From contig JBEKFP010000001.1 in the NCBI GenBank assembly GCA_050013255.1, positions 1,024,001-1,088,000 of the forward strand: DNA of 64,000 nt. The letters run 5' to 3'. This document shows positions 1 through 64,000 of the stretch, in pieces. This stretch comes from Candidatus Bathyarchaeia archaeon (GTDB taxonomy: Archaea > Thermoproteota > Bathyarchaeia > 40CM-2-53-6). The first letter of the stretch is position 1, and each line of letters opens with the position of its first letter. A program made the position numbers and the translations under genes. A model generated the notes under the pieces. The model had not been told where the DNA came from and searched no databases. It worked only from the letters and a program-made list of their open reading frames with translations.

Positions 1-455
1 GTCTTGTCTAATCGCGTGGCAAAATGAATAAACTGCGCCCCGAAAGCCTGATCAAGCTTGAGTAAGAGCCTGGTTGCGTATTTCACCTGACTCTTAGCGA
101 CTATGAAATCTAGATCATGAAGTTCTCGAAAGAACGGAGCTCCTTGACCATTGGTGCTTCGGCATCGAACCTTGATTGCGCCTCCCCCGAATAGGGCGAG
201 ATTTACGGGTTCATCAGTCAGGGGCTGGCGATAGACTGACGGAAAAAGTTCATGTAGCCGCGGAGCATTTCTCGCGGCCCAGAGAGCCACCACGGCCCTT
301 TGCATTGGCACGTAATTCATGTCTACCCAATCGGGTATGTTAAGATCCTTCTTCATTGCTTGTAGGTCGGCTTTATTGCTCAGGGGCCAATCCACTTCAA
401 GCGCGGTGCCGTCGTCTTCCGTGAAAAGTGAGATTCTCGTAGGTGTGGCGGTCAA
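1..455 (-). CDS. Nucleotidyltransferase-like protein (Pol-beta superfamily), 3'-partial, runs off the window edge
   Basis: Not in the ORF track. Manual translation from TTG at 455 is open to base 1: MTATPTRISLFTEDDG...VNLALFGGGAIKVRCRSTNGQGAPFFRELHDLDFIVAK. It has the hG[GS]xA...DxD signature and resembles 14349..15203 and 56300..57190. Confidence 0.75.
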   Translation of the reverse strand, partial: MTATPTRISLFTEDDGTALEVDWPLSNKADLQAMKKDLNIPDWVDMNYVPMQRAVVALWAARNAPRLHELFPSVYRQPLTDEPVNLALFGGGAIKVRCRSTNGQGAPFFRELHDLDFIVAKSQVKYATRLLLKLDQAFGAQFIHFATRLDK

Positions 456-582
456 TAGAGTTCCCTTTGGTAGGAATTTCTCTGAATTACTTAGACGTTA
501 CGTGATGAGTCCAATATTGAGAAGCACTCACGACGCTGCAGCTCGATCAACATACTCCCCGATGAGCCTGACGTGTAATTCG

Positions 583-1326
583 TTATTCTGGCTCATTCGG
601 TGAACTTCTGAAATCCCGTTTTCCGCGAATCAACTCGTATGTTGAGGTGGCAAGAATGTCTATCGTATCGAAAAGTGGGATGTGGATATCGCCTTGTCGT
701 ACGAGCAGTGGGATCTCCGTGCAGCCTGCAATAACGCCTTCAATGCCTGCTTTCTTTCTCACATTATTGATGATGCTAATTATCGAGGCTCTGTCGAATT
801 GAGTTCGACGGCCCGATTCAACGTTGATAATTATTCGTTCAATTAGCCGTTTCTGGGCCGCGTCGGGCTTAACCAAGCTGATTTCGCGGTCAGTCAAGGA
901 GTTATCGTATATCTGGCGGTTGACTGTAAACCTGGTGCCGAGCAACAGTACCTTTCTCAAACCTTTGGCTCTGATTTCCTGTGTGGTCTCTTCGACTATG
1001 CTGAGCACCGGGATCTTGACTGCACTCCTCATAATTGGGAGAAAGTAATGAACCGAGTTGCAAGGGATTGCGATAAAATCGGCTCCTGCTTTTTCGAGAA
1101 GTTTAACATTGGATCGCAATACTTGTTCGACTTTTGATTTGTTGAATCCTCTCCACATTCGGCCGTCAGGAACGGGGCAACTGTTTATGATGATGGGCGG
1201 AAAATCTGAATTATACTTCGCCCCGAGTTCCCGCTGGCACCGACTGATGATTCCCACGTATAGGCTTGCTGTAGCTTCTGGTCCCATGCCTCCAAGGATT
1301 CCCAGTTTTCGAACATATTTTCTCAT
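583..1326 (-). CDS. Aspartate/glutamate racemase family protein
   Basis: GILGGMGPEAT N-terminus; both catalytic Cys motifs present (IPCNSVH, GCTEIP). Confidence 0.92.
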   Translation of the reverse strand: MRKYVRKLGILGGMGPEATASLYVGIISRCQRELGAKYNSDFPPIIINSCPVPDGRMWRGFNKSKVEQVLRSNVKLLEKAGADFIAIPCNSVHYFLPIMRSAVKIPVLSIVEETTQEIRAKGLRKVLLLGTRFTVNRQIYDNSLTDREISLVKPDAAQKRLIERIIINVESGRRTQFDRASIISIINNVRKKAGIEGVIAGCTEIPLLVRQGDIHIPLFDTIDILATSTYELIRGKRDFRSSPNEPE

Positions 1327-1706
1327 CCTTTCTATACTTCCAGTTCAGTCTGTGTCTATGAACCGATGATTTGCTAAGCAGCAAAATGAAGCGGCCCACA
1401 CATTGCACATTCGATAACCAGCCGGCGTGCTAATTAGCGAATTTTCTTCACCCTTGCGCTGACTCACATTGACGGTTTCATATGAAGATCGAATGCTTCG
1501 TCTAGTAAACGATTATGTGTTCCAACTAAGGGAGGGTCATTTTGAATAAACTACGCTATGAGAAAATTGTATGTACACTGCCGCTGGATTTGCTTTGAAC
1601 GGTTCGTGGGTGAACGCGTCCACTTGAAAAATCTGCAAGCCCATGACTGAGAACAGGGGGAAGATCTTAAAGATGCTTTCCGAATTGCTCAACCTCGAAT
1701 GATGAA

Positions 1707-2750
1707 GTGATGAAAACGATTAAGGTTGTTCAATATGGTGTAGGCCCGATCGGGCTCGGGATTGTTGACGTTCTCCTAGCCCGACCTTGGATTCAGCTGG
1801 TTGGGGCAATTGACACCGACAAGAATAAGGTTGGAAAAGACGTTGGTCAGCTACTCAGTAATCCGCGAAAGACTGGGGTTACTGTGAGCGATAAGGCCGA
1901 AGATGTTCTCAAGAAGATTAAGCCAGACATAGTGACACACGCGACCTCTTCCTACATGAAAACGATCCAACCACAAATCGCTCAAATCATAGAAACTGGA
2001 ACAAGTGTCGTCTCTACCGCAGAAGAACTCTCCTATCCATTTGTGAAATCCCCCGAGATAGCAACACAGTTGGACGAACAGGCGAGGGACAAGAACGCGG
2101 TGATCCTCGGGACGGGCATTAACCCAGGGTTCTTACTGGACACGTTGGCTGTTGCGTTGAGTGGCGTCTGCCAGAAGGTTAATTCTATTCGAGCCGAACG
2201 CGTTGTGGATGCTTCGCAGCGTAGATTACCACTTCAAAAGAAGATTGGGGCTGGGCTGACGCTTAGCGAATTTGAGAAGAAAGTGGCGGAAGGCACAATA
2301 AAGCACGTTGGCCTGCCCGAGTCGGTAGGCCTCATCGCTCTGGCTATGGGATGGAAAGTTGGCGAAATACAAGAGAGGATCACCCCAGTCATGGCCGAGA
2401 AGGAAGTTAAGAGTGACTACATCAAGGTCCCACCCGGTTCCGTAGCCGGAGTCAGGCAAGTCGCTAAAGGAATCCTTGCAGACCAAGAGCTCGTAGTGCT
2501 CGACCTACGAATGTACCTAGCGGCTGAGAACCCGCATGACTCGGTCTTAATTGACGGCATCCCCCCGGTCGACATGGTAATTCGGGGCGGCGTCCAAGGA
2601 GACCGGGCGACACCAGCCATAATTGTCAATTCGATTCCAAAAATGGTTGCCCTGAAACCTGGGCTGAGGACGATGCTTGACTTGCCGCCAATTCCGCCCG
2701 TTCAGAATCTTGAGATCGAGAATCGCTCTGTCATGACGAAAACATTCTAG
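1707..2750 (+). CDS. 2,4-diaminopentanoate dehydrogenase / native amine dehydrogenase family (DapB-like N-terminal Rossmann fold)
   Basis: YGVGPIG Rossmann motif, STAEELSYP, GTGINPGF, HVGLPES, GGVQGDRAT. Confidence 0.85.
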   Translation: MMKTIKVVQYGVGPIGLGIVDVLLARPWIQLVGAIDTDKNKVGKDVGQLLSNPRKTGVTVSDKAEDVLKKIKPDIVTHATSSYMKTIQPQIAQIIETGTSVVSTAEELSYPFVKSPEIATQLDEQARDKNAVILGTGINPGFLLDTLAVALSGVCQKVNSIRAERVVDASQRRLPLQKKIGAGLTLSEFEKKVAEGTIKHVGLPESVGLIALAMGWKVGEIQERITPVMAEKEVKSDYIKVPPGSVAGVRQVAKGILADQELVVLDLRMYLAAENPHDSVLIDGIPPVDMVIRGGVQGDRATPAIIVNSIPKMVALKPGLRTMLDLPPIPPVQNLEIENRSVMTKTF

Positions 2751-2758
2751 GCTCGTCA

Positions 2759-3817
2759 TTGACCTTGACGAACAACATGCGAATCGTTGATCTAAGAAGC
2801 GATACTGTCACGCTTCCCACCGAGGAAATGCTTGAAGCAATCCGGACCGCTGAGCTAGGAGACGACGTATACGGCGAGGATCCTAGCGTCAACCGTCTAG
2901 AGGAACTGGCTGCTAAGAAGATGGGCAAACAAGCCGCCCTATTGACAACCAGCGGAACACAAGCGAACCTTCTAAGCGTAATGAGTCAAACCGAACGTGG
3001 CGATGAGATTATTCTAGAAAGCGAGGCTCACATGTACTTCTACGAGGTTGGAGCTTTCTCCGTTCTAGGAGGGCTAATTCCTCGCCTAGTGAAAGGCAAT
3101 ATGGGCGTGATGACGCCTGAGAGCGTTGAAGCATCCCTCAGGCCTCCGAACATACACTTTCCACCCACAAGTTTGGTCTGCATAGAGAACACGCACAACC
3201 GGGCTGGAGGAACAATGTGGACGCCAACCCAAATCAAAGCGGTATCCGGCATCGCAAAGAAACACAAATTGAAAGTTCACATGGACGGCGCCAGGATTTT
3301 CAACGCCAGCGTTGCACAGAACATAGATGTTCGCGAGTTTACGCAGCACGTAGACTCACTAATGTTCTGCCTCTCAAAGGGGCTGAGTGCACCTATCGGG
3401 TCGCTGGTAGTCGGTGACCAAGCGTTCATTGACAATGCGCGACGGTATCGAAAAATGCTCGGTGGAGGCATGAGGCAAGCTGGAATAATTGCCGCGGCAG
3501 GTATTGTGGCCATCGAGAAGATGGTGGACCGGCTCAAAGATGACCATGCAAACGCAAAGAGACTAGCGACAGGACTGGCGAAACTAGGCTACGGAGTAGA
3601 CGCTTCGCGAGTTCAGACCAACATCGTCGTCTGCGGCGTAAGCGGACTAGGAACAAACTCGGGAGAATGGATATCGAAAATGAGCGAGCATGGAGTGAAA
3701 ACAGGCTCAGTCGACGCCGATCGAGTGAGGATGGTAACCCATCGCGGTATAGAAAAGGAAGACATAGATTTTGCGATCAACGCCGCAGAGAAGGTCGTGC
3801 ATCAGGCCAAAAAATAG
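2759..3817 (+). CDS. ltaE: Low-specificity L-threonine aldolase
   Basis: DLRSDTVT, GDDVYGEDP, SGTQAN, ENTHN, HMDGARIFNA, CLSKGL (PLP Lys), GGGMRQAG. The true start may be the ATG at 2777. Confidence 0.93.
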   Translation: MTLTNNMRIVDLRSDTVTLPTEEMLEAIRTAELGDDVYGEDPSVNRLEELAAKKMGKQAALLTTSGTQANLLSVMSQTERGDEIILESEAHMYFYEVGAFSVLGGLIPRLVKGNMGVMTPESVEASLRPPNIHFPPTSLVCIENTHNRAGGTMWTPTQIKAVSGIAKKHKLKVHMDGARIFNASVAQNIDVREFTQHVDSLMFCLSKGLSAPIGSLVVGDQAFIDNARRYRKMLGGGMRQAGIIAAAGIVAIEKMVDRLKDDHANAKRLATGLAKLGYGVDASRVQTNIVVCGVSGLGTNSGEWISKMSEHGVKTGSVDADRVRMVTHRGIEKEDIDFAINAAEKVVHQAKK

Positions 3818-3931
3818 CCGGGTTGAATCATCCTCCCGTTATTTCACGATGACGGAGTGACTCCTCGAGCTTAAGAGTTCATACTTTTGCAAGATGTTGA
3901 CTGAGTTGGACTTGGTTGTGAGGCGCATCAG

Positions 3932-4597
3932 ATGGAATTCATTTTCATGTTAACGCATCATGATGTTACCATACCGAACGCGTTGCAGATACTCGATGAA
4001 ATCAAAGACACGGGCGTTAGGTGCGTTGGTTGCAAGGATATTGGACTCAGCTTCGATCAATACAAAGAACTCTTCCAGATGCTCAAGAAAGGTGAGATTG
4101 AGAGCTTTCTAGAGGTGGTCACCTACAAGGATGAAGAGCACTTCCGCGCCGTGGACCTGGCCTTGAAGATTGGAGCCGACAATCTCATTGGAGGAATGCC
4201 CGCGTACACCAAGAAGACGATGGATTATCTGAAACAGAAGCATTCACAATTACGTTTCTATCCCTACATTGGAACGATAACGGGACACCCGTGCATTTTG
4301 GGTGGGGGCGTTAGAGAAATAATTAGAGATGGAAAGAAAGCAGAAAAACACGGCGTTAGTGGAATAAACCTGCTGCTCTACCGTTACTCCGAAAACCAGA
4401 AGGAGCTCTTAGCCGCCACTAAAGAACTGCAAACGCGGTTGATCGTCGCGGGAAACGTCGCCGACTTCGAGCAAATAAAGGAGCTGAAGCGAAACGGAAT
4501 TTGGGGATTCACTATAGGCGGAGCAGTACTTGAAGGGAAATTTGTGAAGAACGGCACTACGAAGGAGCAAATCGAGGCAGTTCTGAAAAGCATCTAA
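3932..4597 (+). CDS. Uncharacterised TIM-barrel protein (ribulose-phosphate-binding-barrel-like)
   Basis: FIFMLTHHDVT start, GCKDIG, LEVV, GHP, and C-terminal VAGNV...GFTIGGA phosphate-binding-like loops. Confidence 0.6.
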   Translation: MEFIFMLTHHDVTIPNALQILDEIKDTGVRCVGCKDIGLSFDQYKELFQMLKKGEIESFLEVVTYKDEEHFRAVDLALKIGADNLIGGMPAYTKKTMDYLKQKHSQLRFYPYIGTITGHPCILGGGVREIIRDGKKAEKHGVSGINLLLYRYSENQKELLAATKELQTRLIVAGNVADFEQIKELKRNGIWGFTIGGAVLEGKFVKNGTTKEQIEAVLKSI

Positions 4598-4768
4598 TCG
4601 CTTACAAACTTCGCATGATAAGCTTCCAATTTTCCGCAAATGAAGCCATTCGTCACTTAGGGAAACTAATATGCGATTAATGAGATAAAAATTCATTTCA
4701 AGACGATTCTACCTGTGGTTTGAATGCGAAACCGTTAAGTTGAGCTGCACAGACTCGGTTTTGAAGAG

Positions 4769-5287
4769 TTGCTCTTGACAAAGAAAGGATTCGAGAATTT
4801 CGCCGTTTACATGTTCTCGATGGATTACCCAGAGGTCTGCAGAATCGAATTTAACCCAAAGAGCATGAAACAGAGAGGCGATGTGGTCTTCCACTTTCCG
4901 GATCGTGAAAAGATGTTTGTGTCGTGGGGCAAGCTTGACGTTGCACAGAAGAAGTTTGCAACGCTTGAAGAGCAGGCCGAGAAGAGTCTAAAAGCCGCAA
5001 GCAAAAGTGCCCAAACGAAAACTATGGAACGGGTCAAGCAAGACTCGATGAAGATAAACTCGCATAAGGCGGTCTACAATCACGTTAGAATGGAAGAGAC
5101 GCCTAAGGGATTCTTTTCAAGTAAGCAGAAGATATTGCGCGATGTTCTGTCGATACATCTTCATTGCGAACCTACTTCCAGATATTTCGTTATTTACGCT
5201 ATGCCCACTCGAAATGCGCCTGAAGATTTCGGAGACCTCTTCCTAGACATGGCTCACACCTTCGAGTGTCACCCAATCGCACGCTAG
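4769..5287 (+). CDS. Hypothetical protein (possibly PsbP/Mog1-like alpha/beta fold)
   Basis: 172-aa ORF filling the gap between neighbours. The pattern FSMDYP...GDVVF...HCEPTSRYFVIY...MAHTFECH is only suggestive of the fold. Confidence 0.55.
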   Translation: MLLTKKGFENFAVYMFSMDYPEVCRIEFNPKSMKQRGDVVFHFPDREKMFVSWGKLDVAQKKFATLEEQAEKSLKAASKSAQTKTMERVKQDSMKINSHKAVYNHVRMEETPKGFFSSKQKILRDVLSIHLHCEPTSRYFVIYAMPTRNAPEDFGDLFLDMAHTFECHPIAR

Positions 5288-5310
5288 TGGCAGTCTTTTT
5301 GGGCTGAGGT

Positions 5311-6837
5311 GTGACGCCTCGCATGGTCTGTTTTCTGAGCGTAGATGCAGGAACAACGGCGTCGAAAGTTGCCTTGTTTAAGCAAGATGGAGAACTCCTA
5401 GCAAGCTCCACCCGTGAATACGAACTAATCACCCCTTCACCGTTGGAAGTAGAGATCGACGCCGAAACGCTCTGGCGTGCTTTCACTTCTGGCGTCCACG
5501 AAGTTCTAGAATCCGGAGTTCGCCCGGACGACATCAAGGCCATAGGAATTTCGGCACAGGGTGAAACGCTGATACCTGTTGATAGCGAAGCGAAACCCCT
5601 CAGACGTGCTATAGTTTGGCTTGATAGTAGAGCCCAAAACGAGGCCGATGCAATCAACGCTGAATTCGACGAGACATTCTACAAAATCACGGGACAAGTG
5701 AAACCCTCCCCAACATGGCCAGCATCAAAAATTCTATGGTTAAAAAGACATGAACCGGCGACCTTCGAGAAGGCGTCTAAGTACATTCTCGTAGAGGACT
5801 ATCTCATTCACAGGATGACAGGGAAATTTGTCTCCGAAGGTTCTCTCCTCTGTTCGACAACCTACTGGGACATACGCACACGAAAATGGTGGGATGAAAT
5901 GCTGGACTTTGTTGGCATCACGGCCGACCAGCTGCCCGAAGTAAGAGAATCGGCGGAACCCATCGACACGCTGTTGGCACGACCCTCCGAAGACCTCGGC
6001 CTAGCCAGAAGCACCTTGGTTTGTACTGGTGCCTTAGACCAAGCTGCAGGCGCAGTAGGGGTAGGAAACGTTCATGCAGGATTATTCTCCGAGAACACTG
6101 GCGCTGCTCTCGCGATATGTGCGCCGTTAGAGGAATTGAAGATGGATCCCAAACGAAAGATGCCAATTCATTATTTCGCCAAACCGGGTACCTACATGGT
6201 TCACAGCTTCACGACGGGCGGCATGGTTCTTCGATGGTTCCGGGACAAGTTCTGTCAATCAGAGATGGATATTGCAACGTCAAAGGGTTTGGATCCCTAT
6301 GACGTTATCAGCACCGATGCCGCTAAGGTACCGCCCGGTAGCGAAGGATTGGTGATGTTGCCGCATCTTCAAGGTGCGATGGCACCCGAATCGAACCCGC
6401 GCGCCAAAGGAGTATTCTACGGATTTACACTACACCACACAAAAGCGCACTTCGTACGAGCCATTATGGAATCCATCGCCTGCACGGTCAGGCGAAACAT
6501 CGAGGCTCTACATGATATGGGAATCGAGATTGATGAAATCAGAGCCCTCGGCGGAGGGGCCAAGAGCAAATTGTGGAAACAGATTGAATCTGACCTAACC
6601 GGAAAACCGGTAGTGATCACTACATCACAATCAGAGGCATGCCTTGGGGCTGCGATACTCTCTGGCAAAGCCGCAGGTATCTTCAAGAGCGTTGATGAGG
6701 CCTGCGAAAAAATGATACGGACAAAGGACCGGTTCACTCCAAATAGCAACAACTTTGGCACTTACGATGAACTATACCGAAAATACACTAGATTATACGA
6801 GGACCTCTGCGGCCTTTTCTCCGAAGAGAAAAACTGA
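5311..6837 (+). CDS. FGGY-family carbohydrate kinase (xylulokinase-like)
   Basis: SVDAGTTASK, ISAQGE, WLDSRA, GALDQAAGAVG, LPHLQG, GGGAKSKLWKQI. Confidence 0.92.
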   Translation: MTPRMVCFLSVDAGTTASKVALFKQDGELLASSTREYELITPSPLEVEIDAETLWRAFTSGVHEVLESGVRPDDIKAIGISAQGETLIPVDSEAKPLRRAIVWLDSRAQNEADAINAEFDETFYKITGQVKPSPTWPASKILWLKRHEPATFEKASKYILVEDYLIHRMTGKFVSEGSLLCSTTYWDIRTRKWWDEMLDFVGITADQLPEVRESAEPIDTLLARPSEDLGLARSTLVCTGALDQAAGAVGVGNVHAGLFSENTGAALAICAPLEELKMDPKRKMPIHYFAKPGTYMVHSFTTGGMVLRWFRDKFCQSEMDIATSKGLDPYDVISTDAAKVPPGSEGLVMLPHLQGAMAPESNPRAKGVFYGFTLHHTKAHFVRAIMESIACTVRRNIEALHDMGIEIDEIRALGGGAKSKLWKQIESDLTGKPVVITTSQSEACLGAAILSGKAAGIFKSVDEACEKMIRTKDRFTPNSNNFGTYDELYRKYTRLYEDLCGLFSEEKN

Positions 6838-6965
6838 GAATGGTTTGTGGTAAGGAGTCTCGCGGCGTCCTGCCATGGCTGTAGCTATTGAGATTAGAAA
6901 TTTACCGAAACACCAATTATCTTGAGCTCTTATCTCATCCGTCTTGGAATCACCGGGGATCTGCT

Positions 6966-8075
6966 ATGCACTTCAACCGTATGCCACTTGAAGATTGGTT
7001 TGATCGGTATCAGTATGAAATTGACTACGACATAGGCGAAAGTGGGGTGAAGTTTCGGACACCTGACGCTTTGGGTGTGGACCTTGGAAAGATAGGGTTA
7101 CGCTATGGGCACCACAGGGGAGCCCCCGAACTTCGATCGCTTATTTCTGAACAGTACGAGGGATTGAAGCCTGATCAAATCGCAATTACAACTGGTTCAA
7201 GCGAGGCCAATTTCGCCGTCATTGTTTCACTAGTCAGCGATGGCGGCAGCATGATAGTCCAGCATCCCAACTATCCCTCGCTGTATGAGGTCCCGCGCTC
7301 GCTTGGATTACCACATGACCTCTTCCGATTGAGGTTTGAAGAGGAATTCACGACTGACCTAGGGCGACTGGAAGAGTTGATGAAGAGTCGACAAACGAAG
7401 TTGGTGACGCTTACGCATCCAAACAATCCGACCGGCTCAGTTATCTCCGAAGAAAGGTTGCGCGAGATCATCGAATTGGTAGAATCACATGATGCCTTCT
7501 TATTGCATGATGAAACCTACCGTGAGCTATCCTTCAACAAGCCACCACCTCCGGCAGCCTCGCTAAGCGACCATGCGATAAGCATGACAACGATGTCGAA
7601 AGGCTATGGGCTACCAGGGATAAGGGTAGGATGGGTTGCAGGTCCGGCGGAAGTTATCGAGAAGGTCACAGCGGTCCGTGAACAGATCACAATCTGCAAC
7701 AATAGCCTAGGCGAAGTAATTGCAACCTCTGCCTTGAAGCAGAAGGATCGGATTCTCAAGAATGTGCGAGAGCATTTGCACCGCAACTTCGAATTGATAA
7801 AGCGTTGGATGGCCAACCAAAATCAGTTGGAGTGGATTGAGCCGAAAGGTGGCGCAGTTGCATTCCCCCGCTTGAAGGCAGAAAGTAGTACGGAAGCCCT
7901 GTGTAGGTTGTTAGTGACAAAGTACCGAACTTTCACCATCCCAGGCTACACGTTTGGAATGGACACGCATCTGAGAATAGGTTTCGGAGGAGAAGCTGAG
8001 GAACTGACCGAGGGGCTCACCAGACTGGGGCATGCATTGAAGGAAGTATTAGTCGAGCCCGGACTAAGGGTCTGA
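6966..8075 (+). CDS. PLP-dependent aminotransferase class I/II (VioD/capreomycidine-synthase-like subfamily)
   Basis: Start moved to ATG 6966 (MHFNRMPLEDWF..DIGESG). Motifs THPNNPTG, DETYREL, MSKGYGLPGIRVGW, HLRIGFG. Confidence 0.88.
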   Translation: MHFNRMPLEDWFDRYQYEIDYDIGESGVKFRTPDALGVDLGKIGLRYGHHRGAPELRSLISEQYEGLKPDQIAITTGSSEANFAVIVSLVSDGGSMIVQHPNYPSLYEVPRSLGLPHDLFRLRFEEEFTTDLGRLEELMKSRQTKLVTLTHPNNPTGSVISEERLREIIELVESHDAFLLHDETYRELSFNKPPPPAASLSDHAISMTTMSKGYGLPGIRVGWVAGPAEVIEKVTAVREQITICNNSLGEVIATSALKQKDRILKNVREHLHRNFELIKRWMANQNQLEWIEPKGGAVAFPRLKAESSTEALCRLLVTKYRTFTIPGYTFGMDTHLRIGFGGEAEELTEGLTRLGHALKEVLVEPGLRV

Positions 8076-8099
8076 TACTCTCCCCGGCCGTTTGCTCCG

Positions 8100-9365
8100 T
8101 TACCGCAAGCTTCTTGCAAGTTTCATTTGCAGGGACTTGGCGTCCCTGCGACTAACAGATAGCGCACACAGTATTGGCATAGGAAAGCAATCATCCTCCA
8201 ATTTTGGAATATGCGAAAGTGATATTGCTCGTTCAGCCTCCCAAAGCAGCTTTGCCGCGGTCTTCACCGCTCCACCGTAGTCTGAGTTTGTATAGCATCT
8301 CACCCTAGACCTTATGGGCGTTGATGACCATGAGAATCGCGCGTTCACATGTGCCCGTACTGAAAATGCGGTCTTATACAAAAAACGTCTTGACAATGGA
8401 TCTTCTTTCGAGAGTTGCTCAAACCGAACATTGAAGAGCAGCTCCTGCTCATCCATCCTGATTTTAGTCAATAGGACCGGATACTTCCCAAGCTTTCTTC
8501 CTTCCAAGTGCCATGCAGCAATGTCAGCAGGCCTCAACGACTTAGGGACCGCCGAAGTTCGCGAGTCCATCTTTTTAGCGAGCTTTGGCGTGGTGTTACG
8601 CAAAATTCCGCATATGTTCGCTGCGATCCGCGCCTTGTAGGTTTGGTCCTTGACTTCTGCCGACAAAGCGTTTGGGCCAGTTATCTCTAGATGACCAGCT
8701 GCCGCGATCTGTGAAATGGCTCTAGCGAAGTCAACCCCCTGCCCGACCTTGCAGAAGAAGGAGTTGAAGCTTGAATTGTCTCGTTTCCAAATCTCGACCC
8801 TCCCTCTTCTCAGCGCGCGTGCAACGATGGGTAGGGCTTCCATCTGGTCAGCCCAGACGCCGGCTGTGTTATTCAGGCCTAGTTGCGTTCTGTTGCGCTT
8901 CGCCTCATTATAGAGGCTAAAGCAGAGGTCATAGTCGGCCCAAGGCGCTTTGTTTCCTGTGCAGTATGCAACACAACCCATCAGGCTGCGCGCAATTCTA
9001 TAGTCTCCTTCCGCACTTAACAGGGTGGTGTCCAACATCACCCAATTGCGAATTGATCCGGAAACCAAATCATTGATGGCGCTCAGTTCTTGCTTTAGCT
9101 TGTCGAATTCGTAAACTCGACACCCTTTGATCGCGATTTCGTAACTCACACGACTAGTGGACGATACTTTGTCCTTGATCGCAACTATCTTCTGAACATC
9201 GTTTTTCGAGAATGCCTGTCGATTTCTTTTAGTCAGAATGTGTTTGCTGTCAGCAATCAAGTTGATTGTGAAGGAATGGTTTTGGTTTGCGTATTGACGG
9301 AGTAAGTTCTTGCCTACTTTTCCGAGACCGAGCAAGGCCGCCTTGGGTTTTTCTTGCCCTGCCAT
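8100..9365 (-). CDS. Highly diverged homoserine dehydrogenase-like oxidoreductase
   Basis: LLGLGKVG Rossmann motif, IADS, LDTT and TGNKAP (cf. TANK). GHLE..SAEVKDQTYK aligns to HSD GYAE.DP..DV.G.D.A.K. GGAVKTA resembles GAG...TA. Confidence 0.6.
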   Translation of the reverse strand: MAGQEKPKAALLGLGKVGKNLLRQYANQNHSFTINLIADSKHILTKRNRQAFSKNDVQKIVAIKDKVSSTSRVSYEIAIKGCRVYEFDKLKQELSAINDLVSGSIRNWVMLDTTLLSAEGDYRIARSLMGCVAYCTGNKAPWADYDLCFSLYNEAKRNRTQLGLNNTAGVWADQMEALPIVARALRRGRVEIWKRDNSSFNSFFCKVGQGVDFARAISQIAAAGHLEITGPNALSAEVKDQTYKARIAANICGILRNTTPKLAKKMDSRTSAVPKSLRPADIAAWHLEGRKLGKYPVLLTKIRMDEQELLFNVRFEQLSKEDPLSRRFLYKTAFSVRAHVNARFSWSSTPIRSRVRCYTNSDYGGAVKTAAKLLWEAERAISLSHIPKLEDDCFPMPILCALSVSRRDAKSLQMKLARSLR

Positions 9366-9464
9366 GACTCAATCACTTTCTCCAGCATGCTTCATTGGGG
9401 TTGATGCCAGTGCTCTAGACTCTGCTTCGGTTCCGAAGGCGACAGCCAACGGCGACTGAGAAGG

Positions 9465-9866
9465 TTAGGCCTTCTTTTGATTCTTGGTCTTGAAAACTTC
9501 TTCCGGGCGTATGTTGTCAACTTGGCCGTAGAAGAAGATCGCATCCACATGGCCCCCTGGCTTGAACTCGAAGACGTGCCACTCCAGCTCCGGAATATGT
9601 AGCGTCATTCCAGTCTCCAGCAGCACGCGCGTTTCAAGCCGGTCGCGTGTAGGGCCGTATCGGACCCAGCTGTCTTTGGCACTGAGGATATGAAACGCCT
9701 CTTCCGCATGTTGATGCGGTTCCATGGGACCGCTTTCCTCTGAGTAGTGACCAAAGCCAACTGTCATACGATCACTAGGCCAGAATGCGCCCTTCCCAAC
9801 GACCTCTTGGATAATTCTACCCGGCAATCGTTCCTGCTTAACATCCTGACGCTTTATGACCTTCAA
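9465..9866 (-). CDS. Cupin domain protein
   Basis: Cupin motifs PHQHAEE and IPELEWH. Start moved to TTG 9866, which follows a GAGGAG SD. Confidence 0.8.
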   Translation of the reverse strand: MKVIKRQDVKQERLPGRIIQEVVGKGAFWPSDRMTVGFGHYSEESGPMEPHQHAEEAFHILSAKDSWVRYGPTRDRLETRVLLETGMTLHIPELEWHVFEFKPGGHVDAIFFYGQVDNIRPEEVFKTKNQKKA

Positions 9867-10062
9867 ATTGCACTCCTCAACGCAATTCGTTAGGGAGGCT
9901 GAAAGCGTCCTTATAGGTTCACGTGGCGCTTTCCGATGTCGTAAAACAAGGGATTTTCTCGATGAAAGGAAATTCAAGATTATCATTTGTGGAAAAATCA
10001 GGCTGCTTACTTAACCAACATAGTTGAAGAATACTCGGTCTGACCTTCGTGAGGTGATTTGG

Positions 10063-10896
10063 GTGGAGTTATGCGCTCACATGCGTTGCTTCCCGATGTA
10101 TTCAATGGAGAAAGCCGTTGAGATTGTTGCCCAGTTGGGTTTCAAGTCCCTAGAAGTCGCAGCAGTGAGGCCCGGCCTATCTTATCCTGACGACTACACG
10201 AAAGATGACGTGCTGAAGCTCAGAGATCATATTCGGTCCAATGGGCTAAGGGTCGCTGCGATACACACTGACGATGGTAGCCCTCATACTTCCAACCTGA
10301 CGAATTACAACGAGAGGGTTAGGCGTTGGAAGATAGAGCACCTGAAGACTAGCGCAGAGCTTGCATCCCTTCTCGACGCCGACGTCGTATCGACAACATG
10401 CGGATACTCGATGCTAACTGAGACGCCTAGGCAGGAGGCGTGGAAGTGGGCGATGGAAGGATTCACAGAAGCCGCGAAGACATCTAAAACTCACGGAGTG
10501 TCTCTCGCTCTCGAACCAGCTCCAGGTACAATCATTAGAGATTCCAAAGACGGAATTCGAATGCTTGACGAGATCAACATGGATAACGTCAAACTCCTCC
10601 TGGATACTGGACATGCGATGATTGCTTCACACAACAGTTGGAGGGAAAATGGCCCCACCCTAGCAGATTCAATTCACGATTCTCGGAAGTACCTGATTCA
10701 CGTCCACGTTGACGACAACAATGGGACTATGGATGAGCATCTAGTCCCGGGTACTGGTGTAGTCGATTTCGAAACGGTGCTAGTCGCTCTTCGCGACATC
10801 AATTACGAGCGATACCTATCGTTCGAAATCTCTGCGCGGGACCCAAGGAAGGGACTGAGGGATAGCAAGCGGTACATCGAAAAGCTCCTGAAGTAG
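10063..10896 (+). CDS. Sugar phosphate isomerase/epimerase (AP-endonuclease-2 TIM barrel, D-tagatose 3-epimerase-like)
   Basis: Metal ligands in LALEP, LDTGH, HVHVDD, DEHLVPGTG, LSFE. GTG start at 10063 follows GAGGTGA. Confidence 0.88.
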   Translation: MELCAHMRCFPMYSMEKAVEIVAQLGFKSLEVAAVRPGLSYPDDYTKDDVLKLRDHIRSNGLRVAAIHTDDGSPHTSNLTNYNERVRRWKIEHLKTSAELASLLDADVVSTTCGYSMLTETPRQEAWKWAMEGFTEAAKTSKTHGVSLALEPAPGTIIRDSKDGIRMLDEINMDNVKLLLDTGHAMIASHNSWRENGPTLADSIHDSRKYLIHVHVDDNNGTMDEHLVPGTGVVDFETVLVALRDINYERYLSFEISARDPRKGLRDSKRYIEKLLK

Positions 10897-10929
10897 ATGG
10901 AACGCCTCAGGGCTTTGGAGCTGTTTGGG

Positions 10930-12180
10930 TTATGTGCTTACTACTTCTTGGACGACTTGCTTGAATTCATCATCTGTTAGAGCGCGTTTGTGTTCGATCC
11001 CTGCCTGTTTCACACGCGTGAGTATTGGGGCAATCTTATCCTCCGGAGCCGTAAGTCCCAACTCTTTGAGCTTGTAGGTGATTGACGGCCTGCCGCTTTT
11101 CTTTCCAACGACGATCTTGTGGCTCGCTCCGCCGACGAATTCGGGTGTGAAGGCGAAAATTTCTAGGGGCGATAGGTTTTGGTCACGTATCCTGTCCCAC
11201 CAACCCGCTACGATTCCAGATTCCACCGTGAATATTCCGTCGCCCACGACCGCCTTTCCAGGCGGCATCTTTACGCCTGAACATTCCTGAACGAGTTTTG
11301 AGAGCGGTGTGAGTTTGTCGTATTTTATGTTATTATCTATCCCGTACAAGCACTTTGTGGCCATCGCCACCTCTTCGAGCGGAGCACCGCCAGAGCCTTC
11401 GCTAATCCCGTTGACGGTCGTGTGAATTACTTCTGCGCCTTGTTGGACGGCCGCTATGGAATTTGCCACAGCGAGGCCGAACGTGTTGTGGCAGTGTATC
11501 TCGATTGGCTTCCGAACCTTCGCCTTGAGCTTCTTCACAAGGTAAGAGATTGCGACCGGTGAAGCAACGCCGAACGTGTCAACCACAGTTAGTGCATCCA
11601 TGTGGCCTTTTGTAGCGACTGCGTTGATGATTTTCCAGCATGTCGAGAATGGTGACCTCGTGGAGTCTAGAGTGAAGAACGTTACGTAGAGGCCGTGTTC
11701 ATGCGCATAGCTTGTGCTCTCAACGGTAAGTTCAAGTGCTTTCTCCACCGTCCAACCATAAGCATTCTTGAGGAGGGTTTCGCTTGTCGGTATTTCCATC
11801 TGAACGCCATCAACGTCACATCTTAACGCGTTGTCAACGTCCGCTTTCATACACCGGGATAGGCAGAAGATCCTGGCATTCAGGCCCATACCCTTAATCG
11901 TCTTGATTGCTTGCGCGTCCTCCTCAGAAACGCCAGGCATGCCTGCTTCTATTCGGTCGACGCCCGCCTCGTCCAAGAGCTTAGCGATTCTGATTTTCTC
12001 ATCCTTTCGAAAGACAAGACCGGCCTGCTGTTCGCCGTCCCTTAGAGTAAGGTCGTGGAATTTGATTTTCTTAGGGAATTTCATTCCCTTTCTTGCTTGG
12101 CTGTCATAATTGTAGTGGCTAACACGATAATTCTTAGTGTTCCACGGTTCCTTCAATGGAAGTACCCAAGCAGGTAGCAT
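10930..12180 (-). CDS. DRE-TIM metallolyase, homocitrate/isopropylmalate/citramalate synthase family (no regulatory domain)
   Basis: DLTLRDGEQ, IEAG, DTFG, HCHNTFGLAVAN, VGKKSG. Confidence 0.88.
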   Translation of the reverse strand: MLPAWVLPLKEPWNTKNYRVSHYNYDSQARKGMKFPKKIKFHDLTLRDGEQQAGLVFRKDEKIRIAKLLDEAGVDRIEAGMPGVSEEDAQAIKTIKGMGLNARIFCLSRCMKADVDNALRCDVDGVQMEIPTSETLLKNAYGWTVEKALELTVESTSYAHEHGLYVTFFTLDSTRSPFSTCWKIINAVATKGHMDALTVVDTFGVASPVAISYLVKKLKAKVRKPIEIHCHNTFGLAVANSIAAVQQGAEVIHTTVNGISEGSGGAPLEEVAMATKCLYGIDNNIKYDKLTPLSKLVQECSGVKMPPGKAVVGDGIFTVESGIVAGWWDRIRDQNLSPLEIFAFTPEFVGGASHKIVVGKKSGRPSITYKLKELGLTAPEDKIAPILTRVKQAGIEHKRALTDDEFKQVVQEVVST

Positions 12181-12284
12181 CCGAGAGCAATATTTATGCT
12201 ACGGCTGAGTTTTCCAAAAGAGAGAAACTCTGATACTTTTCGATAGTAGCATCGCATGCATCCCGATTGAAATATGTTAAGTGC

Positions 12285-13262
12285 CTAACTTTTCGGCGCG
12301 TGCAAATGTTCCTTCGGAAATTCAACGCCCACTGTGTACTGTAACTTGCCGGCGTTAAGGACCATCTGATAGGTGTTCACTCTGACTCCGGGACAGGTCG
12401 ACAGGACGAGGTAGGCGTCACGGTGATTTCTTCCGTAGTCCTCTTTGAGCCAATCCATCATCCAAAGCATTGCTTGCTTAACAGCTTCTTCCAGAGGTCT
12501 GAAGGAATTGAGTTGGATTATGGAGTCTTTCTTTTCCACGCGTACGAAGGGTATGGATTTCTTCTTGATGACCCGGCATGATAGCCTGACTTCTGCAGAA
12601 CATTCGTCGGCTACGCCTGAGAATTCTGTATCGCCCATACACGCATGAACGTCCCCGAGAAAGAGTAATGCACCATCGGTGAATATCGGGAAGTACACTC
12701 TGCTTCCCTTGCAAATGTCCCTAGAGTCTAGGTTGCCACCATAAGGTCCCTGATTCATCGCTGAGGCCAAGTACTCCCATTCAGGCGCAACTCCGATAGT
12801 GCCAATGTGCGGCTTCAGGTCCCACGTGTCCCCAGTGGGAAGGACAGCTTTACCGTCGGAGGTAGTTCCGCTGGGACCTTTAGTGTGCCTGATTATGCTC
12901 GTGAAGGGGCCTCTGCATTCACTGTACTTCACCGAGTCTGAAAGTGGCCCGAAATCAGTTATAATCCAATGGGCGCCCTGATCGCTGGGTATTATGTCAA
13001 TTATGTCGACCGCTAGTATGTCTCCTTTCCGTGCATTTTTGACATAGATTGGCCCGGAGAGGAAATTCGCTTTCATAGGTGACGCTACGAGTAGATCGCC
13101 TAGAACTTCTGGAACTGGCAGGTCTTTCGCGGTCTTAATTCGGTTTCCGAGAGCATCAACAGTCTCAACAGCAAACTCCTCGCCTTCCTCGACTCGAAGT
13201 AATGGTTCTGCTTGGCTGGAAAACGCGTATTGTTTTGCTTTCGACCGGTCTATTCGTTGCAT
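12285..13262 (-). CDS. Acetamidase/formamidase family protein
   Basis: ETVDA, N..SGPIYV..A..GD.L.V, PHIGTIGVAP, GGNLD, GALLFLGDVHACMGDTE. Start moved to ATG 13262. Confidence 0.9.
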   Translation of the reverse strand: MQRIDRSKAKQYAFSSQAEPLLRVEEGEEFAVETVDALGNRIKTAKDLPVPEVLGDLLVASPMKANFLSGPIYVKNARKGDILAVDIIDIIPSDQGAHWIITDFGPLSDSVKYSECRGPFTSIIRHTKGPSGTTSDGKAVLPTGDTWDLKPHIGTIGVAPEWEYLASAMNQGPYGGNLDSRDICKGSRVYFPIFTDGALLFLGDVHACMGDTEFSGVADECSAEVRLSCRVIKKKSIPFVRVEKKDSIIQLNSFRPLEEAVKQAMLWMMDWLKEDYGRNHRDAYLVLSTCPGVRVNTYQMVLNAGKLQYTVGVEFPKEHLHAPKS

Positions 13263-13283
13263 AAACCGCGTCGCAATACCCAC

Positions 13284-13300
13284 CATTAAATATAGCTTTT
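13284..13300. promoter_or_regulatory. Putative bidirectional TATA box
   Basis: TTAAATATAGCTTTT is the only AT box in the 59-bp gap between divergent starts at 13262 (-) and 13322 (+), about 24-28 nt from each. Confidence 0.5.
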
Positions 13301-13321
13301 GTATGATGTGCACGATTCATT

Positions 13322-14320
13322 TTGAGTGAAGTCGAGCTATGCGGAATTCACGTTAGTGCAGGCGAGAAGAAGGAAACATTTCTTGATGTGACTGCAACGA
13401 AGCCTCCGGCTTCTGTGCAAATCCCGATGACTATCATCAATGGTGCTAAGGAAGGGCCAACCCTTGCAGTTATTGCTGGCGTTCATGGCACGGAATACGC
13501 AGGCGTTGAGGCAGCGATACGAGCCGCGAAGGAGATTAATCCGCGAACGCTAAACGGGACATTGGTGGTTGTTCCGGCCGCGAATTGGCCTGCTCTATAT
13601 ACAAGAACTGTTGGCGTCTGTCCTTTGGACAACGTCGAATTATTCCGTGCGTTTCCAGGCAACCCAGACCGCTCAATAACCTACGTGATCGCAAGCCGAA
13701 TCTTCAATGACATAGTTCTCAAGAGCGATTTTGTCATCGACCTTCATGGAGGAGAAATGATCGAATCCAAGGCAAACCGTTGCTGCTGGTACGTCGAGAC
13801 GGGAACGGAAGATACTCGAAAGGCCTCGAAGCAGTTGGCAATCGCATTTGGCCTACCAAACATCTTGGACACTACGATGGTAATGGTTGGCAACGATAAA
13901 TGGCCCGGTCCAAGCGGAACCCTCCTATACGAAGCATCCTCGCGCGATGTACCGACTATCATTGGAGAAGCCGGAGGCGAGGGCAAAATTGAAGAAGACT
14001 CCGTCGCTGACCTCAGAAATGGAATTCAAAATGCACTCATACATATAGGCATGGTGAAAGGAAAACGTAAACCCTCACGAAAACCAACAGAACTAACCGA
14101 CCTAACAGGGCTAGTAGCAGATTCAGACGGCATATTCTTCTCCAAAGTCAAAACAGCTGAGAAAGTTAGGAAGGACCAGTTGATTGGAGAGGTCAAAGAC
14201 ATTCGTGGCCAAAGAGTACAGGAACTAATTGCACCATTCAACGGGCTAGTCCATGCGCAGTATTGCGCGCCAATCACCAGAAAAGGCGAACCCACAATCT
14301 GGTTCGTACGAAAGCGTTAG
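13322..14320 (+). CDS. Succinylglutamate desuccinylase/aspartoacylase (M14) family deacylase
   Basis: AGVHGTEY (HxxE), FRAFPG, IDLHGG, GEAGG, and a C-terminal barrel-sandwich segment. Confidence 0.9.
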   Translation: MSEVELCGIHVSAGEKKETFLDVTATKPPASVQIPMTIINGAKEGPTLAVIAGVHGTEYAGVEAAIRAAKEINPRTLNGTLVVVPAANWPALYTRTVGVCPLDNVELFRAFPGNPDRSITYVIASRIFNDIVLKSDFVIDLHGGEMIESKANRCCWYVETGTEDTRKASKQLAIAFGLPNILDTTMVMVGNDKWPGPSGTLLYEASSRDVPTIIGEAGGEGKIEEDSVADLRNGIQNALIHIGMVKGKRKPSRKPTELTDLTGLVADSDGIFFSKVKTAEKVRKDQLIGEVKDIRGQRVQELIAPFNGLVHAQYCAPITRKGEPTIWFVRKR

Positions 14321-14348
14321 TTACGCGCAGCCTCCCTCTCGTGGAACC

Positions 14349-15203
14349 TTAACGGGATACTTCGCCGACTTCTCTATACCAAGGCTTAGAAGTACCCGTC
14401 TTAGCACGCTTCTCCCAATCCTTCGTCTTGGGGCATGCATCAATAATCTTCCGCAACCCAGCCACCCTATCTGTGACAATAGCACACTGCCCGTCGGTAA
14501 TACCTGCCTTCTGACTCGCCAGCTCACGAGCCAGCGCATCTACCGACCCTAGGTTGTTCGTCGCGTCGTACCAAAATCCCCAATCGTTAGATAGTATCCT
14601 CGAAACATATCCGGCATCTATCATGTCATTGCCCGGTTCCTCTAGAACGTCATGCCCTAAGAAGAGGACGATTAAATCTAATACGTCTTTGCGATTGATC
14701 TGATGTATTTGCAATTTTTCGAGAACTATGTCCGCAAGGGATATTGTTGGGTAGTCAAGTTCTAGCCTTCCCGAGCCGGGCTTTTTCCCGAATTCAACGT
14801 CGTGGCTGAATTCCAGTTTGTCAATGAATAGGTCGATTGGAAACTTGCCTTCAGGATGATGGTAAATCAGCCTTCGTCCTCCGAACATCATATTAGCCAT
14901 GTTGTCCGGTTTGAACCCCGCCTCCTCGAGGATCTTGGTTGCATTACCTCTTTGCTTACCATATAACGCGAGGTCTAGGTCTGTGAACATGGGCTTTCCA
15001 TCACCGAGCCTGCCCAATGATTTGAACGCTGACAGGGCAACCTGGTTGTCGAGGGAATGAACATAAACGGCGAAAGCGCCTAGGAATCTCAGGAAGATTT
15101 GCTTTGCCTGAGCTTTTTCGACAATGACGCTCGCTTCCTTGAGAAACTCGGTCTCATTCATCTGAACGAAGTGTGCTGGTTGGGTCAAAGGAAGATTGGG
15201 CAC
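14349..15203 (-). CDS. Uncharacterised nucleotidyltransferase-like protein (Pol-beta superfamily)
   Basis: LRFLGAFAV...FTDLDL (DxD) and IDLFID (third Asp). Shares KLQI..IN.KD..D, LSNDWG and WY.EVGEV with 56300..57190. Confidence 0.75.
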   Translation of the reverse strand: MPNLPLTQPAHFVQMNETEFLKEASVIVEKAQAKQIFLRFLGAFAVYVHSLDNQVALSAFKSLGRLGDGKPMFTDLDLALYGKQRGNATKILEEAGFKPDNMANMMFGGRRLIYHHPEGKFPIDLFIDKLEFSHDVEFGKKPGSGRLELDYPTISLADIVLEKLQIHQINRKDVLDLIVLFLGHDVLEEPGNDMIDAGYVSRILSNDWGFWYDATNNLGSVDALARELASQKAGITDGQCAIVTDRVAGLRKIIDACPKTKDWEKRAKTGTSKPWYREVGEVSR

Positions 15204-15497
15204 ATCCTGCCTTCGCTTGCATCACGTGAATTTCGACACAATTAATAGAGGTTATGACTAGCAAGCGACGCTGACAAAAGCCTCACTGCAATTCCAGAAC
15301 AACTCCATCCAGCTACTCCCGGAATCATTCAAGAGATGTCGAAACCAATTGATAGCATTGGGCTATTTTTCAATGCACATGGTGGAACATTGACGTATCA
15401 GCTGGAGGTGGGCGCTTGCCTAAATGATATAAACACGAATCAAAACTTTGCAATACCAAGGAATGGCCTCCATATCTTGCCCCTGATAAGGAAATGT

Positions 15498-15513
15498 TCG
15501 AAAACTATATATT
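15498..15513 (+). promoter_or_regulatory. Archaeal BRE/TATA promoter of APC permease
   Basis: CGAAAAC-TATATAT lies about 37 nt upstream of TTG 15549, with a GAGTGA SD in between. Confidence 0.5.
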
Positions 15514-15548
15514 TCGCCAATTCATGCCGAAAGTGCGAGTGAAAGTAT

Positions 15549-17138
15549 TTGGCTGCCAAGCAGGAATTTTTTGCTAGGAAAGCTTCAGGTCTCGTGAGGC
15601 AAATCTCAGCCAAAGACGCATTGATGTTTAACATTCTATTCATGGGGCCTAATTGGACTTTCATCTACATTGTTTTTGACGCTGCGCTCTACCCTGGTGC
15701 AAACGTGCCTTTAGCCCAACTGATTGTTGCCCCCCTCATCTTCATAGTCGCGTTAACTTACACTATGCTGGCGGTGACGATGCCTCGGGCGGGGGCGGAC
15801 TTCGTTTGGATCAGCAGATCAATTCATCCCTTCGTCGGTTTCATTGAGAGCTGGATCTTGGTAGTTTTCATCGCATCGTATTTTGGCGTACAGGGAAGCG
15901 CATTCATTGGGCCCGCAATCGGGAGCCTCTATGGTGGCTGGGCGTTGATCACGAACAATCCGGGACTGACGAGCATGATTGCGACCCTCACCACTCCGCT
16001 GAATCTGGTAATCTTCACCGTGATCTGTATTGTAATAACTCAGATACAGGTCGCTGCTGGAACAAAGAACTACTTTAGACTTCAGTGGGTCTGGTTCAGC
16101 TTCGTCTGCTTGGGCATTCTACTCTACGCGGGCTCAATGCTTCTGACTGGACACGATGGATTCGTCGCAAGATTCAATCAACTCTCAGGTATGAACTACG
16201 ACAACATAATAACGGCTGCGCAGTCGGCAGGCTACAACACCGGTTTCACTACATTCGGAATGCTGTTCGGAACGGTGTACGCATTCTTGATTTACTGGGG
16301 CTTCTCGTGGTCCTCATTTTTCGCTGGAGAAATGAAAGAGGCATACCGGTCCCAGATCATCGCGATAGTAGGCGGTGTAATCATCTTCGCGTTCGCGACC
16401 TGGGGACAATACCAGATCGCCTACATGGTTGTAGGCCAACCATTCATGCATGCCGCATCATACCTTGCCGTGTCCGGTAACCCTGCATGGACCGCGCCGA
16501 CAGGCCCCTGGCTCTGCTACCTTGTAGCTTTCGCAACCAACAATCCCTATGTCGCAGCAATAGTCGCATCCTCAATTCTGATTGGCGTCTTAGGAACGCT
16601 GGCGTCGTACTCATTCATGATGACAAGAGTGTTGTTCGCGTGGTCTTTCGACCGTCTCCTCCCAACTGCGTTCTCGAACCTTGACCGGCAATTTCACTCA
16701 CCAAGAAATGCCCTCGGCCTTGCATTCGTCTTAGCTATGGTCTTCGTCTACCTCGGTAACTATACGACCTTGCTTAACTACCTAGTCTACGGAACTCTGG
16801 GATTATGGGCAACTTCCACGATTGTCGGAATTGCCGCCGCAGTATTTCCGTATAGGCGCAAGGATATCTTCGAGAAAGCGCCCGGGATTGCGAAGAAGAT
16901 GATCGGCAAAGTTCCCTTGATGGCACTGCTAGGAGCGATAACCGCCGTCGTCAGCGCCTTCGGCGCAATCGCATCCGCTCTGCCGCAATTCATTGGTGCT
17001 CCGGTCAACCCATTCTACGTAGCGGCCGCAGGCGCAACAGTGTTCATTGGAATCATCTACTTCGTCTTAGTCTACACATACAACCAGCGGAGAGGCCTCG
17101 ACATGACCATCGCCTTCCGCGAAATACCGCCCCTATAA
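15549..17138 (+). CDS. APC-family amino acid permease
   Basis: Many hydrophobic segments; FARKASGLVR N-terminus, MPRAGAD..WISR, AGEMK, RVLFAWSFDRLLP, C-terminal FREIPP. Confidence 0.92.
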   Translation: MAAKQEFFARKASGLVRQISAKDALMFNILFMGPNWTFIYIVFDAALYPGANVPLAQLIVAPLIFIVALTYTMLAVTMPRAGADFVWISRSIHPFVGFIESWILVVFIASYFGVQGSAFIGPAIGSLYGGWALITNNPGLTSMIATLTTPLNLVIFTVICIVITQIQVAAGTKNYFRLQWVWFSFVCLGILLYAGSMLLTGHDGFVARFNQLSGMNYDNIITAAQSAGYNTGFTTFGMLFGTVYAFLIYWGFSWSSFFAGEMKEAYRSQIIAIVGGVIIFAFATWGQYQIAYMVVGQPFMHAASYLAVSGNPAWTAPTGPWLCYLVAFATNNPYVAAIVASSILIGVLGTLASYSFMMTRVLFAWSFDRLLPTAFSNLDRQFHSPRNALGLAFVLAMVFVYLGNYTTLLNYLVYGTLGLWATSTIVGIAAAVFPYRRKDIFEKAPGIAKKMIGKVPLMALLGAITAVVSAFGAIASALPQFIGAPVNPFYVAAAGATVFIGIIYFVLVYTYNQRRGLDMTIAFREIPPL

Positions 17139-17259
17139 TTTCACAGGACAAACCTAACCGAACAGGCTCTCCTCACAACTGAGCGGAGAGTCAGCTCTCA
17201 CTTTCTAGTCGACTAACTGAACTTTGTGCTCCAGTCGTCGTCTGTACCTTCGGGGCACT

Positions 17260-18234
17260 TCACCCAGAAGTTAGCTGCCAACTGAGCACTTTCTTGTCTG
17301 CGAGGTTCACGAGTACTCCTCGCAGTATTCCCTCCGAGTATTCGCTGCCGGGGTTGACGACTTGTGTTCTCCCAATTTTACATACCCCTCTGGACTCGTG
17401 TACGTGACCGCACAAGTCGATTAGCGGTTGATACTTGTCAATTGCTTTTCGAACCGCTGCGCTTCCAGCTCCAAACATGATAGGTTGTCCACCACGATCA
17501 ACCACAGGTTTTGGAGGGTACACCGAGTCGTCTAACTTCTGAACAGTGTCTAGGCCGCAGTCTATTGGTGGACTGTGGAAGTTGAAAACACAATTGGCCG
17601 TGTTTGTCACAGAGGCCATTACTTTCTCAATGCGTTCACTGAGTTCCCCTTCATTGCATTCACGCGGGCATTTCCAAGGAGTTGGATTGCTCCATCCCAT
17701 GCTTGCCATTTCATGAAGCGGATCGATCTTGACCACCTTGTTATCTGGATTCTTCACGTGCTTAGTCTCCTTGATCTCGTCGATAACCTCCTGCATGTCA
17801 TCGTTTCCACCAGTAATGAAGCAAGGGGTGTTCGATTCGCTTAGAACTCGTTCGGCCAAATCAATCCAACGAACAAGCGTTTCCTTCATAACCTTGACAA
17901 AGAGAGCGTCAACCTTCTCCTTTGAAGCTTGGAGCTCTTCCATCTCAGACATGCTGCAATGGTAGTAGTAGTAACCGCTGTCGCCTATTCGCCGTTCCAG
18001 ATCCTTGACAGCTTCAGGAGTCTTGAGGATTTCTTCATTCCCAACGAACCTTGCTCTGAATGTCCCGTCACCCAGATCTACAATCGGTATCACGAGTTTC
18101 CCGGTGACATCTCCCCCCAGCACAAGAACATCTGCCTTGTAGAATTTGGTAGCGGCTAAGAATTTCGTGAAGCAGCGCTCAGATCCGTGGATGTCCGTCG
18201 CAAAGAAGACCCTTGTGAATTTCTTTCCTTGCAT
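17260..18234 (-). CDS. Calcineurin-like (Icc-related) metallophosphoesterase
   Basis: Motifs DIHG, GGDVTGK, GGNDD, HSPP, GHVHES, NPGSEY. Confidence 0.9.
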   Translation of the reverse strand: MQGKKFTRVFFATDIHGSERCFTKFLAATKFYKADVLVLGGDVTGKLVIPIVDLGDGTFRARFVGNEEILKTPEAVKDLERRIGDSGYYYYHCSMSEMEELQASKEKVDALFVKVMKETLVRWIDLAERVLSESNTPCFITGGNDDMQEVIDEIKETKHVKNPDNKVVKIDPLHEMASMGWSNPTPWKCPRECNEGELSERIEKVMASVTNTANCVFNFHSPPIDCGLDTVQKLDDSVYPPKPVVDRGGQPIMFGAGSAAVRKAIDKYQPLIDLCGHVHESRGVCKIGRTQVVNPGSEYSEGILRGVLVNLADKKVLSWQLTSG

Positions 18235-18411
18235 TCAAACTTCTCTCGTTGTGTTTCCTTCCAAGGCACCGTCTTTGCCAGTGAATTTAATACCTATGCA
18301 CACCTTCCTTAGATGAAAAATAGGGCTTCAGCCTGACTTTATATATTATAAGATAACTTCGTAGCATTTTCTTATATTGGCAAGCGTTCTAGTCCCCCGC
18401 GTTGATTAAGT

Positions 18412-19599
18412 ATGGATCTTCCACCTATCAAGACTTTAATGACTCCTGGTCCCGCAGAAGTTTATCCTGAGATTCTCGCCCTGCTAAACAGGCCTCAACT
18501 CATACATTATGGCAAAGCTTGGGGTGATTTTCACAGGGAAACCTGCCGTTCACTTAGCCCTCTTTTCGGAACAACTCAGGAACCAATATTGCACTATGGC
18601 CCCGGCAGCATGTGTATGGAGGTCGGTATGGCCAACACTCTCAATGAAGGAGACCACGTGATCAACGTAATCACCGGCTACTTCGGCCATAGGTGGGAGG
18701 ATATGTTGAAACAAAGAAAACTCATTCCCCACAGTATAACCGCTGTCGTAGGACAAACAATTCCACCTGAGGCGGTTGAGAAGGCGTTCAAAGAACACAA
18801 AGAGGCGAAAGCAATTGTGGCATGCCAAGTGGATACCTCCACGGGCGTACTTAGCCCAATTCAACAATATGCGGAAATTGCTAGGAAGTACGGGGCGTTC
18901 TTCATCTTGGACGCGATATCTGCTTTCGGCGGAGTACCGCTCGAAATGGACAAGTGGGGATTGGACTATTGCGTTGGATATCCGAGCAAATGCCTCAGCT
19001 CAATCTCAGGAGTTACACCCGTTGCGATATCAAAACGGGTATGGGAAGTCGTGGAGACAGAAGAGCATAAGGCCGGTTGGTACTTTGATCTCAAAACCTA
19101 CAAGTGGTACTTTCATGATTGGGGGTCATGGGGACACCCCTACCCAACCACGATACCAATCCAAGCCGTCATAGCCATTCGGGAAGCGGTTAACATTATC
19201 CAGCGCGAAAGGCTTCAGAATTGTCACTTGAGGCACCAAAGGTCTGGGAAGGCGGTACGCGCAGCCGTCCGCGCTATGGGAATGAAGTGCCTTGCGAATG
19301 AAGAGGTTGCATCACCGACCGTCACACCAATCATAGTCGGAGACGACTTGGAGAAGAGAGTGCAGGCAATTATGGCTGAGAAACACAACATTCACGTCGG
19401 AGTGAGCCTGGTTTCGCCAGTAACAATCCGGTTCGGGCACATGGGACGATCAGCCTACCCAGATTTGATACTTGGCACAATCTCAGCACTTGAATCCGTC
19501 CTAGCGGAACTCGGCAGACCCATAAAGTGGGGTGCAGGGCTCGCCGCCGCCCAAGAACACCTGGCTTCTACAACAAGACCCATCCTAGTCGAACATTAG
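18412..19599 (+). CDS. Class V aminotransferase (alanine-glyoxylate/serine-pyruvate type)
   Basis: LMTPGP, DTSTGV, DAISAFGG, PSKCLS (PLP Lys), YPTT, IRFGHMG. Confidence 0.9.
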   Translation: MDLPPIKTLMTPGPAEVYPEILALLNRPQLIHYGKAWGDFHRETCRSLSPLFGTTQEPILHYGPGSMCMEVGMANTLNEGDHVINVITGYFGHRWEDMLKQRKLIPHSITAVVGQTIPPEAVEKAFKEHKEAKAIVACQVDTSTGVLSPIQQYAEIARKYGAFFILDAISAFGGVPLEMDKWGLDYCVGYPSKCLSSISGVTPVAISKRVWEVVETEEHKAGWYFDLKTYKWYFHDWGSWGHPYPTTIPIQAVIAIREAVNIIQRERLQNCHLRHQRSGKAVRAAVRAMGMKCLANEEVASPTVTPIIVGDDLEKRVQAIMAEKHNIHVGVSLVSPVTIRFGHMGRSAYPDLILGTISALESVLAELGRPIKWGAGLAAAQEHLASTTRPILVEH

Positions 19600-19701
19600 C
19601 GAATGGCAACCAACAAGCACCTTCGTACGGCCCCGTTCAGGCAGATCTTAGGCCACATCATGGGCCGGAACGACTCTTAGGACGTAATGTTGAGCTCACG
19701 G

Positions 19702-20949
19702 TCAAGAATGAACTTTCGCTTTGATTTGGGCGACTGAAGCTAAGGCTTCTATTGTCGGCTGAATAGGTGATGGCAGGACATATCTTTCCTTCAGAGAGGC
19801 GGTTTCTTTCAAACCGGTTCCCGTGATTACACATACCACATTATCCTGTGGCCCAACCGTGCCATCATCGACTAGATGCCGAAGAGCTGCTACGACGGAT
19901 GCGGAGGCTGGCTCAGCGAAGATACCCTCGCGGCTGGCTAGGAGGGCTTGAGCCTCGAGCATCTCCTTGTCTGTGACGGCGGTTGCGATGCCCCCTGACT
20001 TCTTAATCGCCCTCAAGGCTGCTAGGCCTGTAGGGGGGTGTTCCATGCAGATGCTTGAGGCGATCGTCTGTGGCTTGCTTATAGTGCGTATATGTTCATG
20101 ACCATCTCGCAGCGGTTCCGTCAGAGACTCGCACACACTCGCCTGGACGCCGACGAGTTTTGGCGGTTTCCCTGCCAAGTCCAATTTTTCGAGTTCTTCG
20201 AACCCCTTCCAGTTCGCCGCGATGTTGTCTCCGCCCCCAACTGGATAAAAAACCCAGTCGGGACGGTCTTTGGTTAGCAGCGATGAAATTTCATAGGCGC
20301 AAGTTTTCGCGCCCTCTGACTGGTATGGATTAGTTGGGCCGGACGTAGGTATCGGGTACCAGCCCCATTTATCATAAGCCTCCTTCAGAAGCTCCAGTGC
20401 CGCGTCAACAGGCGCTAGGATTGGGATTACTCTGGCCCCACAAGCCATCCCCTGGTACATTTTCGTTGGACTAGCCGTCGCCGGGACTATTATCCAGCAA
20501 TTCATACCCGCCTTCGCCGAATACACAGCAAGTGATGCGCCAGCGTTTCCAGAAGATCCGATCGACACATCTAAAACCCCACTTTCACGCGCGACGTTAA
20601 TGCCCACGCAAATCGAACGATCTTTGAAAGTCCCTGACGGATTTCTTGTTTCGTCCTTCAGATACAGCCGCTTGAGTCCGATGGATTCTGCCAGGCGATT
20701 GCCCGTCAGTAAGGGAGTGTTGCCTTCTCCTAAAGACACTGTGGGCATCGTGCCTTTGACTGGCAAAAGTAACGAATACTTCTCGATCATGTTGCTTCCT
20801 TTGCCGAACTCCCCTTTCGCTAGTGCATCTGCAACCATGTCCATATCATAGACTACTTCAAGCAATTCATGGTCGACGTCACACTTGAACAGCTTTCCGT
20901 ATTCGTATTCTTTCGAGCAGGAAATACACTTCAGTGCCCTAACAAACAT
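19702..20949 (-). CDS. thrC: Threonine synthase-like PLP enzyme (paralogue 1)
   Basis: N-terminal CxxC, SLGEGNTPL, NPSGTFKDR, SSGNAG, PVGGG, EGIFAEPAS, TGTGLK. Start moved to ATG 20949. Confidence 0.85.
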   Translation of the reverse strand: MFVRALKCISCSKEYEYGKLFKCDVDHELLEVVYDMDMVADALAKGEFGKGSNMIEKYSLLLPVKGTMPTVSLGEGNTPLLTGNRLAESIGLKRLYLKDETRNPSGTFKDRSICVGINVARESGVLDVSIGSSGNAGASLAVYSAKAGMNCWIIVPATASPTKMYQGMACGARVIPILAPVDAALELLKEAYDKWGWYPIPTSGPTNPYQSEGAKTCAYEISSLLTKDRPDWVFYPVGGGDNIAANWKGFEELEKLDLAGKPPKLVGVQASVCESLTEPLRDGHEHIRTISKPQTIASSICMEHPPTGLAALRAIKKSGGIATAVTDKEMLEAQALLASREGIFAEPASASVVAALRHLVDDGTVGPQDNVVCVITGTGLKETASLKERYVLPSPIQPTIEALASVAQIKAKVHS

Positions 20950-21001
20950 CCAAGATTCCTCTCCAAATGACCGTGATCCGATTCCTCGTTCTTCACCTTC
21001 C

Positions 21002-21085
21002 AAGTTCCACTAGTAACTTGAATCGGACATTTCTTGAACGCGCCCACCTGCGCCTAGGTTTTGATATACCCTTCTAGTGGAACTT
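21002..21085. repeat. 12-bp perfect inverted repeat with 60-bp spacer
   Basis: AAGTTCCACTAG (21002-21013) and CTAGTGGAACTT (21074-21085). Confidence 0.75.
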
Positions 21086-21237
21086 TGTATTGATGACTGG
21101 GTGCACGCCGCTGGAGACTTTGGCAATCTTCGACTCGCCCACTTCAATGATTCTATCCCCTGCATCCCATGGCTCTACATTGGCAGATAGCTGACCCATC
21201 TTCATGCTCAACTCATTTTCTCCTCCATATGCAGCAT

Positions 21238-21699
21238 TCAGGTTCTTGATCTCATTCGGGATCTGGTGTAGTCACGTTCGAGTTGTCTCGCGTACTTATC
21301 CCAAACAGCATTAGCATGTTTCGTCCATTGGGCCTTGTTCGCGGCTATCTCCATCTTATTTCTGACTCTGAACGTGACGCTGAGCTGTGTCTTGCGCTTT
21401 CCGACCTTTGACAACTTATAGTCTGCAAACTCGTCATCCTCATCACCAATCCAGTCCAAGTGCCACGCGTTCGGTGGCTTCAACGTCACGACCTTGGCGG
21501 CGTTCAGGGACTTGCCGTTCAGCGTCCTCACTGAAATGATGTATCTGTTCCTCGTCTTCTCCAATATGGAGATCTTCTTTTTCTCGCCTGTAATTTTGTA
21601 GTCATCCTCCCTGAAATCGGTACACCAATCGTAAACGAACTTGACTGGCGCATTAAATATCTTCGACGCTGTTAGTGAGAAGGCTGGTAGCTTTGGCAT
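21238..21699 (-). CDS. Hypothetical protein, SRPBCC/START-like
   Basis: The segment IFNAPVKFVYDWCTDF and a C-terminal helix WDKYARQLE are typical of SRPBCC folds. Confidence 0.6.
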   Translation of the reverse strand: MPKLPAFSLTASKIFNAPVKFVYDWCTDFREDDYKITGEKKKISILEKTRNRYIISVRTLNGKSLNAAKVVTLKPPNAWHLDWIGDEDDEFADYKLSKVGKRKTQLSVTFRVRNKMEIAANKAQWTKHANAVWDKYARQLERDYTRSRMRSRT

Positions 21700-21959
21700 A
21701 ATGAGCCTCGCGAGGGCCGCAGTCTATGTTGCTCAAAGGTCTTTGTACAAGTTTCGATTTCCGGAATTTATGATTTTGTGTGTTAGGTTTCGGTCGAGGT
21801 TTTCTACATATGCCTGGTGGCTTAAATTCTGTGCATGCCAAAGATTGAAGGAATTGATCAACTCGATTTTCGCTTGAATTCTACCGAAGTGACTCATCCA
21901 ATACCCTGATAGCCACTCTCTCACACCCCGTTCACAAACCCCCTTAGGAGGAATGAGAG

Positions 21960-22259
21960 ATGGTTTCTCAACTTAGACGATATACGATCAATAAAGGACA
22001 ACTCGATGACTTTCTTGATGCATGGACTAAGAATGTCGTTCCGCTTCGACGAAAACACGGTTTCAAAGTCGATGGCGCATGGACGATAAAGGATAGGAAT
22101 GAATTCGTCTGGATACTGACATACGACGGCCCGGAACAGTGGCAAACCAAGGTCGATGAGTACTTCTCTTCACCTGAACGCAAAGCGATGAATCCGGACC
22201 CGGGACATTTCGTAGCCAAAATTGAAGAATGGTTCATTTCACCCGTGAATTTCGCATAG
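21960..22259 (+). CDS. NIPSNAP family protein
   Basis: QLRRYTI..G.LD.F..W...VVPLR.KHGF...GAW; preceded by an AGGAGG SD. Confidence 0.85.
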   Translation: MVSQLRRYTINKGQLDDFLDAWTKNVVPLRRKHGFKVDGAWTIKDRNEFVWILTYDGPEQWQTKVDEYFSSPERKAMNPDPGHFVAKIEEWFISPVNFA

Positions 22260-22315
22260 AAACACGTTGCAATAGTCATAACCAGCCCCACGAATTCGTT
22301 CACGAAGGATTAGAG

Positions 22316-23512
22316 TTGAACGAAAGCACATATGCTACTGAATTGCAGTGTGTTGGTTGCGGGTCGAAATACAGGCTTGAAGAAACAGTCCTCACGTGTT
22401 CGAAATGTGGCGAAGTCCTCGACGTAAACTACGATCTAAGCCGTTTAAAGAAGAGAAAATCGTATCGTGAATCACTGAAGGAACGGAGTCACTCGTTATG
22501 GCGTTATCGTGAATTCCTTCCGATACTCTCCGATGACCAGATCGTATCCTTGGGTGAAGGGCTGACACCGCTTGCGAAAGTGCCCCGCTACGCACGCGCT
22601 GTTGAGCTCCATGGTCTGGTAATGAAACTGGATTACCTTAACCCTACCGGGTCTTTCAAGGATAGGGGGACCACGACCAGCGTTTCGAAGTTAAAGGAAT
22701 TGGGAGTCCACACTGCAATGGACGACTCATCAGGTAACGCGGGTTCCTCATTGGCAGCATACTGTGCTGCTGCAGGGATAGAATGCACACTGTACGTTCC
22801 AGCAACTGCGCCCCGCGAGAAACTCACGCAAGCTCAAATGTACGGCGCAAGAATCAACAAGATAACCGGCTCAAGGACAGACGTCGCAAAGGCGGCGGAA
22901 GCCGCTTGGAAGACAACGCGCATTTTTTACGCTTCGCACAATTTGAGCCCGTTCTTTTTCGAGGGAATGAAGACCGTAGCGTATGAAATATGTGAGGACT
23001 TGGTATGGCAGGCCCCAGACCACGTGATCTTTCCAGTCGGGGGCGGAACACTAATGGCTGGAGCTTGGAAGGGCTTTCGAGAATTGAAGGAACTCGGTTG
23101 GATAAGTCGCACGCCGAAACTTCACTGCACTCAATCAGATGCATGTATGCCGATAGTGAATGCTTTCCAAAGCGGCAGCGCGAAAGTTACGCCAGTCGAG
23201 GAAAAAGAAACAATTGCTGGAGGAGTACGAATTTCGAACCCTGGAAGGGGCCAGGAAGTTCTCGGGGCCGTGCGTGAAAGTGGAGGACAAGCTATTGCAG
23301 TAGCGGATGACGCGATTCTAAAACATCAGCAAATGATCGCTAGAAGCGAGGGCATCTTTCCTGAACCAACATCATGTGTACCTTTGGCAGGGCTTGAGAA
23401 ACTCCGCGAAGCAGGCGTTCTGAAAGCCGATGACGTAATCGTTGTACCACTTACAGGGTTTGGCTTGAAAGATGTCACAACTGCAATGGCATCGCTCAGC
23501 AGGAACAAATGA
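22316..23512 (+). CDS. thrC: Threonine synthase-like PLP enzyme (paralogue 2)
   Basis: CxxC..CxxC, SLGEGLTPL, NPTGSFKDRG, DSSGNAG, PVGGG, TGFGLK. Likely TTG start at 22316. Confidence 0.85.
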   Translation: MNESTYATELQCVGCGSKYRLEETVLTCSKCGEVLDVNYDLSRLKKRKSYRESLKERSHSLWRYREFLPILSDDQIVSLGEGLTPLAKVPRYARAVELHGLVMKLDYLNPTGSFKDRGTTTSVSKLKELGVHTAMDDSSGNAGSSLAAYCAAAGIECTLYVPATAPREKLTQAQMYGARINKITGSRTDVAKAAEAAWKTTRIFYASHNLSPFFFEGMKTVAYEICEDLVWQAPDHVIFPVGGGTLMAGAWKGFRELKELGWISRTPKLHCTQSDACMPIVNAFQSGSAKVTPVEEKETIAGGVRISNPGRGQEVLGAVRESGGQAIAVADDAILKHQQMIARSEGIFPEPTSCVPLAGLEKLREAGVLKADDVIVVPLTGFGLKDVTTAMASLSRNK

Positions 23513-23624
23513 GACCTACTGCCTGGACAAAAGACGGGAAAATTAAGAGATAACCAAATTTCCGGATTTGAGAATCACACGGAGAGGTTTAGCATCGACA
23601 TATCCTCAATGATCTCGATACTTT

Positions 23625-24080
23625 GTGGGTACTGAGGAACAAGCCAAGGAATACTTCACTTCAGGTTTCAACTGCGCAGAATCCGTACTGCTAGCCCTAA
23701 GCAAGAAGCTGCTGTCGGGTGACGGCGCGGAGGCGTGCATTCCAATGATGGCTACGGGGTTCGGTGGTGGAATGGCCCTAAATGGAGACACGTGCGGTGC
23801 TTTGAGCGGCGGCATAATAGCAATCGGTTTGGTGCTCGGACGCAACCAACCACTCCAAAGCAGGGACCCGTGTTACAGTACAGTTGATCGCTTGTATCAG
23901 GATTTCAAGAAGGAATTTGGCACCTGCAAATGCTGCGAGCTGACGGGCGTTGACCTGAAGACCGCGGAGGGGCTCAATGCCCTCCACGGCAGGATCAGGG
24001 ACGAACGTTGCAAACCAATTGTTGAGTGGACAGCGAAAAGAACTAGTCAACTCATCCAGGAATTGGCGGGGAACATCTAA
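23625..24080 (+). CDS. C-GCAxxG-C-C family putative redox protein
   Basis: FNCAES, GFGGG, TCGALSGG, C..L.G and a C-terminal Cys. Confidence 0.88.
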   Translation: MGTEEQAKEYFTSGFNCAESVLLALSKKLLSGDGAEACIPMMATGFGGGMALNGDTCGALSGGIIAIGLVLGRNQPLQSRDPCYSTVDRLYQDFKKEFGTCKCCELTGVDLKTAEGLNALHGRIRDERCKPIVEWTAKRTSQLIQELAGNI

Positions 24081-24146
24081 GCAATATAGAGTATAGTCGT
24101 ACCCATTAAGAACTGGAAGAAGACGCTGAAAAATCGTATACTGAAA

Positions 24147-25604
24147 GTGAGCTTGAAATTGAAAGTCCCTTTGGCCGGAAAATACGTCGAAAGCGAGAAG
24201 ACGTTTGATGTCTATGACAAATATCTTGGAACAAAGTTAGACGCGGTTCCTTCGATGGGAACGCGGGAAGTTGACCTGGCTATTGAGGCTGCCGCGAACG
24301 CGTTCACTGATATGAGCCGATTGACTGCATTAGACAGGCAAGATGCGCTCCTTCAAGTCGCAGATGGGTTGATTGAAAGAAAAGGCGGCTTGGCCAAGAT
24401 ATTGATTTCAGAGGGAGGAATGACTGTCAAGCAAGCGGAGTTCGAGGTCGAGCGCGCATCAAAGATTTTCCGGCTCTACGCAACCGAGATACCACACCTA
24501 CATGGCGAGTCAGTTACACTCGATGCCGATATTCGCGGCAAGAACAAGCATGGGTACTGGTTCAGAGTCCCGGCTGGAATCATAGCCGCAATTACAGGAT
24601 TCAACAACCCTCTGGTACTCCTGGCTCACAAACTCGCACCTGCCTTCGCGGTTGGTGATGTGGTAATAGCAAAACCAGCATCGCTTGCACCGATATCCTC
24701 GATAGAAATGTGCAGCCTCTTCACAAAGACCGTCTTACCAGCAGCTGCAATCAGCGTGATAACCGGCGACGGACGACTCCTAGGCCCTCCAATTGTGAAG
24801 AATCGGCGAGTTAGAGTCGTGAGTTTTACGGGAGGAGTCGAGGCAGGAGAGGAAATTGCAAAGGTTGCAGGCCTGAAACGGTTAGTTATGGAGTTGGGAA
24901 GCAACTGCCCGAACATAGTCTGTTCCGATGCCAATCTGGACCACGCGGTAGAATCCCTGGTCGACGCTGCCTACTCCTACCAAGGCCAGAATTGCTTACA
25001 CGCTCAACGAATTTTAGTCCAAGATGGGATTTACGAAGACTTCAAGCAACGTTTTCTCAACTTAGCGTCGAAACTGAAGATGGGCGACCCAAGGCTTGAG
25101 TCGACGGAAATTGGTCCAATGATAAGCGAGCCTGCTGCGAAGAAGGTTGAGGAATGGGTCAACGAAGCGAAACGCTTAGGGGCAAAGGTATTGCTGGGAG
25201 GTGCTCGTTCAGGTGTTTTCTATCAACCCACCCTACTTGAAAGCGTCCCAGCGAACGCCAAAGTAATGATTGATGAAATCTTTGGGCCTGTTTCTTGCCT
25301 GATGAAATTCTCCGACATTAGAGAAGCGGTTAGAATCTCCAACACGTCTGATTACGGCCTTGGGGCGGCTATATTCACGAACAAGTTGGACTTGGTCATG
25401 TACGCAATCCTACATCTTCAATTTGGAATCATAAAGGTGAATGAGAGCACAGATGTTCGCCTCGACATAATACCCTTTGGCGGCTTCAAATCAAGCGGCC
25501 TTGGCCGCGAAGGATTGAAACAGGCCATCGAAGAAATGAGTGAAGTGAAGATGGTCGTCCACAATCTCGACGAACCACATTTCGCGGGGCACATGCAGAA
25601 TTAG
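24147..25604 (+). CDS. Aldehyde dehydrogenase
   Basis: FTGG, MELGSN, GQNC (catalytic Cys), EIFGP, PFGGFKSSGLGREG. Confidence 0.93.
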   Translation: MSLKLKVPLAGKYVESEKTFDVYDKYLGTKLDAVPSMGTREVDLAIEAAANAFTDMSRLTALDRQDALLQVADGLIERKGGLAKILISEGGMTVKQAEFEVERASKIFRLYATEIPHLHGESVTLDADIRGKNKHGYWFRVPAGIIAAITGFNNPLVLLAHKLAPAFAVGDVVIAKPASLAPISSIEMCSLFTKTVLPAAAISVITGDGRLLGPPIVKNRRVRVVSFTGGVEAGEEIAKVAGLKRLVMELGSNCPNIVCSDANLDHAVESLVDAAYSYQGQNCLHAQRILVQDGIYEDFKQRFLNLASKLKMGDPRLESTEIGPMISEPAAKKVEEWVNEAKRLGAKVLLGGARSGVFYQPTLLESVPANAKVMIDEIFGPVSCLMKFSDIREAVRISNTSDYGLGAAIFTNKLDLVMYAILHLQFGIIKVNESTDVRLDIIPFGGFKSSGLGREGLKQAIEEMSEVKMVVHNLDEPHFAGHMQN

Positions 25605-25661
25605 TGGACCCATCAGACCCCAAACCTTTTTGATCTTACCAATCTGTGAGTGATCACACGC

Positions 25662-25742
25662 GTGTCCAATTCCATAGGACTCACAAAGGACCAAATCGAA
25701 ACTCCAGCATTGATAATAGACCTTGAAGGAGGTCGGTTCTAA
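25662..25742 (+). pseudogene. 5' stub of a DSD1/D-threonine aldolase family gene
   Basis: GTG-start 26-aa ORF VSNSIGLTKDQIETPALIIDLEGGRF* matches the N-terminus of 49311..50417 (GTKVEDIDTPALLLDLE); preceded by GAGTGA. Confidence 0.7.
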
Positions 25743-25790
25743 GCGTCGTCCTGGAGCATGCTAAGACAACATTAGTACCTTACGAGTAGG

Positions 25791-27098
25791 TTACCGGAAA
25801 GTTATCTCGGACTGCGCTATTCTCCAAGCGGCGAGCCCTACAGCTTGCGCTACGGCACGGACTGCATTCCAATCGATATTGTCTATGTTCTCGTTGAGAC
25901 TATGGTAGTTGGGGTCGTCGGGTTTCCAGATGCATGTTGCGGGAACGCCGTTCGAATTCAACGCCCCCTCCTCCGGCGTGCCCCAGCTTGCGAACAAATG
26001 GCCGAACATTACGCCGATTTCTTTGCCGCAGGACTCAACATATCCGTTTAGCTTGGCATTGTGGGGAACGGAAGGTTCATCGCTCCATTTTCCTCCGTCA
26101 ATTATCCTTGCAGGGCCGCCGACACCAATCATGTCCATGTCGAGCGCAGCCACCAGGTTGCCGAGTTCTCCCTTCTCACGACGGTTTCGGATGTATTGGA
26201 AGATACCGTCTGTTATTCCCTCTTCGCTTGTGGTTGACAGGAATTCAACCGTTCTTCGAGTTCGCGGTAGTTGTCCGAATATTCGTGCGAGTTCGAGCAC
26301 GGCGACCGTGCCAGTGCCATTGTCATTGGCGCCTGAGCAAGCGCCGTCGTCACGGTGTGCCAGAACTACAATATGCTCATCCGGCTTTTCTGTGCCCTTC
26401 AACAGTCCACGTAAGTTCCAACCCTTTCTAGGTTCAGTCGTGCAGTCAACACTTATTCGGGCTCCGAGCTTTCCATGGCCGATGTGATATAGGAGCGGCA
26501 TCGCGTCGTGGCATCCAATCGTGATGCAAGGGACCTGTTCTTCAAGACTGGGATAGCCGCCGCGCCATCCTTTGCTATGGTCCCACAACCCGAAAGAAGC
26601 TGAGGGTGTGAAGGGCACGGGTGACGTGTGACAGATGACCAGAGCAGTGGCACCCAGCTTCGCTGCTCGGGTTATTTGAAAACCGAGCCAAAACATTGGG
26701 TCGCCAGCGTTCGCCGAGGCGACGGCTATCTTGCCTTTGAGATCGATAGCCTCCATCTCTTTCTCCGTGCCGCCACCTACATACGCGAGTTCTCCCTCGA
26801 CTTCACTACCTTGAGTGGGCTTAGAGTAGTAGGCTGCTTTACAATCTATGCTACGGGACATCGGAGAACTAATTTTGAAAGTTGCTCCACGATATTCGAA
26901 GGTCAACGTTTCGACGGGATCTTGCAAGACGGTTAGTCCGCATGACTGGAAATGCCTTGTAACGTAATCGATTGATTTGCGGTCACCATCGGTTCCAAGG
27001 AATCTATCGCCTATTTCTTCTGAGAGAACTCGATCGTATTCACGCATCTTCCAGCAGTTGATTTCAGATACGATCTTCTCCTCTTCCTTTGAGAGCAT
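25791..27098 (-). CDS. M28 family aminopeptidase with PA domain
   Basis: IGDRFLGT, PA insert, LAHRD, GANDNGTG, SEEG, LDMDMIG, NYHSLND-like YHSLNE. Confidence 0.88.
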   Translation of the reverse strand: MLSKEEEKIVSEINCWKMREYDRVLSEEIGDRFLGTDGDRKSIDYVTRHFQSCGLTVLQDPVETLTFEYRGATFKISSPMSRSIDCKAAYYSKPTQGSEVEGELAYVGGGTEKEMEAIDLKGKIAVASANAGDPMFWLGFQITRAAKLGATALVICHTSPVPFTPSASFGLWDHSKGWRGGYPSLEEQVPCITIGCHDAMPLLYHIGHGKLGARISVDCTTEPRKGWNLRGLLKGTEKPDEHIVVLAHRDDGACSGANDNGTGTVAVLELARIFGQLPRTRRTVEFLSTTSEEGITDGIFQYIRNRREKGELGNLVAALDMDMIGVGGPARIIDGGKWSDEPSVPHNAKLNGYVESCGKEIGVMFGHLFASWGTPEEGALNSNGVPATCIWKPDDPNYHSLNENIDNIDWNAVRAVAQAVGLAAWRIAQSEITFR

Positions 27099-27608
27099 TC
27101 AGATCTCCACTGCGAGGCTCTGGCTGACAACAGTGTGTGCTATTACGGAAGTAGAATCGATGACTCCGCGGATTTTGAAGGCTTCGTAGATGAGGTCGCG
27201 TACTGCGGTTGCGTTCTTCGCTCTTCCTATGATCATGATGTCGTGGTCTCCGAAGGTTTGAAAAACCGATTGGACACCATGCAACCGCGCAATCTTTCTG
27301 GCGATCAAAGCCTCACTCTTGCCTTTCGGTCCTATCTTCAGAGAAGTGATGAAGAGCGTATCCTGTCCCATGCTCGTCGGGTTGATTTTAGCATGGAAAC
27401 CTTCAATGACGCCCCTGTCTACTAGTCGCTTTACACGATAGGATATCGCCACCTTGCTGAGTTTTCCGATTCTCTCCGCAATTTCCTTCATAGACGTGCG
27501 GCCGTCGCGTTGCAGGATTCTCAGTATTTTGCGATCAATCTCATCTAAATCATGCAATTTCGTCCGCCTTACATCTTTTGATGCCAGAGATAAATATGTG
27601 CGGTCCAA
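27099..27608 (-). CDS. Lrp/AsnC family transcriptional regulator
   Basis: LDEIDRKILRILQRDGR HTH, RVKRL..RGVI, C-terminal RAM domain (FGDHDI). Confidence 0.92.
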   Translation of the reverse strand: MDRTYLSLASKDVRRTKLHDLDEIDRKILRILQRDGRTSMKEIAERIGKLSKVAISYRVKRLVDRGVIEGFHAKINPTSMGQDTLFITSLKIGPKGKSEALIARKIARLHGVQSVFQTFGDHDIMIIGRAKNATAVRDLIYEAFKIRGVIDSTSVIAHTVVSQSLAVEI

Positions 27609-28189
27609 ATCCCGAATGTTGATGAACGAGTCTCAGGCATCTCGCTTCAAGTTACACTCATGTTTAGAGTTTGGTCTGTGGATTAGGTTGATTTGCTGCC
27701 GCCCCCAAGCATTAAATCCTGAATACTAGAACCGAAGTGATAAGTTGAAAAACATTCTAGACTTTCAATTATTGCTGTTTACAGAATTCTCTACCGTGCT
27801 TGTGAGGTGGCTGATGTCGGCCTCTGTGTGAGCGTGGACACCATGCGTGTTTTGCACGCACCATCTATAGTCAATGGTCCTCAGGAGGAGTTCGGAAACG
27901 TCCGGCGCTCTTTCATAATGGAACTGCATAGAACTCTCAATGGCATAGGGAGTTCAAAATGTGATTCCATGACCCCTGACGAATTCTCTAAACTATCGCA
28001 CAGTCGTGTCACGACTCTTCCGAAGAGAACCCACCCTGCAACTTATCAAGGCTCCACCTAACGCCCTTACGCATGGGAACTTTTCACGCCCACGTTCTGC
28101 GAAGCCGGTCCTACAGACGGAACCACATCAAAACATTCACCGCTTATCATCCCAAGAAGAAAAATTGACTATCATTTTCGTAATGGTCG

Positions 28190-29266
28190 CTATTCGCCCC
28201 AAACCTTCTCAAAGACTCTCAGAAAGTTTTCTCCCATGACTTTCGCCACGTCCTGATCAGAGTAGCCCCTTGACAACAGGGCATCGGTGATTATCGACAT
28301 TCTCGAAACGCTCTTCAACCAAGGCATTTGCAATTCGTACTGGTATAGGCGTTCTCGACCAGATTTCAAGAAGTCATCTTCGACTTTTCGGAACTTCTCC
28401 GAGGTCAATCCAGGGAATCTCATCCTGTGCTCCAAGACTTGTTCAGGTGTGCTGTAATGATCTTCCCCCAAATCCGATCCGATGCCAACGTGATCTATTC
28501 CTACAAGGTTGACAACGTAATCAACATGGTCGATGAGGTCATTTACCCCCAGCTCATCAGGCCCTTTATCAGTTCGCAGAAACATACCTTCGGGGCATAA
28601 ACCTATGACGCCTGCCTTTTCGGCACACATTTTTATCTGTTCATCTTTAATGTTTCTTGGATGGTCACAAAGAGCCTTCGCATTGGAATGGTCGAAAACG
28701 ACAGGAGCCTTAGAGATCTCCATGACCTCCATGCTGGTCTTGTGGCCGACGTGCGATAGCGATATTAGCATTCTGAGTTCGTTCATTTTTTCTACCCAAT
28801 CGATCCCTAAACGACTCAGCCCGGTGTCTGTGCTTTCCCCGCATCCGTCTCCAAATTGGTTTCGTCTTTGGTAAGTAGGCTGCATCGTCCTCATCCCTAG
28901 TCTCTTAAGCAAATCCAAGGTTGAGAGGTCATCCCCAAGGAATGCTGCGGACTGAGAACCGAGCACGGCGACCACACCACCATTCTTCTTCGCCTCTCTG
29001 ATGTCTTTCACTGTAGTTGCAAGTTTCATTCCGGTAGGTTCCAACTTCTTCAGGTTGCGGAACCAATCGGTCAGTTCTCTGATCGCTCGCATTGCGTCAA
29101 AACGCTCAACGCCGGGTATTGTTATGTGGGTTGCCGTAACTCCGCCTTCCTTGAGCCTTCTCACATATTCCGCATTGAATTCGGCAGGTTGATCAACTCC
29201 GCTCAGCCCGTCGACAATAAGCATTCTTTCATGAAGTTCCTTGGTTCTAGCATTTTGCCTTGCCAT
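28190..29266 (-). CDS. Membrane dipeptidase (M19) family protein, copy 1
   Basis: TYQRRN..GDGC, GLS.LG, LSHVG, HSNA.ALCDHPRN..D, HVGIGSD, GENFLRV. Confidence 0.88.
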   Translation of the reverse strand: MARQNARTKELHERMLIVDGLSGVDQPAEFNAEYVRRLKEGGVTATHITIPGVERFDAMRAIRELTDWFRNLKKLEPTGMKLATTVKDIREAKKNGGVVAVLGSQSAAFLGDDLSTLDLLKRLGMRTMQPTYQRRNQFGDGCGESTDTGLSRLGIDWVEKMNELRMLISLSHVGHKTSMEVMEISKAPVVFDHSNAKALCDHPRNIKDEQIKMCAEKAGVIGLCPEGMFLRTDKGPDELGVNDLIDHVDYVVNLVGIDHVGIGSDLGEDHYSTPEQVLEHRMRFPGLTSEKFRKVEDDFLKSGRERLYQYELQMPWLKSVSRMSIITDALLSRGYSDQDVAKVMGENFLRVFEKVWGE

Positions 29267-29595
29267 ACAGAATCGCTCTCGAAACCCATCGCGTAAAGTA
29301 ATTTAAGATTATCAGCTGGTTTTGTAAACTGAATCTGCGTGACTCAATATACAATGGTCGTAATAGAAGGTTCAAGCGTTTTGCGAGAAAATTCACGTCG
29401 TCCCTTTTTAGACCAATAAGTGGAACGCAGCGTGATTAGAGCAGTCGAGGATTAACCTCCGTGCCTCCCTAACAAATTCGCGAATAAGCGGGCAGAACTT
29501 GAAGACTACCTCTTACTAACTGTCAGTCTTACGAAGAGACCTTTGGGCTCATTCGTCTTGCTGGTTTCTTCCAAATTGACTGCGAAAAGCCCCTT

Positions 29596-30630
29596 CTAAT
29601 TCGGCTCATTCTGTATCAGGGATGTGTGTGAATCTGCTTGAAGATCTTCTGCATAATGGCAGGCAACATGATGGCCCTTCTTTAGTTCTCTCAATTCAGG
29701 CTCTTTTTCTTTGCAGAGGGTGGTGGCATACGGGCATCTGGGATGAAATCTGCAGCCTGAGGGGATTTCGACAGCGTTAGGGATTTCCCCGCCAATCACA
29801 TCTGGTAGGTCTTTGTAGGTTCTTCGCTCCGCATCCAGGGTTGGAATGGCCATTCTCAGAGCTTGTGAGTATGGATGAAGAGGACGACCTAAGACTTCGT
29901 GAGATTGTCCGATTTCAACGATTTTGCCGAGATACATTACAGCAACTCGGTTGCACGTAAATTTCGAGATGGCCAGATCATGTGTAACGAATAGATAGGT
30001 GAGACCCATCTTTTCCCTTAACCTTAACAGCAGTTTCAGGATGCCAGCCCGAATCGATACGTCGAGCATCGAAACGGGTTCATCGGCAAAAATAAAGTCT
30101 GGTTCGAGGATGAGAGCTCTGGCGATCGCAACCCTCTGCAATTGTCCGCCACTTAATTCAAACGGGTGTTTCTGAAGAAACTCTTCTGGTTCGGCTATGT
30201 CGACTTCGGAAAGAATTTCCCTTATTTTTTTGTGCATCTCTGCCTCAGTACTCGCTAAATTGTGAATTTTTAGCGGCTCGGAGAGAAGCTGGAATATTGA
30301 AAGTCGGGACTCCAATGATTCATAAGGGTTTTGGAATATGACTTGCATTGCGCGGCGCAGTTCTTTCTGATTGCGAGTTAGAGAAGAGATTTCTTGATTC
30401 TTATAGTAGATGCTGCCTCCCGTCTTGTTTTCCAGAGCGAGAATTAACCTGCCCGTTGTTGTTTTTCCACAACCACTCTCTCCAACCAGACCAAAAATCT
30501 CACCTTTGGCTATGCTGAAATCGACCCCGTCGACTGCTCTTACCCAATTCCCAGCGCTTCGTTCCAGGAGTCGCTTTCTCGCAGGGAACCATTTTTTCAG
30601 TTGCTCAACGCGTATGATGAGGTCTTCCAT
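29596..30630 (-). CDS. oppF: Oligopeptide/dipeptide ABC transporter ATP-binding subunit
   Basis: GESGCGKT, LSGGQLQR, ADEP, C-terminal GCRFHPRC...ACH. Confidence 0.92.
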   Translation of the reverse strand: MEDLIIRVEQLKKWFPARKRLLERSAGNWVRAVDGVDFSIAKGEIFGLVGESGCGKTTTGRLILALENKTGGSIYYKNQEISSLTRNQKELRRAMQVIFQNPYESLESRLSIFQLLSEPLKIHNLASTEAEMHKKIREILSEVDIAEPEEFLQKHPFELSGGQLQRVAIARALILEPDFIFADEPVSMLDVSIRAGILKLLLRLREKMGLTYLFVTHDLAISKFTCNRVAVMYLGKIVEIGQSHEVLGRPLHPYSQALRMAIPTLDAERRTYKDLPDVIGGEIPNAVEIPSGCRFHPRCPYATTLCKEKEPELRELKKGHHVACHYAEDLQADSHTSLIQNEPN

Positions 30631-31609
30631 GTTCCCATGCTCCGCCTGCTTCGTGCAGATGGCAGGCGACGAAATGACCCTTTTCGGCCTCTTTCCAAGT
30701 CGGCGTTACTTCCTTGCATTTTGTCCATGCGTATTTACATCTAGGGTGGAAAACGCATCCGGTTGGTGGATTCCTCATGTCAGGGGGATCGCCAGGTATC
30801 GACTCAAAGGACATCCTTGCTCCGTCAATGTTTGGAAATGCATTCACAAAGTCTATGGTGTATGGATGCAATGGGTTCTTTATGATCTCATTCGTCGTCC
30901 CGTACTCCATCATTTTTCCGCCGTATACTACGAGAATCTTATCCGAGATTCCAGCGACTACTGACAAATCATGGCTGATGAACATAATTGATAAAGACTT
31001 TAGATTACTTTTCAGGTTATCCATTAGTTTCAGTATTTGTGCCTGCACGATTACGTCCAGAGCCGTTGTGGGTTCGTCTGCGATTACGAGTTTTGGGTTG
31101 CAAATCAGTGCCATCGCGATCATAGCGCGTTGCCTCATTCCACCACTCAATTCGTGCGGGTAGTTTTTAAATCGCGAAGATTCTAGGCTTACTTCTTTGA
31201 AAATCTCTTTCGCCCTTTCCATTGCACCCTCTTGTGGGATATCTTCATGCACTGAAATGGCCTCGACGATTTGATCTCCAATCCTCATCAAAGGGTCGAA
31301 GGAACTCATAGCTGATTGTGTAACCATCGCGATTTCTTTCCATCTGATCTTCCTCATCTCTTCACGGTCGAGTGCAAGCAAACTGCGGCCGTCAAGCCTG
31401 ATGTCGCCATTGACAATCCTACCCGGATTGGGCAAGGCTCTTAGAACGGACCAACCTATGGTTGATTTGCCTGAACCCGATTCACCTATAATACCAAGGG
31501 CCTCAGCCTTTGCGATTTCAAAGCTTACGCTATCGATTGCCTTTACGATAAAAGATGGCAAATAGTAGTAGGATCTGAGATCGCTAACTTTCAAGAGGGA
31601 TTCAGCCAT
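30605..31609 (-). CDS. oppD: Oligopeptide/dipeptide ABC transporter ATP-binding subunit
   Basis: GESGSGKS, LSGGMRQR, ADEPTTALDV. ATG at 31609 overlaps the oppC stop (TGATG). Confidence 0.92.
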   Translation of the reverse strand: MAESLLKVSDLRSYYYLPSFIVKAIDSVSFEIAKAEALGIIGESGSGKSTIGWSVLRALPNPGRIVNGDIRLDGRSLLALDREEMRKIRWKEIAMVTQSAMSSFDPLMRIGDQIVEAISVHEDIPQEGAMERAKEIFKEVSLESSRFKNYPHELSGGMRQRAMIAMALICNPKLVIADEPTTALDVIVQAQILKLMDNLKSNLKSLSIMFISHDLSVVAGISDKILVVYGGKMMEYGTTNEIIKNPLHPYTIDFVNAFPNIDGARMSFESIPGDPPDMRNPPTGCVFHPRCKYAWTKCKEVTPTWKEAEKGHFVACHLHEAGGAWEHGRPHHTR

Positions 31610-32478
31610 CAGAATTTTTCCTTCTGCTTGGTTGAAGCTGACCTGAATACCTCGTCCAGGCCTTGGCCGAGAAGGGTGAACCCTAACACGCTCATGACTA
31701 TCATTAACCCCGGAAAGGTGGAAGGCCACCATGCACCAGAAGTTATGAAGTCTCTTCCTCGGCCGAGATCTGTTCCCCATTCGGGTGTTGGGGGAGGTAG
31801 TCCCAATCCTAGAAATCCAAGACCGGCAACATCTACAACTCCGGAACCCATGTTTAGGGTCATTAGTGCGATTATTGATGGGATTGCGTAGGGTATCATG
31901 TGGTGGAAAATGAGGGTACCGTACCCTGCCCCGATTGCTCGAGTTGATTCGATGAATGGTCTTTCCTTGATGGACAGAATTATGCCTCTGACGACTCTGA
32001 AGTACTGAGGCATGTATCCGATCCCAATCGCTAGACCTGTATTAACTATCCCAGGACCGATCATGGCGGCTATCAGGATTGCGATGATCAGAGGTGGTAA
32101 GGCGTACAGTGCGTCGAATGCCAGCGACGTTACCCGATCAATTTTCCCGCCGAAGAACCCGGAAAAAGCCCCTGTTACTGACCCAACGCCAACAGATATG
32201 ATCACCGAGACGAATGCGACAAGTAGAGAGAAGGTCGTTCCGAAACTTACGCGGGAAAAGATGTCTCGCCCAATTTGGTCTGTGCCCATTACATGTGCAA
32301 ATGATGGCGGAGACAGAACTTGATAAGAAGTTGCGAAGGGGTTCAATCCTACTATGTGGGTATAAGCGTCCAAAGCCAAAACGACGACGATTATAACTGT
32401 CCCAGCTATGACCATGGATCTCGAGGATTTCGGCCACATCCCAACCCTCGTAAGAAGCAGTTTCAAGAGAGGAGGCAC
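31609..32478 (-). CDS. oppC: Oligopeptide ABC transporter permease
   Basis: MGTDQIGRDIFSR, EAA-like ESTRAIGA, LGFLGLG..PPTPEWG. Confidence 0.92.
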   Translation of the reverse strand: MPPLLKLLLTRVGMWPKSSRSMVIAGTVIIVVVLALDAYTHIVGLNPFATSYQVLSPPSFAHVMGTDQIGRDIFSRVSFGTTFSLLVAFVSVIISVGVGSVTGAFSGFFGGKIDRVTSLAFDALYALPPLIIAILIAAMIGPGIVNTGLAIGIGYMPQYFRVVRGIILSIKERPFIESTRAIGAGYGTLIFHHMIPYAIPSIIALMTLNMGSGVVDVAGLGFLGLGLPPPTPEWGTDLGRGRDFITSGAWWPSTFPGLMIVMSVLGFTLLGQGLDEVFRSASTKQKEKF

Positions 32479-33492
32479 TTATAGTCTCACTCTTGGGTCG
32501 ACCATCGCATAAGAAATGTCCACGATCAAGTTGGCGACGCTAACTACCAACGCGAAGAATATTACGCATCCTTGGATTAGATTGAAGTCACGATAGCCCA
32601 CGGCGACAATCAATAACCGGCCCAGTCCGGGCCATGAAAAGACAGTCTCCGTCAGTATTGCACCTTGCAGAAGAACTGCGACTTGCAAACCAGTGTAGGT
32701 GAGAATTGGGATCAGCGCATTTGGAAGGGCATGTTTCTGGAAGACTCGTTCATCTGTACAGCCTTTCAGACTCGCAACTTTGATGTAGTCTTCCCCAAGT
32801 ACGCCTATGATGTTGGTTCTAGCAATCTGGGTGATTGAGGCTGCCATCGTAGTTCCGAGTGTGAGGACAGGTAGCAATAGATGTAGAAATGCGTCAGCAA
32901 GTGCTTGCGGATTGCGTCCCAACACTGCGTCCACAACGTACAAGCCCGTGACATCGGGCACACCGACCATTCTTGAACTAGCTTGACCGGCTATTGGGAA
33001 TGGGAGGCCGTACTGAACCACAAGGATCTGAAGAACGAGGCCGAACCAGAATACCGGCACGCACCATCTGACAAGTGACCCGATTCTGATTGAGGCATCG
33101 ATCTTTCCACCCACATGCTTGGCTGCAACTACGCCGCTGTATATCCCCAACGGGATTGCTAGGAGCATCGACCAAAAAGTCAGTTCGATTGTTGCTGGCA
33201 AAGCAATCGCCAATTCTGTAGTGACCGGATCCAGTCTGACCATAGAATATCCAAAATCACCTCTGAAAAGACCGCCAATATAGCCAAGGTATTGAAGGTA
33301 AAGCGGTTTGTCTAAGCCCAGCTGGTGTCGAAGCGCTTCAATTTGCTGTTCAGAAGCGTTTCTTGAACCGATTACAGCTAGGACAGGATCACCGGGCAGA
33401 ATGCGCATAATGGAAAATACGACTGTAACTAGGATGAGGATCATCGGTATAGTTAGGAGAAGACGAAGGAGGATGAAGGTTCTGAGTCGCAT
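32479..33492 (-). CDS. oppB: Oligopeptide ABC transporter permease
   Basis: LPGDP, LGLDKPL..QY, ATIEL, ETVFSWPGLG, DPRVR. Confidence 0.92.
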   Translation of the reverse strand: MRLRTFILLRLLLTIPMILILVTVVFSIMRILPGDPVLAVIGSRNASEQQIEALRHQLGLDKPLYLQYLGYIGGLFRGDFGYSMVRLDPVTTELAIALPATIELTFWSMLLAIPLGIYSGVVAAKHVGGKIDASIRIGSLVRWCVPVFWFGLVLQILVVQYGLPFPIAGQASSRMVGVPDVTGLYVVDAVLGRNPQALADAFLHLLLPVLTLGTTMAASITQIARTNIIGVLGEDYIKVASLKGCTDERVFQKHALPNALIPILTYTGLQVAVLLQGAILTETVFSWPGLGRLLIVAVGYRDFNLIQGCVIFFALVVSVANLIVDISYAMVDPRVRL

Positions 33493-33540
33493 CCATCTTA
33501 CCCACGATGGCTAACTGCAATCTTTCGCTAATTAACAAGT

Positions 33541-33562
33541 TTTTCAAAAATAAAAAAATTGG
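33541..33562 (-). terminator. Oligo-T archaeal terminator after the SBP gene
   Basis: The minus strand reads CCAATTTTTTTATTTTTGAAAA about 30 nt after the oppA stop. Confidence 0.55.
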
Positions 33563-33589
33563 GGGGATTTGCGGATCGTTATTTGGGTG

Positions 33590-35311
33590 TTAAGATGCGG
33601 TACTTTTAACGTTTCCAGTCGAGGTTAACACATTGGCGTACTGCTTGAAGGTGGGGGGACTGAGAGTAACTGTAATGCCGACCACCTGGAGTTCGGACGA
33701 TATGATTTGTGAAGTTTGCCCAGTGGCCTGGAGTGTCCACCATGGAGAGTACTGGAAGTAGTAGGATAGGACACCCGTGACAGATGCTACTCTATAGAAC
33801 CAGTAATTGGCTTGGTGCACAAGAGGCACGTAGACAGCTAGGCCCGCGAGTCGATCTTGTAGGTCGCCGTATATTTTAGCTCGCTGGGCGGGATCGGATG
33901 TGGAAACGCCTTGTTGGACGAGCGTATCTAGTGTCGTGTCGTTGAGGCGAACTCGTTTCGAGTACGACCCGGTTGATGAGGCTATGAATGAAGCTACATT
34001 GTCTGCATCCGGATAGTCTGGCGACATTATGCCTATCGCCATCTCGTAGTTTCCTGCTCTGAAATTCTTGACGAATGATGCTTGTTCGACTGCGTTGAGC
34101 GTAACTCGTATTCCTGCTTTTGCAAGTTGCGCCTGCAGTAAGGCGGCTACGTCAGGAATCTCTTTACCGTAGATTATTGGAGTGAAATAGAGGTTTACGT
34201 CTATTCCGTTAGGATGACCCGCAGCAGTCAACAACTCTTTGGCTTTTGCTATGTTTGTTGGTTTATATTGATCCCAGGATGGTTTCGGATAGAATCCCGG
34301 CAGAAATGGAGTGTCCTGCGAGGGAGGATAGAGGCCGTGATACGCTAGATCGGAGATCTCTTTCTGATCGACGCTGAATTCGATTGCTTTTCGGACGTTT
34401 ACGTCTTCCAGAGGAGATCCGGGGATGCCATCGTTTAGAGTCATCCAGACGTGGTAACCTTCCGCTGCATTAGCATACTTCAAGTTCGGGTCTGCCAGCA
34501 AGCTCTGATAATCCGTCGTGGCAATGTAGTCCCATGCAATGTCAATGTCGCCCTTCTGAAGTGCCAGTTTCATCGCGGCTGAATCTGTGTAGATCTTGTA
34601 AACCAACTTTATTTGGGGTACTCGGCTTTGATTCCAGTAGTCCTCAAATGGCGCTAGAGTGACGTGATCACCTTTCACCCACTCCACATACTTGAAGGGG
34701 CCTGTCCCAACAGCCAGTGCGCCAAACTTCTCGTTGCCCATACTTTGCACAGCTGAAGGACTGACAGGACCGGCGACGGGCATTGTCAGCGCTCCTTCCA
34801 GTGCGGCATTTGGATAATTGAGATTGAATCGGACCGTGTACATATCCACGACATCAACTGAAGCTACGCTGGAAAGTAACCATGCTGAATACGATTGCAC
34901 GGTCGATAATCTGTCGAACGAGAATTTCACCGCCGTTGCATTGAATGGAGTGCCATCTTGGAATTTCACGTTCTGTCTCAAAGGAATTGTCCAATGCAAT
35001 CCATCCGCGCTGACCACCGGGGGACCTGCTGCAAGCCGAGGCTGCAATACCACATCTGGATAAATACCAGGCGGGACCTCATAGAGGGGATCAAACACGA
35101 TGTTGTTCAAGTTCAAGACACCAACTTGGTAGTCTACGCCGGGATCAAGATTTACAGCTACATCGAGTGTTGTCCCTAGGACAATGGTTGGATATTGTTT
35201 CGGCGTGGTGGTAGTAGTGCTCGGAAGGAAATAGTTGTAACCAAAAGATGCGCCAATGATTGCTATGACGACAATAGCAGCGATAATGACGTAAGTTCTT
35301 TTCATTTTCAT
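33590..35311 (-). CDS. oppA: Peptide ABC transporter substrate-binding protein (family 5)
   Basis: N-terminal membrane anchor plus Thr linker; LRQNVKFQDGTPFNATAVKFS, GTGPFK, VRKAI. Confidence 0.92.
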   Translation of the reverse strand: MKMKRTYVIIAAIVVIAIIGASFGYNYFLPSTTTTTPKQYPTIVLGTTLDVAVNLDPGVDYQVGVLNLNNIVFDPLYEVPPGIYPDVVLQPRLAAGPPVVSADGLHWTIPLRQNVKFQDGTPFNATAVKFSFDRLSTVQSYSAWLLSSVASVDVVDMYTVRFNLNYPNAALEGALTMPVAGPVSPSAVQSMGNEKFGALAVGTGPFKYVEWVKGDHVTLAPFEDYWNQSRVPQIKLVYKIYTDSAAMKLALQKGDIDIAWDYIATTDYQSLLADPNLKYANAAEGYHVWMTLNDGIPGSPLEDVNVRKAIEFSVDQKEISDLAYHGLYPPSQDTPFLPGFYPKPSWDQYKPTNIAKAKELLTAAGHPNGIDVNLYFTPIIYGKEIPDVAALLQAQLAKAGIRVTLNAVEQASFVKNFRAGNYEMAIGIMSPDYPDADNVASFIASSTGSYSKRVRLNDTTLDTLVQQGVSTSDPAQRAKIYGDLQDRLAGLAVYVPLVHQANYWFYRVASVTGVLSYYFQYSPWWTLQATGQTSQIISSELQVVGITVTLSPPTFKQYANVLTSTGNVKSTAS

Positions 35312-35329
35312 CGGCGTAAGGAGACTTAG

Positions 35330-35345
35330 TTGTGTATTTAAGGTT
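35330..35345 (-). promoter_or_regulatory. TATA box for a leaderless oppA transcript
   Basis: The minus strand reads AACCTTAAATAC about 24 nt upstream of ATG 35311. Confidence 0.5.
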
Positions 35346-35532
35346 GAGTATGGAAGAATATGGACGGGTTAATATGTGAATATTTTAAACTTACTACTCT
35401 TACTCAGTCCTCTAGCGTCGCGATTATCTCTGCAAGTTGACCTCAGTTGTCATCGTACCTTGCAGTTGGCTCGACTAAATCGATAACTTCCTTCACTTCT
35501 TGCTGATGCAAGTGTATGTCGATGAATCGCGA

Positions 35533-36606
35533 TCAGTTGCCCCACACTTTCTCGAAAACCCTTAGGAAGTTAGCTCCTAAGATCTTCTTAACGTTCTGCT
35601 CAGAGTACCCTGCTCCCAGTAGCGCGTCGGTAATGACTGGCATCTTAGACATGCTGGTCAACCAAGGCATGTAGAGTTCTCCGAATGATAGTTTCTCGCG
35701 TCCTGATTTTATGAACTCATCCTCCACTTCCTCAACAAACTTCGATGTTATACCTGGCAGCATTCGTCTTTCCTCGAGAATCATGTCAGCGGTTCGATAA
35801 TGTCGTTCAGCGAGATCAAGTCCGATTCCCACGTGGTCAACGCCCACAAGATCCGCCACGTAGTCTATGTGTTTAATGTAGTCACTCACTCCAAGCTGAT
35901 CAGATCTCTTTGAGTCAGACACGAACATCGAGAGAGGAGTAAGTCCGATTACTCCGCCTTTTTCAGCGCACGTCTGTATCTGTTCATCTGCGATGTTACG
36001 CACGTGGTTACAAAGGGCTTTGGGGTTAGAGTGATCGAATACAACGGAGTGCTTGGAGATTTCCATGACTTCCATGCTCGTCTTGTACCCGACATGCGAA
36101 AGAGAGATGACCATACCCAGTTTATTCATCGATTCAACCCAATCTACTCCGAGACGGCTCAATCCGTCATCGTTTCTTTCACCGCATCCGCTTCCGAACT
36201 GGTTCCGCCGTTGGTAGGTTGGTTGCATCGTTCTCATTCCAAGTCTCTGGAAAAAGTCCAAGCTGCTGAGATCTAGGCCTAAGAACCCTGCGCCTTGAGA
36301 ACCAAGAATCACTGCGATTGCACCCTCCTGCTTTGCCTTTCGAAGTTCTTGTACGGTTCTAACCAAACGCATCTTTGATGGTTCCAAAGACCTAAGGCGG
36401 TGGAACCATCCTGCAAGCTCACTAACAACCTGTGACACACTCAAACATTCGACATCAGGGATAGTCACTTTGATTGCGCCAACTCCACCCGCCTTCAAGG
36501 ACCGCCAATACTCCTCATCAAATTCCTTAGGGTAGCAAGCGTTCAAACAATCTACGACAACGGCTTCATCGTGAAGTTTCAAAGCCAACTTGCTCATTAT
36601 ACTCAC
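35533..36606 (-). CDS. Membrane dipeptidase (M19) family protein, copy 2
   Basis: Close paralogue of 28190..29266 (shared MRTMQPTYQRRNQFG, GLSRLG.DWVE, NFLRVFEKVWG). Confidence 0.88.
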   Translation of the reverse strand: MSIMSKLALKLHDEAVVVDCLNACYPKEFDEEYWRSLKAGGVGAIKVTIPDVECLSVSQVVSELAGWFHRLRSLEPSKMRLVRTVQELRKAKQEGAIAVILGSQGAGFLGLDLSSLDFFQRLGMRTMQPTYQRRNQFGSGCGERNDDGLSRLGVDWVESMNKLGMVISLSHVGYKTSMEVMEISKHSVVFDHSNPKALCNHVRNIADEQIQTCAEKGGVIGLTPLSMFVSDSKRSDQLGVSDYIKHIDYVADLVGVDHVGIGLDLAERHYRTADMILEERRMLPGITSKFVEEVEDEFIKSGREKLSFGELYMPWLTSMSKMPVITDALLGAGYSEQNVKKILGANFLRVFEKVWGN

Positions 36607-36710
36607 TTACATAATCGCGTTGGCCGTCGGACTCATCTGGCTTTTCTGGGATACCTTCCAATTCTCACATTGGACATTAGTTAGAAGCGTTAAAATCGGA
36701 TGGAAGGCGG

Positions 36711-37202
36711 TTGCACCAGAGTTCGATGAACATGACCGAGATTGAGAGAAAACTGAAACAATTGGGATACGATCTCCCAAAAGTCCCAATGGACATGAAA
36801 TTCTGGGCGCGCTGCAGCAGAGTGGGAAAACTTGTATTCATGGGAACAACTGGTCCTTGGCCTATTCTGAACAAGACCGTGGATGGTAAGCTTCGAGGAG
36901 TTATCGGAAAAGATGTCACGGTGGAAGAGGCCAAGCATACGTGTAGATTGGCGGCTCTAAGCATCCTCTCCGGATTGAAAAACGAATTTGGAGATCTCGA
37001 CAAGATTGACAGGATCGTCAAATTGGAGGTATATCTGAGCGGAATGGGTGGATCGCCAGATCCATACGTAGAAGTTGCGGATGCGGCTTCTGAACTCTTC
37101 ATACAACTCTATGGGGACAACGGCAGAGCGACGCGGACGATGACGCCTAACATAAGCGATTACATCGCCGAAATCGACATAGTAGCGTCCCTAAAGGACT
37201 AG
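36711..37202 (+). CDS. RidA/YjgF family protein
   Basis: IERKLKQLG..LP, G.IGKDVT.EEA, LDKIDRIVKL, VADAASELF..LYG, RATR, EID. The true start may be ATG 36726 or 36732. Confidence 0.85.
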   Translation: MHQSSMNMTEIERKLKQLGYDLPKVPMDMKFWARCSRVGKLVFMGTTGPWPILNKTVDGKLRGVIGKDVTVEEAKHTCRLAALSILSGLKNEFGDLDKIDRIVKLEVYLSGMGGSPDPYVEVADAASELFIQLYGDNGRATRTMTPNISDYIAEIDIVASLKD

Positions 37203-37464
37203 CTGCTGTTCATCACCAAGAAACTGAGTAACAAAGTCAGAATGAACCGCGCGCTCTAACAATCATAGCCGATAAATTCTCTTGCTCGTGCGATTAGTCC
37301 ATTACTCATCGGAACAGTGAGCCTCGATTATAGAATAGTGTATCTCTTTACTGGGAGCGAGGTAAAGCAACCCGAAGCGCTGACGTACCTCGTAACCTTG
37401 CTCTCAAATGCTGTCTTGCAAAGAACTCCAAGACGCTTTAGTGAACGTATGTGCCAAGAACCAT

Positions 37465-38895
37465 CTAGTTCGCTTCGAATTGTTTGAAGGGAGGTTTGAG
37501 ACCCGGCGGTAATGGAGACTTGTATTCTCTTCCCTTTTTCCTTCTGTTCAACTCATCCCATGCCTTTTTGATGATTTCTGGTTCGGTGAGTAGGTCGATG
37601 GCTGAGGCCGCCATGCTCTTAGCAGCGAAGACTAGGTTCTTGTGGCCTATGCTCATCCCGGCTATGGCTACGTTAAACCAGGAATGCCCAGGAGCCCCAA
37701 TGATTCTACTGCCGGTGTTCAATTCCACCGAAGGTACGTTCCAACTTATGTCAGCCTCATCCGTTGAGCCACCCTCCACTTCTCCTTCACCCCAAGGATC
37801 TACGATCCTGTTGTCGAGATGCACATCCGCCGGTAGGTCGTCGTGGCCTGGCACACGATAACCCCAAGTTCTTCTCGCCTCAGATGAGATTTCTTTTGCG
37901 ATCTCGCGTGCGAATTCAAGATCGCTCTTAGTGTAAGTTGGCGGACCGACTATTCTCATGTTATTGACTATTAGTTCTGCGATAGTTCGGTTCGGCAGTA
38001 CATTGTAGGTTCCACTTTGCAAGTTCATCTCGCACTCCGTCTTTGTCATCTTCCCCGCGCCTTCGGCGATTTTCAGAACCCAATCATATATCTCCTCAAC
38101 CGTCTCGCGCTCAGGAGCCCTGATGTAGTACCAACTGCTTGCCAGGGCTGGAACAACGTTGGGCTGATCGCCTCCTCTCTGGATTACGTAGTGGATTCGA
38201 GCTTCGGGAACAATATGTTCGCGCATGAAGTTTACCCCAACATTCATCAACTCGACGGCGTCGAGGGCACTCCGTCCCTGCCAGGGGGTACTCCCAGCGT
38301 GAGCCGCAGTACCGTGAAAAACAAATTTGACAGAGATCATAGCGTTTGTGCTTTTTAGTGGGACGGAATTAACGGCGCCAATATGATGCCCCATGACAGC
38401 GCTCACATCTTTGAAGCACCCGTCACGAACCATGAACACTTTACCAATAAGAGTCTCCTCCGCAGGGGTTCCGAAGAACTTCACTGTTCCCTTGATCTTT
38501 CCCTTCTCCATTGCTATCTTCGTGGCTATTGCAGCTCCCATGCCGGAAGAACCGTAGAGATTATGGCCACATCCGTGTCCTGGCGCTTCCTTTTTCAAAG
38601 GCTCCCTATGGGGCACGGCTTTCTGTGATAGCCCCGGCAAGGCGTCGAATTCACCGAGGATACCAATGATGGGGCCGCCAGTACCAAAGGTGGCTACTAA
38701 GGCTGTGGGCATTCCCGCTACGTTCCGCTCAACTTTGAACCCATGCTTCTCAAGAGTGTCCGCAAGTAGTTTCGATGATTTGAACTCCTGCAGTCCAACT
38801 TCAGCGTACTCCCAGATCTGATCACTCACATCAGTCAGGAGAGATTCGTTTTCCGCAACCCAACCTATTGCAGTCTCTTTCAAGGATTTGGACAA
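37465..38895 (-). CDS. M20 amidohydrolase, AbgB (p-aminobenzoyl-glutamate hydrolase B)-like
   Basis: EFDALPGLSQ, GHGCGHNL, GTPAEE, AHAG..PWQGRSALDAVELM, GSTD, PGHSW. Confidence 0.9.
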   Translation of the reverse strand: MSKSLKETAIGWVAENESLLTDVSDQIWEYAEVGLQEFKSSKLLADTLEKHGFKVERNVAGMPTALVATFGTGGPIIGILGEFDALPGLSQKAVPHREPLKKEAPGHGCGHNLYGSSGMGAAIATKIAMEKGKIKGTVKFFGTPAEETLIGKVFMVRDGCFKDVSAVMGHHIGAVNSVPLKSTNAMISVKFVFHGTAAHAGSTPWQGRSALDAVELMNVGVNFMREHIVPEARIHYVIQRGGDQPNVVPALASSWYYIRAPERETVEEIYDWVLKIAEGAGKMTKTECEMNLQSGTYNVLPNRTIAELIVNNMRIVGPPTYTKSDLEFAREIAKEISSEARRTWGYRVPGHDDLPADVHLDNRIVDPWGEGEVEGGSTDEADISWNVPSVELNTGSRIIGAPGHSWFNVAIAGMSIGHKNLVFAAKSMAASAIDLLTEPEIIKKAWDELNRRKKGREYKSPLPPGLKPPFKQFEAN

Positions 38896-39266
38896 GGTCT
38901 CACTACATAGAAGAACTTGAGGAAGACGCGAGTTAGTTTCCTTTTATCCCTACCTATCGGTAGCCGCCAACGAATTCTAACCAGAACTAGATCGGTCTGG
39001 CGTATCTACGACCTTAATTGTTCAGACTTGGGTGAACATCTTCGATTTGGAATGTCGGTTGACTCCAATATATCCTTCTAATATACAGAATGATCGATTG
39101 CTTGTCTGCTGGTACATCTCGTCAGCGTGGCACATCAATACATATCAATGCTCACAATTCCTAGTAGTCTTCAGCTGCAATGGTCGAAATTCTCCAACCC
39201 CGCGTGGAACGGAAGCATTAATCAATCAAGAAGAAATCGTAACATACGTCGAAGAAGTAGAAGAGT

Positions 39267-40508
39267 TTGACAGCGTTAATAGACGACAGATTATTCAAAC
39301 TAGTTGTGAACCAAATAGAACCGAATAAACTAACTGAAACCGCCCAAGATCTGATATGCATACGCAGCGAGAATCCACCTGGGTCGTATCGAGAGATTGC
39401 AAATTATTTGTCGAAGAAATGGACAAACATAGGACTAAAGACGCGGTTAATCGAAGTTTCACACAACAAACTGAAAGAATTCAAGTTGGAGACACCGAGG
39501 ATAAATCTTGTCGGAACAATAGGAACCGGCAAAGAATCTGCTCTGATTCTGGACGGGCACACCGACACTGTTCCCGTTGGTGAAGGGTGGTCTGTCGATC
39601 CCCTGAAGGGCATCCTCAAAGATTCTCGAATCTATGGACGTGGCGCTTCAGATATGAAGGGTGGCCTAGCGGTGATGACGTCCGTAGCCGAAGCGCTGAT
39701 CCACTCCGATGTTGAACTGAAGGAGAATCTAATTCTAACCGCCACCGTTGACGATGAAATAGCTGGATCACTAGGAATGAAGTATCTACTGGAGAACCAT
39801 TTAGTCAAGGGCCGATGTGCCGTATGCTGCGAAGGCACCTCATCAAGTGAGAACGAAGTTGACATTAACTCGTGTTTCGGGGGACGATTGTGGCTTCGAG
39901 TTACTACAAAGGGGAAATCAGCTCATGGCGCTAAACCAAGCGAAGGCATCAACGCCATCGAAAAAATGTTTCATCTGTACCAGGAACTCCAGAAGATACG
40001 TCTGCCACACCATAAGGTTTACGGGCCTAGCACCATGAATCTTGGTACCATATCAGGAGGAACGAGACCAAACATTGTGCCTGACTCATGTTCTGCAACC
40101 CTCGATATCAGGTTTGGGCCGTCAACCTCTACGCAGGAGGTAATGACGAAACTGAAAGAAACCGCCACGAGCATTAGCCAGTATGATAGTGAATTCACGA
40201 TCAATGATGTTGAGGTAATTGAAAGTCGCGAAGCTTTCGAAATTCCGGCAGATACCAAATTGGTTACTAGCTTAGCAAAGGCGATCAGAATGGTAACGGG
40301 AACCCCAACTAAGTTGACTCATGCCATCGGTTCAGGAAACGCTTATCATCTTTGGCAAACTGGCATTCCCGCAGTGTTCTGCGGACCAGGAAACCCAGCC
40401 AATTTCCACACTGCGAACGAATTTGTTACCCTGCAATCCCTGTTGAATTGCACAAAGATACTCTCCCATTTGGCCTTGCAACTCTGCGCAAGAACAAACG
40501 AAACCTGA
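39267..40508 (+). CDS. M20 ArgE/DapE-family deacylase
   Basis: SENPPG, DGHTDTVP, GRGASDMKGG, DDE, GKSAHG, HTANE. Confidence 0.9.
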   Translation: MTALIDDRLFKLVVNQIEPNKLTETAQDLICIRSENPPGSYREIANYLSKKWTNIGLKTRLIEVSHNKLKEFKLETPRINLVGTIGTGKESALILDGHTDTVPVGEGWSVDPLKGILKDSRIYGRGASDMKGGLAVMTSVAEALIHSDVELKENLILTATVDDEIAGSLGMKYLLENHLVKGRCAVCCEGTSSSENEVDINSCFGGRLWLRVTTKGKSAHGAKPSEGINAIEKMFHLYQELQKIRLPHHKVYGPSTMNLGTISGGTRPNIVPDSCSATLDIRFGPSTSTQEVMTKLKETATSISQYDSEFTINDVEVIESREAFEIPADTKLVTSLAKAIRMVTGTPTKLTHAIGSGNAYHLWQTGIPAVFCGPGNPANFHTANEFVTLQSLLNCTKILSHLALQLCARTNET

Positions 40509-40620
40509 TAAGTCGAGTGCAACGAGCGAAACGCGCATTACCTCTTCAGAGAAAACTCGCAGCTCTTTCAAAGCCCACGAACTGGCAAAGAGCTGAGCAG
40601 TCCGACATTGGAGTCAGATA

Positions 40621-41334
40621 TTAGGGAATGTTCGACTTGCCACGAGCAATCTGAATCGCACGAGTCGCCAGTATTTGAGTCGCATCGATGATCGGAACTG
40701 GCAGATCGCCAGTCTTGAGGATGAGTGGGAGTTCTGTACACCCCGCAATGACTGCCTCGGCGCCCATCTTCACCAGCTTTTGTCCTATCTCAATGACATT
40801 AGTCGAGGATTTGGATAGATCGCCTCCTTTCACTGAGTAAATTGCTTGCATAAGTGTTGGTTGGTCGCCATCTGTTGGCAAGACCGTCTTGATCGCCAAG
40901 TTGCGAAATTGCTTCTGATAGAGGCCGGACCGCGCAGTGCCTGTTGCCGCCATAATACCGACCGTTCTTAGGGACGGATACAATCTAACGGTTTCTTTTG
41001 CTGTCTCCTCAATCATGTCAACTATGGGTACCGCTACAGCTTTCCTAATCTCTTCAATCCAATAGTGAGCGGTGTTACAAGGCATCACGATGAAATCCGC
41101 CCCAGCAGCCACAAGATTCTGTGCAGTTACAATGAGCATCCGCGCAGGTGAAGGCCCATTTTCTAGAATGGCCTTCTGCCGATCCGGTACTCTGGGATTA
41201 TTGTCAATTATCAGGTGGAGATGATCCTGATCTCTTGATACTGGAGTCGAGCGTACGATTTTCGAGAAAAGATCGATTGTAGCTTCCGGTCCCATCCCGC
41301 CCAAAATGCCAACGATCATTTCTTGACCCGTCAA
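40621..41334 (-). CDS. Aspartate racemase family protein
   Basis: GILGGMGPEAT, DQDH, PDR, MPCNTAH, GCTELP. Confidence 0.93.
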   Translation of the reverse strand: MTGQEMIVGILGGMGPEATIDLFSKIVRSTPVSRDQDHLHLIIDNNPRVPDRQKAILENGPSPARMLIVTAQNLVAAGADFIVMPCNTAHYWIEEIRKAVAVPIVDMIEETAKETVRLYPSLRTVGIMAATGTARSGLYQKQFRNLAIKTVLPTDGDQPTLMQAIYSVKGGDLSKSSTNVIEIGQKLVKMGAEAVIAGCTELPLILKTGDLPVPIIDATQILATRAIQIARGKSNIP

Positions 41335-41416
41335 ACAAGTCGCCCTGCCCGAGGCATTTCCAAAATAATACTCCCCTCCAGTCCCCTACTTTCGTTTCGA
41401 TGTAAATCGCAAAATG

Positions 41417-42634
41417 TCAGGAACCTCTTGATCTTTGAAACGCGGGCATGATTTCCTGAATTCGTTCAAGAGCCGTCTTCAGCTTTTCTCTGGCTGTTGC
41501 AAACGACAGTCTGATGAACCTTTCATTGCGGATTCCAAAGGCATCTCCTGGTACAACTGCCACCTTAGCTTTGCTTAATAACTCACTCGCGAGTCCCTGG
41601 GATTTCAACGCAAACACTGAGACATTGGGAAACGCGTAGAATGTTCCCTTAGGCGGGTAACATGATATGCCGTCGATTTTTCTTAGTTCTCTCATCACCA
41701 TATCCCGTCGCAGTTGGTACTCAGATACCATTTCTTTAATGGACTTGTCCGTTCTCTCATCGCGTAATGCCAATGCCGCGGCGCGTTGGGCAAAAGTGCA
41801 TGCACTCGTAACTAAATGACTGTGAATTGCAACAACACGTGCCGCGATGCTTTTCGAGGTTATCAAATAGCCGAGTCGCCATCCCGTCATGGCTGTAGCC
41901 TTTGAGAATCCATTGACAACGATGGAAAAGTCCTTCATGCCTGCAAATGACGCTATACTGTAGTGTCTTTCTCCGTCGAAGAGTATCTTTTCATAAAGCT
42001 CGTCTGAAAGAACTAGGAAATGCTTGTGCTTTGCTAAGTCAGCCAATGCATCTAGGTCAGATCTAGCGGCAACGCTTCCTGTCGGATTGTTTGGAGAATT
42101 GAGGATCAGCATCTTTGTTCGCGCAGTGAGAATTTTCTCAACCTGAGAGGCTGAAATTCGAAAGCCTTCAGACTCTTCTAAGGGAAGGTAGACTGGGTGA
42201 CCGCCACAGAGTTCAATGCATGGGACGTAGCTTACCCAATAGGGGTCTGGAACAATCACCTCATCGCCCGGATTGACGGTTGCCATCATTGCACTGTAGA
42301 CGGCCTCCTTTCCACCAACGGTTACAACAATCTCGCTTTTCGGACTAGCCTCAATGCCGTTATCTCGCTTTACCTTCTCTGCGATTGTTTCCCTCAACTC
42401 CATAAGACCTGAAGTGTCCGAATAGAAGGTGTATCCCTCGTCAAGTGCCTGCTTTGCGTACGCTCGTATGTGTTCCGGGGTGACAAAGTCGGGTTCACCG
42501 GCCGAGAGATCTATCACATCTTCTCCGGCGCGCTGCAATTTCCTGACTTGATCCATAATTCCTAGGGTTGCCGAAGATTTGACTTTGGCTCTTTCAGCGA
42601 TAAAGTCCATACCCACCGATTCACTATGCGTCAT
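41417..42634 (-). CDS. Aspartate aminotransferase-like (class I)
   Basis: GEPDF, NSPNNPTG, SDELYE, FSKATAMTGWRLG, FIRLSFA. Confidence 0.93.
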   Translation of the reverse strand: MTHSESVGMDFIAERAKVKSSATLGIMDQVRKLQRAGEDVIDLSAGEPDFVTPEHIRAYAKQALDEGYTFYSDTSGLMELRETIAEKVKRDNGIEASPKSEIVVTVGGKEAVYSAMMATVNPGDEVIVPDPYWVSYVPCIELCGGHPVYLPLEESEGFRISASQVEKILTARTKMLILNSPNNPTGSVAARSDLDALADLAKHKHFLVLSDELYEKILFDGERHYSIASFAGMKDFSIVVNGFSKATAMTGWRLGYLITSKSIAARVVAIHSHLVTSACTFAQRAAALALRDERTDKSIKEMVSEYQLRRDMVMRELRKIDGISCYPPKGTFYAFPNVSVFALKSQGLASELLSKAKVAVVPGDAFGIRNERFIRLSFATAREKLKTALERIQEIMPAFQRSRGS

Positions 42635-42644
42635 CTTAAGCCTT

Positions 42645-42770
42645 CCACGCAGACCTGTCTGGTCTGTACTGAACCTCTGAAATCGTGAGCGAAACTTGTC
42701 ATCGAAAGGACGCGCTCAAGCCATTCGAAAGCCAGATCCTTGTCACCGAGCGCGGTGTACACCTGCGCGC
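42645..42770 (-). pseudogene. C-terminal remnant of a TPR-containing signalling protein
   Basis: The minus strand encodes AQVYTALGDKDLAFEWLER, followed after a frame break by DKFRSRFQR...GL. This resembles the LG..D.AFEWLE.A...DPRF..L...GL tail of TPR cyclase/kinase proteins. Confidence 0.5.
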
Positions 42771-42808
42771 CTTCTCGACGTAGGTGTCATCTCAAGCAAA
42801 AAATAGGG

Positions 42809-43747
42809 CTAACTCCATCGATCCATCACAAAGACCTCGGGCGCGTCGTATGCTGGCTGATTCGGTCTGTGCATTGTCACTTTCAAGAGCGAGACTCGAA
42901 ATCCGTACCGAAGCATAACTCTATAGGCATCCTTGCGGCCGGTGTTGATTCCTGCCATCAGCCTTCCTACGCCCTGTTTTCGTGCATATGCTTCACATGC
43001 TCCAAGAAGCTTCTGGAACGAATTTGGGCTGTGTGACGGGTTGATTCCACCGAACTTTATGTAACATCTGTCGCTTCCCGCCTCGGTATTCTTGCCACAG
43101 TGGCAAACAGCGAAGCACGCTAGCTCGTTCCTATCTGTAATCAGGACGGTATCGCCCAGGCTTTGACTATGAACGGATTCTATTTCCGCCGAAACGTCGA
43201 GACCACGGTAAATGGAATTTGTTAAGTCAATCGTTTGCTCCAAGAATCGCTCACGCTGTTCTACGCTAAGGTTCGAGAATGTCGAGAAGTCGACTGAACC
43301 GTCTTGAGTTTTTACTTGTTTGACTAAAATTGCCGTTAGAAATCTAGGCCAGAAATCGAACTTCTGGTAGAGTTGAATATGTTTGGAACTATCAGGGAAG
43401 GTATCGAGACCGGCAACGGAAACATGCCACTCGTCAAACAGCTTAACGGCCGCCTCGGTGAGTTGCGAAGCTATTCCCCTACCCCAGCAATCGGGTTTGA
43501 CCGCCATTCGCCCGAAGAAACCAATGCTCCCCCATTTCGTAATCACGGTAGTTCCAACGATCGCTCCTTCCTCCTCCGCTACGAGAACTGTGCTTGTTCG
43601 GCCCTTCCAGCGAGCCTTCAACATGTCACGGTCTCCAAAGCTCTGCAGCGGATCCTCAAGACCGTCTTGAGTTCCAAACGCGAGCCTGAGAACCAGATCA
43701 GCAACGTCCAGCTCCTCTTCTTTGACAGGGCGGATGAACATTGACAA
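42809..43747 (-). CDS. GNAT N-acetyltransferase (tandem GNAT)
   Basis: AVKPDCWGRGIA acetyl-CoA motif A, LYQKFDF, and a second degenerate GNAT half. Confidence 0.85.
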   Translation of the reverse strand: MSMFIRPVKEEELDVADLVLRLAFGTQDGLEDPLQSFGDRDMLKARWKGRTSTVLVAEEEGAIVGTTVITKWGSIGFFGRMAVKPDCWGRGIASQLTEAAVKLFDEWHVSVAGLDTFPDSSKHIQLYQKFDFWPRFLTAILVKQVKTQDGSVDFSTFSNLSVEQRERFLEQTIDLTNSIYRGLDVSAEIESVHSQSLGDTVLITDRNELACFAVCHCGKNTEAGSDRCYIKFGGINPSHSPNSFQKLLGACEAYARKQGVGRLMAGINTGRKDAYRVMLRYGFRVSLLKVTMHRPNQPAYDAPEVFVMDRWS

Positions 43748-43919
43748 CAGAACTTCCTAAGGGGAAAGCACGCTAATGGTCGCTTAAATCATTCCCTACC
43801 TTCCACGAAAAATATTGGTTAAAGTGGGGCTTAGTCATCTTCGTGTTTGCAAACTGAACAAAGAAGATTAATAACGTGAGGCAACTCGGACGGACATATT
43901 TCAATTCAGGTGCAATCAA

Positions 43920-44179
43920 ATGAAGAAGGAACTCAAAGGCGTGATGGCATTAGTGCCAACCCCTCTCACAGAAGATGGGAAGATATTCGATCTGAGATAG
44001 ACTTCGTAATGAAGAACGGTTGCTCTTCCGCTGGCGTCCTCGCAGGGATCGGCGAAGGTTATCTGATGTCCCACCAGGACTGGACGATCGTGGCAAAGAC
44101 AGCTATCGACCACATGAACATGAATGAGTTCACCTACCGGGCACCTGTCCCAAACGGGTCCACGAACGTGTTTTGGTAA
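43920..44179 (+). pseudogene. Dihydrodipicolinate synthase/N-acetylneuraminate lyase family pseudogene (frameshifted, 3'-truncated)
   Basis: ATG 43920 gives MKKELKGVMALVPTPLTEDGKI; a shifted frame continues EDIRSEIDFVMKNGCSSAGVLAGIGEGYLMS. Homology stops after about 70 aa. Confidence 0.8.
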
Positions 44180-44194
44180 GGTTCTTCAAGATCG

Positions 44195-45352
44195 TCAACA
44201 TCGTGGTAATCGTAACTTGTTTAGGGCTGCCTCGATTCTACGCAATGCTTCCTCCAGAATCTCTCTTGGGCGAGTGAAGCTAAGCTTAATGTATCCTTCT
44301 GACCTCGTTCCAAAGAAACTCTGTCCTGATTCGCTTAGAATATGTGCTTCCTTCAAGAGGTAATCGGAAAAATCCTCAGACGATATTCCGAACTCTGCTA
44401 TATTTGGAAACGCAGCGAAACCCCCCTCTGGTTTCAAGCATCTCATGTTCCCTATTCTGTTCAGTCCATCGACAAATAGGTCTCTTCGCATTCCGTACGC
44501 TCTCACGGCTTCTTCGATCCAACCCTGAGGCCCTTGAAGAGCAGCCAACGCGGCACTTTGCGCTATTTCGCTCACACTGACCGTCATGTGCAACTGTATG
44601 TTAGCCATTTTCTCTATAATCGGCTCTGGCCCGGCCACGTAGCCAACCCTGTATCCTGGCATGTTGTATCCTTTCGCAAAACCATTAACAGTCAGTGTAC
44701 GGCCTTCCATGCTAGGCAGCGATCCAACACTGAAATTCTTCCTTCCATCGTAGACTACTTTCTCGAATATCTCATCCGACAGAACCAGCAGATCGTGCGT
44801 AACAGCTATCTCAGCTATACGCTCAAGATCGCCCTCATCGACGATTGCCCCCGTTGGATTTTCCGGCGACACGATTACTATCATCTTCGTTTTGCCCGTT
44901 ATCGACTTTTCCACAGCCTCAGGATCTATCTTGAATTTCCTCTCCTCACCCGTAGGCACATACACTACTCTGCCTCCAGCCATCATGACGTTCGGTTCAT
45001 ATCCGGCTACATATCCAGGATTGCCCATTATGACCTGGTCGCCCGGATCGATCATCGACCATATAGCCAAGTATATTGCTTCTGACCCTCCGGTAGTTAC
45101 CAACATCTCCGTTTCAGGATCGACCTTGAGCCCATTTTCCCGTTCTAGTTTCTCAGCTATGGCCACTCTCAGCTCTCGCATACCAAAGAATCTGTAGCTA
45201 TGCATTCTATCCACAGCGTCCTTAGCCGCGTCGACTACATGCCTAGGCAGAGGATGTTCGTTTGACCAGTTAGGTCTCAGGTTTATGAGATCCGCGTAGC
45301 CGCTAGCTATTCTCGTGAGCTGATCAAGCCTATTCTTGTGCTTCGCCGCCAT
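44195..45352 (-). CDS. Aminotransferase class I/II, atypical active site
   Basis: SPENPTG, SDEIFE, FAKGYNMPGYRVG, GYIKLSF. Start moved to ATG 45352. Confidence 0.85.
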   Translation of the reverse strand: MAAKHKNRLDQLTRIASGYADLINLRPNWSNEHPLPRHVVDAAKDAVDRMHSYRFFGMRELRVAIAEKLERENGLKVDPETEMLVTTGGSEAIYLAIWSMIDPGDQVIMGNPGYVAGYEPNVMMAGGRVVYVPTGEERKFKIDPEAVEKSITGKTKMIVIVSPENPTGAIVDEGDLERIAEIAVTHDLLVLSDEIFEKVVYDGRKNFSVGSLPSMEGRTLTVNGFAKGYNMPGYRVGYVAGPEPIIEKMANIQLHMTVSVSEIAQSAALAALQGPQGWIEEAVRAYGMRRDLFVDGLNRIGNMRCLKPEGGFAAFPNIAEFGISSEDFSDYLLKEAHILSESGQSFFGTRSEGYIKLSFTRPREILEEALRRIEAALNKLRLPRC

Positions 45353-45960
45353 TTCCGTCCTTCTTGCCATAACCGTCAGCAAGAAAATCCGACTCGCCAG
45401 AATGGTCACGGTGGATTCCGGCGCGTATTTATGACTTATGTTCATACCTTGAAATCTACGCTTTCGCCACGCTTGGCCATTGCTGGAATCCACGTTTCCC
45501 CAGACTTTGGAATCGAATTGTTAGCTTCACATTGGAGGAGGTTCCTGTGGATGTCTGTGTGGCTGAGACCGCCTTCCTTGTTGTAGTTGTAGGTATCCTA
45601 CGATGCGTCATGATCGCGAATTCCTCGTCCCTCTGAGTTGAAGCGAGAGGCTCTCGGTAGGGTTCGATGGATCGTATTGGGTTTGTGGGATTGACGTCTG
45701 CCTACTATCTTTCTCGCAGATGCGACACTGGCGGTCGATAGTTTTCTCGCTGGTTCTCAATGTTGTTGCAATGTGTTAGACTTGTCTTTCCAATTTTCTG
45801 TTACAATCTAACATAGTCTCTTCTCGGCTCTATCCAACGCACCACTTTCCTCGACTTTCCTCCCCTTCCAAACCACATAGTCCGGAACATATCAGAATGG
45901 TCAAGTTAAATATCCGGCATCGAGGAGGAAGCTTATCTGCTCTAAACAACGCGCCAACAG

Positions 45961-47115
45961 GTGGCTCAGAAGTTGAATACAATCCTTGTCGTTGGTCTTG
46001 GTGATATTGGCGAACACATATTGGAATTCCTAGTCAGGATCCCTGAAATTTCAAAAATATATGGGGCGGATAGAAATGAACCTCGGTTCAGGTCCAAGAT
46101 CTACAGCGCACTCTCCGGCGCAATTCATCAGGGCTTCTATCCCCAAGTCGAGTTCCTGAGCTTGGACCTGAACGACATCGATTCTACAGCAAGGACGTTA
46201 AGTGAAATTGAGCCAGATATAGTGGTGACTTCAGCTGCATTGAAGACTTGGTGGGCTCCCCAGGCGTCCATGCCCTTTGAGGTTTTCCGAAAGCTCGACG
46301 AAGCAGGATTTGGTCCATGGCTACCGCTTCATTTCACATTGGTATACAAACTCATGAAGGCGGTGAGGAAATCAGGGATTGAGACTCATGTGATTAACTG
46401 TAGTTTTCCAGATGCCGTGAATGCGGTGCTGGGAAAACTAGGCATGGCGCCAACAGTGGGCTTAGGTAACTGTGATCTGTTCCTCCCTTGGTTGCGGAAG
46501 ATCGTTGCCGACAGGCTCAGCGTGCCAGTATCGGACGTGCAGCTCTACTTTGTAGGGCACCACTTTCTTGTTCATGCACTAGGTGCATACCAGAGTACAC
46601 TCGGATGCCCGTACCGCATGAACGTGGTCGTCGGTGACAGAGACGTCACGAATCTTTTCAATCCTGATAAGCTATTAATCGACGCAAATGCACATATGCC
46701 AAAGGGAAAGGATGATCACTTCATAGTCGCAGCCTCGGCTGTAAAGAACGTGATGGGAATTCTCCAAGATACGAATCAGCTTGCGTATGCTCCGGGGCCA
46801 GAAGGATTACCTGGAGGGTATCCTATTCGTCTCTCACGAGAAGGAGCTAAAGTGGAGCTTCCAGCTGGACTAGGCAGAAGAGAGGCTATTCGAGTTAACC
46901 AAGACTCTCAACTGCTGGATGGAATCGAAAGAATAGAAGATGACGGCACCGTTGTTTTTTCGGCCAAAGCTAATCAGATAATGTCAGAGTTGCTCGGATA
47001 CCAATGCACTCGACTCGCACCGGAAGAAAATGAAGTGAGGGCGAAAGAACTGCTTGCAGCTTACGATCTATTTGTTGCTAAGTATCGGACCTTATCATCT
47101 GGTCGCGAGCGATAG
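45961..47115 (+). CDS. Uncharacterised NAD(P)-binding oxidoreductase (LDH/MDH- or saccharopine-DH-like)
   Basis: VVGLGDIG Rossmann motif, INCSFPDAVN, GLGN, GHH, PGPEGLPGGYP, DGIERIE.DG. Confidence 0.7.
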   Translation: MAQKLNTILVVGLGDIGEHILEFLVRIPEISKIYGADRNEPRFRSKIYSALSGAIHQGFYPQVEFLSLDLNDIDSTARTLSEIEPDIVVTSAALKTWWAPQASMPFEVFRKLDEAGFGPWLPLHFTLVYKLMKAVRKSGIETHVINCSFPDAVNAVLGKLGMAPTVGLGNCDLFLPWLRKIVADRLSVPVSDVQLYFVGHHFLVHALGAYQSTLGCPYRMNVVVGDRDVTNLFNPDKLLIDANAHMPKGKDDHFIVAASAVKNVMGILQDTNQLAYAPGPEGLPGGYPIRLSREGAKVELPAGLGRREAIRVNQDSQLLDGIERIEDDGTVVFSAKANQIMSELLGYQCTRLAPEENEVRAKELLAAYDLFVAKYRTLSSGRER

Positions 47116-47271
47116 GGCAAGGAACAGCAACTAACGTTTCGCTAGCGTTGTGAAGACTGACAAAGAGGCATCTGGCAGAGTTGATGCTCGAGCACATTGC
47201 AGTGCATACTCTACTTTTAGATCACACTTTATTGTTATATGCGCCCCTTCGAGCTTCGCCCTGTGATTGAA

Positions 47272-48078
47272 ATGGTCAAATTGTATGAGCTGACTTGGAG
47301 ACAAGCGAAAAAAGCCTTCCAGGAAACGAGCACCGCAATAATCCCGACAGGAAGCAATGAACAGCACGGCCCGCATCTGCCACTTGGTACGGATTGGATT
47401 GTCGCTAACGAGATTGCGAACAGACTTTCCGACAAGACAAAAGCAATAGTGCTTCCGGTAGTTCCCTATGGATACGCTGAGTATCACATGGACTTTCCTG
47501 GCACAATCTATCTTGACAAAGAGACGTTTCGTGTCCTACTGATGGATATGTGTAGATCCCTGAACAGATGGGGCATTTCGCGAATCTTGTTTGTGAACGG
47601 GCATGGCGGCAACATGGATACGTTGCACACGGTTAGCATGAAAATAAGAAAGAAATACGGTATGTTGGCAGCGGCTGCTCAGTGGTGGGAAATGCTGCCC
47701 CAGAAAATCGGAGGGGAGATTACAGAGACCCATGGAGGCACAGTAGAGACAGCGATAGTTCGCACAATAAACCCAAACATTGTTGATATGGCCGTTGCAT
47801 TCGTTCCGAAAGTAAAGTCCTTGACGAACAAGATTGAAACCATATCGATCGTGCAGTCTAGATTCGAAGATGGCTTGATGCGAATTTACTATAGGGTGGG
47901 CGACGTATCAGAGGCAGGATCGATGACCGAGACTGAAGGCGCCACCGATGTTAAAGACTTCAGCACAGCGACTCCTGAGTTGGGGAAGGAACTCTTAGAC
48001 AAGGTAGTCAACCAATTAGCGAAATTCATCCCTGAATTCGAAAAGATCGAGGTACCGAAAACGCAAGAGGAACCCTGA
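47272..48078 (+). CDS. Creatininase / creatinine amidohydrolase family
   Basis: PTGSNEQHGPHLPLGTD, HMDFPGT, NGHGGN, HGG..ET, ATPELG. Start at ATG 47272. Confidence 0.92.
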   Translation: MVKLYELTWRQAKKAFQETSTAIIPTGSNEQHGPHLPLGTDWIVANEIANRLSDKTKAIVLPVVPYGYAEYHMDFPGTIYLDKETFRVLLMDMCRSLNRWGISRILFVNGHGGNMDTLHTVSMKIRKKYGMLAAAAQWWEMLPQKIGGEITETHGGTVETAIVRTINPNIVDMAVAFVPKVKSLTNKIETISIVQSRFEDGLMRIYYRVGDVSEAGSMTETEGATDVKDFSTATPELGKELLDKVVNQLAKFIPEFEKIEVPKTQEEP

Positions 48079-48351
48079 ACTTTCCGTGCCTCCTCGTTAT
48101 GCGACAGAAATCGCACTGGATGTTTTCAACTCAGTGGGATACTTTTTGCCCGTGTCCTTGTTCTGAATTCTGTCCCTTGCAGTCCCTGAAGGAGCGACCA
48201 TGTGAAACTCAACGACCGAGAATCGGTCCGTGATGTTGAAAACATCATAGTGATTTCTGTAGCTGATTCCCATTTTAGGCTGCCAATGTGATCGTTCATT
48301 TCGAGCAAAACTTCATCACTGACATTATGCAGACATGATTAGGAGTAGCTC

Positions 48352-49251
48352 ATGAGAGAAACTGCGGTCCGACACGTTGATGTATTCACTGATGAAATTT
48401 TCTCTGGAAATCCCCTGACAGTCATTCCTGAAGCTGAAGGTCTGTCAGATTCTCAGATGCAACAAATCGCTAGTGAGTTTGGAACACCAGAGACAGCTTT
48501 CATTCTTGCAAGTGAAGGGCACGACTATCGACTCCGAATATTCAGTCCGATTAAGGAGATTCCTTTCGCCGGACACCCAATAATCGGAGCTGCACACGTT
48601 TTCGTTTCAGAGATCAGTAAGTCGCACGGGAGAAGGTTGATGCATGAAACCGGCATCGGCGTCCTACAAATCGATGTGATGGGCGACCAACCTCCACATA
48701 AGTTAATCATGGATCAAGGAAAACCAAGAATTTTAGGCAAATTGGACGAAGAGCATCTCAAAGGGCTATGTGACGCCCTCACACTTGACCGTAAAGGAAC
48801 CTCGTCGGACTCATCTCCACAAATAATCAGTACCGGCCTCCCGCAGCTTTTCATTCAAGTGAACGGATTAGGTGACCTATCCCACCTTTCGCCCGATTTT
48901 AACAAGATCACGAAAATCGAAAATGAACTCGGACTGACCGGGGTCGGAGTCTTCACGTTGGAAACAGTGAACAGTGACGCGTCCGCTCACCTGCGGTTCT
49001 TTGTGCCGAGCATAGGAATCAGCGAAGATGCTGCTGCCGGAAGCGCTGCGGGTGGCCTCGGCGCATATATGGCCATTAATGGCCTGGCGACGAAAGAAAG
49101 ATTGCGTGATTTTTCCATTGAGCAAGGCTTCGAGATGGGGAGGCCAAGTAGGCTGTACGTTGAAGTTCAACTCAAAGATGATGCGCCCCAGAACGTGAGA
49201 GTAGGAGGCTACTCGGTTACTGTTTCCAAGGGAGTTATCAACCTCCAATAA
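48352..49251 (+). CDS. PhzF-family isomerase/epimerase (DAP-epimerase fold)
   Basis: VDVFT...GNP, PETAF, RIFSP..EIPFAGHP, ED..AGSA, EQG.EMGRPS. Confidence 0.92.
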   Translation: MRETAVRHVDVFTDEIFSGNPLTVIPEAEGLSDSQMQQIASEFGTPETAFILASEGHDYRLRIFSPIKEIPFAGHPIIGAAHVFVSEISKSHGRRLMHETGIGVLQIDVMGDQPPHKLIMDQGKPRILGKLDEEHLKGLCDALTLDRKGTSSDSSPQIISTGLPQLFIQVNGLGDLSHLSPDFNKITKIENELGLTGVGVFTLETVNSDASAHLRFFVPSIGISEDAAAGSAAGGLGAYMAINGLATKERLRDFSIEQGFEMGRPSRLYVEVQLKDDAPQNVRVGGYSVTVSKGVINLQ

Positions 49252-49310
49252 GAGTGGATTTATCGGCGAGAACCAAATAGAAGTTTAAAATTGCACAATT
49301 CGTTCCCTCC

Positions 49311-50417
49311 GTGTTGAGTTCAGCGTTAATGATCACCGATCGCGGAACGAAAGTGGAAGACATTGATACTCCTGCGCTATTGCTAGATTTGGAAAATCTG
49401 GAGCGCAACATCAAGAGGATGGCCGACTACTTTCATGATAAACAAACCAAAATGAGACCACACATCAAAACTCACAAGTGTCCGATCATAGCTCACAAGC
49501 AGATTGCAGCTGGCGCGGAAGGAATTGCATGCCAAAAACTAAGCGAAGCTGAAGTAATGGTTGAATCTGGAATACGTGACGTTCTCATAACTAATCAGGT
49601 GATCGGATGGAACAAAGTACTGCGACTCGCCAAGTTGGCTCACCATAGTACGATTACAGTACTCGTGGACAATACCGAAAACGTGCAACAATTGTCAACA
49701 GCAGCTCAGCAAGAGGGCGTCCAGCTTGGTGTGCTCGAGGAAATAAATGTGGGCATGAATCGTTGCGGAGTCCCTCCTGGCGACGGCGCGGTTGCATTAG
49801 CGCGCGAAATCTCGAATAAGCAAGGTTTGAACTTCAAAGGAATACTCGGCTACGAGGGACATTGTGTATTGATAGACAACTATGAGCACAAGAAAAGTCT
49901 TTGTCTGGAAGCAATGACCAAGAACATCGAGACCAAGAACAAGTTGGAACAATCGGGTCTGCGCGTAGAGAGCGTGCGGGCTGGAGGAACAAGCACGTAC
50001 AATATTACTGGAACATATCCTGGCATAACGGAAGTGCACCCTGGCACATATGCCACAATGGATGCGAAATTCAAGAGCATGGGAATCCCGTTCGATTACG
50101 CAGTCACGCTCTTGACATCGGTGATAAGCAATCCTCAGCCAGGCAGGTTCACGCTAGATGCTGGAATGAAAGCAATCACATCTGAATATGGACTTCCGCA
50201 ACCTAGGAGGGAGGGACTGGAACTGACACACCTATACGAGGAGCATGCTCTCGTGGAAGACAAAAATCTGCAAACCCACCTCGGGCTAGGTGACAAAGTG
50301 GAACTGGTTCCCACCCACGGATGCACTACCATCAACCTGCACGACCAATTTCACTGCGTAAGACACGGGTACTTGGAGTCCGTTTGGAGCATTTCCGCAA
50401 GAGGCAAGGTTTCGTAA
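49311..50417 (+). CDS. DSD1/D-threonine aldolase family PLP enzyme (alanine racemase fold)
   Basis: DTPALLLD, RPHIKTHK, GMNRCG, YEGH, GGTST, DAGMKA, EEH, PTHGCTTINL. Confidence 0.9.
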   Translation: MLSSALMITDRGTKVEDIDTPALLLDLENLERNIKRMADYFHDKQTKMRPHIKTHKCPIIAHKQIAAGAEGIACQKLSEAEVMVESGIRDVLITNQVIGWNKVLRLAKLAHHSTITVLVDNTENVQQLSTAAQQEGVQLGVLEEINVGMNRCGVPPGDGAVALAREISNKQGLNFKGILGYEGHCVLIDNYEHKKSLCLEAMTKNIETKNKLEQSGLRVESVRAGGTSTYNITGTYPGITEVHPGTYATMDAKFKSMGIPFDYAVTLLTSVISNPQPGRFTLDAGMKAITSEYGLPQPRREGLELTHLYEEHALVEDKNLQTHLGLGDKVELVPTHGCTTINLHDQFHCVRHGYLESVWSISARGKVS

Positions 50418-50424
50418 TAAAGGC

Positions 50425-51354
50425 CTACTTCCCACCGTGAATAGCACGGGATATCGCTAACAGTTTTCGGTCCCGGTCCTTCACTATGTCATCCTGAAGA
50501 TTTCTGTAGTCATAAAACCCTCCACCCGACTTGACACCCATTCTTCCGCTCTCAACCAACCTCTTCAATTTAGCGGGAGGAGTCGAGGAGTTATCCAAGT
50601 CTTTGAAAAGTTCTTCTGACAAATGATAGAAAACATCGAGTCCTCCGAAATCACAAACTCTGAAAGGCCCAAGAATGGGATATCTGAACCCCGGCCCAAA
50701 ACAGACCGCCGTGTCTATGTCTTCGATGCTTGCAACTCCTCTTTCAAGAAGACTAAGTGCTTCACGCAACAACGCGATTTGCAGTCGGTTCCCGACGAAC
50801 CCAGGAATCGGCTTCAGAATTGTTATAGGTTTCTTACCGATTTCGGTCAAAATCCTTCGAGTGCGTTCCAAGGTCTCTCCCGTTGTGTTTTTCCCTGTCA
50901 TGATTTCAACCAGAGGGATAATCTGTGGGGGATTCCACCAATTGGTTCCAATTACCCTGTCTGAGGTTCGCATTTTAGAAGAAATGTCCGTCACGCTTAG
51001 GCCCGAGGTATTTGATGCAAGAACCGCATCTCGAGGTGCCGAGGCCTCTAACAGATTGAAAATCTTCCTCTTAGTTGCCAAGTCTTCAGTAACTGCTTCA
51101 GTAACATAGTCGACACTCTCTACTGCTTGGCGTGGGTCGAGGGTTGTATGGATTCTTGCAATAGTTTTCTCCGACTCCTTTGGTTTCAGGAGATGTACTT
51201 CTTCTAACAAAGACAAGTTCGCTTTGACCTGCTTGAGCGCATGTTGGAGGATATCTTCTCTAACGTCAGCAAGCCAAACTTCGTATCCGCTCTGAGAGAA
51301 GGCTTGTGCTATGCCACGTCCCATCGTACCTGCTCCTATTACGGCGGTCTTCAG
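50425..51354 (-). CDS. 3-hydroxyacyl-CoA dehydrogenase family protein (probable CTG start)
   Basis: EAVTEDL..K, ASNTS, NPP..IPLVE, PGFVGNRLQ, GVKSGGGFYDY. The Rossmann motif LKTAVIGAGTMG extends upstream of ATG 51324 to CTG 51354, with an in-frame TGA just upstream. Confidence 0.88.
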   Translation of the reverse strand: MKTAVIGAGTMGRGIAQAFSQSGYEVWLADVREDILQHALKQVKANLSLLEEVHLLKPKESEKTIARIHTTLDPRQAVESVDYVTEAVTEDLATKRKIFNLLEASAPRDAVLASNTSGLSVTDISSKMRTSDRVIGTNWWNPPQIIPLVEIMTGKNTTGETLERTRRILTEIGKKPITILKPIPGFVGNRLQIALLREALSLLERGVASIEDIDTAVCFGPGFRYPILGPFRVCDFGGLDVFYHLSEELFKDLDNSSTPPAKLKRLVESGRMGVKSGGGFYDYRNLQDDIVKDRDRKLLAISRAIHGGK

Positions 51355-51590
51355 AGATGATCACTCACATGCTGTTTCAGATTCACCGTCCGATTAGGGT
51401 TTTCGGTGTGTGAATTAACCAAGGACTCCTACTGGAAGATTGCCGAACGTACCTGACCCCGAAGCGAAGTCCTTCTTGTCTGTGCGCACAGACAGGCATT
51501 AATGAGAAACGTCCCGTCACTTACTCTGATTTATGGCAGTTTGTCAGGACTGAGGAAGAATTCAGGGGGAAACAGACTCTAATATAGCTT

Positions 51591-51612
51591 GGCAAAAAAC
51601 TGGGCAAAAAGC
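51591..51612 (-). terminator. Oligo-T terminator (tandem TTTTTGCC)
   Basis: The minus strand reads TTTTTGCCCAGTTTTTTGCC about 25 nt after the stop at 51634. Confidence 0.5.
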
Positions 51613-51633
51613 GCTTAAACCGATACAGTCGAT

Positions 51634-52302
51634 TTATCGTCTTAGTATTGCGCCTGAGGGTGATGTTACGAGTATCCACATGGCTTCTTCGGGTATGAGC
51701 ATCGTGGTGCTTGTCGCCCGAATCCATGCTCCGCTAGGGTTATCGTAAATCCACACATTGTTCTCATCGTAACTTCCAGAAATACTTGACAAGTATTGCC
51801 CTACGGTCTCGTTCTGGATGATGGGTTGAGGTTTGAACCCTACAAGATTCCAACCAACTTTGACTTGATATGTAGGTGGTGCTGCGCCAGGCGGGATCAC
51901 GTAACCATCAATGTATAATGTGTCTGCGGTTCGCATGTAAATCAAGTAACCATTCCCGTCAGCCATCGTAGTCAATGTGCTTGGTTTTCCTGGCGTGAAT
52001 ACAAGCCAAGACTTCGACGAGGCTGAATAAGTCCAAACCGAAATAACTTCGTTACTTGCGATTTGTGACCTCAGTAAACTCGGAATTGAAGTGCTGTTGG
52101 GTATGATTGGAAGTGAAATCAGATTCCACCCAGACTTGAGCGTAATTGCGATCAGCGAATGGAAGTTCGCTGTTTCATTCACGGGCCCGTTCATCATGAT
52201 GAAACGTGTATATGATCCACTGCCTGCACCGTTCCATGATGAAAACGCGTATCCTTTAGCCGCGTTGGCCTGAATTGTGCTGGATACTCTGCACCAGTTC
52301 AT
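51634..52302 (-). pseudogene. C-terminal fragment of a large cell-surface protein (partial InlB B-repeat-like unit plus duplicated GWNL domain)
   Basis: GYAFSSWNGAGSGSYT...MNGPVNETANF with the middle of the repeat missing; LKSGWNLISLP and VKVGWNLVGF repeats; no signal peptide. Confidence 0.6.
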
Positions 52303-52484
52303 CAGAAAGATGTTATCAACTCATACGAGTACGCAGGCTAGTTCATGGTCGTAAACCTTCTTTCGTGTTCCTTCTAGGTCGTTATACGGCAATACTATCG
52401 TTATCCGCCGTCAAGGCACCAGACTGAGCACTATCAAGAGGATGCTGAACGGTTACATGTAACGTGTCATACCAACCGTGCCAA

Positions 52485-52766
52485 TTAGCTTCGAATTTTC
52501 CGAGCGCCCTCCACTAACGATTGGGCTTTTGACATATCGAATATGGGGAGAAATTCACGATATTTGGTACTCGACGAGCCCTTTCTCTGTTCGAGCCCGC
52601 TCTTCCGAATATTGTCATCCATCTTGTCGTAGTCGTACGTAACATCCAGGTTTTCACCGCAATCTGCGCACATGTATTTGATCTTTCTTGGATCGTATTG
52701 CTTGCCGCATCCTACACATCGAAGATCAACGACGAAACTCAATCCTGTTACGCCAAGAGAATCCAA
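52485..52766 (-). pseudogene. 5' stub of a third threonine synthase-like gene
   Basis: LRCVGCGKQY...CADCGENLDVTYD...KYREFLPI...SLVEG, then stops before the PLP Lys. Confidence 0.8.
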
Positions 52767-52864
52767 TCTACTGGCCTATCTGGGGTTATTTCCATCCTTC
52801 ACGCGAGACAATGAAGCACTTAAATGAAGACCTCAAGCAGAATGTCTCGGAGTGAGCTCGAGTT

Positions 52865-53089
52865 TTGAATCCGGAACGGGTGACTATTGACGACCTCAGA
52901 AAAATCATGAAACTTATGACTGTAAGATTTGATGAAAACCGACTTGATCTAGTGACGGCGGCTCTGAATCAGGCCCTCGAAATGCTTCAACCCCTTGCGA
53001 AGCTTCTTCTTCCGAAAGAGCTCGAACCAACCACTTACCTCGCAAGGATAAAGGACGCTGGAAGGGTGGCGCGCTCTGAAAATATCTGA
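52865..53089 (+). CDS. Small GatC/AtzG-like amidase partner protein
   Basis: 74-aa helical protein ending ...LLLPKELEPTTYL, located 10 bp before an amidase; TTAAAT box upstream. Confidence 0.6.
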   Translation: MNPERVTIDDLRKIMKLMTVRFDENRLDLVTAALNQALEMLQPLAKLLLPKELEPTTYLARIKDAGRVARSENI

Positions 53090-53099
53090 ACTGCGGAAA

Positions 53100-54476
53100 A
53101 TGACTCTGCGCGAAATCGCGAAAAAGATCAGAAGCGGTGAGACATCTCCATCAGAGATAGTGAGGCTGCTATTGGAGCAGATCCGGCGTACGGATGACAA
53201 GTTACAAGCATACATAACCGTGTGTGAGGAGAGCTCTCTGAAACTCGCCGAGGCTGCGGAGCTTCAGCTAAAGGCAGGCCATGACCTCGGAGTTCTGCAT
53301 GGAATCCCGGTCTCGATCAAGGATCTGTACGAGACCGAAGGAATTCGCACAACATGCGGCTCCAGACTAATGCAAGACTATGTCCCGAAGAAGGACTCTA
53401 CAGTCGTCGCGCGCTTGAAATCGAAAGGTGCGATAGTTCTAGGGAAACTGAACACGCACGAATTCGCCTTAGGAGCAATGAGTCCTCCAACGAAAAATCC
53501 TTGGGACCTCGGTCGCATCCCAGGAGGTTCAAGCGGCGGTTCTGCGGCAGCTTTGGCTATGGGGTCTGCAATCGCAACGACCGGCTCTGACACGGGTGGA
53601 TCCATCAGAATCCCGGCGTCATTCTGTGGAGTTGTCGGGTTGAAGCCAACTTACGGACGTGTTAGTCGCGCGGGCATATTTCCGGAAAGTTGGTCCCTTG
53701 ATCATGCAGGTCCGCTAACCAAGAGACTTGAGGATGCCGCCTTGCTTCTCAGGATAATGGCTGGAAGAGACGAGTTGGATCCAACTTCCTCAGACCTCCC
53801 GGTACCGGATTATGTCCAAGAACTGGAAACCAATATCGCAGGCCTAAGAGTAGGCGTGCCGACAAACCACTTCTTCGAACACTGCGATTGTGAGATTGCA
53901 AAGGCAGTTAATGCGGCGGTCGAAGTGCTGGAAGGATTGGGTTGCACTAAAGTAGAGTTCGAATTCCCAAGCATTTCCGAGATCATGGCCGCCTACACAA
54001 CAATCGACTTGTGCGAGGCAAGCGCCTATCACGAACGGGAAATCGAACAAAGGGCCGCCGACTTTCAACCGGATGTACGTCTCCTATTGGAACAAGGCCT
54101 TCTCATTCCTGCAAGCTATTACATCCAAGCTCAGAGAGTCAGAGCAATGCTTTTCGCGAAAGTGATGAGCCTGTTCGATCACCTGGATGTGATTGTCACG
54201 CCTTCCGTACCTATTGTATCGCCCCAGGTGAGTCAGACCATCGTAAGAATCGATGATTATGAGGAAAGCGTAGACAGTGCTGCAGTCCGCTACCTCGCGC
54301 CCTTCAACCTAACCGGATTGCCTGCGCTCTCGATTCCCTGTGGCTTCTCGAGCAAAGGCCTACCAATCGGAATGCAGATAGCGGGAAGGGCCTATGATGA
54401 AAGCACGATACTAAGACTCGGCCATGAATATGAAAATGCAACAGAATGGCACATGAGGCTACCTGAGACATCATAA
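53100..54476 (+). CDS. Amidase signature family enzyme (GatA/AtzE-like)
   Basis: HGIPVSIKD, GKLNTHEFA, PGGSSGGSAAA, GSDTGGSIRIPASFCG, GLPIGMQ. Confidence 0.93.
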   Translation: MTLREIAKKIRSGETSPSEIVRLLLEQIRRTDDKLQAYITVCEESSLKLAEAAELQLKAGHDLGVLHGIPVSIKDLYETEGIRTTCGSRLMQDYVPKKDSTVVARLKSKGAIVLGKLNTHEFALGAMSPPTKNPWDLGRIPGGSSGGSAAALAMGSAIATTGSDTGGSIRIPASFCGVVGLKPTYGRVSRAGIFPESWSLDHAGPLTKRLEDAALLLRIMAGRDELDPTSSDLPVPDYVQELETNIAGLRVGVPTNHFFEHCDCEIAKAVNAAVEVLEGLGCTKVEFEFPSISEIMAAYTTIDLCEASAYHEREIEQRAADFQPDVRLLLEQGLLIPASYYIQAQRVRAMLFAKVMSLFDHLDVIVTPSVPIVSPQVSQTIVRIDDYEESVDSAAVRYLAPFNLTGLPALSIPCGFSSKGLPIGMQIAGRAYDESTILRLGHEYENATEWHMRLPETS

Positions 54477-54580
54477 CCGAAGGGTAATGTCAACTTCATT
54501 CTCGAGTGTAATCGGATTGAACGGACAAAATTCGTCATTCTTCGACAATCGAAAATCCCGCTTGCCGTTCGGCGTGGCAG

Positions 54581-54596
54581 CCAAAGTATTAAATAC
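54581..54596 (+). promoter_or_regulatory. TATA box for leaderless APC permease operon
   Basis: CCAAAGTATTAAATAC lies about 23 nt upstream of GTG 54617. Confidence 0.55.
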
Positions 54597-54616
54597 TGTT
54601 CGATAAGACCAACAGC

Positions 54617-56233
54617 GTGAGCGTTTTGTCATCTAATCAAAGTTCAAAGAAAGGTGACTTGTATCTTCGACGCGCTAGCGGCCTGGTGAGAACTGCAGGT
54701 CCATGGTCTGGTCTCGCATTCAATGTCATTTGGACTGGAAATGCGGTCGGAATTATCGCGGCCTTCATATTGAACTCATACGTCTTCGTGGCACCTGGCC
54801 AGAACATAGTTGGGCTAATACTTGTTGCCACATTGCTTTCCACCCTGAATGCGGCAACTTACATGTTCTTCTCAATGGCCATGCCACGGTCTGGTGGCGA
54901 CTACCACTACATCGGGAGAACCCTACATCCAGCGCTAGGTTTCATGAGTAGTGTCAACTGGGCGTTGTGGCTTCCCCTCGTGTTGGGCTTCGGTGGCTCA
55001 GCATTTGTTCCAATCGCACTCAACTCAATCGTGAAATCTTGGGGAGTAGCCACCAACAACCCCGTTGCAATTGCTTTTGCAGATACATTGCTTCAACAGA
55101 ATTTCGTATTTCTGACCGGAGCGATTCTGATAATCTTCTTTACGGCGATTACGATTCTGGGCACGAAAGTCTACTTTACCATACAAAACATTTCCTTCAT
55201 GTTCATGATATTGGCTGTCTTAATCACAGTTGCCGCCTTTGTAGTGAATACTCCTAGTACCTTCGCTGCGGCAATAGACCGTTCACTCGGCCAGGGTACC
55301 TATAGCTCAACTATACAGACATTTCAAACGAACTACCCATCAATCAAGCGTCCACCGGTGATCGCGATTTTGAGCGGCATCGCCCTGTGGGCCGGAATTA
55401 ACACTTGGGCGATGGGCACTTCATTGATTGCCGGCGAGGTAAAGGAGGAGAGAAAACTGAAAACGTGGATGATCGCCAACATCTTGGGCACATTGGTCAC
55501 TGGCGGAATAATGGCTTTAACCGCTTATCTCTACTTGTCATCAGTAGGAGAGAAATTCGTCTACGCAATGTCTTACCTGAGCGGTTCCGCTGGCTACAAG
55601 CTGGTATTTCCGCCCTACTACTCCTCATTTATTCCATTTGCGTTCCCGAATGTCATAGTGTTCATCATATTCGGCCTAGGCTTCTTCCTTGGTGGCATCT
55701 TCTTTTTCCCACAGAACCAGATACTCGCAAGCAGAGTCATGCTTGCTTGGTCCTTCGACCGCCTCATGCCTGGACAACTTGGACAAGTAGACAAGAGGTT
55801 CCACGCGCCGATCGTGGCGACCGCGATCTGCGGCATTATCGCGCTCATCTCGCTGTGGGTCTACGTCTATACATCATACCTCGGCTTCTTCTCGCAGCTC
55901 TTCGCCGTCGCATTCAGTTTCCTTCTAACATCAATCGCGGCCATCGTCTTCCCATTCCGCAGGAAAGCTATGTTCGAATCATCCTCAGCCAACATCAAAA
56001 TCGCAGGCCTTCCTCTAATGAGCCTTGTCGGACTCGCAAACGCAATCTTTATGGCCATATTCATTTACCAAAACTGGACAGACAGCACGCTAGGCTCGAA
56101 CAACCCTGTATCACTCGCACTTATTCTCGGAATACTAGTTGTTTCCTTCGCCCTGTTCTTCATAATACGGGCGATCAGGAAACGCCAAGGCATCGACATA
56201 GATGCGCTATTCCGAGAAATCCCGCCTGAGTGA
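54617..56233 (+). CDS. APC-family amino acid permease (paralogue of 15549..17138)
   Basis: YLRRASGLVR, MPRSGGDY, AGEVK, RVMLAWSFDRLMP, FPFRRK, FREIPPE. Confidence 0.92.
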   Translation: MSVLSSNQSSKKGDLYLRRASGLVRTAGPWSGLAFNVIWTGNAVGIIAAFILNSYVFVAPGQNIVGLILVATLLSTLNAATYMFFSMAMPRSGGDYHYIGRTLHPALGFMSSVNWALWLPLVLGFGGSAFVPIALNSIVKSWGVATNNPVAIAFADTLLQQNFVFLTGAILIIFFTAITILGTKVYFTIQNISFMFMILAVLITVAAFVVNTPSTFAAAIDRSLGQGTYSSTIQTFQTNYPSIKRPPVIAILSGIALWAGINTWAMGTSLIAGEVKEERKLKTWMIANILGTLVTGGIMALTAYLYLSSVGEKFVYAMSYLSGSAGYKLVFPPYYSSFIPFAFPNVIVFIIFGLGFFLGGIFFFPQNQILASRVMLAWSFDRLMPGQLGQVDKRFHAPIVATAICGIIALISLWVYVYTSYLGFFSQLFAVAFSFLLTSIAAIVFPFRRKAMFESSSANIKIAGLPLMSLVGLANAIFMAIFIYQNWTDSTLGSNNPVSLALILGILVVSFALFFIIRAIRKRQGIDIDALFREIPPE

Positions 56234-56299
56234 CAGCTACTTCTTCCTCCACTTTTTCTCAAACCCGATTTTTACGGGACGATCGAAAACAGAACACGA

Positions 56300-57190
56300 T
56301 TGTGTGACGAAAAGGTGATTAGGGCACTGCAAATTCACGTCACGCAAGTAGGCTTTAGAGGAGTCTCATTCGACCTGCAATCTGCAACCACGAGAGACGT
56401 GAGGAGCTTGTCCGAGAAGGCGACCAACGACGACAAAGACCGAACATTCCTTGATGAGACTTCCAAGATTATCGAAGCGGCAGAGAATAATGATGTGCTC
56501 CTAAGGGTCATGGGCTCTATTGCGTTCAAGCTCCATTGCCCACAGTTCTCTTACATGAGCGACCAGATGAATCGAAAGCTCACTGATATCGACTTCGCCT
56601 CGTACAGTTCTGAGATGAATAGCGTGGATCAGCTTCTGCGAGACCTTGATTACACCACCCAATCCTACGTCCAGCTTGCAGCAGCGTCTGTGGGAAGGTC
56701 GATCTACTGGAAAAAAGACAATTCAGTCCACATCGATGTGTTTTGGGATAAGCTGCAGATGAATCATACCGTCAACTTCCGTGGTAGACTGGAAACGGAT
56801 GAGCCGACAATCCCGCTCCCAGAACTCCTACAAGAGAAGTTCCAGATAGTGAAGATCAACTGGAAGGACATAAAAGATGTCGTTATGCTCCTTCGCGAGC
56901 ATGATGTAGCAGAGAAAGATTCAGGACGCGAAGCCGTCGACCTCTCGATCATTAGCAAAGTGTTGTCGAATGACTGGGGGTACTACTACACGTTCACCCA
57001 AAACATTAAAGAAACTCAAACCCGAATCCAAGAACTCACAATGCTCTCTGAAAACGATAAGGCGACCGTAACTGCTAGGTTAACTAGGGTGCTTGAGACG
57101 ATCGAGAGCGCACGAAAGAGCGCCAAATGGACTTTGAGGTCTAAGATTGGAACCAAGCGTATCTGGTATACCGAGGTGGGTGAAGTATAA
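56300..57190 (+). CDS. Uncharacterised nucleotidyltransferase-like protein (Pol-beta superfamily)
   Basis: LRVMGSIAFKLHC...LTDIDF, HIDVFWD, KFQIVKINWKD, LSNDWG, WYTEVGEV. The real start is probably near 56399-56408. Confidence 0.75.
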   Translation: MCDEKVIRALQIHVTQVGFRGVSFDLQSATTRDVRSLSEKATNDDKDRTFLDETSKIIEAAENNDVLLRVMGSIAFKLHCPQFSYMSDQMNRKLTDIDFASYSSEMNSVDQLLRDLDYTTQSYVQLAAASVGRSIYWKKDNSVHIDVFWDKLQMNHTVNFRGRLETDEPTIPLPELLQEKFQIVKINWKDIKDVVMLLREHDVAEKDSGREAVDLSIISKVLSNDWGYYYTFTQNIKETQTRIQELTMLSENDKATVTARLTRVLETIESARKSAKWTLRSKIGTKRIWYTEVGEV

Positions 57191-58140
57191 TGGCTTCAAC
57201 CAAGATTTTCTTCACCTCAGATGTGCATGGATCTGACCTTGTCTTCAAGAAATTTCTAAACGCGGGCAAAGCGTACAAGGCAAGCTACCTCATTCTTGGA
57301 GGAGATATTACAGGCAAAGGCCTTGTGCTCGTCTCGAAGGACGCAAATGGCTACAAGGCGAATTTCCTTGGAAAGGACGTCATGGCGACGAACGAAGCTG
57401 ATTTTGAGCGACTTAAAGGGCAAATCGTGAAGAACGGTTTCTACGTATACGTGGGCGACCCGAGCACCATAAGTGAAATGAGAGAGTCCACTGACAAGTC
57501 GGAAAAAGTTCTGATGGAATGCATGAAGGAAAGGCTCGAGTTTTGGCTGAACCTTGCAGAAGAACGGCTAAAGGGAACTGGCATTGAGTGTTACATCTCC
57601 CCCGGCAATGACGATGGGTACGAAATCGATTCAATCCTGAACTCGAGCAGCATCGTTGTCAATCCAGAGGAAAAAGTAGTCTCGCTGGCGGGGGATTACG
57701 AGATGATAACAATGGGGAAAGTCAACATGACCCCTTGGAAATGCCCACGCGACGTGACTGAGGAAGAGGTTGAGAACACGCTCGAGCACATGGTATCTCA
57801 GGTCCATGATTTTGGCAAGGCTATCTTCAACCTCCACGTACCACCCTATGACACTCTGCTCGATATCGCACCAGAACTTGACAGCGAACTAAGAGTTGTG
57901 AACCGCGGGGGGCAACCGAGTATGGTGCATGTGGGTTCTGCTTCAGTTAGGCGAGCAATAGAGAAGTATCAACCGATGCTCGGGTTACATGGGCACATAC
58001 ATGAATCAAAAGGAGTCGAGAAGATCGGGCAGTCCCTCTGTCTCAACCCCGGAAGCGAATACCAGGAAGGAATCCTGAGGGGCGCACTAATCACTCTCGA
58101 TTCGGGCAAGCTAAAGAACTATCTGCTGACATCGGCATAG
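57190..58140 (+). CDS. Calcineurin-like (Icc-related) metallophosphoesterase
   Basis: DVHG, GGDITGK, PGNDD, HVPP, HGHIHES, NPGSEY. TAATG overlap with the NTase gene. Confidence 0.9.
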   Translation: MASTKIFFTSDVHGSDLVFKKFLNAGKAYKASYLILGGDITGKGLVLVSKDANGYKANFLGKDVMATNEADFERLKGQIVKNGFYVYVGDPSTISEMRESTDKSEKVLMECMKERLEFWLNLAEERLKGTGIECYISPGNDDGYEIDSILNSSSIVVNPEEKVVSLAGDYEMITMGKVNMTPWKCPRDVTEEEVENTLEHMVSQVHDFGKAIFNLHVPPYDTLLDIAPELDSELRVVNRGGQPSMVHVGSASVRRAIEKYQPMLGLHGHIHESKGVEKIGQSLCLNPGSEYQEGILRGALITLDSGKLKNYLLTSA

Positions 58141-58210
58141 ACCCGGCTGTAACTGTGCAATCGCTTCAGATACAAGCGCGACACTTTTGCCTTCATTAGG
58201 TCATAAGAAA

Positions 58211-58456
58211 ATGAACGTTGCAGGTCAACGGCTTGGAGTTAGACGTTTATCGGTGGTAGACACCCATACCGTGGGAGAACCCACGAGTGTTGTGACCGGA
58301 TTTCCATTGGTTCGCGGAGGGTCCCTGACAGAAATCAAGAATGACATGCAGGAAAACCATTATTGGTTGAGGCGCTTCATCCTTCACGGAAGTGTGCTCT
58401 TCGACAGCACAGAGCCCCACTTGTCCCAGTGTCGATCTTTTTCGATTCTGATATAG
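58211..58456 (+). pseudogene. 5' stub of a proline racemase family gene
   Basis: SVVDTHTVGEPTSVVTGFPL..G.....KNDMQENHYWLRRFIL matches the N-terminus of 58661..59653; it diverges before EPRGH. Confidence 0.8.
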
Positions 58457-58660
58457 TTTCGTTTCATCGCGATTGTACCATTAGCCATTAGCAAAGGGGT
58501 AACGCAACGTGAGAGCTTCTCCCACATGATGGACCATTTGCATAACACTCGCGAGGTTAGGCGAAAGATTCCTTAGCTAAATTCCTCTTTTCTCTCATGC
58601 TTGGCTCGCAATTGTCCAATAACTTAACTTCAGAAAACCTTGCTCACATTCCTGTTATGT

Positions 58661-59653
58661 TCATTCAAGCAAGAAGCCGTTTACTAACGGGTCATTCTCA
58701 TCAAAAACGAGTTTGTTGAAACCTGTGATGTAGGCAGAGCCCGTGATTTCTGGAACAATCGCGTCATAATCACCTACCCTCGTTTCGCTGATAATTCTGC
58801 CTTTGAACTTAGTTCGGAGTATGCTTTCATGAACGAATGCGTCCCCGACTCGAAGCTCCCCTTCTGAATGAAGCAACGCCATTTTAGCACAGGTTCCTGT
58901 TCCGCATGGTGATCGGTCCAATTGCCCTCGTCCGAAAACAACAGCATTTTGTGCATGCGCGTCCTTGCTCTTAGGAGGGCCCGCGAATTCTACGAGTTCC
59001 ACCCGATTGATGTGTGGAAGGTTTGGATGGACGACCTTCTCTTGAGCATTCACGATCTTCTTGATTTCTATGCCCAAATCAATTAGAACGGTTTTGTTCC
59101 AAGGCTCCAAATCAACACCAAGTTCCTTTGCCTTCACATGCGCGAAAAAGTCTCCGCCGAAGAGCAGATCCACACTGATCAATTTGCGTCCCAGTGTTAC
59201 GTTTACGGTTCGAAGTCTGAATGCGGGAACGTTTTCGAAACTTACTGTTTGGACGCCGTTCCCTTGGTACCGCACTCTTGTCTTCACGACACCTGCTGAA
59301 GTGTCAATCAAGATTTCCTCTTTGGGTTCAATGATTTTCGTTTGGACAGCATAGGTGACAACACCTATCAGGCCATGCCCGCACATGTCCAGATAGCCTC
59401 CATTGTGCATCCAAAAGGCCCCAAGATCGCACCCTTTCCGTTTTGGAGGGCAAAGAATGGCTCCGAACATGTCGCTGTGCCCCCTTGGTTCTTCCAGTAC
59501 GAAGCGCCTAAACCAATCATGATTTGTTTGCATGTCGTCCTTGAGTTGCGCAATCGTTTCGCCACGGAGCGGGAAATCCGTCACGATCCGGGTAGGTTCC
59601 CCAGCAGTGTGCGTATCCACGACAGAATATTCGCGTTGGGACAAAAGCATCAA
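58661..59653 (-). CDS. Proline racemase / hydroxyproline 2-epimerase (Cys/Cys type)
   Basis: DTHTAGEPTR, EPRGHSDMFG, MCGH, DRSPCGTG. Confidence 0.92.
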   Translation of the reverse strand: MMLLSQREYSVVDTHTAGEPTRIVTDFPLRGETIAQLKDDMQTNHDWFRRFVLEEPRGHSDMFGAILCPPKRKGCDLGAFWMHNGGYLDMCGHGLIGVVTYAVQTKIIEPKEEILIDTSAGVVKTRVRYQGNGVQTVSFENVPAFRLRTVNVTLGRKLISVDLLFGGDFFAHVKAKELGVDLEPWNKTVLIDLGIEIKKIVNAQEKVVHPNLPHINRVELVEFAGPPKSKDAHAQNAVVFGRGQLDRSPCGTGTCAKMALLHSEGELRVGDAFVHESILRTKFKGRIISETRVGDYDAIVPEITGSAYITGFNKLVFDENDPLVNGFLLE

Positions 59654-60074
59654 GACACCTAATCGTTTACCTTCCTGAAAATCCTTGCGTCAACTCATTT
59701 TTCGGACGTGTCGGATTTCCTGCCCTGGACCACCAGTCTATCAGAATTCTATGCTGCGGTCGTGGAAAGAGGGATATCTACTAATCTTGCACCTCTAATC
59801 GGGCATTCTTGTGATTATTCTCATCATTGGGTTCATGTTCATATTGGGACTTAGGCTCCTCATTCAGACTGTATCTCTTCCGCTGATCCATTAGTTATTA
59901 GCAACCGACCTCCTGCTCTGCTGAGGCACCGGTCGAGGGTGATCTCGCTTACCGAGCCGAATCAAGACTGGAAGTCAGTTTTCTTCTGAGCCTCCTTAGC
60001 GGATGGCTGGCCAGCTCTTTCTTTTCTTTCTCACGCTGGGTTCTGCGGTTGGGATTGCTATCTTCGTCTAATAA

Positions 60075-61391
60075 TTAGTGGCGAGTTTGGACGTATTGTT
60101 CCACAGTAGACAGCAACTTCCGTATGTCCTCTACTGAATGCGCATAAGAGATTGCGCCGTGCAGCATTTCAGGTATGAGTACCAAGATGCCATTAGCAAG
60201 GAGGTGATTGAACAAGGTCTTTGATTGTTGATGGTCGCTCATAGCATGGCCGGTTACGTCTCGTAGAGGTTTCTTATTGATCATGTGTATAGAGACGAGG
60301 GAGCCGACGCCTGCTGCCTGTGCTGGGAATGCGTTCTTTTCGAAGATTGCGTTGAGGCCGTCTCGGGACATCTTCCCTAGTTCGTCAATATGGTCATGGA
60401 CTGGCTGATGTTCGAGCACATTAATAGTAGCGAGGCCTGCGGCTAAGCTGAGTGCGTTTCCCGCGAATGTTCCGCCATGATAAGCGTAATCCAAACCTGA
60501 ATACTTCAGGTGATCCATATGCTCCATAACGTCACGCCTTCCACAAACGGCGCCAATGGGAAGACCACCGCCGATGATCTTACCGAGAACCGTCAAATCC
60601 GGCATCACACCAAGAAAGCCCTGCGCTCCACTTAGACCAAGGCGGAAGCCAGTGACTACCTCATCATAGATTAGAAGAGTTCTAGTTCGGTCACAGTATC
60701 CTCTCAATGCCTTGAGGAAATCCATTTCAGCCGAAATGCCCCCTCCAGCTGACAAGACTGGCTCAAGAAGCACGCACGCTAGCTGTTCATCTCTGACGCG
60801 GTTCTTGAAACCTTCAAAATCATTGTACGGCACGACAACAGTATCTCGTTGCGAACCTTGCGTGATTCCTCCAGAAGGTGGTTGACCGTACGGAGGCTTT
60901 GTGGCCAAATGCAATGGGTCGTATGCGCCGTGCCACCCTCCTTCAAACTTTGCAATCTTAGAGCGCTTCGTGAAAGTTCTGGCAAGCCGGATGGCGAAGA
61001 GGTTCGCCTCGCTCCCGGAGCTTGTGTAGCGAACGAGCTCCGCGCTGGGCACGTGTTTTGTTATAGTTTCAGAAAGCGTAACTTCCAGTTCGTGGGCTAC
61101 ACCGAAGTGCCAACCCTTCTCAGCCTGCGCTTTGATGGCTTCCATGACAGTTGGATATGCGTGTCCGAGTATCATCGCGAAATGCGTACACCAGTAATCA
61201 GTGTATGTGTTGCCGTCGATGTCAACGAGTTTAGCCCCTCTGGCTTCCTTGGCGAAGAAGGGGTATGGTTCGAACCACCTAATGCCGTATGAGACGCCAG
61301 CCGGTTCAACTTTTTTGGCGCGTTCAAACATTGCGTGGGATTTCGGAGTTCGCGAAGCATATTCCGACTCTTTCAAAACTACGCTGTCCAA
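60075..61391 (-). CDS. Class III aminotransferase, glutamate-1-semialdehyde aminomutase-like
   Basis: DIDGNTYTD, ILGHA, SGSEA, KFEGGWHG, DEVVTGFR, LGKIIGGGLP, GTFAGN. Confidence 0.88.
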   Translation of the reverse strand: MDSVVLKESEYASRTPKSHAMFERAKKVEPAGVSYGIRWFEPYPFFAKEARGAKLVDIDGNTYTDYWCTHFAMILGHAYPTVMEAIKAQAEKGWHFGVAHELEVTLSETITKHVPSAELVRYTSSGSEANLFAIRLARTFTKRSKIAKFEGGWHGAYDPLHLATKPPYGQPPSGGITQGSQRDTVVVPYNDFEGFKNRVRDEQLACVLLEPVLSAGGGISAEMDFLKALRGYCDRTRTLLIYDEVVTGFRLGLSGAQGFLGVMPDLTVLGKIIGGGLPIGAVCGRRDVMEHMDHLKYSGLDYAYHGGTFAGNALSLAAGLATINVLEHQPVHDHIDELGKMSRDGLNAIFEKNAFPAQAAGVGSLVSIHMINKKPLRDVTGHAMSDHQQSKTLFNHLLANGILVLIPEMLHGAISYAHSVEDIRKLLSTVEQYVQTRH

Positions 61392-61714
61392 GCTTACGGC
61401 ACGAAAATGCTGTTTGAAAGGTAGCTAATTTCAGCTTTTCCCTCTGGAGTGGCCATAATGGGCGTGGCTGATGAAGAGGTGCGGAATCATCGGATCGCCC
61501 TCTACGGGGTCGAACAGGACCTAAGAGGACTGGGGGATGATTATGACAAGCGGGGCGAGCTCATTCGTGACAAGCTGTATGCTCTTGCCGGCGACCCACA
61601 CAATCCAGCAATTTCACCAATACGCGAAAGATTTGATTAGAGGTATCGCTTTAAAACTTGAACACACAACACTGATCGAGGGTAGAGCCGAAACGGTCCC
61701 AAGGTGACAGAGCC

Positions 61715-62335
61715 TTGACGAGAACACATGAAGCATTGAAGAGTGACCATCTCAATTTGCTGATTAATGGCACCTGGGTTGAGTCTCAATCTGAGGAGCT
61801 CCTCCCTGTGATGGATCCGGGGAGGGGAGAGGAGATTTGCAAAGTTCCCCTCGCTTTGGGAGAAGAGATTGACGCCGCCGCTATTTCATCTCAGAATGCG
61901 TTCGAGAAGTGGAGACTGGTTCCCCTTACAGAACGCATGCAATACTTGTTCAAGATGAAATATGTTTTCGAAGAGCGCTTCGAAGAACTGGCTCGAATCA
62001 ACACTCGGAATCATGGAAAGACGATTAAAGAGAGCAGAGGCGACGTAAGGCGCACCATTGAGAACGTTGAAGCTGCGATCGCCGCGGGTTACACTCTACT
62101 GAAGGGTGAACATCTAGATCAGATCGCTCAGGACATCGACGAAGGAACCGTGAACACCAACATCAAGCATGAATTTCGGTCCATTGCAACGAGGCGGGAT
62201 GTCTTAGATCGGCAAGAGTTGGATTTCAGTCAAACTGTATACCGTACGAACTCGTTCTCGCAGGGATTACCATGGGATATCCAGGCCTCCCTTTTCTCAG
62301 GGATGTATATCATGCCATCAAGAGTTCTGCTATGA
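61715..62335 (+). pseudogene. Truncated CoA-acylating methylmalonate-semialdehyde dehydrogenase-like ALDH
   Basis: LINGTWVES, AFEKW, HGKTIKESRGDVRRTIENVE, GEHLDQIAQDIDE. Homology ends near 62150 and the ORF runs on into the convergent gene; no catalytic Glu or Cys. Confidence 0.78.
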
Positions 62336-63312
62336 TGGGCCTTGGGTTTCGCAGGGTTTACGTGCGCGCATATCATGTTAGGTCTGTTTGCATGATCTCT
62401 GAGGAACTCTTGAAAGGTGTTCAGGTTGAGTTTCCCTTCGTTACTTTGTAGGAGTTCCAACATCCTATCGCATCTTGCTTCGCTGTTCACGCGAGAATCA
62501 CCACTCTTTGGATCAGTGAAACCCTCGGTTCCGTAAACGTAATGATTAGCGTGATGTAGGAAAACGTTGGACCTCGTTGCCGTTACTTTGAGCGGATTAG
62601 CCTCAACGTCAACTATGCCCTTATTGTCCCCAAGCATGAAGTTCAGAGCGTATGCTCTGTCGGCCCTTTCGATTGCGGCGACTGCCCCATCAAGGTCCTT
62701 CTGGTTAAGCACCTCTCTAACAATACAAAGCATAGGAACTCCCACCTTCGTCTTCTCGAAACCTAACGCGTTAATGCACACGCTCAGTCCGCTAGAGTTC
62801 ATGCCCATCATGGCCGGAGCGCCAGCGTAGCTATAGATCAACGCGTCGGGGCCATCTTTCTGCACATACTTGGTGAGCGTAACGCAGTCACCGTCTAGCC
62901 ATGGATCTATTCCTTCATCGTTGTTCTGCCCAACGTATGTTAATCCATCTGAAGTGGCCTTGTCTCTTGCGGCAAAAGACGTACACGCCTTGCTCAGTTT
63001 CGGGTAAAAGACCTCGTTAAACGCGGCAACCAGTAAGACTTCATTAGGTTGAATATCGGCTCCATCAGCCGTGCCCCTAATTTCTTCAGCAATTTCCTCC
63101 GAGTAGTCTCGGATAGGTCTCTCATACTGTGAAGCTTCTCGCAGGGCGTCTTCTCTGGAAGTTTGCAGATAGCGAACATAGAAGTCGTAGTGCGAATCAA
63201 TTAAACGCCTAATTAGAGGCTTGTAGCGAACGCCGTACGCGTACCCTCTCTCAAAAGCGCTTCCCCGCGCCTCGAGTACGTCCAACGTGTTGACGCTCAG
63301 TAGTTTTGCCAT
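62230..63312 (-). CDS. C45 family Ntn-hydrolase (isopenicillin-N acyltransferase-like)
   Basis: G...ERG..YG, EEIRG.ADG, ACTSF (autocleavage Cys), GQNND, GMNSSGL, HANHY. Start at ATG 63312. Confidence 0.88.
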   Translation of the reverse strand: MAKLLSVNTLDVLEARGSAFERGYAYGVRYKPLIRRLIDSHYDFYVRYLQTSREDALREASQYERPIRDYSEEIAEEIRGTADGADIQPNEVLLVAAFNEVFYPKLSKACTSFAARDKATSDGLTYVGQNNDEGIDPWLDGDCVTLTKYVQKDGPDALIYSYAGAPAMMGMNSSGLSVCINALGFEKTKVGVPMLCIVREVLNQKDLDGAVAAIERADRAYALNFMLGDNKGIVDVEANPLKVTATRSNVFLHHANHYVYGTEGFTDPKSGDSRVNSEARCDRMLELLQSNEGKLNLNTFQEFLRDHANRPNMICAHVNPAKPKAHHSRTLDGMIYIPEKREAWISHGNPCENEFVRYTV

Positions 63313-63427
63313 GACAACCAGACACGACCTGACCTCTTGGGACCCTATACGCATTTACACCGACTATCGGCAGCGACACTATGCTGCTTGCCCTTCATCT
63401 GCTTTCCTAGCGGGGTCGTCGATCCGG

Positions 63428-64000
63428 TCAACGAAGTATGAACCCTTCCTTTAATGGATCATCGGGGGAAATTAAGAATTCATTTCGACCTGTAATCCAG
63501 GCTCGCCCTTCAACTTGCGGTATTACTGCATCGTATTTTCCCTGTCTTGTAGTTTCTTTCACCCTTCCGGTGAATCGCGTGCCAAGTATACTCTCGACGA
63601 TAAAGGGTTCACCTTGTCTTAGACGCCCTCGCGCGGTTTCCAAAGCGAGTCTCGCACTGACACCAGTTCCAGTTGGGGAACGGTCCACTTCGCCATTAGC
63701 GAAAATGCACATATTTCGTGAATGTGCGTCCTGCGAGAATGCTGGGCCGACGAAAATTGTTCCATAAAGGAAAGAGAGAGCGTCTTCGAATGGGTGTTGG
63801 ACTTTTATGGACTCCATTACGGCACGCTTGATTTGCATACCATACTCGATTAGACGAGAAAAGGCGCGTGGGCTCAGTTCGACACCGATGTCGGCGGCTT
63901 GCACAAATGCGTAGAATGCTCCACCGAATGCTATGTCGTATCGGACCCGACCGAGTCCCTGCAGCTCTATGGTCTGGTCTAACGCGTAGACGAATGAAGG
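63428..64000 (-). CDS. Proline racemase family, trans-3-hydroxy-L-proline dehydratase type (5'-partial)
   Basis: Frame open to the window edge (PSFVY...DIAFGGAFYA); FLYGTI; DRSPTGTG has Thr in place of the second Cys. Confidence 0.85.
   Translation of the reverse strand, partial: PSFVYALDQTIELQGLGRVRYDIAFGGAFYAFVQAADIGVELSPRAFSRLIEYGMQIKRAVMESIKVQHPFEDALSFLYGTIFVGPAFSQDAHSRNMCIFANGEVDRSPTGTGVSARLALETARGRLRQGEPFIVESILGTRFTGRVKETTRQGKYDAVIPQVEGRAWITGRNEFLISPDDPLKEGFILR

Follow-up and report, generated by a model that had tools for sequence, protein, structure and literature searches.

Three gene families, a nucleotidyltransferase (NT), a calcineurin-like metallophosphoesterase (MPE) and a subfamily of APC permeases, make up a new and widespread trio whose co-inheritance suggests an undescribed control of nutrient uptake. 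The preliminary description of this DNA had named no characterised system of such composition, and our literature search found no paper on the trio; no member of any of the three has been characterised, and the NT is without a Pfam model. The trio has multiplied in the Bathyarchaeia of peat and sediment, organisms believed to feed on nitrogen compounds from detritus.

The genome analysed here, a peat Bathyarchaeia MAG, carries eight full trios with shuffled gene order and orientation, which bears out the earlier proposal that the linkage had survived rearrangement and divergence. Among 301 Thermoproteota genomes, the NT was found in 54, a strong MPE in 55 and the permease subfamily in 57; all three families occur together in 52 and only 7 genomes hold a partial set, as befits the conserved, functionally linked unit that had been postulated. 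Every MPE-bearing Thermoproteota genome also has the permease subfamily. The loci in other genomes were collected with the MPE alignment as query; in 79 MPE loci from archaea and bacteria, counted on contigs many of which are cut, the NT was present in 57, the permease in 64 and all three in 47. Across 117 loci the three families occur in 92, 86 and 72 and the next most frequent one in 16, which leaves no fourth partner. Chance linkage is excluded, because there are eight full trios in this genome and the association recurs in many others. The trio extends across Thermoproteota, including cultivable thermophile-like complete genomes, and reaches 8-13 copies per genome in some of its hosts, while MPE loci with one or both partners lie in records labelled Nitrososphaerales, Asgard and Baldr archaea, Chloroflexota, Actinomycetota, Acidobacteriota and others. 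In Sulfolobaceae-like genomes a single NT is accompanied by 2-5 MPEs and by four or more permeases, and in a few lineages the three genes are not adjacent.

Two complete copies lie in the window, by which we mean the whole stretch of 64,000 nucleotides that was analysed. In copy 1 the NT gene (P0001, 284 aa; 14349-15203, minus strand), recognised by its ORF, conserved motifs and AF2 fold, is divergent from the permease gene (P0005, 529 aa; 15549-17138, plus strand; Pfam AA_permease_2, E 2.7e-17), which encodes both terminal motifs described below. The 345 bp between these two ORFs (15204-15548) are presumed to be their shared promoter region. The MPE gene (P0003, 324 aa, with GNDD; 17260-18234, minus strand), identified by invariant motifs, AF2 model and structural neighbours, is convergent with that of the permease. 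In copy 2 all three genes are on the plus strand: the permease (P0006, 538 aa, both terminal motifs, identified by ORF and Pfam) at 54617-56233, the NT (P0002) at 56300-57190 and the MPE (P0004, 316 aa) at 57190-58140. The NT start is uncertain (up to 296 aa, with NT homology from about 56438), and the MPE ORF begins within the NT stop, the overlap being TAATG. The six genes, the layout of copy 1 and the recurrence of the same families in another order at 54.6-58.1 kb agree with the preliminary description, and the motifs it had quoted were all found (G..A, DxD and a third D in the NT; DxH, GD, GNDD, H and GHxH in the MPE; R[KR]ASGLVR and FREIPP at the permease termini). Copies 1 and 2 share 33% identity in the NT (E 4e-47), 43% in the MPE (E 1e-91) and 29% in the permease (E 2e-51), and by sequence comparison they are real paralogues. 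A third module is cut by the window edge: the C-terminal part of its NT lies at 3-455 on the minus strand (NT-paralogue profile match, E 1.6e-18), and its permease and MPE are encoded immediately upstream, outside the window (G000:C1:1020416-1024455). This NT is a long variant of 359 aa that retains the catalytic residues, and the long form also follows an APC permease and an MPE in another genome (locus L139). A scan of this archaeal DNA for bacterial-type promoters and terminators gave counts not above those of shuffled sequence, and the Rfam and tRNA scans of the window had no matches. The stretch was detected in peat and wetland DNA runs only, with no RNA run among those listed.

In 40 archaeal and bacterial homologues the NT conserves G42, D75-x-D77, D124, K163-x-Q165 and K172-D173-x-x-D176, of which G42, D75, D77, K163, Q165 and D176 are invariant and D124, K172 and D173 at least 90% conserved. 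The signature of Pol-beta nucleotidyltransferases (hG[GS], [DE]x[DE] and a third carboxylate) is present, and 77 of 86 NTs have it in its strict form. The AF2 model of the copy 1 NT (pLDDT 88) shows the NTase alpha/beta fold that had been expected of this DxD protein, and its best structural matches are ANT(2'')-Ia (Z 11.9), MenT1 (Z 11.4) and LnuA (Z 10.7); MenT1, MenT4 and TglT together span Z 8.3-11.4, and the palm domains of DNA polymerase beta reach Z of about 7. On the strength of the model, we are confident in placing the NT in the Pol-beta-fold nucleotidyltransferase superfamily, with nucleotidyl transfer as its predicted activity. Neither NT of the window matches any Pfam family above threshold, and a search of PDB sequences gave no match. 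Against NTP_transf_5 (PF14907), the best score was 19.7 bits (P0155) for a gathering threshold of 31.2 bits; the best paralogue of the window genome scored 18.5 bits, and sub-threshold matches were seen in four of nine NT paralogues. The NT family is thus related to but separate from NTP_transf_5; some 980 clusters formed at 50% identity match it with E < 1e-30. The NT had no PADLOC match, CBASS/CD-NTase models included, and a defence-system reading was rejected on that ground. With ANT(2'')-Ia and LnuA it shares a two-lobed architecture and the catalytic set of G, DxD and third Asp, but it is only 14-18% identical to them, has an additional conserved C-terminal helical region (K-x3-W-x2-R-x3-G-x4-W-Y) and does not occur in a setting of antibiotic resistance.

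The MPE has the motifs of calcineurin-like phosphoesterases with one departure, GNDD in place of GNH[DE]. Nine paralogues all keep D14-x-H16, G41-D42, G143-N-D-D146, H220 and G276-H-x-H279; of 111 homologues, 100 have GNDD and all have GHxHE, and the active site is, as predicted from these motifs, intact, with every metal-binding motif kept. The window MPEs give only weak Metallophos matches in Pfam and a weak partial PADLOC match to the candidate family PDC-S10 only, and the PDB sequence search returned only aq_1956 and LpxH, both weak. The copy 1 model (AF2 pLDDT 91) is a four-layer alpha/beta sandwich with aq_1956 (Z 24.1) and TT1561 (Z 22.5) as its nearest structures, followed by phosphodiesterases such as MPPED2 (Z 19.6), Rv0805, GpdQ and Mre11; PptH (Z 14.4) is also among the neighbours. 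The MPE does not have the signature of PPP Ser/Thr phosphatases (GDxHG, GDxVDRG, GNHE), its motif II being GDxTGK and its motif III GNDD, and no PPP phosphatase is among the 50 structural matches listed. The closest structures, aq_1956 (2yvt) and TT1561 (1uf3), belong with the COG2129-type 'Icc-related' phosphoesterases and have the same superfamily motifs; they are uncharacterised structural-genomics proteins of 225-260 aa, whereas the trio MPE, of about 320 aa, has an insertion of about 90 residues between motifs II and III, GNDD in motif III and the further invariant blocks GDxTGK, SNPTPW and NPGSEY. A literature search on COG2129, TT1561, aq_1956 and PF14582 found nothing on function.

The permeases of the window belong to the APC transporter family (Pfam AA_permease_2, 63.2 and 70.2 bits for a cut-off of 27), with GkApcT (5oqt), CAT1 and the LATs as nearest solved relatives. 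The trio-linked subfamily carries R-[KR]-A-[ST]-G-L-[VI]-R in the N-terminal cytoplasmic segment and a C-terminal tail E-I-P-P-E, with the protein ending in E-I-P-P-x; in copy 1 these read R10-K-A-S13-G-L-V-R17 and F-R-E-I-P-P-L. R10, G14, L15 and the Ser/Thr at position 13 are each conserved in 40 of 40 sequences and R17 in 39. The nearest APC outgroup consists of five loci that have neither an NT nor an MPE in their vicinity; here Y-L-L or T-L-E replaces [ST]-G-L and the tail is degenerate or missing, T-L-E being found in the two loci that also have no tail. By this contrast, for which the outgroup is one clade of five related genomes, the terminal motifs, suggested in the preliminary description as a possible target, are taken to be specific to the trio-linked subfamily.

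We tentatively favour the reading in which the NT and the MPE work against each other to modify the permease reversibly. According to this model the trio would be one functional unit, and the target of the two enzymes, taken to be the permease, would be the same in every copy. The NT would move a nucleotidyl or other phospho-linked group from an NTP onto the invariant Ser/Thr of the N-terminal permease motif, and the MPE, as a phosphodiesterase-type enzyme, would take that group off again; the uptake of each nitrogen compound could thereby be turned on and off post-translationally. That the transporter itself is directly switched by reversible nucleotidylation of this residue, with the NT as writer and the MPE as eraser, is a possibility to which we would give clearly less than an even chance; the acceptor, the transferred group and the effect on transport are inferred. 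All copies appear to share one target: identity among the eight permease paralogues of the genome is only about 24% and their catabolic neighbours differ, yet many residues outside the catalytic sets are invariant among the NTs (about 37% identical) and among the MPEs (about 44%). The single NT that accompanies several MPEs and permeases in Sulfolobaceae-like genomes points the same way. NT-MPE fusion proteins of 572-581 aa with both active sites kept were found in four clusters, one of them adjoining an APC permease, and their architecture is by analogy of the kind seen in bifunctional writer/eraser enzymes. One MPE::permease fusion, a singleton on a 2.7-kb contig that could be an assembly or sequencing error, has its junction about 15 residues before the N-terminal permease motif. 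PptH cleaves a Ser-O-phosphodiester on a protein; this phosphopantetheinyl hydrolase of M. tuberculosis (6unc) is a precedent for the eraser chemistry, but it is only distantly related to the MPE, acts on a holo-carrier protein and has no link with a permease or an NTase. Against modification of the permease, the closest solved relatives of the NT modify small molecules (ANT(2'')-Ia, LnuA) or tRNA (MenT1, MenT4, TglT) and not proteins, a dedicated enzyme pair for each permease would be unusual for a regulator, adjacency of the three genes is lost in a few lineages, and the conserved Ser/Thr-Gly-Leu could be structural and not a modification site. We know of no nucleotidylated transporter. Complex prediction of permease and NT, each with a 40-row alignment, gave a score of 0.18 against a mark of 0.32, which speaks neither for nor against binding.

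The proposed switch resembles GlnD/GlnE with PII and AmtB in its logic only. A Pol-beta-fold NTase is in both cases paired, and sometimes fused, with a hydrolytic remover, giving a writer and an eraser with a genetic tie to a transporter of nitrogen compounds. In the trio, however, the remover is a calcineurin-like MPE and not an HD or second NTase domain, so that the trio falls outside the GlnD/GlnE-type bifunctional enzymes. Its NT comes from another NTase clade, each permease has a pair of its own, with 8-13 copies in a genome, PII and glutamine synthetase genes are not part of the unit, and the target would be the transporter itself.

The pair could instead act on what the permease imports, the NT O-nucleotidylating a hydroxyl-bearing amino compound and the MPE then cleaving the phosphodiester, and the compound would be trapped or left as a phosphate ester on which a PLP-dependent eliminating enzyme could act. 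We regard this as unlikely, even though the best structural matches of the NT, ANT(2'')-Ia and LnuA, are small-molecule O-nucleotidyltransferases, sequential enzymes are also often fused, and the recurrent neighbours include PALP enzymes (13 loci), class-III aminotransferase-family enzymes (11 loci) and choline/ethanolamine-kinase-like genes (8 loci), families that handle O-phospho-amino compounds. One shared chemistry on all substrates is improbable because the genomic contexts of the eight copies differ, with adenine deaminase, amidase, proline racemase, aldolases, M20 peptidase and formamidase among the neighbours, and the surroundings of the active sites stay invariant across paralogues while the permeases diverge. 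A kinase, moreover, would be cheaper, and kinase genes do lie beside the trio in some loci; nor does this chemistry fit well with a single NT serving several MPE-permease pairs, as is the case in some genomes.

Local signalling, in which the NT would make a linear or cyclic nucleotide messenger that gates the adjacent permease and is degraded by the MPE, comparable to the control of transporters by paralogous GGDEF/EAL pairs and c-di-AMP enzymes, strikes us as improbable. One product shared by all paralogues would account for the invariance around their active sites, the NT-MPE fusions resemble synthase/hydrolase fusions such as GGDEF-EAL and RelA/SpoT, the MPE neighbours Rv0805 and MPPED2 are cyclic-nucleotide phosphodiesterases, and many paralogues per genome are typical of second-messenger enzymes. 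The NT fold, however, groups with ANT, Lnu and MenT, while of the messenger synthases CdnE (a CD-NTase) was only a weak Foldseek match and Rel/SpoT gave Z 5.4-6.0; no defence or CBASS model matched, no receptor domain is recognisable on the permease or nearby, and eight insulated circuits sharing one diffusible molecule would cross-talk. Finally, we give hardly any credence to a MenT/AbiEii-like toxin that modifies tRNA 3' ends, with the MPE as antidote and an incidental permease: the NT does share the fold of MenT1, MenT4 and TglT (Z 8-11) and the K...(K/R)DxxD motifs (motif III Lys and motif IV), but it has no Pfam or PADLOC AbiEii match, its neighbours are catabolic enzymes, permease and MPE with no AbiEi/MenA-type antitoxin among them, and strict co-inheritance with one permease subfamily and placement in catabolic clusters are unlike a mobile toxin-antitoxin module.

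If the permease is modified as in the favoured reading, it would be the first transporter known to be switched by nucleotidylation, and the uptake of nitrogen compounds in soils and sediments would have a further level of control, a post-translational switch that many archaea and bacteria would share, with as many as 13 copies in one genome. Should the pair instead modify substrates or produce a signal, it would represent new chemistry tied to APC transport, and either way a function would be given to three genes now annotated as 'hypothetical' or in generic terms.

An NT paralogue beside an ammonium transporter (G000:C3:269223-272356) had offered an analogy with AmtB-GlnD, but this adjacency was given no weight because the closest orthologues of that NT adjoin an MPE and an APC permease instead, with no Amt gene in the approximately 1.5 kb inspected to either side of them. 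Co-divergence of the families in the eight trios was weak by Mantel test, with r = 0.31 and p = 0.045 for NT and APC when trio M8 was left out and no significance for the other family pairs. In trios M1 and M5 the NT and the permease are mutually closest paralogues, while the MPE of M5 is closest to that of M4.

The six genes of the two trios, each made up of a nucleotidyltransferase-fold protein (NT), a metallophosphoesterase (MPE) and an APC permease, are present in the window just as the preliminary description had placed them. Copy 1 comprises ORFs for an NT (14349-15203, minus strand), a permease (15549-17138, plus strand) and an MPE (17260-18234, minus strand), and in copy 2 the ORFs for the permease (54617-56233), the NT (56300-57190) and the MPE (57190-58140) all lie on the plus strand, with the NT stop codon overlapping the MPE start as TAATG. 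The identity between the copies is 33% for NT, 43% for MPE and 29% for the permease (all E-values 4e-47 or better) and the copies are old paralogues. A third trio, on the minus strand throughout, straddles the window start, from window 3-455 continuing to G000:C1:1020416-1024455 (contig C1 of the source genome, G000); its NT is a "long" form of 359 aa, accompanied by an MPE and a permease. A census over the full 2.46-Mb assembly gave ten NTs, one of them this long form with its 3′ end at window 3-455, nine full MPEs plus one remnant, and ten permeases with the subfamily motifs. Eight loci hold full trios, the three genes lying within ~5 kb at each, and gene order and orientation differ at almost every one of them; at a ninth, decayed locus a fragment of the permease adjoins an MPE. 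At G000:C1:558878-560092 an 80-aa permease fragment is found immediately upstream of an intact orphan MPE, and a C-terminal piece of a decayed MPE, containing a stop codon, lies at C1:947118-947294, within the trio at 943.8-948.1 kb. The window DNA is present in many peat and wetland metagenomes.

The linkage of the trio is conserved far beyond the source genome. Co-occurrence in other genomes, which the preliminary description had put forward as a matter for survey, was found in an even set of 301 Thermoproteota genomes, where NT is present in 54, full-length MPE in 55 and the permease subfamily in 57, with all three families in 52 and any of them in 59, counts for which kinship among the genomes inflates any formal test. 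In this set MPE never occurs in a genome without the permease; in two genomes the permease stands alone and is of the outgroup type, lacking the motifs, and three genomes have MPE without NT, one of them holding a long NT and another being cut by a contig end. The distribution is patchy over more than 20 families, yet matched among NT, MPE and permease. By a coordinate tally, an MPE lies no more than 7 kb from ~45 of the 65 NT genes, and the permease is also adjacent in 12 of the 15 loci fetched. An MPE-alignment scan of species-representative genomes returned 79 loci, many on truncated contigs, with NT in 57, permease in 64 and all three in 47. Their record labels include the bacterial groups Anaerolineae, Actinomycetota, Acidobacteriota, Thermodesulfobacteriota, Spirochaetota and Bacillota, Thermomicrobium sp. 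CFH 73360 and a gammaproteobacterium, as well as the archaeal Nitrososphaerales, Heimdall- and Baldrarchaeota.

Pfam clearly recognises the permeases, matches the MPEs weakly and leaves the NTs without recognition (best score 18.5 bits to NTP_transf_5, cut-off 31.2), and the NT homologues come from records labelled Bathyarchaeia or Thermoprotei, all "hypothetical". The confident AF2 model of the NT (pLDDT 88) was best matched by ANT(2'')-Ia (Z 11.9), MenT1 (11.4), a fungal NT-like protein (11.3) and JHP933 (10.9), followed by LnuA (10.7), TglT (9.4), TM1012 (9.0) and MenT4 (8.3), so that the model supports the NTase fold first suspected from the DxD motif. Across 40 homologues, G42, D75-x-D77, D124, K163-x-Q165 and K172-D173-x-x-D176 (copy 1 numbering) are kept in both domains, together with a C-terminal block, K259...W263..R266...G270....W275-Y276. 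Conserved residues and structure matches therefore predict, with near certainty, that the NT is active and belongs to the ANT/Lnu/MenT clade of NTases. It constitutes its own family, with ~980 clusters at 50% identity (E < 1e-30). The long NT keeps all catalytic residues and adds an N-terminal extension of ~55 aa and an internal insertion; it was seen again after APC and MPE genes in another genome (locus L139) and near trios at two further loci, L037 and L038.

For the MPE, the model (pLDDT 91) is closest to two uncharacterised structures, aq_1956 (Z 24.1) and TT1561 (Z 22.5), and the next-ranked matches are phosphodiesterases, namely MPPED2, Mre11/SbcD, Rv0805, GpdQ, 5′-nucleotidases, PptH and LpxH. 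The metal motifs are all invariant, and the GNDD noticed earlier in place of GNH[D/E] turned out to be the regular third motif of the family, occurring in 100 of 111 homologues. Since YfcE, MJ0936 and LpxH also depart from GNH[DE], by analogy GNDD does not argue against the predicted activity.

The permease core is that of an ordinary APC protein, nearest to GkApcT, CAT1 and the LATs, with two additions specific to the subfamily. The first, [VL]-[FY]-x-R-[KR]-A-[ST]-G-L-[VI]-R, lies at the N-terminus, ahead of where other APC proteins start aligning, and its R10, Ser/Thr13, G14 and L15 are conserved in 100% and R17 in 98% of the sequences; the second, G-I-D-x-x-L-x-[FY]-K-E-I-P-P-[E], forms the tail at the end of the protein. 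The topology known for APC proteins puts both termini in the cytoplasm. The nearest outgroup permeases belong to five Desulfurococcaceae-like loci of one clade, with NT or MPE absent nearby; in them Y-L-L or T-L-E replaces [ST]-G-L and the tail is degenerate or missing, the two loci with the T-L-E form being also the pair without the tail.

The genes flanking the eight trios are all different from locus to locus: HpcH aldolases, a cyclase and a CBS protein; NmrA and a polysaccharide-deacetylase-like enzyme; an aldehyde dehydrogenase; adenine deaminase and an ABC system; an M20 peptidase; an amidase, proline racemase and class-III aminotransferase; or formamidase, an AstE/AspA-like deacylase and PLP enzymes. 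Clustering of all neighbouring ORFs at 117 loci gave no fourth conserved partner, the three trio families occurring in 92, 86 and 72 loci, followed by an ABC ATPase in 16. Further recurrent neighbours are PALP, class-III aminotransferase-family, formamidase, dimethylglycine-dehydrogenase-like and choline/ethanolamine-kinase-like genes, all of nitrogen-compound catabolism. The permeases diverge to ~24% identity while NT and MPE keep large invariant surfaces, and some genomes have a single NT with several MPE-permease pairs. The invariant enzyme surfaces, the differing catabolic contexts and the sharing of one NT by several pairs point to the same target for NT and MPE in every copy, and the sole component both constant and system-specific is the cytoplasmic signature of the permease with its invariant hydroxyl residue.

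Fusions join the two enzymes in four protein clusters (572-581 aa; P0279 is one such protein), with the NT N-terminal, the MPE C-terminal and both active sites intact, and one of these fusions lies ~1 kb from an APC permease. Bifunctional modifying/removing enzymes are built in this way, and PptH provides a precedent for the removal of a Ser-O-phosphodiester from a protein. Because of the apparently shared target, the permease signature, the fusions, the phosphodiesterase kin of the MPE and the PptH precedent, we tentatively favour a putative chemistry in which NT would act as the writer of a covalent modification on the permease N-terminus and MPE as the eraser reversing it, the pair forming a switch on uptake. 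Nucleotidylation of the imported substrate by NT, suggested by the ANT/Lnu likeness and by neighbouring genes that handle O-phospho compounds, is unlikely, and a local nucleotide messenger is a shade more doubtful still. A MenT-like toxin system is highly improbable, and the remaining probability falls to some further explanation outside those named. One 860-aa protein fuses MPE to the permease, the junction being ~15 residues ahead of the N-terminal motif; as a singleton on a 2.7-kb contig it could be an error, and we give it little weight.

Reversible modification of the permease would resemble GlnD/GlnE-PII-AmtB in its logic, whereas the features that define that system, an HD or second NTase remover, a PII protein and glutamine synthetase, are not those of the trio. 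By the membership tests the trio belongs neither to the AbiEii/MenT or CBASS families nor, by its MPE signature, to the PPP phosphatases, and we found no paper dealing with the three genes together or with any one of them.

Other Bathyarchaeia (G344, G378, G381 and G393) carry 6-13 NT copies, and large trio expansions are therefore common in the class; Sulfolobaceae-like genomes have one NT each, beside several MPE-permease pairs. An "orphan" NT paralogue of the source genome (locus L029, G000:C3:269223-272356, on contig C3) is located downstream of an Amt ammonium transporter at a distance of ~1 kb, and a small ORF between the two weakly resembles a low-molecular-weight phosphatase. Its closest orthologues in other genomes adjoin MPE and APC, with no Amt gene within the ~1.5 kb fetched on either side, so the Amt adjacency is probably secondary. 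Among the homologues, P0172 is a 396-aa NT with a MarR-like winged-helix domain at its N-terminus, a rare fusion to a DNA-binding domain, and P0281 is a 692-aa MPE with homing-endonuclease/LAGLIDADG domains (PF05204, PF14528), which suggests an intein inserted in the phosphoesterase.

In the window, both copies sit inside dense amino-acid/amide catabolic gene clusters (8100-25600 and 47000-63400), which include HMGL-like, formamidase, AstE/AspA-like, class-V aminotransferase, PhzF-like, alanine-racemase-fold D-Ser dehydratase-like, amidase, proline racemase, class-III aminotransferase and C45 acyltransferase-like genes and two PALP enzymes. An 89-aa ORF at 58187-58456 (plus strand), whose match to the proline racemase model is limited to positions 1-45, adjoins an intact gene of that family (58661-59653, minus strand) and is probably the remnant of a duplicated copy. 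Likewise, a 206-aa ORF at 61715-62335 (plus strand) is probably a truncated pseudogene: its match to the aldehyde dehydrogenase model, 461 positions long, is confined to positions 1-115, and it shares sequence with the gene that follows (62230-63354, minus strand), which it overlaps.

Follow-up and report, generated by a model that had tools for sequence, protein, structure and literature searches.

A conserved trio of permease, nucleotidyltransferase and metallophosphoesterase genes in archaea and bacteria suggests an undescribed control or processing of nutrient uptake

Covalent modification by nucleotides, and its reversal, is performed by the bifunctional enzymes GlnD and GlnE, which catalyze both the transfer and the removal of nucleotidylyl groups; their targets are tyrosines of PII or GS, and GlnD is tied to PII and AmtB, i.e., to the uptake of nitrogen compounds. 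Other nucleotidyltransferases (NTases) with a Pol-beta fold act in different settings: those of the MNT type AMPylate HEPN proteins, and the AbiEii and MenT toxins are encoded in a fixed bicistronic operon together with their cognate antitoxin (AbiEi or MenA). Regarding removal, the metallophosphoesterase PptH cleaves a phosphodiester on a protein serine. For secondary permeases of the APC/SLC7 type, which carry amino acids and amines, we know of no dedicated covalent-modification enzymes. The locus described here belongs to a class of nutrient permeases that is almost always accompanied, in archaea as well as in bacteria, by its own nucleotidyltransferase (NT) and phosphoesterase (PE), which suggests an undescribed form of uptake control or processing. 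This trio is functionally analogous to GlnD/GlnE in that a Pol-beta-type NTase is paired or fused with a phosphodiester-cleaving activity and linked to nitrogen uptake, but the resemblance is one of logic only, as no homology was detected beyond the NT fold. Whereas GlnD/GlnE remove the nucleotide with an HD domain or a second NT domain, the putative eraser of the trio is a calcineurin-like metallophosphoesterase; Pfam searches found neither of these domains nor an ACT domain in the trio, which also lacks a PII protein, and its presumed target is the permease itself, with one enzyme pair per permease.

In the window (the whole stretch of 64,000 nucleotides that was analyzed), inspection of the open reading frames confirmed the three predicted co-oriented genes on the + strand at positions 54617-58140: the APC superfamily permease P0001 (54617-56233, 538 aa from a GTG start), the Pol-beta-fold NT P0002 (56300-57190, 296 aa from TTG) and the calcineurin-like metallophosphoesterase P0003 (57190-58140, 316 aa). 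The predicted overlap was likewise read in the sequence as TAATG (57188-57192, + strand), where one base is common to the TAA stop of NT (57188-57190) and the ATG start of PE (57190-57192). NT has three candidate starts, TTG 56300, GTG 56315 and GTG 56399, the last of which would give a protein of 263 aa resembling its homologues of 255-265 aa. A TATA-like element, TATTAAATA (54587-54595, + strand), recognized by its resemblance to the consensus, is located approximately 22 nt 5′ of the permease GTG, a spacing that would suit a permease mRNA with a short leader or none. A second TATA-like element identified by resemblance, ATTTTTAC (56268-56275, + strand), precedes the NT TTG by approximately 25 nt; it is a possible internal promoter, and NT-PE may thus own a separate promoter instead of sharing the single TATA box originally proposed for all three genes.

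P0001 matches the Pfam family AA_permease_2 at residues 42-508 (E 2e-19, 70.2 bits vs. a cut-off of 27), i.e., above threshold over the 12-TM core, as is characteristic of the APC superfamily, and its nearest solved structure in a profile search is GkApcT (E 3e-26). AA_permease_2 is common to GkApcT, the SLC7-type APC amino-acid transporters and the trio permease, but the latter differs from them in the additional motifs conserved at both of its cytoplasmic termini and in its obligate NT and PE partners. The N-terminal cytoplasmic motif of P0001 reads L-R-R-A-S-G-L-V-R and its C-terminal tail G-I-D-x4-F-R-E-I-P-P-E, corresponding to the subfamily motifs R-x-x-[ST]-G-L-V-R and E-[IL]-P-P-x, both cytoplasmic, which are found in 38 and 39 of the 39 family members, respectively. 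These family-specific termini are kept from archaea through Planctomycetota and were not found in the two other APC permeases of this genome. Judged from their sequences, the trio permeases form a subfamily of their own among the APC (SLC7-like) secondary permeases.

Pfam searches with NT gave only a sub-threshold match to NTP_transf_5 (PF14907; 18.5 bits vs. a cut-off of 31.2, E 0.0017), so that its assignment as an NTase rests on alignment and fold; a precomputed PF14907 match is present in some homologues, and a search of the Protein Atlas gave only clusters named "nucleotidyltransferase family protein", mostly from Chloroflexota. The family comprises 966 clusters at 50% identity (E<=1e-30). 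In the alignment of 36 NT sequences (A1), which has 24 invariant columns, G37, D61-x-D63 and D111 are invariant, reproducing the signature of the Pol-beta superfamily (hG[GS], [DE]x[DE] and a third acidic residue on the following strand). K145, K154-D155 and D158 are also invariant and form a K..Q-I...K-D..D motif that resembles in sequence motif IV of AbiEii/MenT, K...[KR]DxxD. As all catalytic residues are conserved, NT appears to be catalytically intact. Against solved structures, the single sequence found no matches, the profile only chance matches (filaggrin, E 0.04) and Foldseek with the NT model nothing at E<=0.001; the ANT/MenT clade was recovered solely by an exhaustive VIA-align search. 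There, the AF2 model (pLDDT 91) matched ANT(2′′)-Ia (Z 12.9, 154 residues, rmsd 3.1), MenT1 (Z 12.0), JHP933 (Z 11.3) and LnuA (Z 10.6), the matches to MenT1, MenT3 and MenT4 spanning Z 9.8-12.0. The antibiotic O-nucleotidyltransferases ANT(2′′)-Ia and LnuA, which are best fold matches, share with NT the Pol-beta core (G, DxD, third Asp) and a helical C-terminal domain, but identity is only 14-17%, without a family match at the sequence level, the C-terminal domain of NT is longer, with invariant W/K/R residues of its own, and its genomic partners are a permease and PE instead of resistance genes. MenT and AbiEii (DUF1814) toxins also have the NT fold in common, but NT differs from them in having no cognate antitoxin, fixed operon or Pfam AbiEii match, in not being basic (median pI 6.5) and in its vertical inheritance alongside a transporter.

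PE, in turn, matches Pfam Metallophos (E 7e-6, 27.1 bits vs. a cut-off of 21.5) and carries the seven canonical metal ligands of calcineurin-like metallophosphoesterases (D11, H13, D39, N140, H216, H269 and H271), all invariant in alignments A2 and A4. GNDD replaces GNH[DE] in all 34 sequences; the histidine of GNH[DE] is not a metal ligand in calcineurin-like enzymes. With these ligands in place, PE can be read as a catalytically intact metallophosphodiesterase. It belongs to a family with more than 8,000 matches in a word-indexed search. Its AF2 model (pLDDT 95.7) matches aq_1956 (2yvt, Z 24.3) and TT1561 (1uf3, Z 23.2) in VIA-align searches, aq_1956 also being the best profile match (E 2.5e-5). 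By profile as by fold, PE is most closely related to these Metallophos_3-type proteins, but it contains an additional insert of approximately 95 residues between motifs II and III as well as GNDD, and its score against Metallophos_3 (PF14582) is 20.8 bits, under the cut-off of 28.2. Both are structural-genomics proteins for which we know of no function. Further fold matches include MPPED2 (Z 20.6), Rv0805 (Z 18.4) and PptH (6unc, Z 16.2), the phosphopantetheinyl hydrolase of Mycobacterium tuberculosis. Although the reaction of PptH is of the type proposed below for PE, the two are only distantly related and differ in substrate and context.

Among 401 genomes of the phylum, 80 encode NT, 82 encode PE and 85 encode a permease of the subfamily; NT and PE are found together in 77 genomes, and the permease accompanies PE in 81 of 82. 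Departures from this pattern are fragments at contig ends, a single NT interrupted in frame by a stop codon, or divergent NT-like genes beside PE. The same trio is present in Anaerolineales (Chloroflexota), Poribacteria, Planctomycetota and other bacterial contigs. Across 34 sampled trios from 34 loci, 13 distinct gene orders or orientations were observed: PE adjoins the permease in 31 and NT adjoins PE in 24, NT and PE are convergent in nine, and the permease-NT-PE order seen at 54617-58140 occurs once. The original prediction had taken the overlapping genes as a sign of translational coupling and stoichiometric co-production; this does not hold as a general feature, given these arrangements and the fact that in families f31 and f33, presumably ammonia oxidizers, the three genes are mostly unlinked though all present. 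Phyletic patterns of the three families are nonetheless near-identical, and linkage persists through many rearrangements. Natural fusions of NT and PE (572-581 aa) form a family of at least 12 clusters; in one such protein, P0259, NT corresponds to residues 2-252 and PE to residues 270-573, while two putative PE-permease fusions, P0261 and P0248, are singletons. Phylogenies of the three families, expected to be congruent, are partly so: 15 of 31 bipartitions are common to the PE and permease trees, nine to NT and PE and seven to NT and permease, against a mean of approximately 0.25 and a maximum of three for shuffled trees, and Mantel r between the families is 0.57-0.79. Co-occurrence and linkage thus bear out the idea of an undescribed conserved three-gene module, and the near-perfect co-occurrence in genomes together with the NT-PE fusions that of NT and PE belonging together. 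The trio is, in our judgment, very probably a real functional unit. Nothing describing it was found in literature on this combination of families, on aq_1956, TT1561 and PF14582, or on PF14907.

The genome holds several such sets. Each motif listed as common to two copies was found in both, the first copy consisting of an NT gene (14349-15203, − strand; tblastn, 33% identity to P0002, a row in A1), a permease gene (15549-17138, + strand; 29% identity to P0001, with the same N- and C-terminal motifs) and a PE gene (17260-18234, − strand; 43% identity to P0003, a row in A2 and A4). However, the count of two diverged copies was too low: the genome encodes 10 permeases, 10 NTs and nine full-length plus one partial PE, and eight loci contain all three. 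The N-terminal part of a divergent NT-like gene (359 aa) lies at 3-455 of the window (− strand). Recovered by clustering and by hmmsearch (E 4e-48 against the NT profile), this gene is part of another trio, the permease and PE of which are found at G000:C1:1020416-1023080, just upstream of the window. Tree bipartitions and the Mantel correlations between the families agree with the proposal that the paralogous sets are old and have largely been inherited as sets. Distances among the eight sets of this genome show no significant correlation (Mantel r 0.10-0.49, p 0.10-0.33), a result that at n=8 speaks neither for nor against co-duplication of sets.

The reading that we favor, while holding it to be possible rather than probable, is that NT and PE form a writer/eraser pair for reversible nucleotidylation dedicated to their permease. 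NT would move an NMP from NTP onto a hydroxyl on the side of the transporter complex that faces the cytoplasm, for which the invariant Ser/Thr of the N-terminal R-x-x-[ST]-G-L-V-R is the best candidate; PE would dock on the permease, where the invariant E-[IL]-P-P at the permease C terminus may serve as the contact, and hydrolyze the phosphodiester, reversing the modification. Each importer of nitrogen-rich compounds would in this manner be switched by the state of the cell, a GlnD/GlnE-like logic applied to the transporter itself, and up to ten parallel uptake systems could be switched independently in one cell. Dedication to a cognate permease, as originally predicted, is favored by gene adjacency, the partly congruent trees, the conserved termini, the rare putative PE-permease fusions and a predicted complex. 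The prediction for permease and PE scored 0.54 (best of three controls, 0.01), a mark reached by 58 of 80 solved complexes and two of 110 mismatched pairs, of which only seven solved complexes and both mismatches reached it with scores of 0.60 or less; at least 80% of the contacts are reproduced between runs, with partner pLDDT of at least 85. This lends weak support to docking of PE on the permease. In the alignments, many non-catalytic residues of NT and PE are invariant as well, and the neighboring genes are varied (in this genome amidase, AstE/AspA, formamidase, cyclase, deacetylase, adenine deaminase, creatininase and M20; in bacterial loci glp genes, MTTB/MtmB and octopine dehydrogenase). 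Invariant pockets despite such varied catabolic neighbors fit a common acceptor for NT and PE better than diverse imported solutes. Several observations nevertheless count against a permease switch: NT's closest relatives of known substrate act on small molecules (ANT(2′′)-Ia, LnuA) or tRNA (MenT) and not on proteins, one enzyme pair per permease is costly regulation, the genes are mostly unlinked in f31/f33, the distances among the eight sets of this genome are not significantly correlated and the docking prediction is a weak pass. The full form of this proposal, in which APC permeases of archaea and bacteria carry a docked PE and a cognate NT that nucleotidylates the N-terminal Ser/Thr or a partner held by E-I-P-P, as a new type of transporter control, we consider doubtful.

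Its main rival, which we rate as unlikely, is that the imported solute is the substrate: NT would nucleotidylate it on a common group and PE would cleave the adduct, either freeing the solute again (trapping or proofreading) or, by cleavage on the ribose side, leaving a phosphorylated product as a two-step kinase would, each paralogous set being tuned to one compound. This agrees with the nearest NT folds being small-molecule O-nucleotidyltransferases and with the relatives of PE, which include hydrolases of nucleotide diphosphates and cyclic nucleotides (LpxH, Rv0805) and the glycerophosphodiesterase GpdQ. Enzymes matching a solute would predict paralogue-specific sets, which a substrate-directed role thus explains as well as a switch does, and a metabolon would equally account for PE docking on the permease. 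Kinases recurring beside NT (FGGY in at least five loci, APH in three), with one bacterial locus inside a glp-like operon (DeoR, permease, PE, NT, FGGY, GlpA-like, GlpB-like), hint at metabolism of the imported compound. On the other hand, the pockets of NT and PE hardly vary among paralogues in spite of the great chemical diversity of the flanking pathways, nucleotidylation followed by plain hydrolysis would be a futile drain of ATP, most loci contain no kinase or enzyme for a nucleotidylated intermediate, and the conserved cytoplasmic termini of the permease would stay unexplained. Either outcome would be new, as a regulatory principle (nucleotidylation of transporters) or as uptake chemistry (nucleotidyl trapping).

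It is improbable that NT makes and PE degrades a local nucleotide signal, with the permease as its receptor or as a sensor of substrate flux. Make/degrade pairs are known for signaling nucleotides (Rel synthetase/hydrolase, GGDEF/EAL), opposing activities in one polypeptide, as in the NT-PE fusions, are typical of second-messenger enzymes, cyclic-nucleotide phosphodiesterases (Rv0805, MPPED2) have a fold like that of PE and a universal small ligand would suit invariant pockets; but NT is distant from the CD-NTase/cGAS and RelA/SpoT folds (Z only approximately 4-5), a diffusible signal needs no NT/PE pair per permease and no known receptor domain is among the Pfam matches of the permease. A toxin-antitoxin-like system, in which a MenT/AbiEii-like NT blocks tRNA 3′ ends, PE as antitoxin removes the nucleotides and the permease genes are mere companions, can draw on the MenT-like fold and K..KD..D-like motif of NT, on the PE fold being common to Mre11 and DP1 exonuclease and on the strict NT/PE co-occurrence, but is highly improbable in view of the variable gene order with NT and PE often convergent, the deep vertical co-inheritance with a permease subfamily, the presence in small streamlined genomes, the lack of an AbiEi/MenA-type partner or Pfam AbiEii match, the non-basic NT and the fact that no mobile-element marks were seen at the loci.

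A permease-NTase-phosphodiesterase unit would provide two large enzyme families, so far "hypothetical", with a role (approximately 1,000 clusters at 50% identity for NT) and would help to explain the parallel organic-nitrogen importers of peat and sediment archaea (Bathyarchaeia-like), ammonia oxidizers and Chloroflexota. Experiments could start directly from the fused NT-PE proteins and from the invariant termini of the permease. Note also that no PII gene is linked to the trios except for a chance neighbor in locus L085. The glp-like and MTTB/APH contexts had prompted the idea of glycerophosphodiester or phospho-amine uptake, which was rejected as a general substrate, most archaeal loci being flanked by varied amidohydrolases. 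As for a fourth obligatory gene, none of the candidates is universal; those that recur are FmdA_AmdA (approximately 10 loci), FGGY and class-III aminotransferase (five loci).

The APC permease (PERM), the Pol-beta-fold nucleotidyltransferase (NT) and the calcineurin-like metallophosphoesterase (PE) encoded at 54617-58140 constitute a real, uncharacterised and widespread system, and our literature search found no description of this permease-NT-PE unit. All three genes lie on the + strand: the permease (P0001, 538 aa; 54617-56233) matches Pfam AA_permease_2 with 70 bits, NT (P0002; 56300-57190) gives a sub-threshold match to NTP_transf_5 (18.5 bits, cut-off 31.2) and nothing further in Pfam, and PE (P0003, 316 aa; 57190-58140) scores 27 bits with Metallophos, above the cut-off. 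The original prediction of three co-oriented genes with overlapping NT stop and PE start was borne out, as the NT stop codon TAA (57188-57190) and the PE ATG have one base in common. NT may start at 56300, 56315 or 56399, the homologues being 255-265 aa long. The accompanying idea of one TATA box needs correction: a TATA-like element, TATTAAATA, precedes the permease (54587-54595), and since a second one, ATTTTTAC, is found about 25 nt before the NT ORF (56268-56275), a single TATA box for the trio is unproven. The motifs said to be shared with the paralogous trio at 14349-18234 (copy 1) were all found in both copies, which are 33% identical in NT, 29% in the permease and 43% in PE.

These two copies are part of a larger set, as profile searches of this genome revealed 10 subfamily permeases, 10 NT and, for PE, 9 full-length copies and a partial one, with all three families present at eight loci. 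Among 401 genomes of this phylum, 80 encode NT, 82 encode PE and 85 a permease of the subfamily; NT and PE occur together in 77, and the permease is present in 81 of the 82 genomes with PE. The mismatches correspond to fragments at contig ends, to a single NT interrupted by an in-frame stop, or to NT proteins that are too divergent to reach the threshold yet are encoded beside PE. Among 40 NT loci from 40 genomes, PE and permease are located within 5 kb of NT in at least 28. Gene order is variable, with 13 distinct orders and orientations among the 34 trios that could be cleanly assigned. PE adjoins the permease in 31 of these and NT adjoins PE in 24 (12 co-directional, 9 convergent), while the order PERM-NT-PE of copy 2 occurs only once; the translational coupling stressed at the outset is therefore local to copy 2 and does not characterise the system as a whole. 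All three genes are present but mostly unlinked in two families whose genomes are larger and complete; here (L043, L044 and L048, from genomes G030, G038 and G313) NT is extended at its C-terminus and encoded away from PE and permease, within a conserved block to which thymidylate kinase also belongs.

Two further loci of this genome deserve mention. One NT copy (contig positions 138192-139058, - strand) is an orphan with neither PE nor permease in its vicinity; it overlaps the end of a PmbA/TldD pair, and its neighbours encode an M24/creatinase-like peptidase and a DDAH/ADI-like enzyme. At contig positions 946609-947291 (L025:8610-9292), between PE and NT, there are a 166-aa ORF without Pfam family and the relic of a second PE copy, consisting of its last ~59 residues (49% identity, one stop).

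The trio is also found in bacteria, namely in Anaerolineales (GntR, permease, PE, NT, FGGY), Poribacteria and Planctomycetota, on contigs that also encode MTTB/MtmB and a kinase of the APH type, and within a glp-like operon. At loci of the Planctomycetota type (L086:2227-3167, L087:10592-11499 and L088:5375-6282), two small genes (~144-162 aa, without Pfam family) directly follow the permease and precede NT and PE or an NT-PE fusion; they may encode additional subunits and are absent from the archaeal loci.

Judging from alignments and structural models, both NT and PE look enzymatically active. The alignment of 36 NT sequences (32-70% identity) contains 24 invariant columns, among them the Pol-beta catalytic set G37, D61-x-D63 and D111 and a K145/Q147/K154-D155/D158 motif, and a conserved C-terminal region rich in W, K and R. 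The AF2 model of NT (pLDDT 91) is most similar to a compact group of small NTases from prokaryotes, comprising ANT(2'')-Ia (Z 12.9), MenT1 (12.0), JHP933 (11.3), LnuA (10.6), MenT3 (10.4) and MenT4 (9.8), all remaining matches having Z below 7. PE proteins retain seven of seven metal ligands of calcineurin-like phosphoesterases, and invariably have Asp in place of the GNH[DE] histidine, which is not a ligand. Closest to the PE model (pLDDT 95.7) are aq_1956 (Z 24.3) and TT1561 (Z 23.2), which we take to be uncharacterised proteins, followed by MPPED2, Mre11, Rv0805, GpdQ and PptH; profile matches were to aq_1956, LpxH and Rv0805.

The permeases of this subfamily carry a C-terminal [FY]-x-E-[IL]-P-P-x motif (39 of 39 full-length proteins) and, before TM1, an N-terminal R-x-x-[ST]-G-L-[VIT]-R motif with an invariant hydroxyl residue (38 of 39, the lone exception being an ORF call that starts late). 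The bacterial members have both motifs, and the remaining two APC permeases encoded in this genome have neither. Complex prediction hints that PE may dock on the permease: the pair scored 0.54 (three runs, 0.52-0.55; contact agreement at least 80%, partner pLDDT at least 85), and the best of three controls 0.01. Of 80 solved complexes, 58 reached this mark, as did 2 of 110 mismatched pairs; those passing at or below 0.60 were only 7 of the 80 solved complexes plus both mismatches. We know of no solved complex between an APC permease and a metallophosphoesterase.

Searches for longer proteins revealed an NT-PE fusion family (572-581 aa, at least 12 clusters; in P0259, NT spans residues 2-252 and PE 270-573), encoded near permeases of the same subfamily. 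In two singleton predicted proteins PE is joined to the permease N-terminus; in one of them, P0261, PE (3-295) is directly followed by the permease N-motif. Another protein, P0244 (607 aa, JGI metagenome), fuses PE of the trio family to an SMP-30/gluconolactonase (SGL) domain. The congruent phylogenies anticipated by the original prediction were obtained in part, PE and permease trees sharing 15 of 31 bipartitions, NT and PE 9 and NT and permease 7, versus a mean of ~0.25 and a maximum of 3 with shuffled labels. Paralogues within this genome mostly resemble copies from other genomes more closely than they resemble one another, and the trio sets are thus old.

How might the three proteins work together? 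The writer/eraser pair first proposed is plausible: NT would attach NMP to the transporter complex and PE would remove it, following a logic like that of GlnD/GlnE. There are two precedents, the AMPylation of proteins by MNT-type NTases and the cleavage of a protein Ser-phosphodiester by the metallophosphoesterase PptH. We favour this reading, tentatively, because of a probable common acceptor, the opposing and sometimes fused activities, the family-specific cytoplasmic motifs of the permease and the predicted docking of PE. Nucleotidylation of the imported solute itself, which is supported by the ANT/LnuA fold of NT and the recurrence of FGGY/APH kinases, appears unlikely to us, and a local nucleotide signal handled by NT and PE is improbable. 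A MenT-like toxin-antitoxin pair is very improbable: the variable gene order, the vertical inheritance together with a transporter, the neutral pI and the missing antitoxin all speak against it.

Regarding the imported compounds, the NT and PE pockets are invariant across all paralogues, unlike the flanking genes, which are specific to each set. Copy 1 is flanked by AstE/AspA, formamidase, class-V and PALP enzymes, other loci by cyclase/formamidase, deacetylase, adenine deaminase, creatininase, M20 or aldehyde dehydrogenase, and bacterial loci by glycerol, methylamine or opine genes; as these genes vary by set, the imported compounds are probably diverse nitrogen-rich molecules. For copy 2, the class may be defined by an amidase-signature enzyme immediately upstream (53100-54476, + strand; Pfam Amidase, E 1e-120), ending 140 nt before the permease, together with two genes downstream, one of the proline-racemase family and one for a class-III aminotransferase (60075-61391). 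Just past PE, on the same strand, a short ORF (58211-58456; Pro_racemase, E 4e-6, 26.6 bits) corresponds only to the N-terminal ~45 residues of a proline-racemase-family protein, a full-length paralogue of which is encoded convergently at 58661-59653; it looks like the relic of a gene that formerly extended the copy-2 operon.
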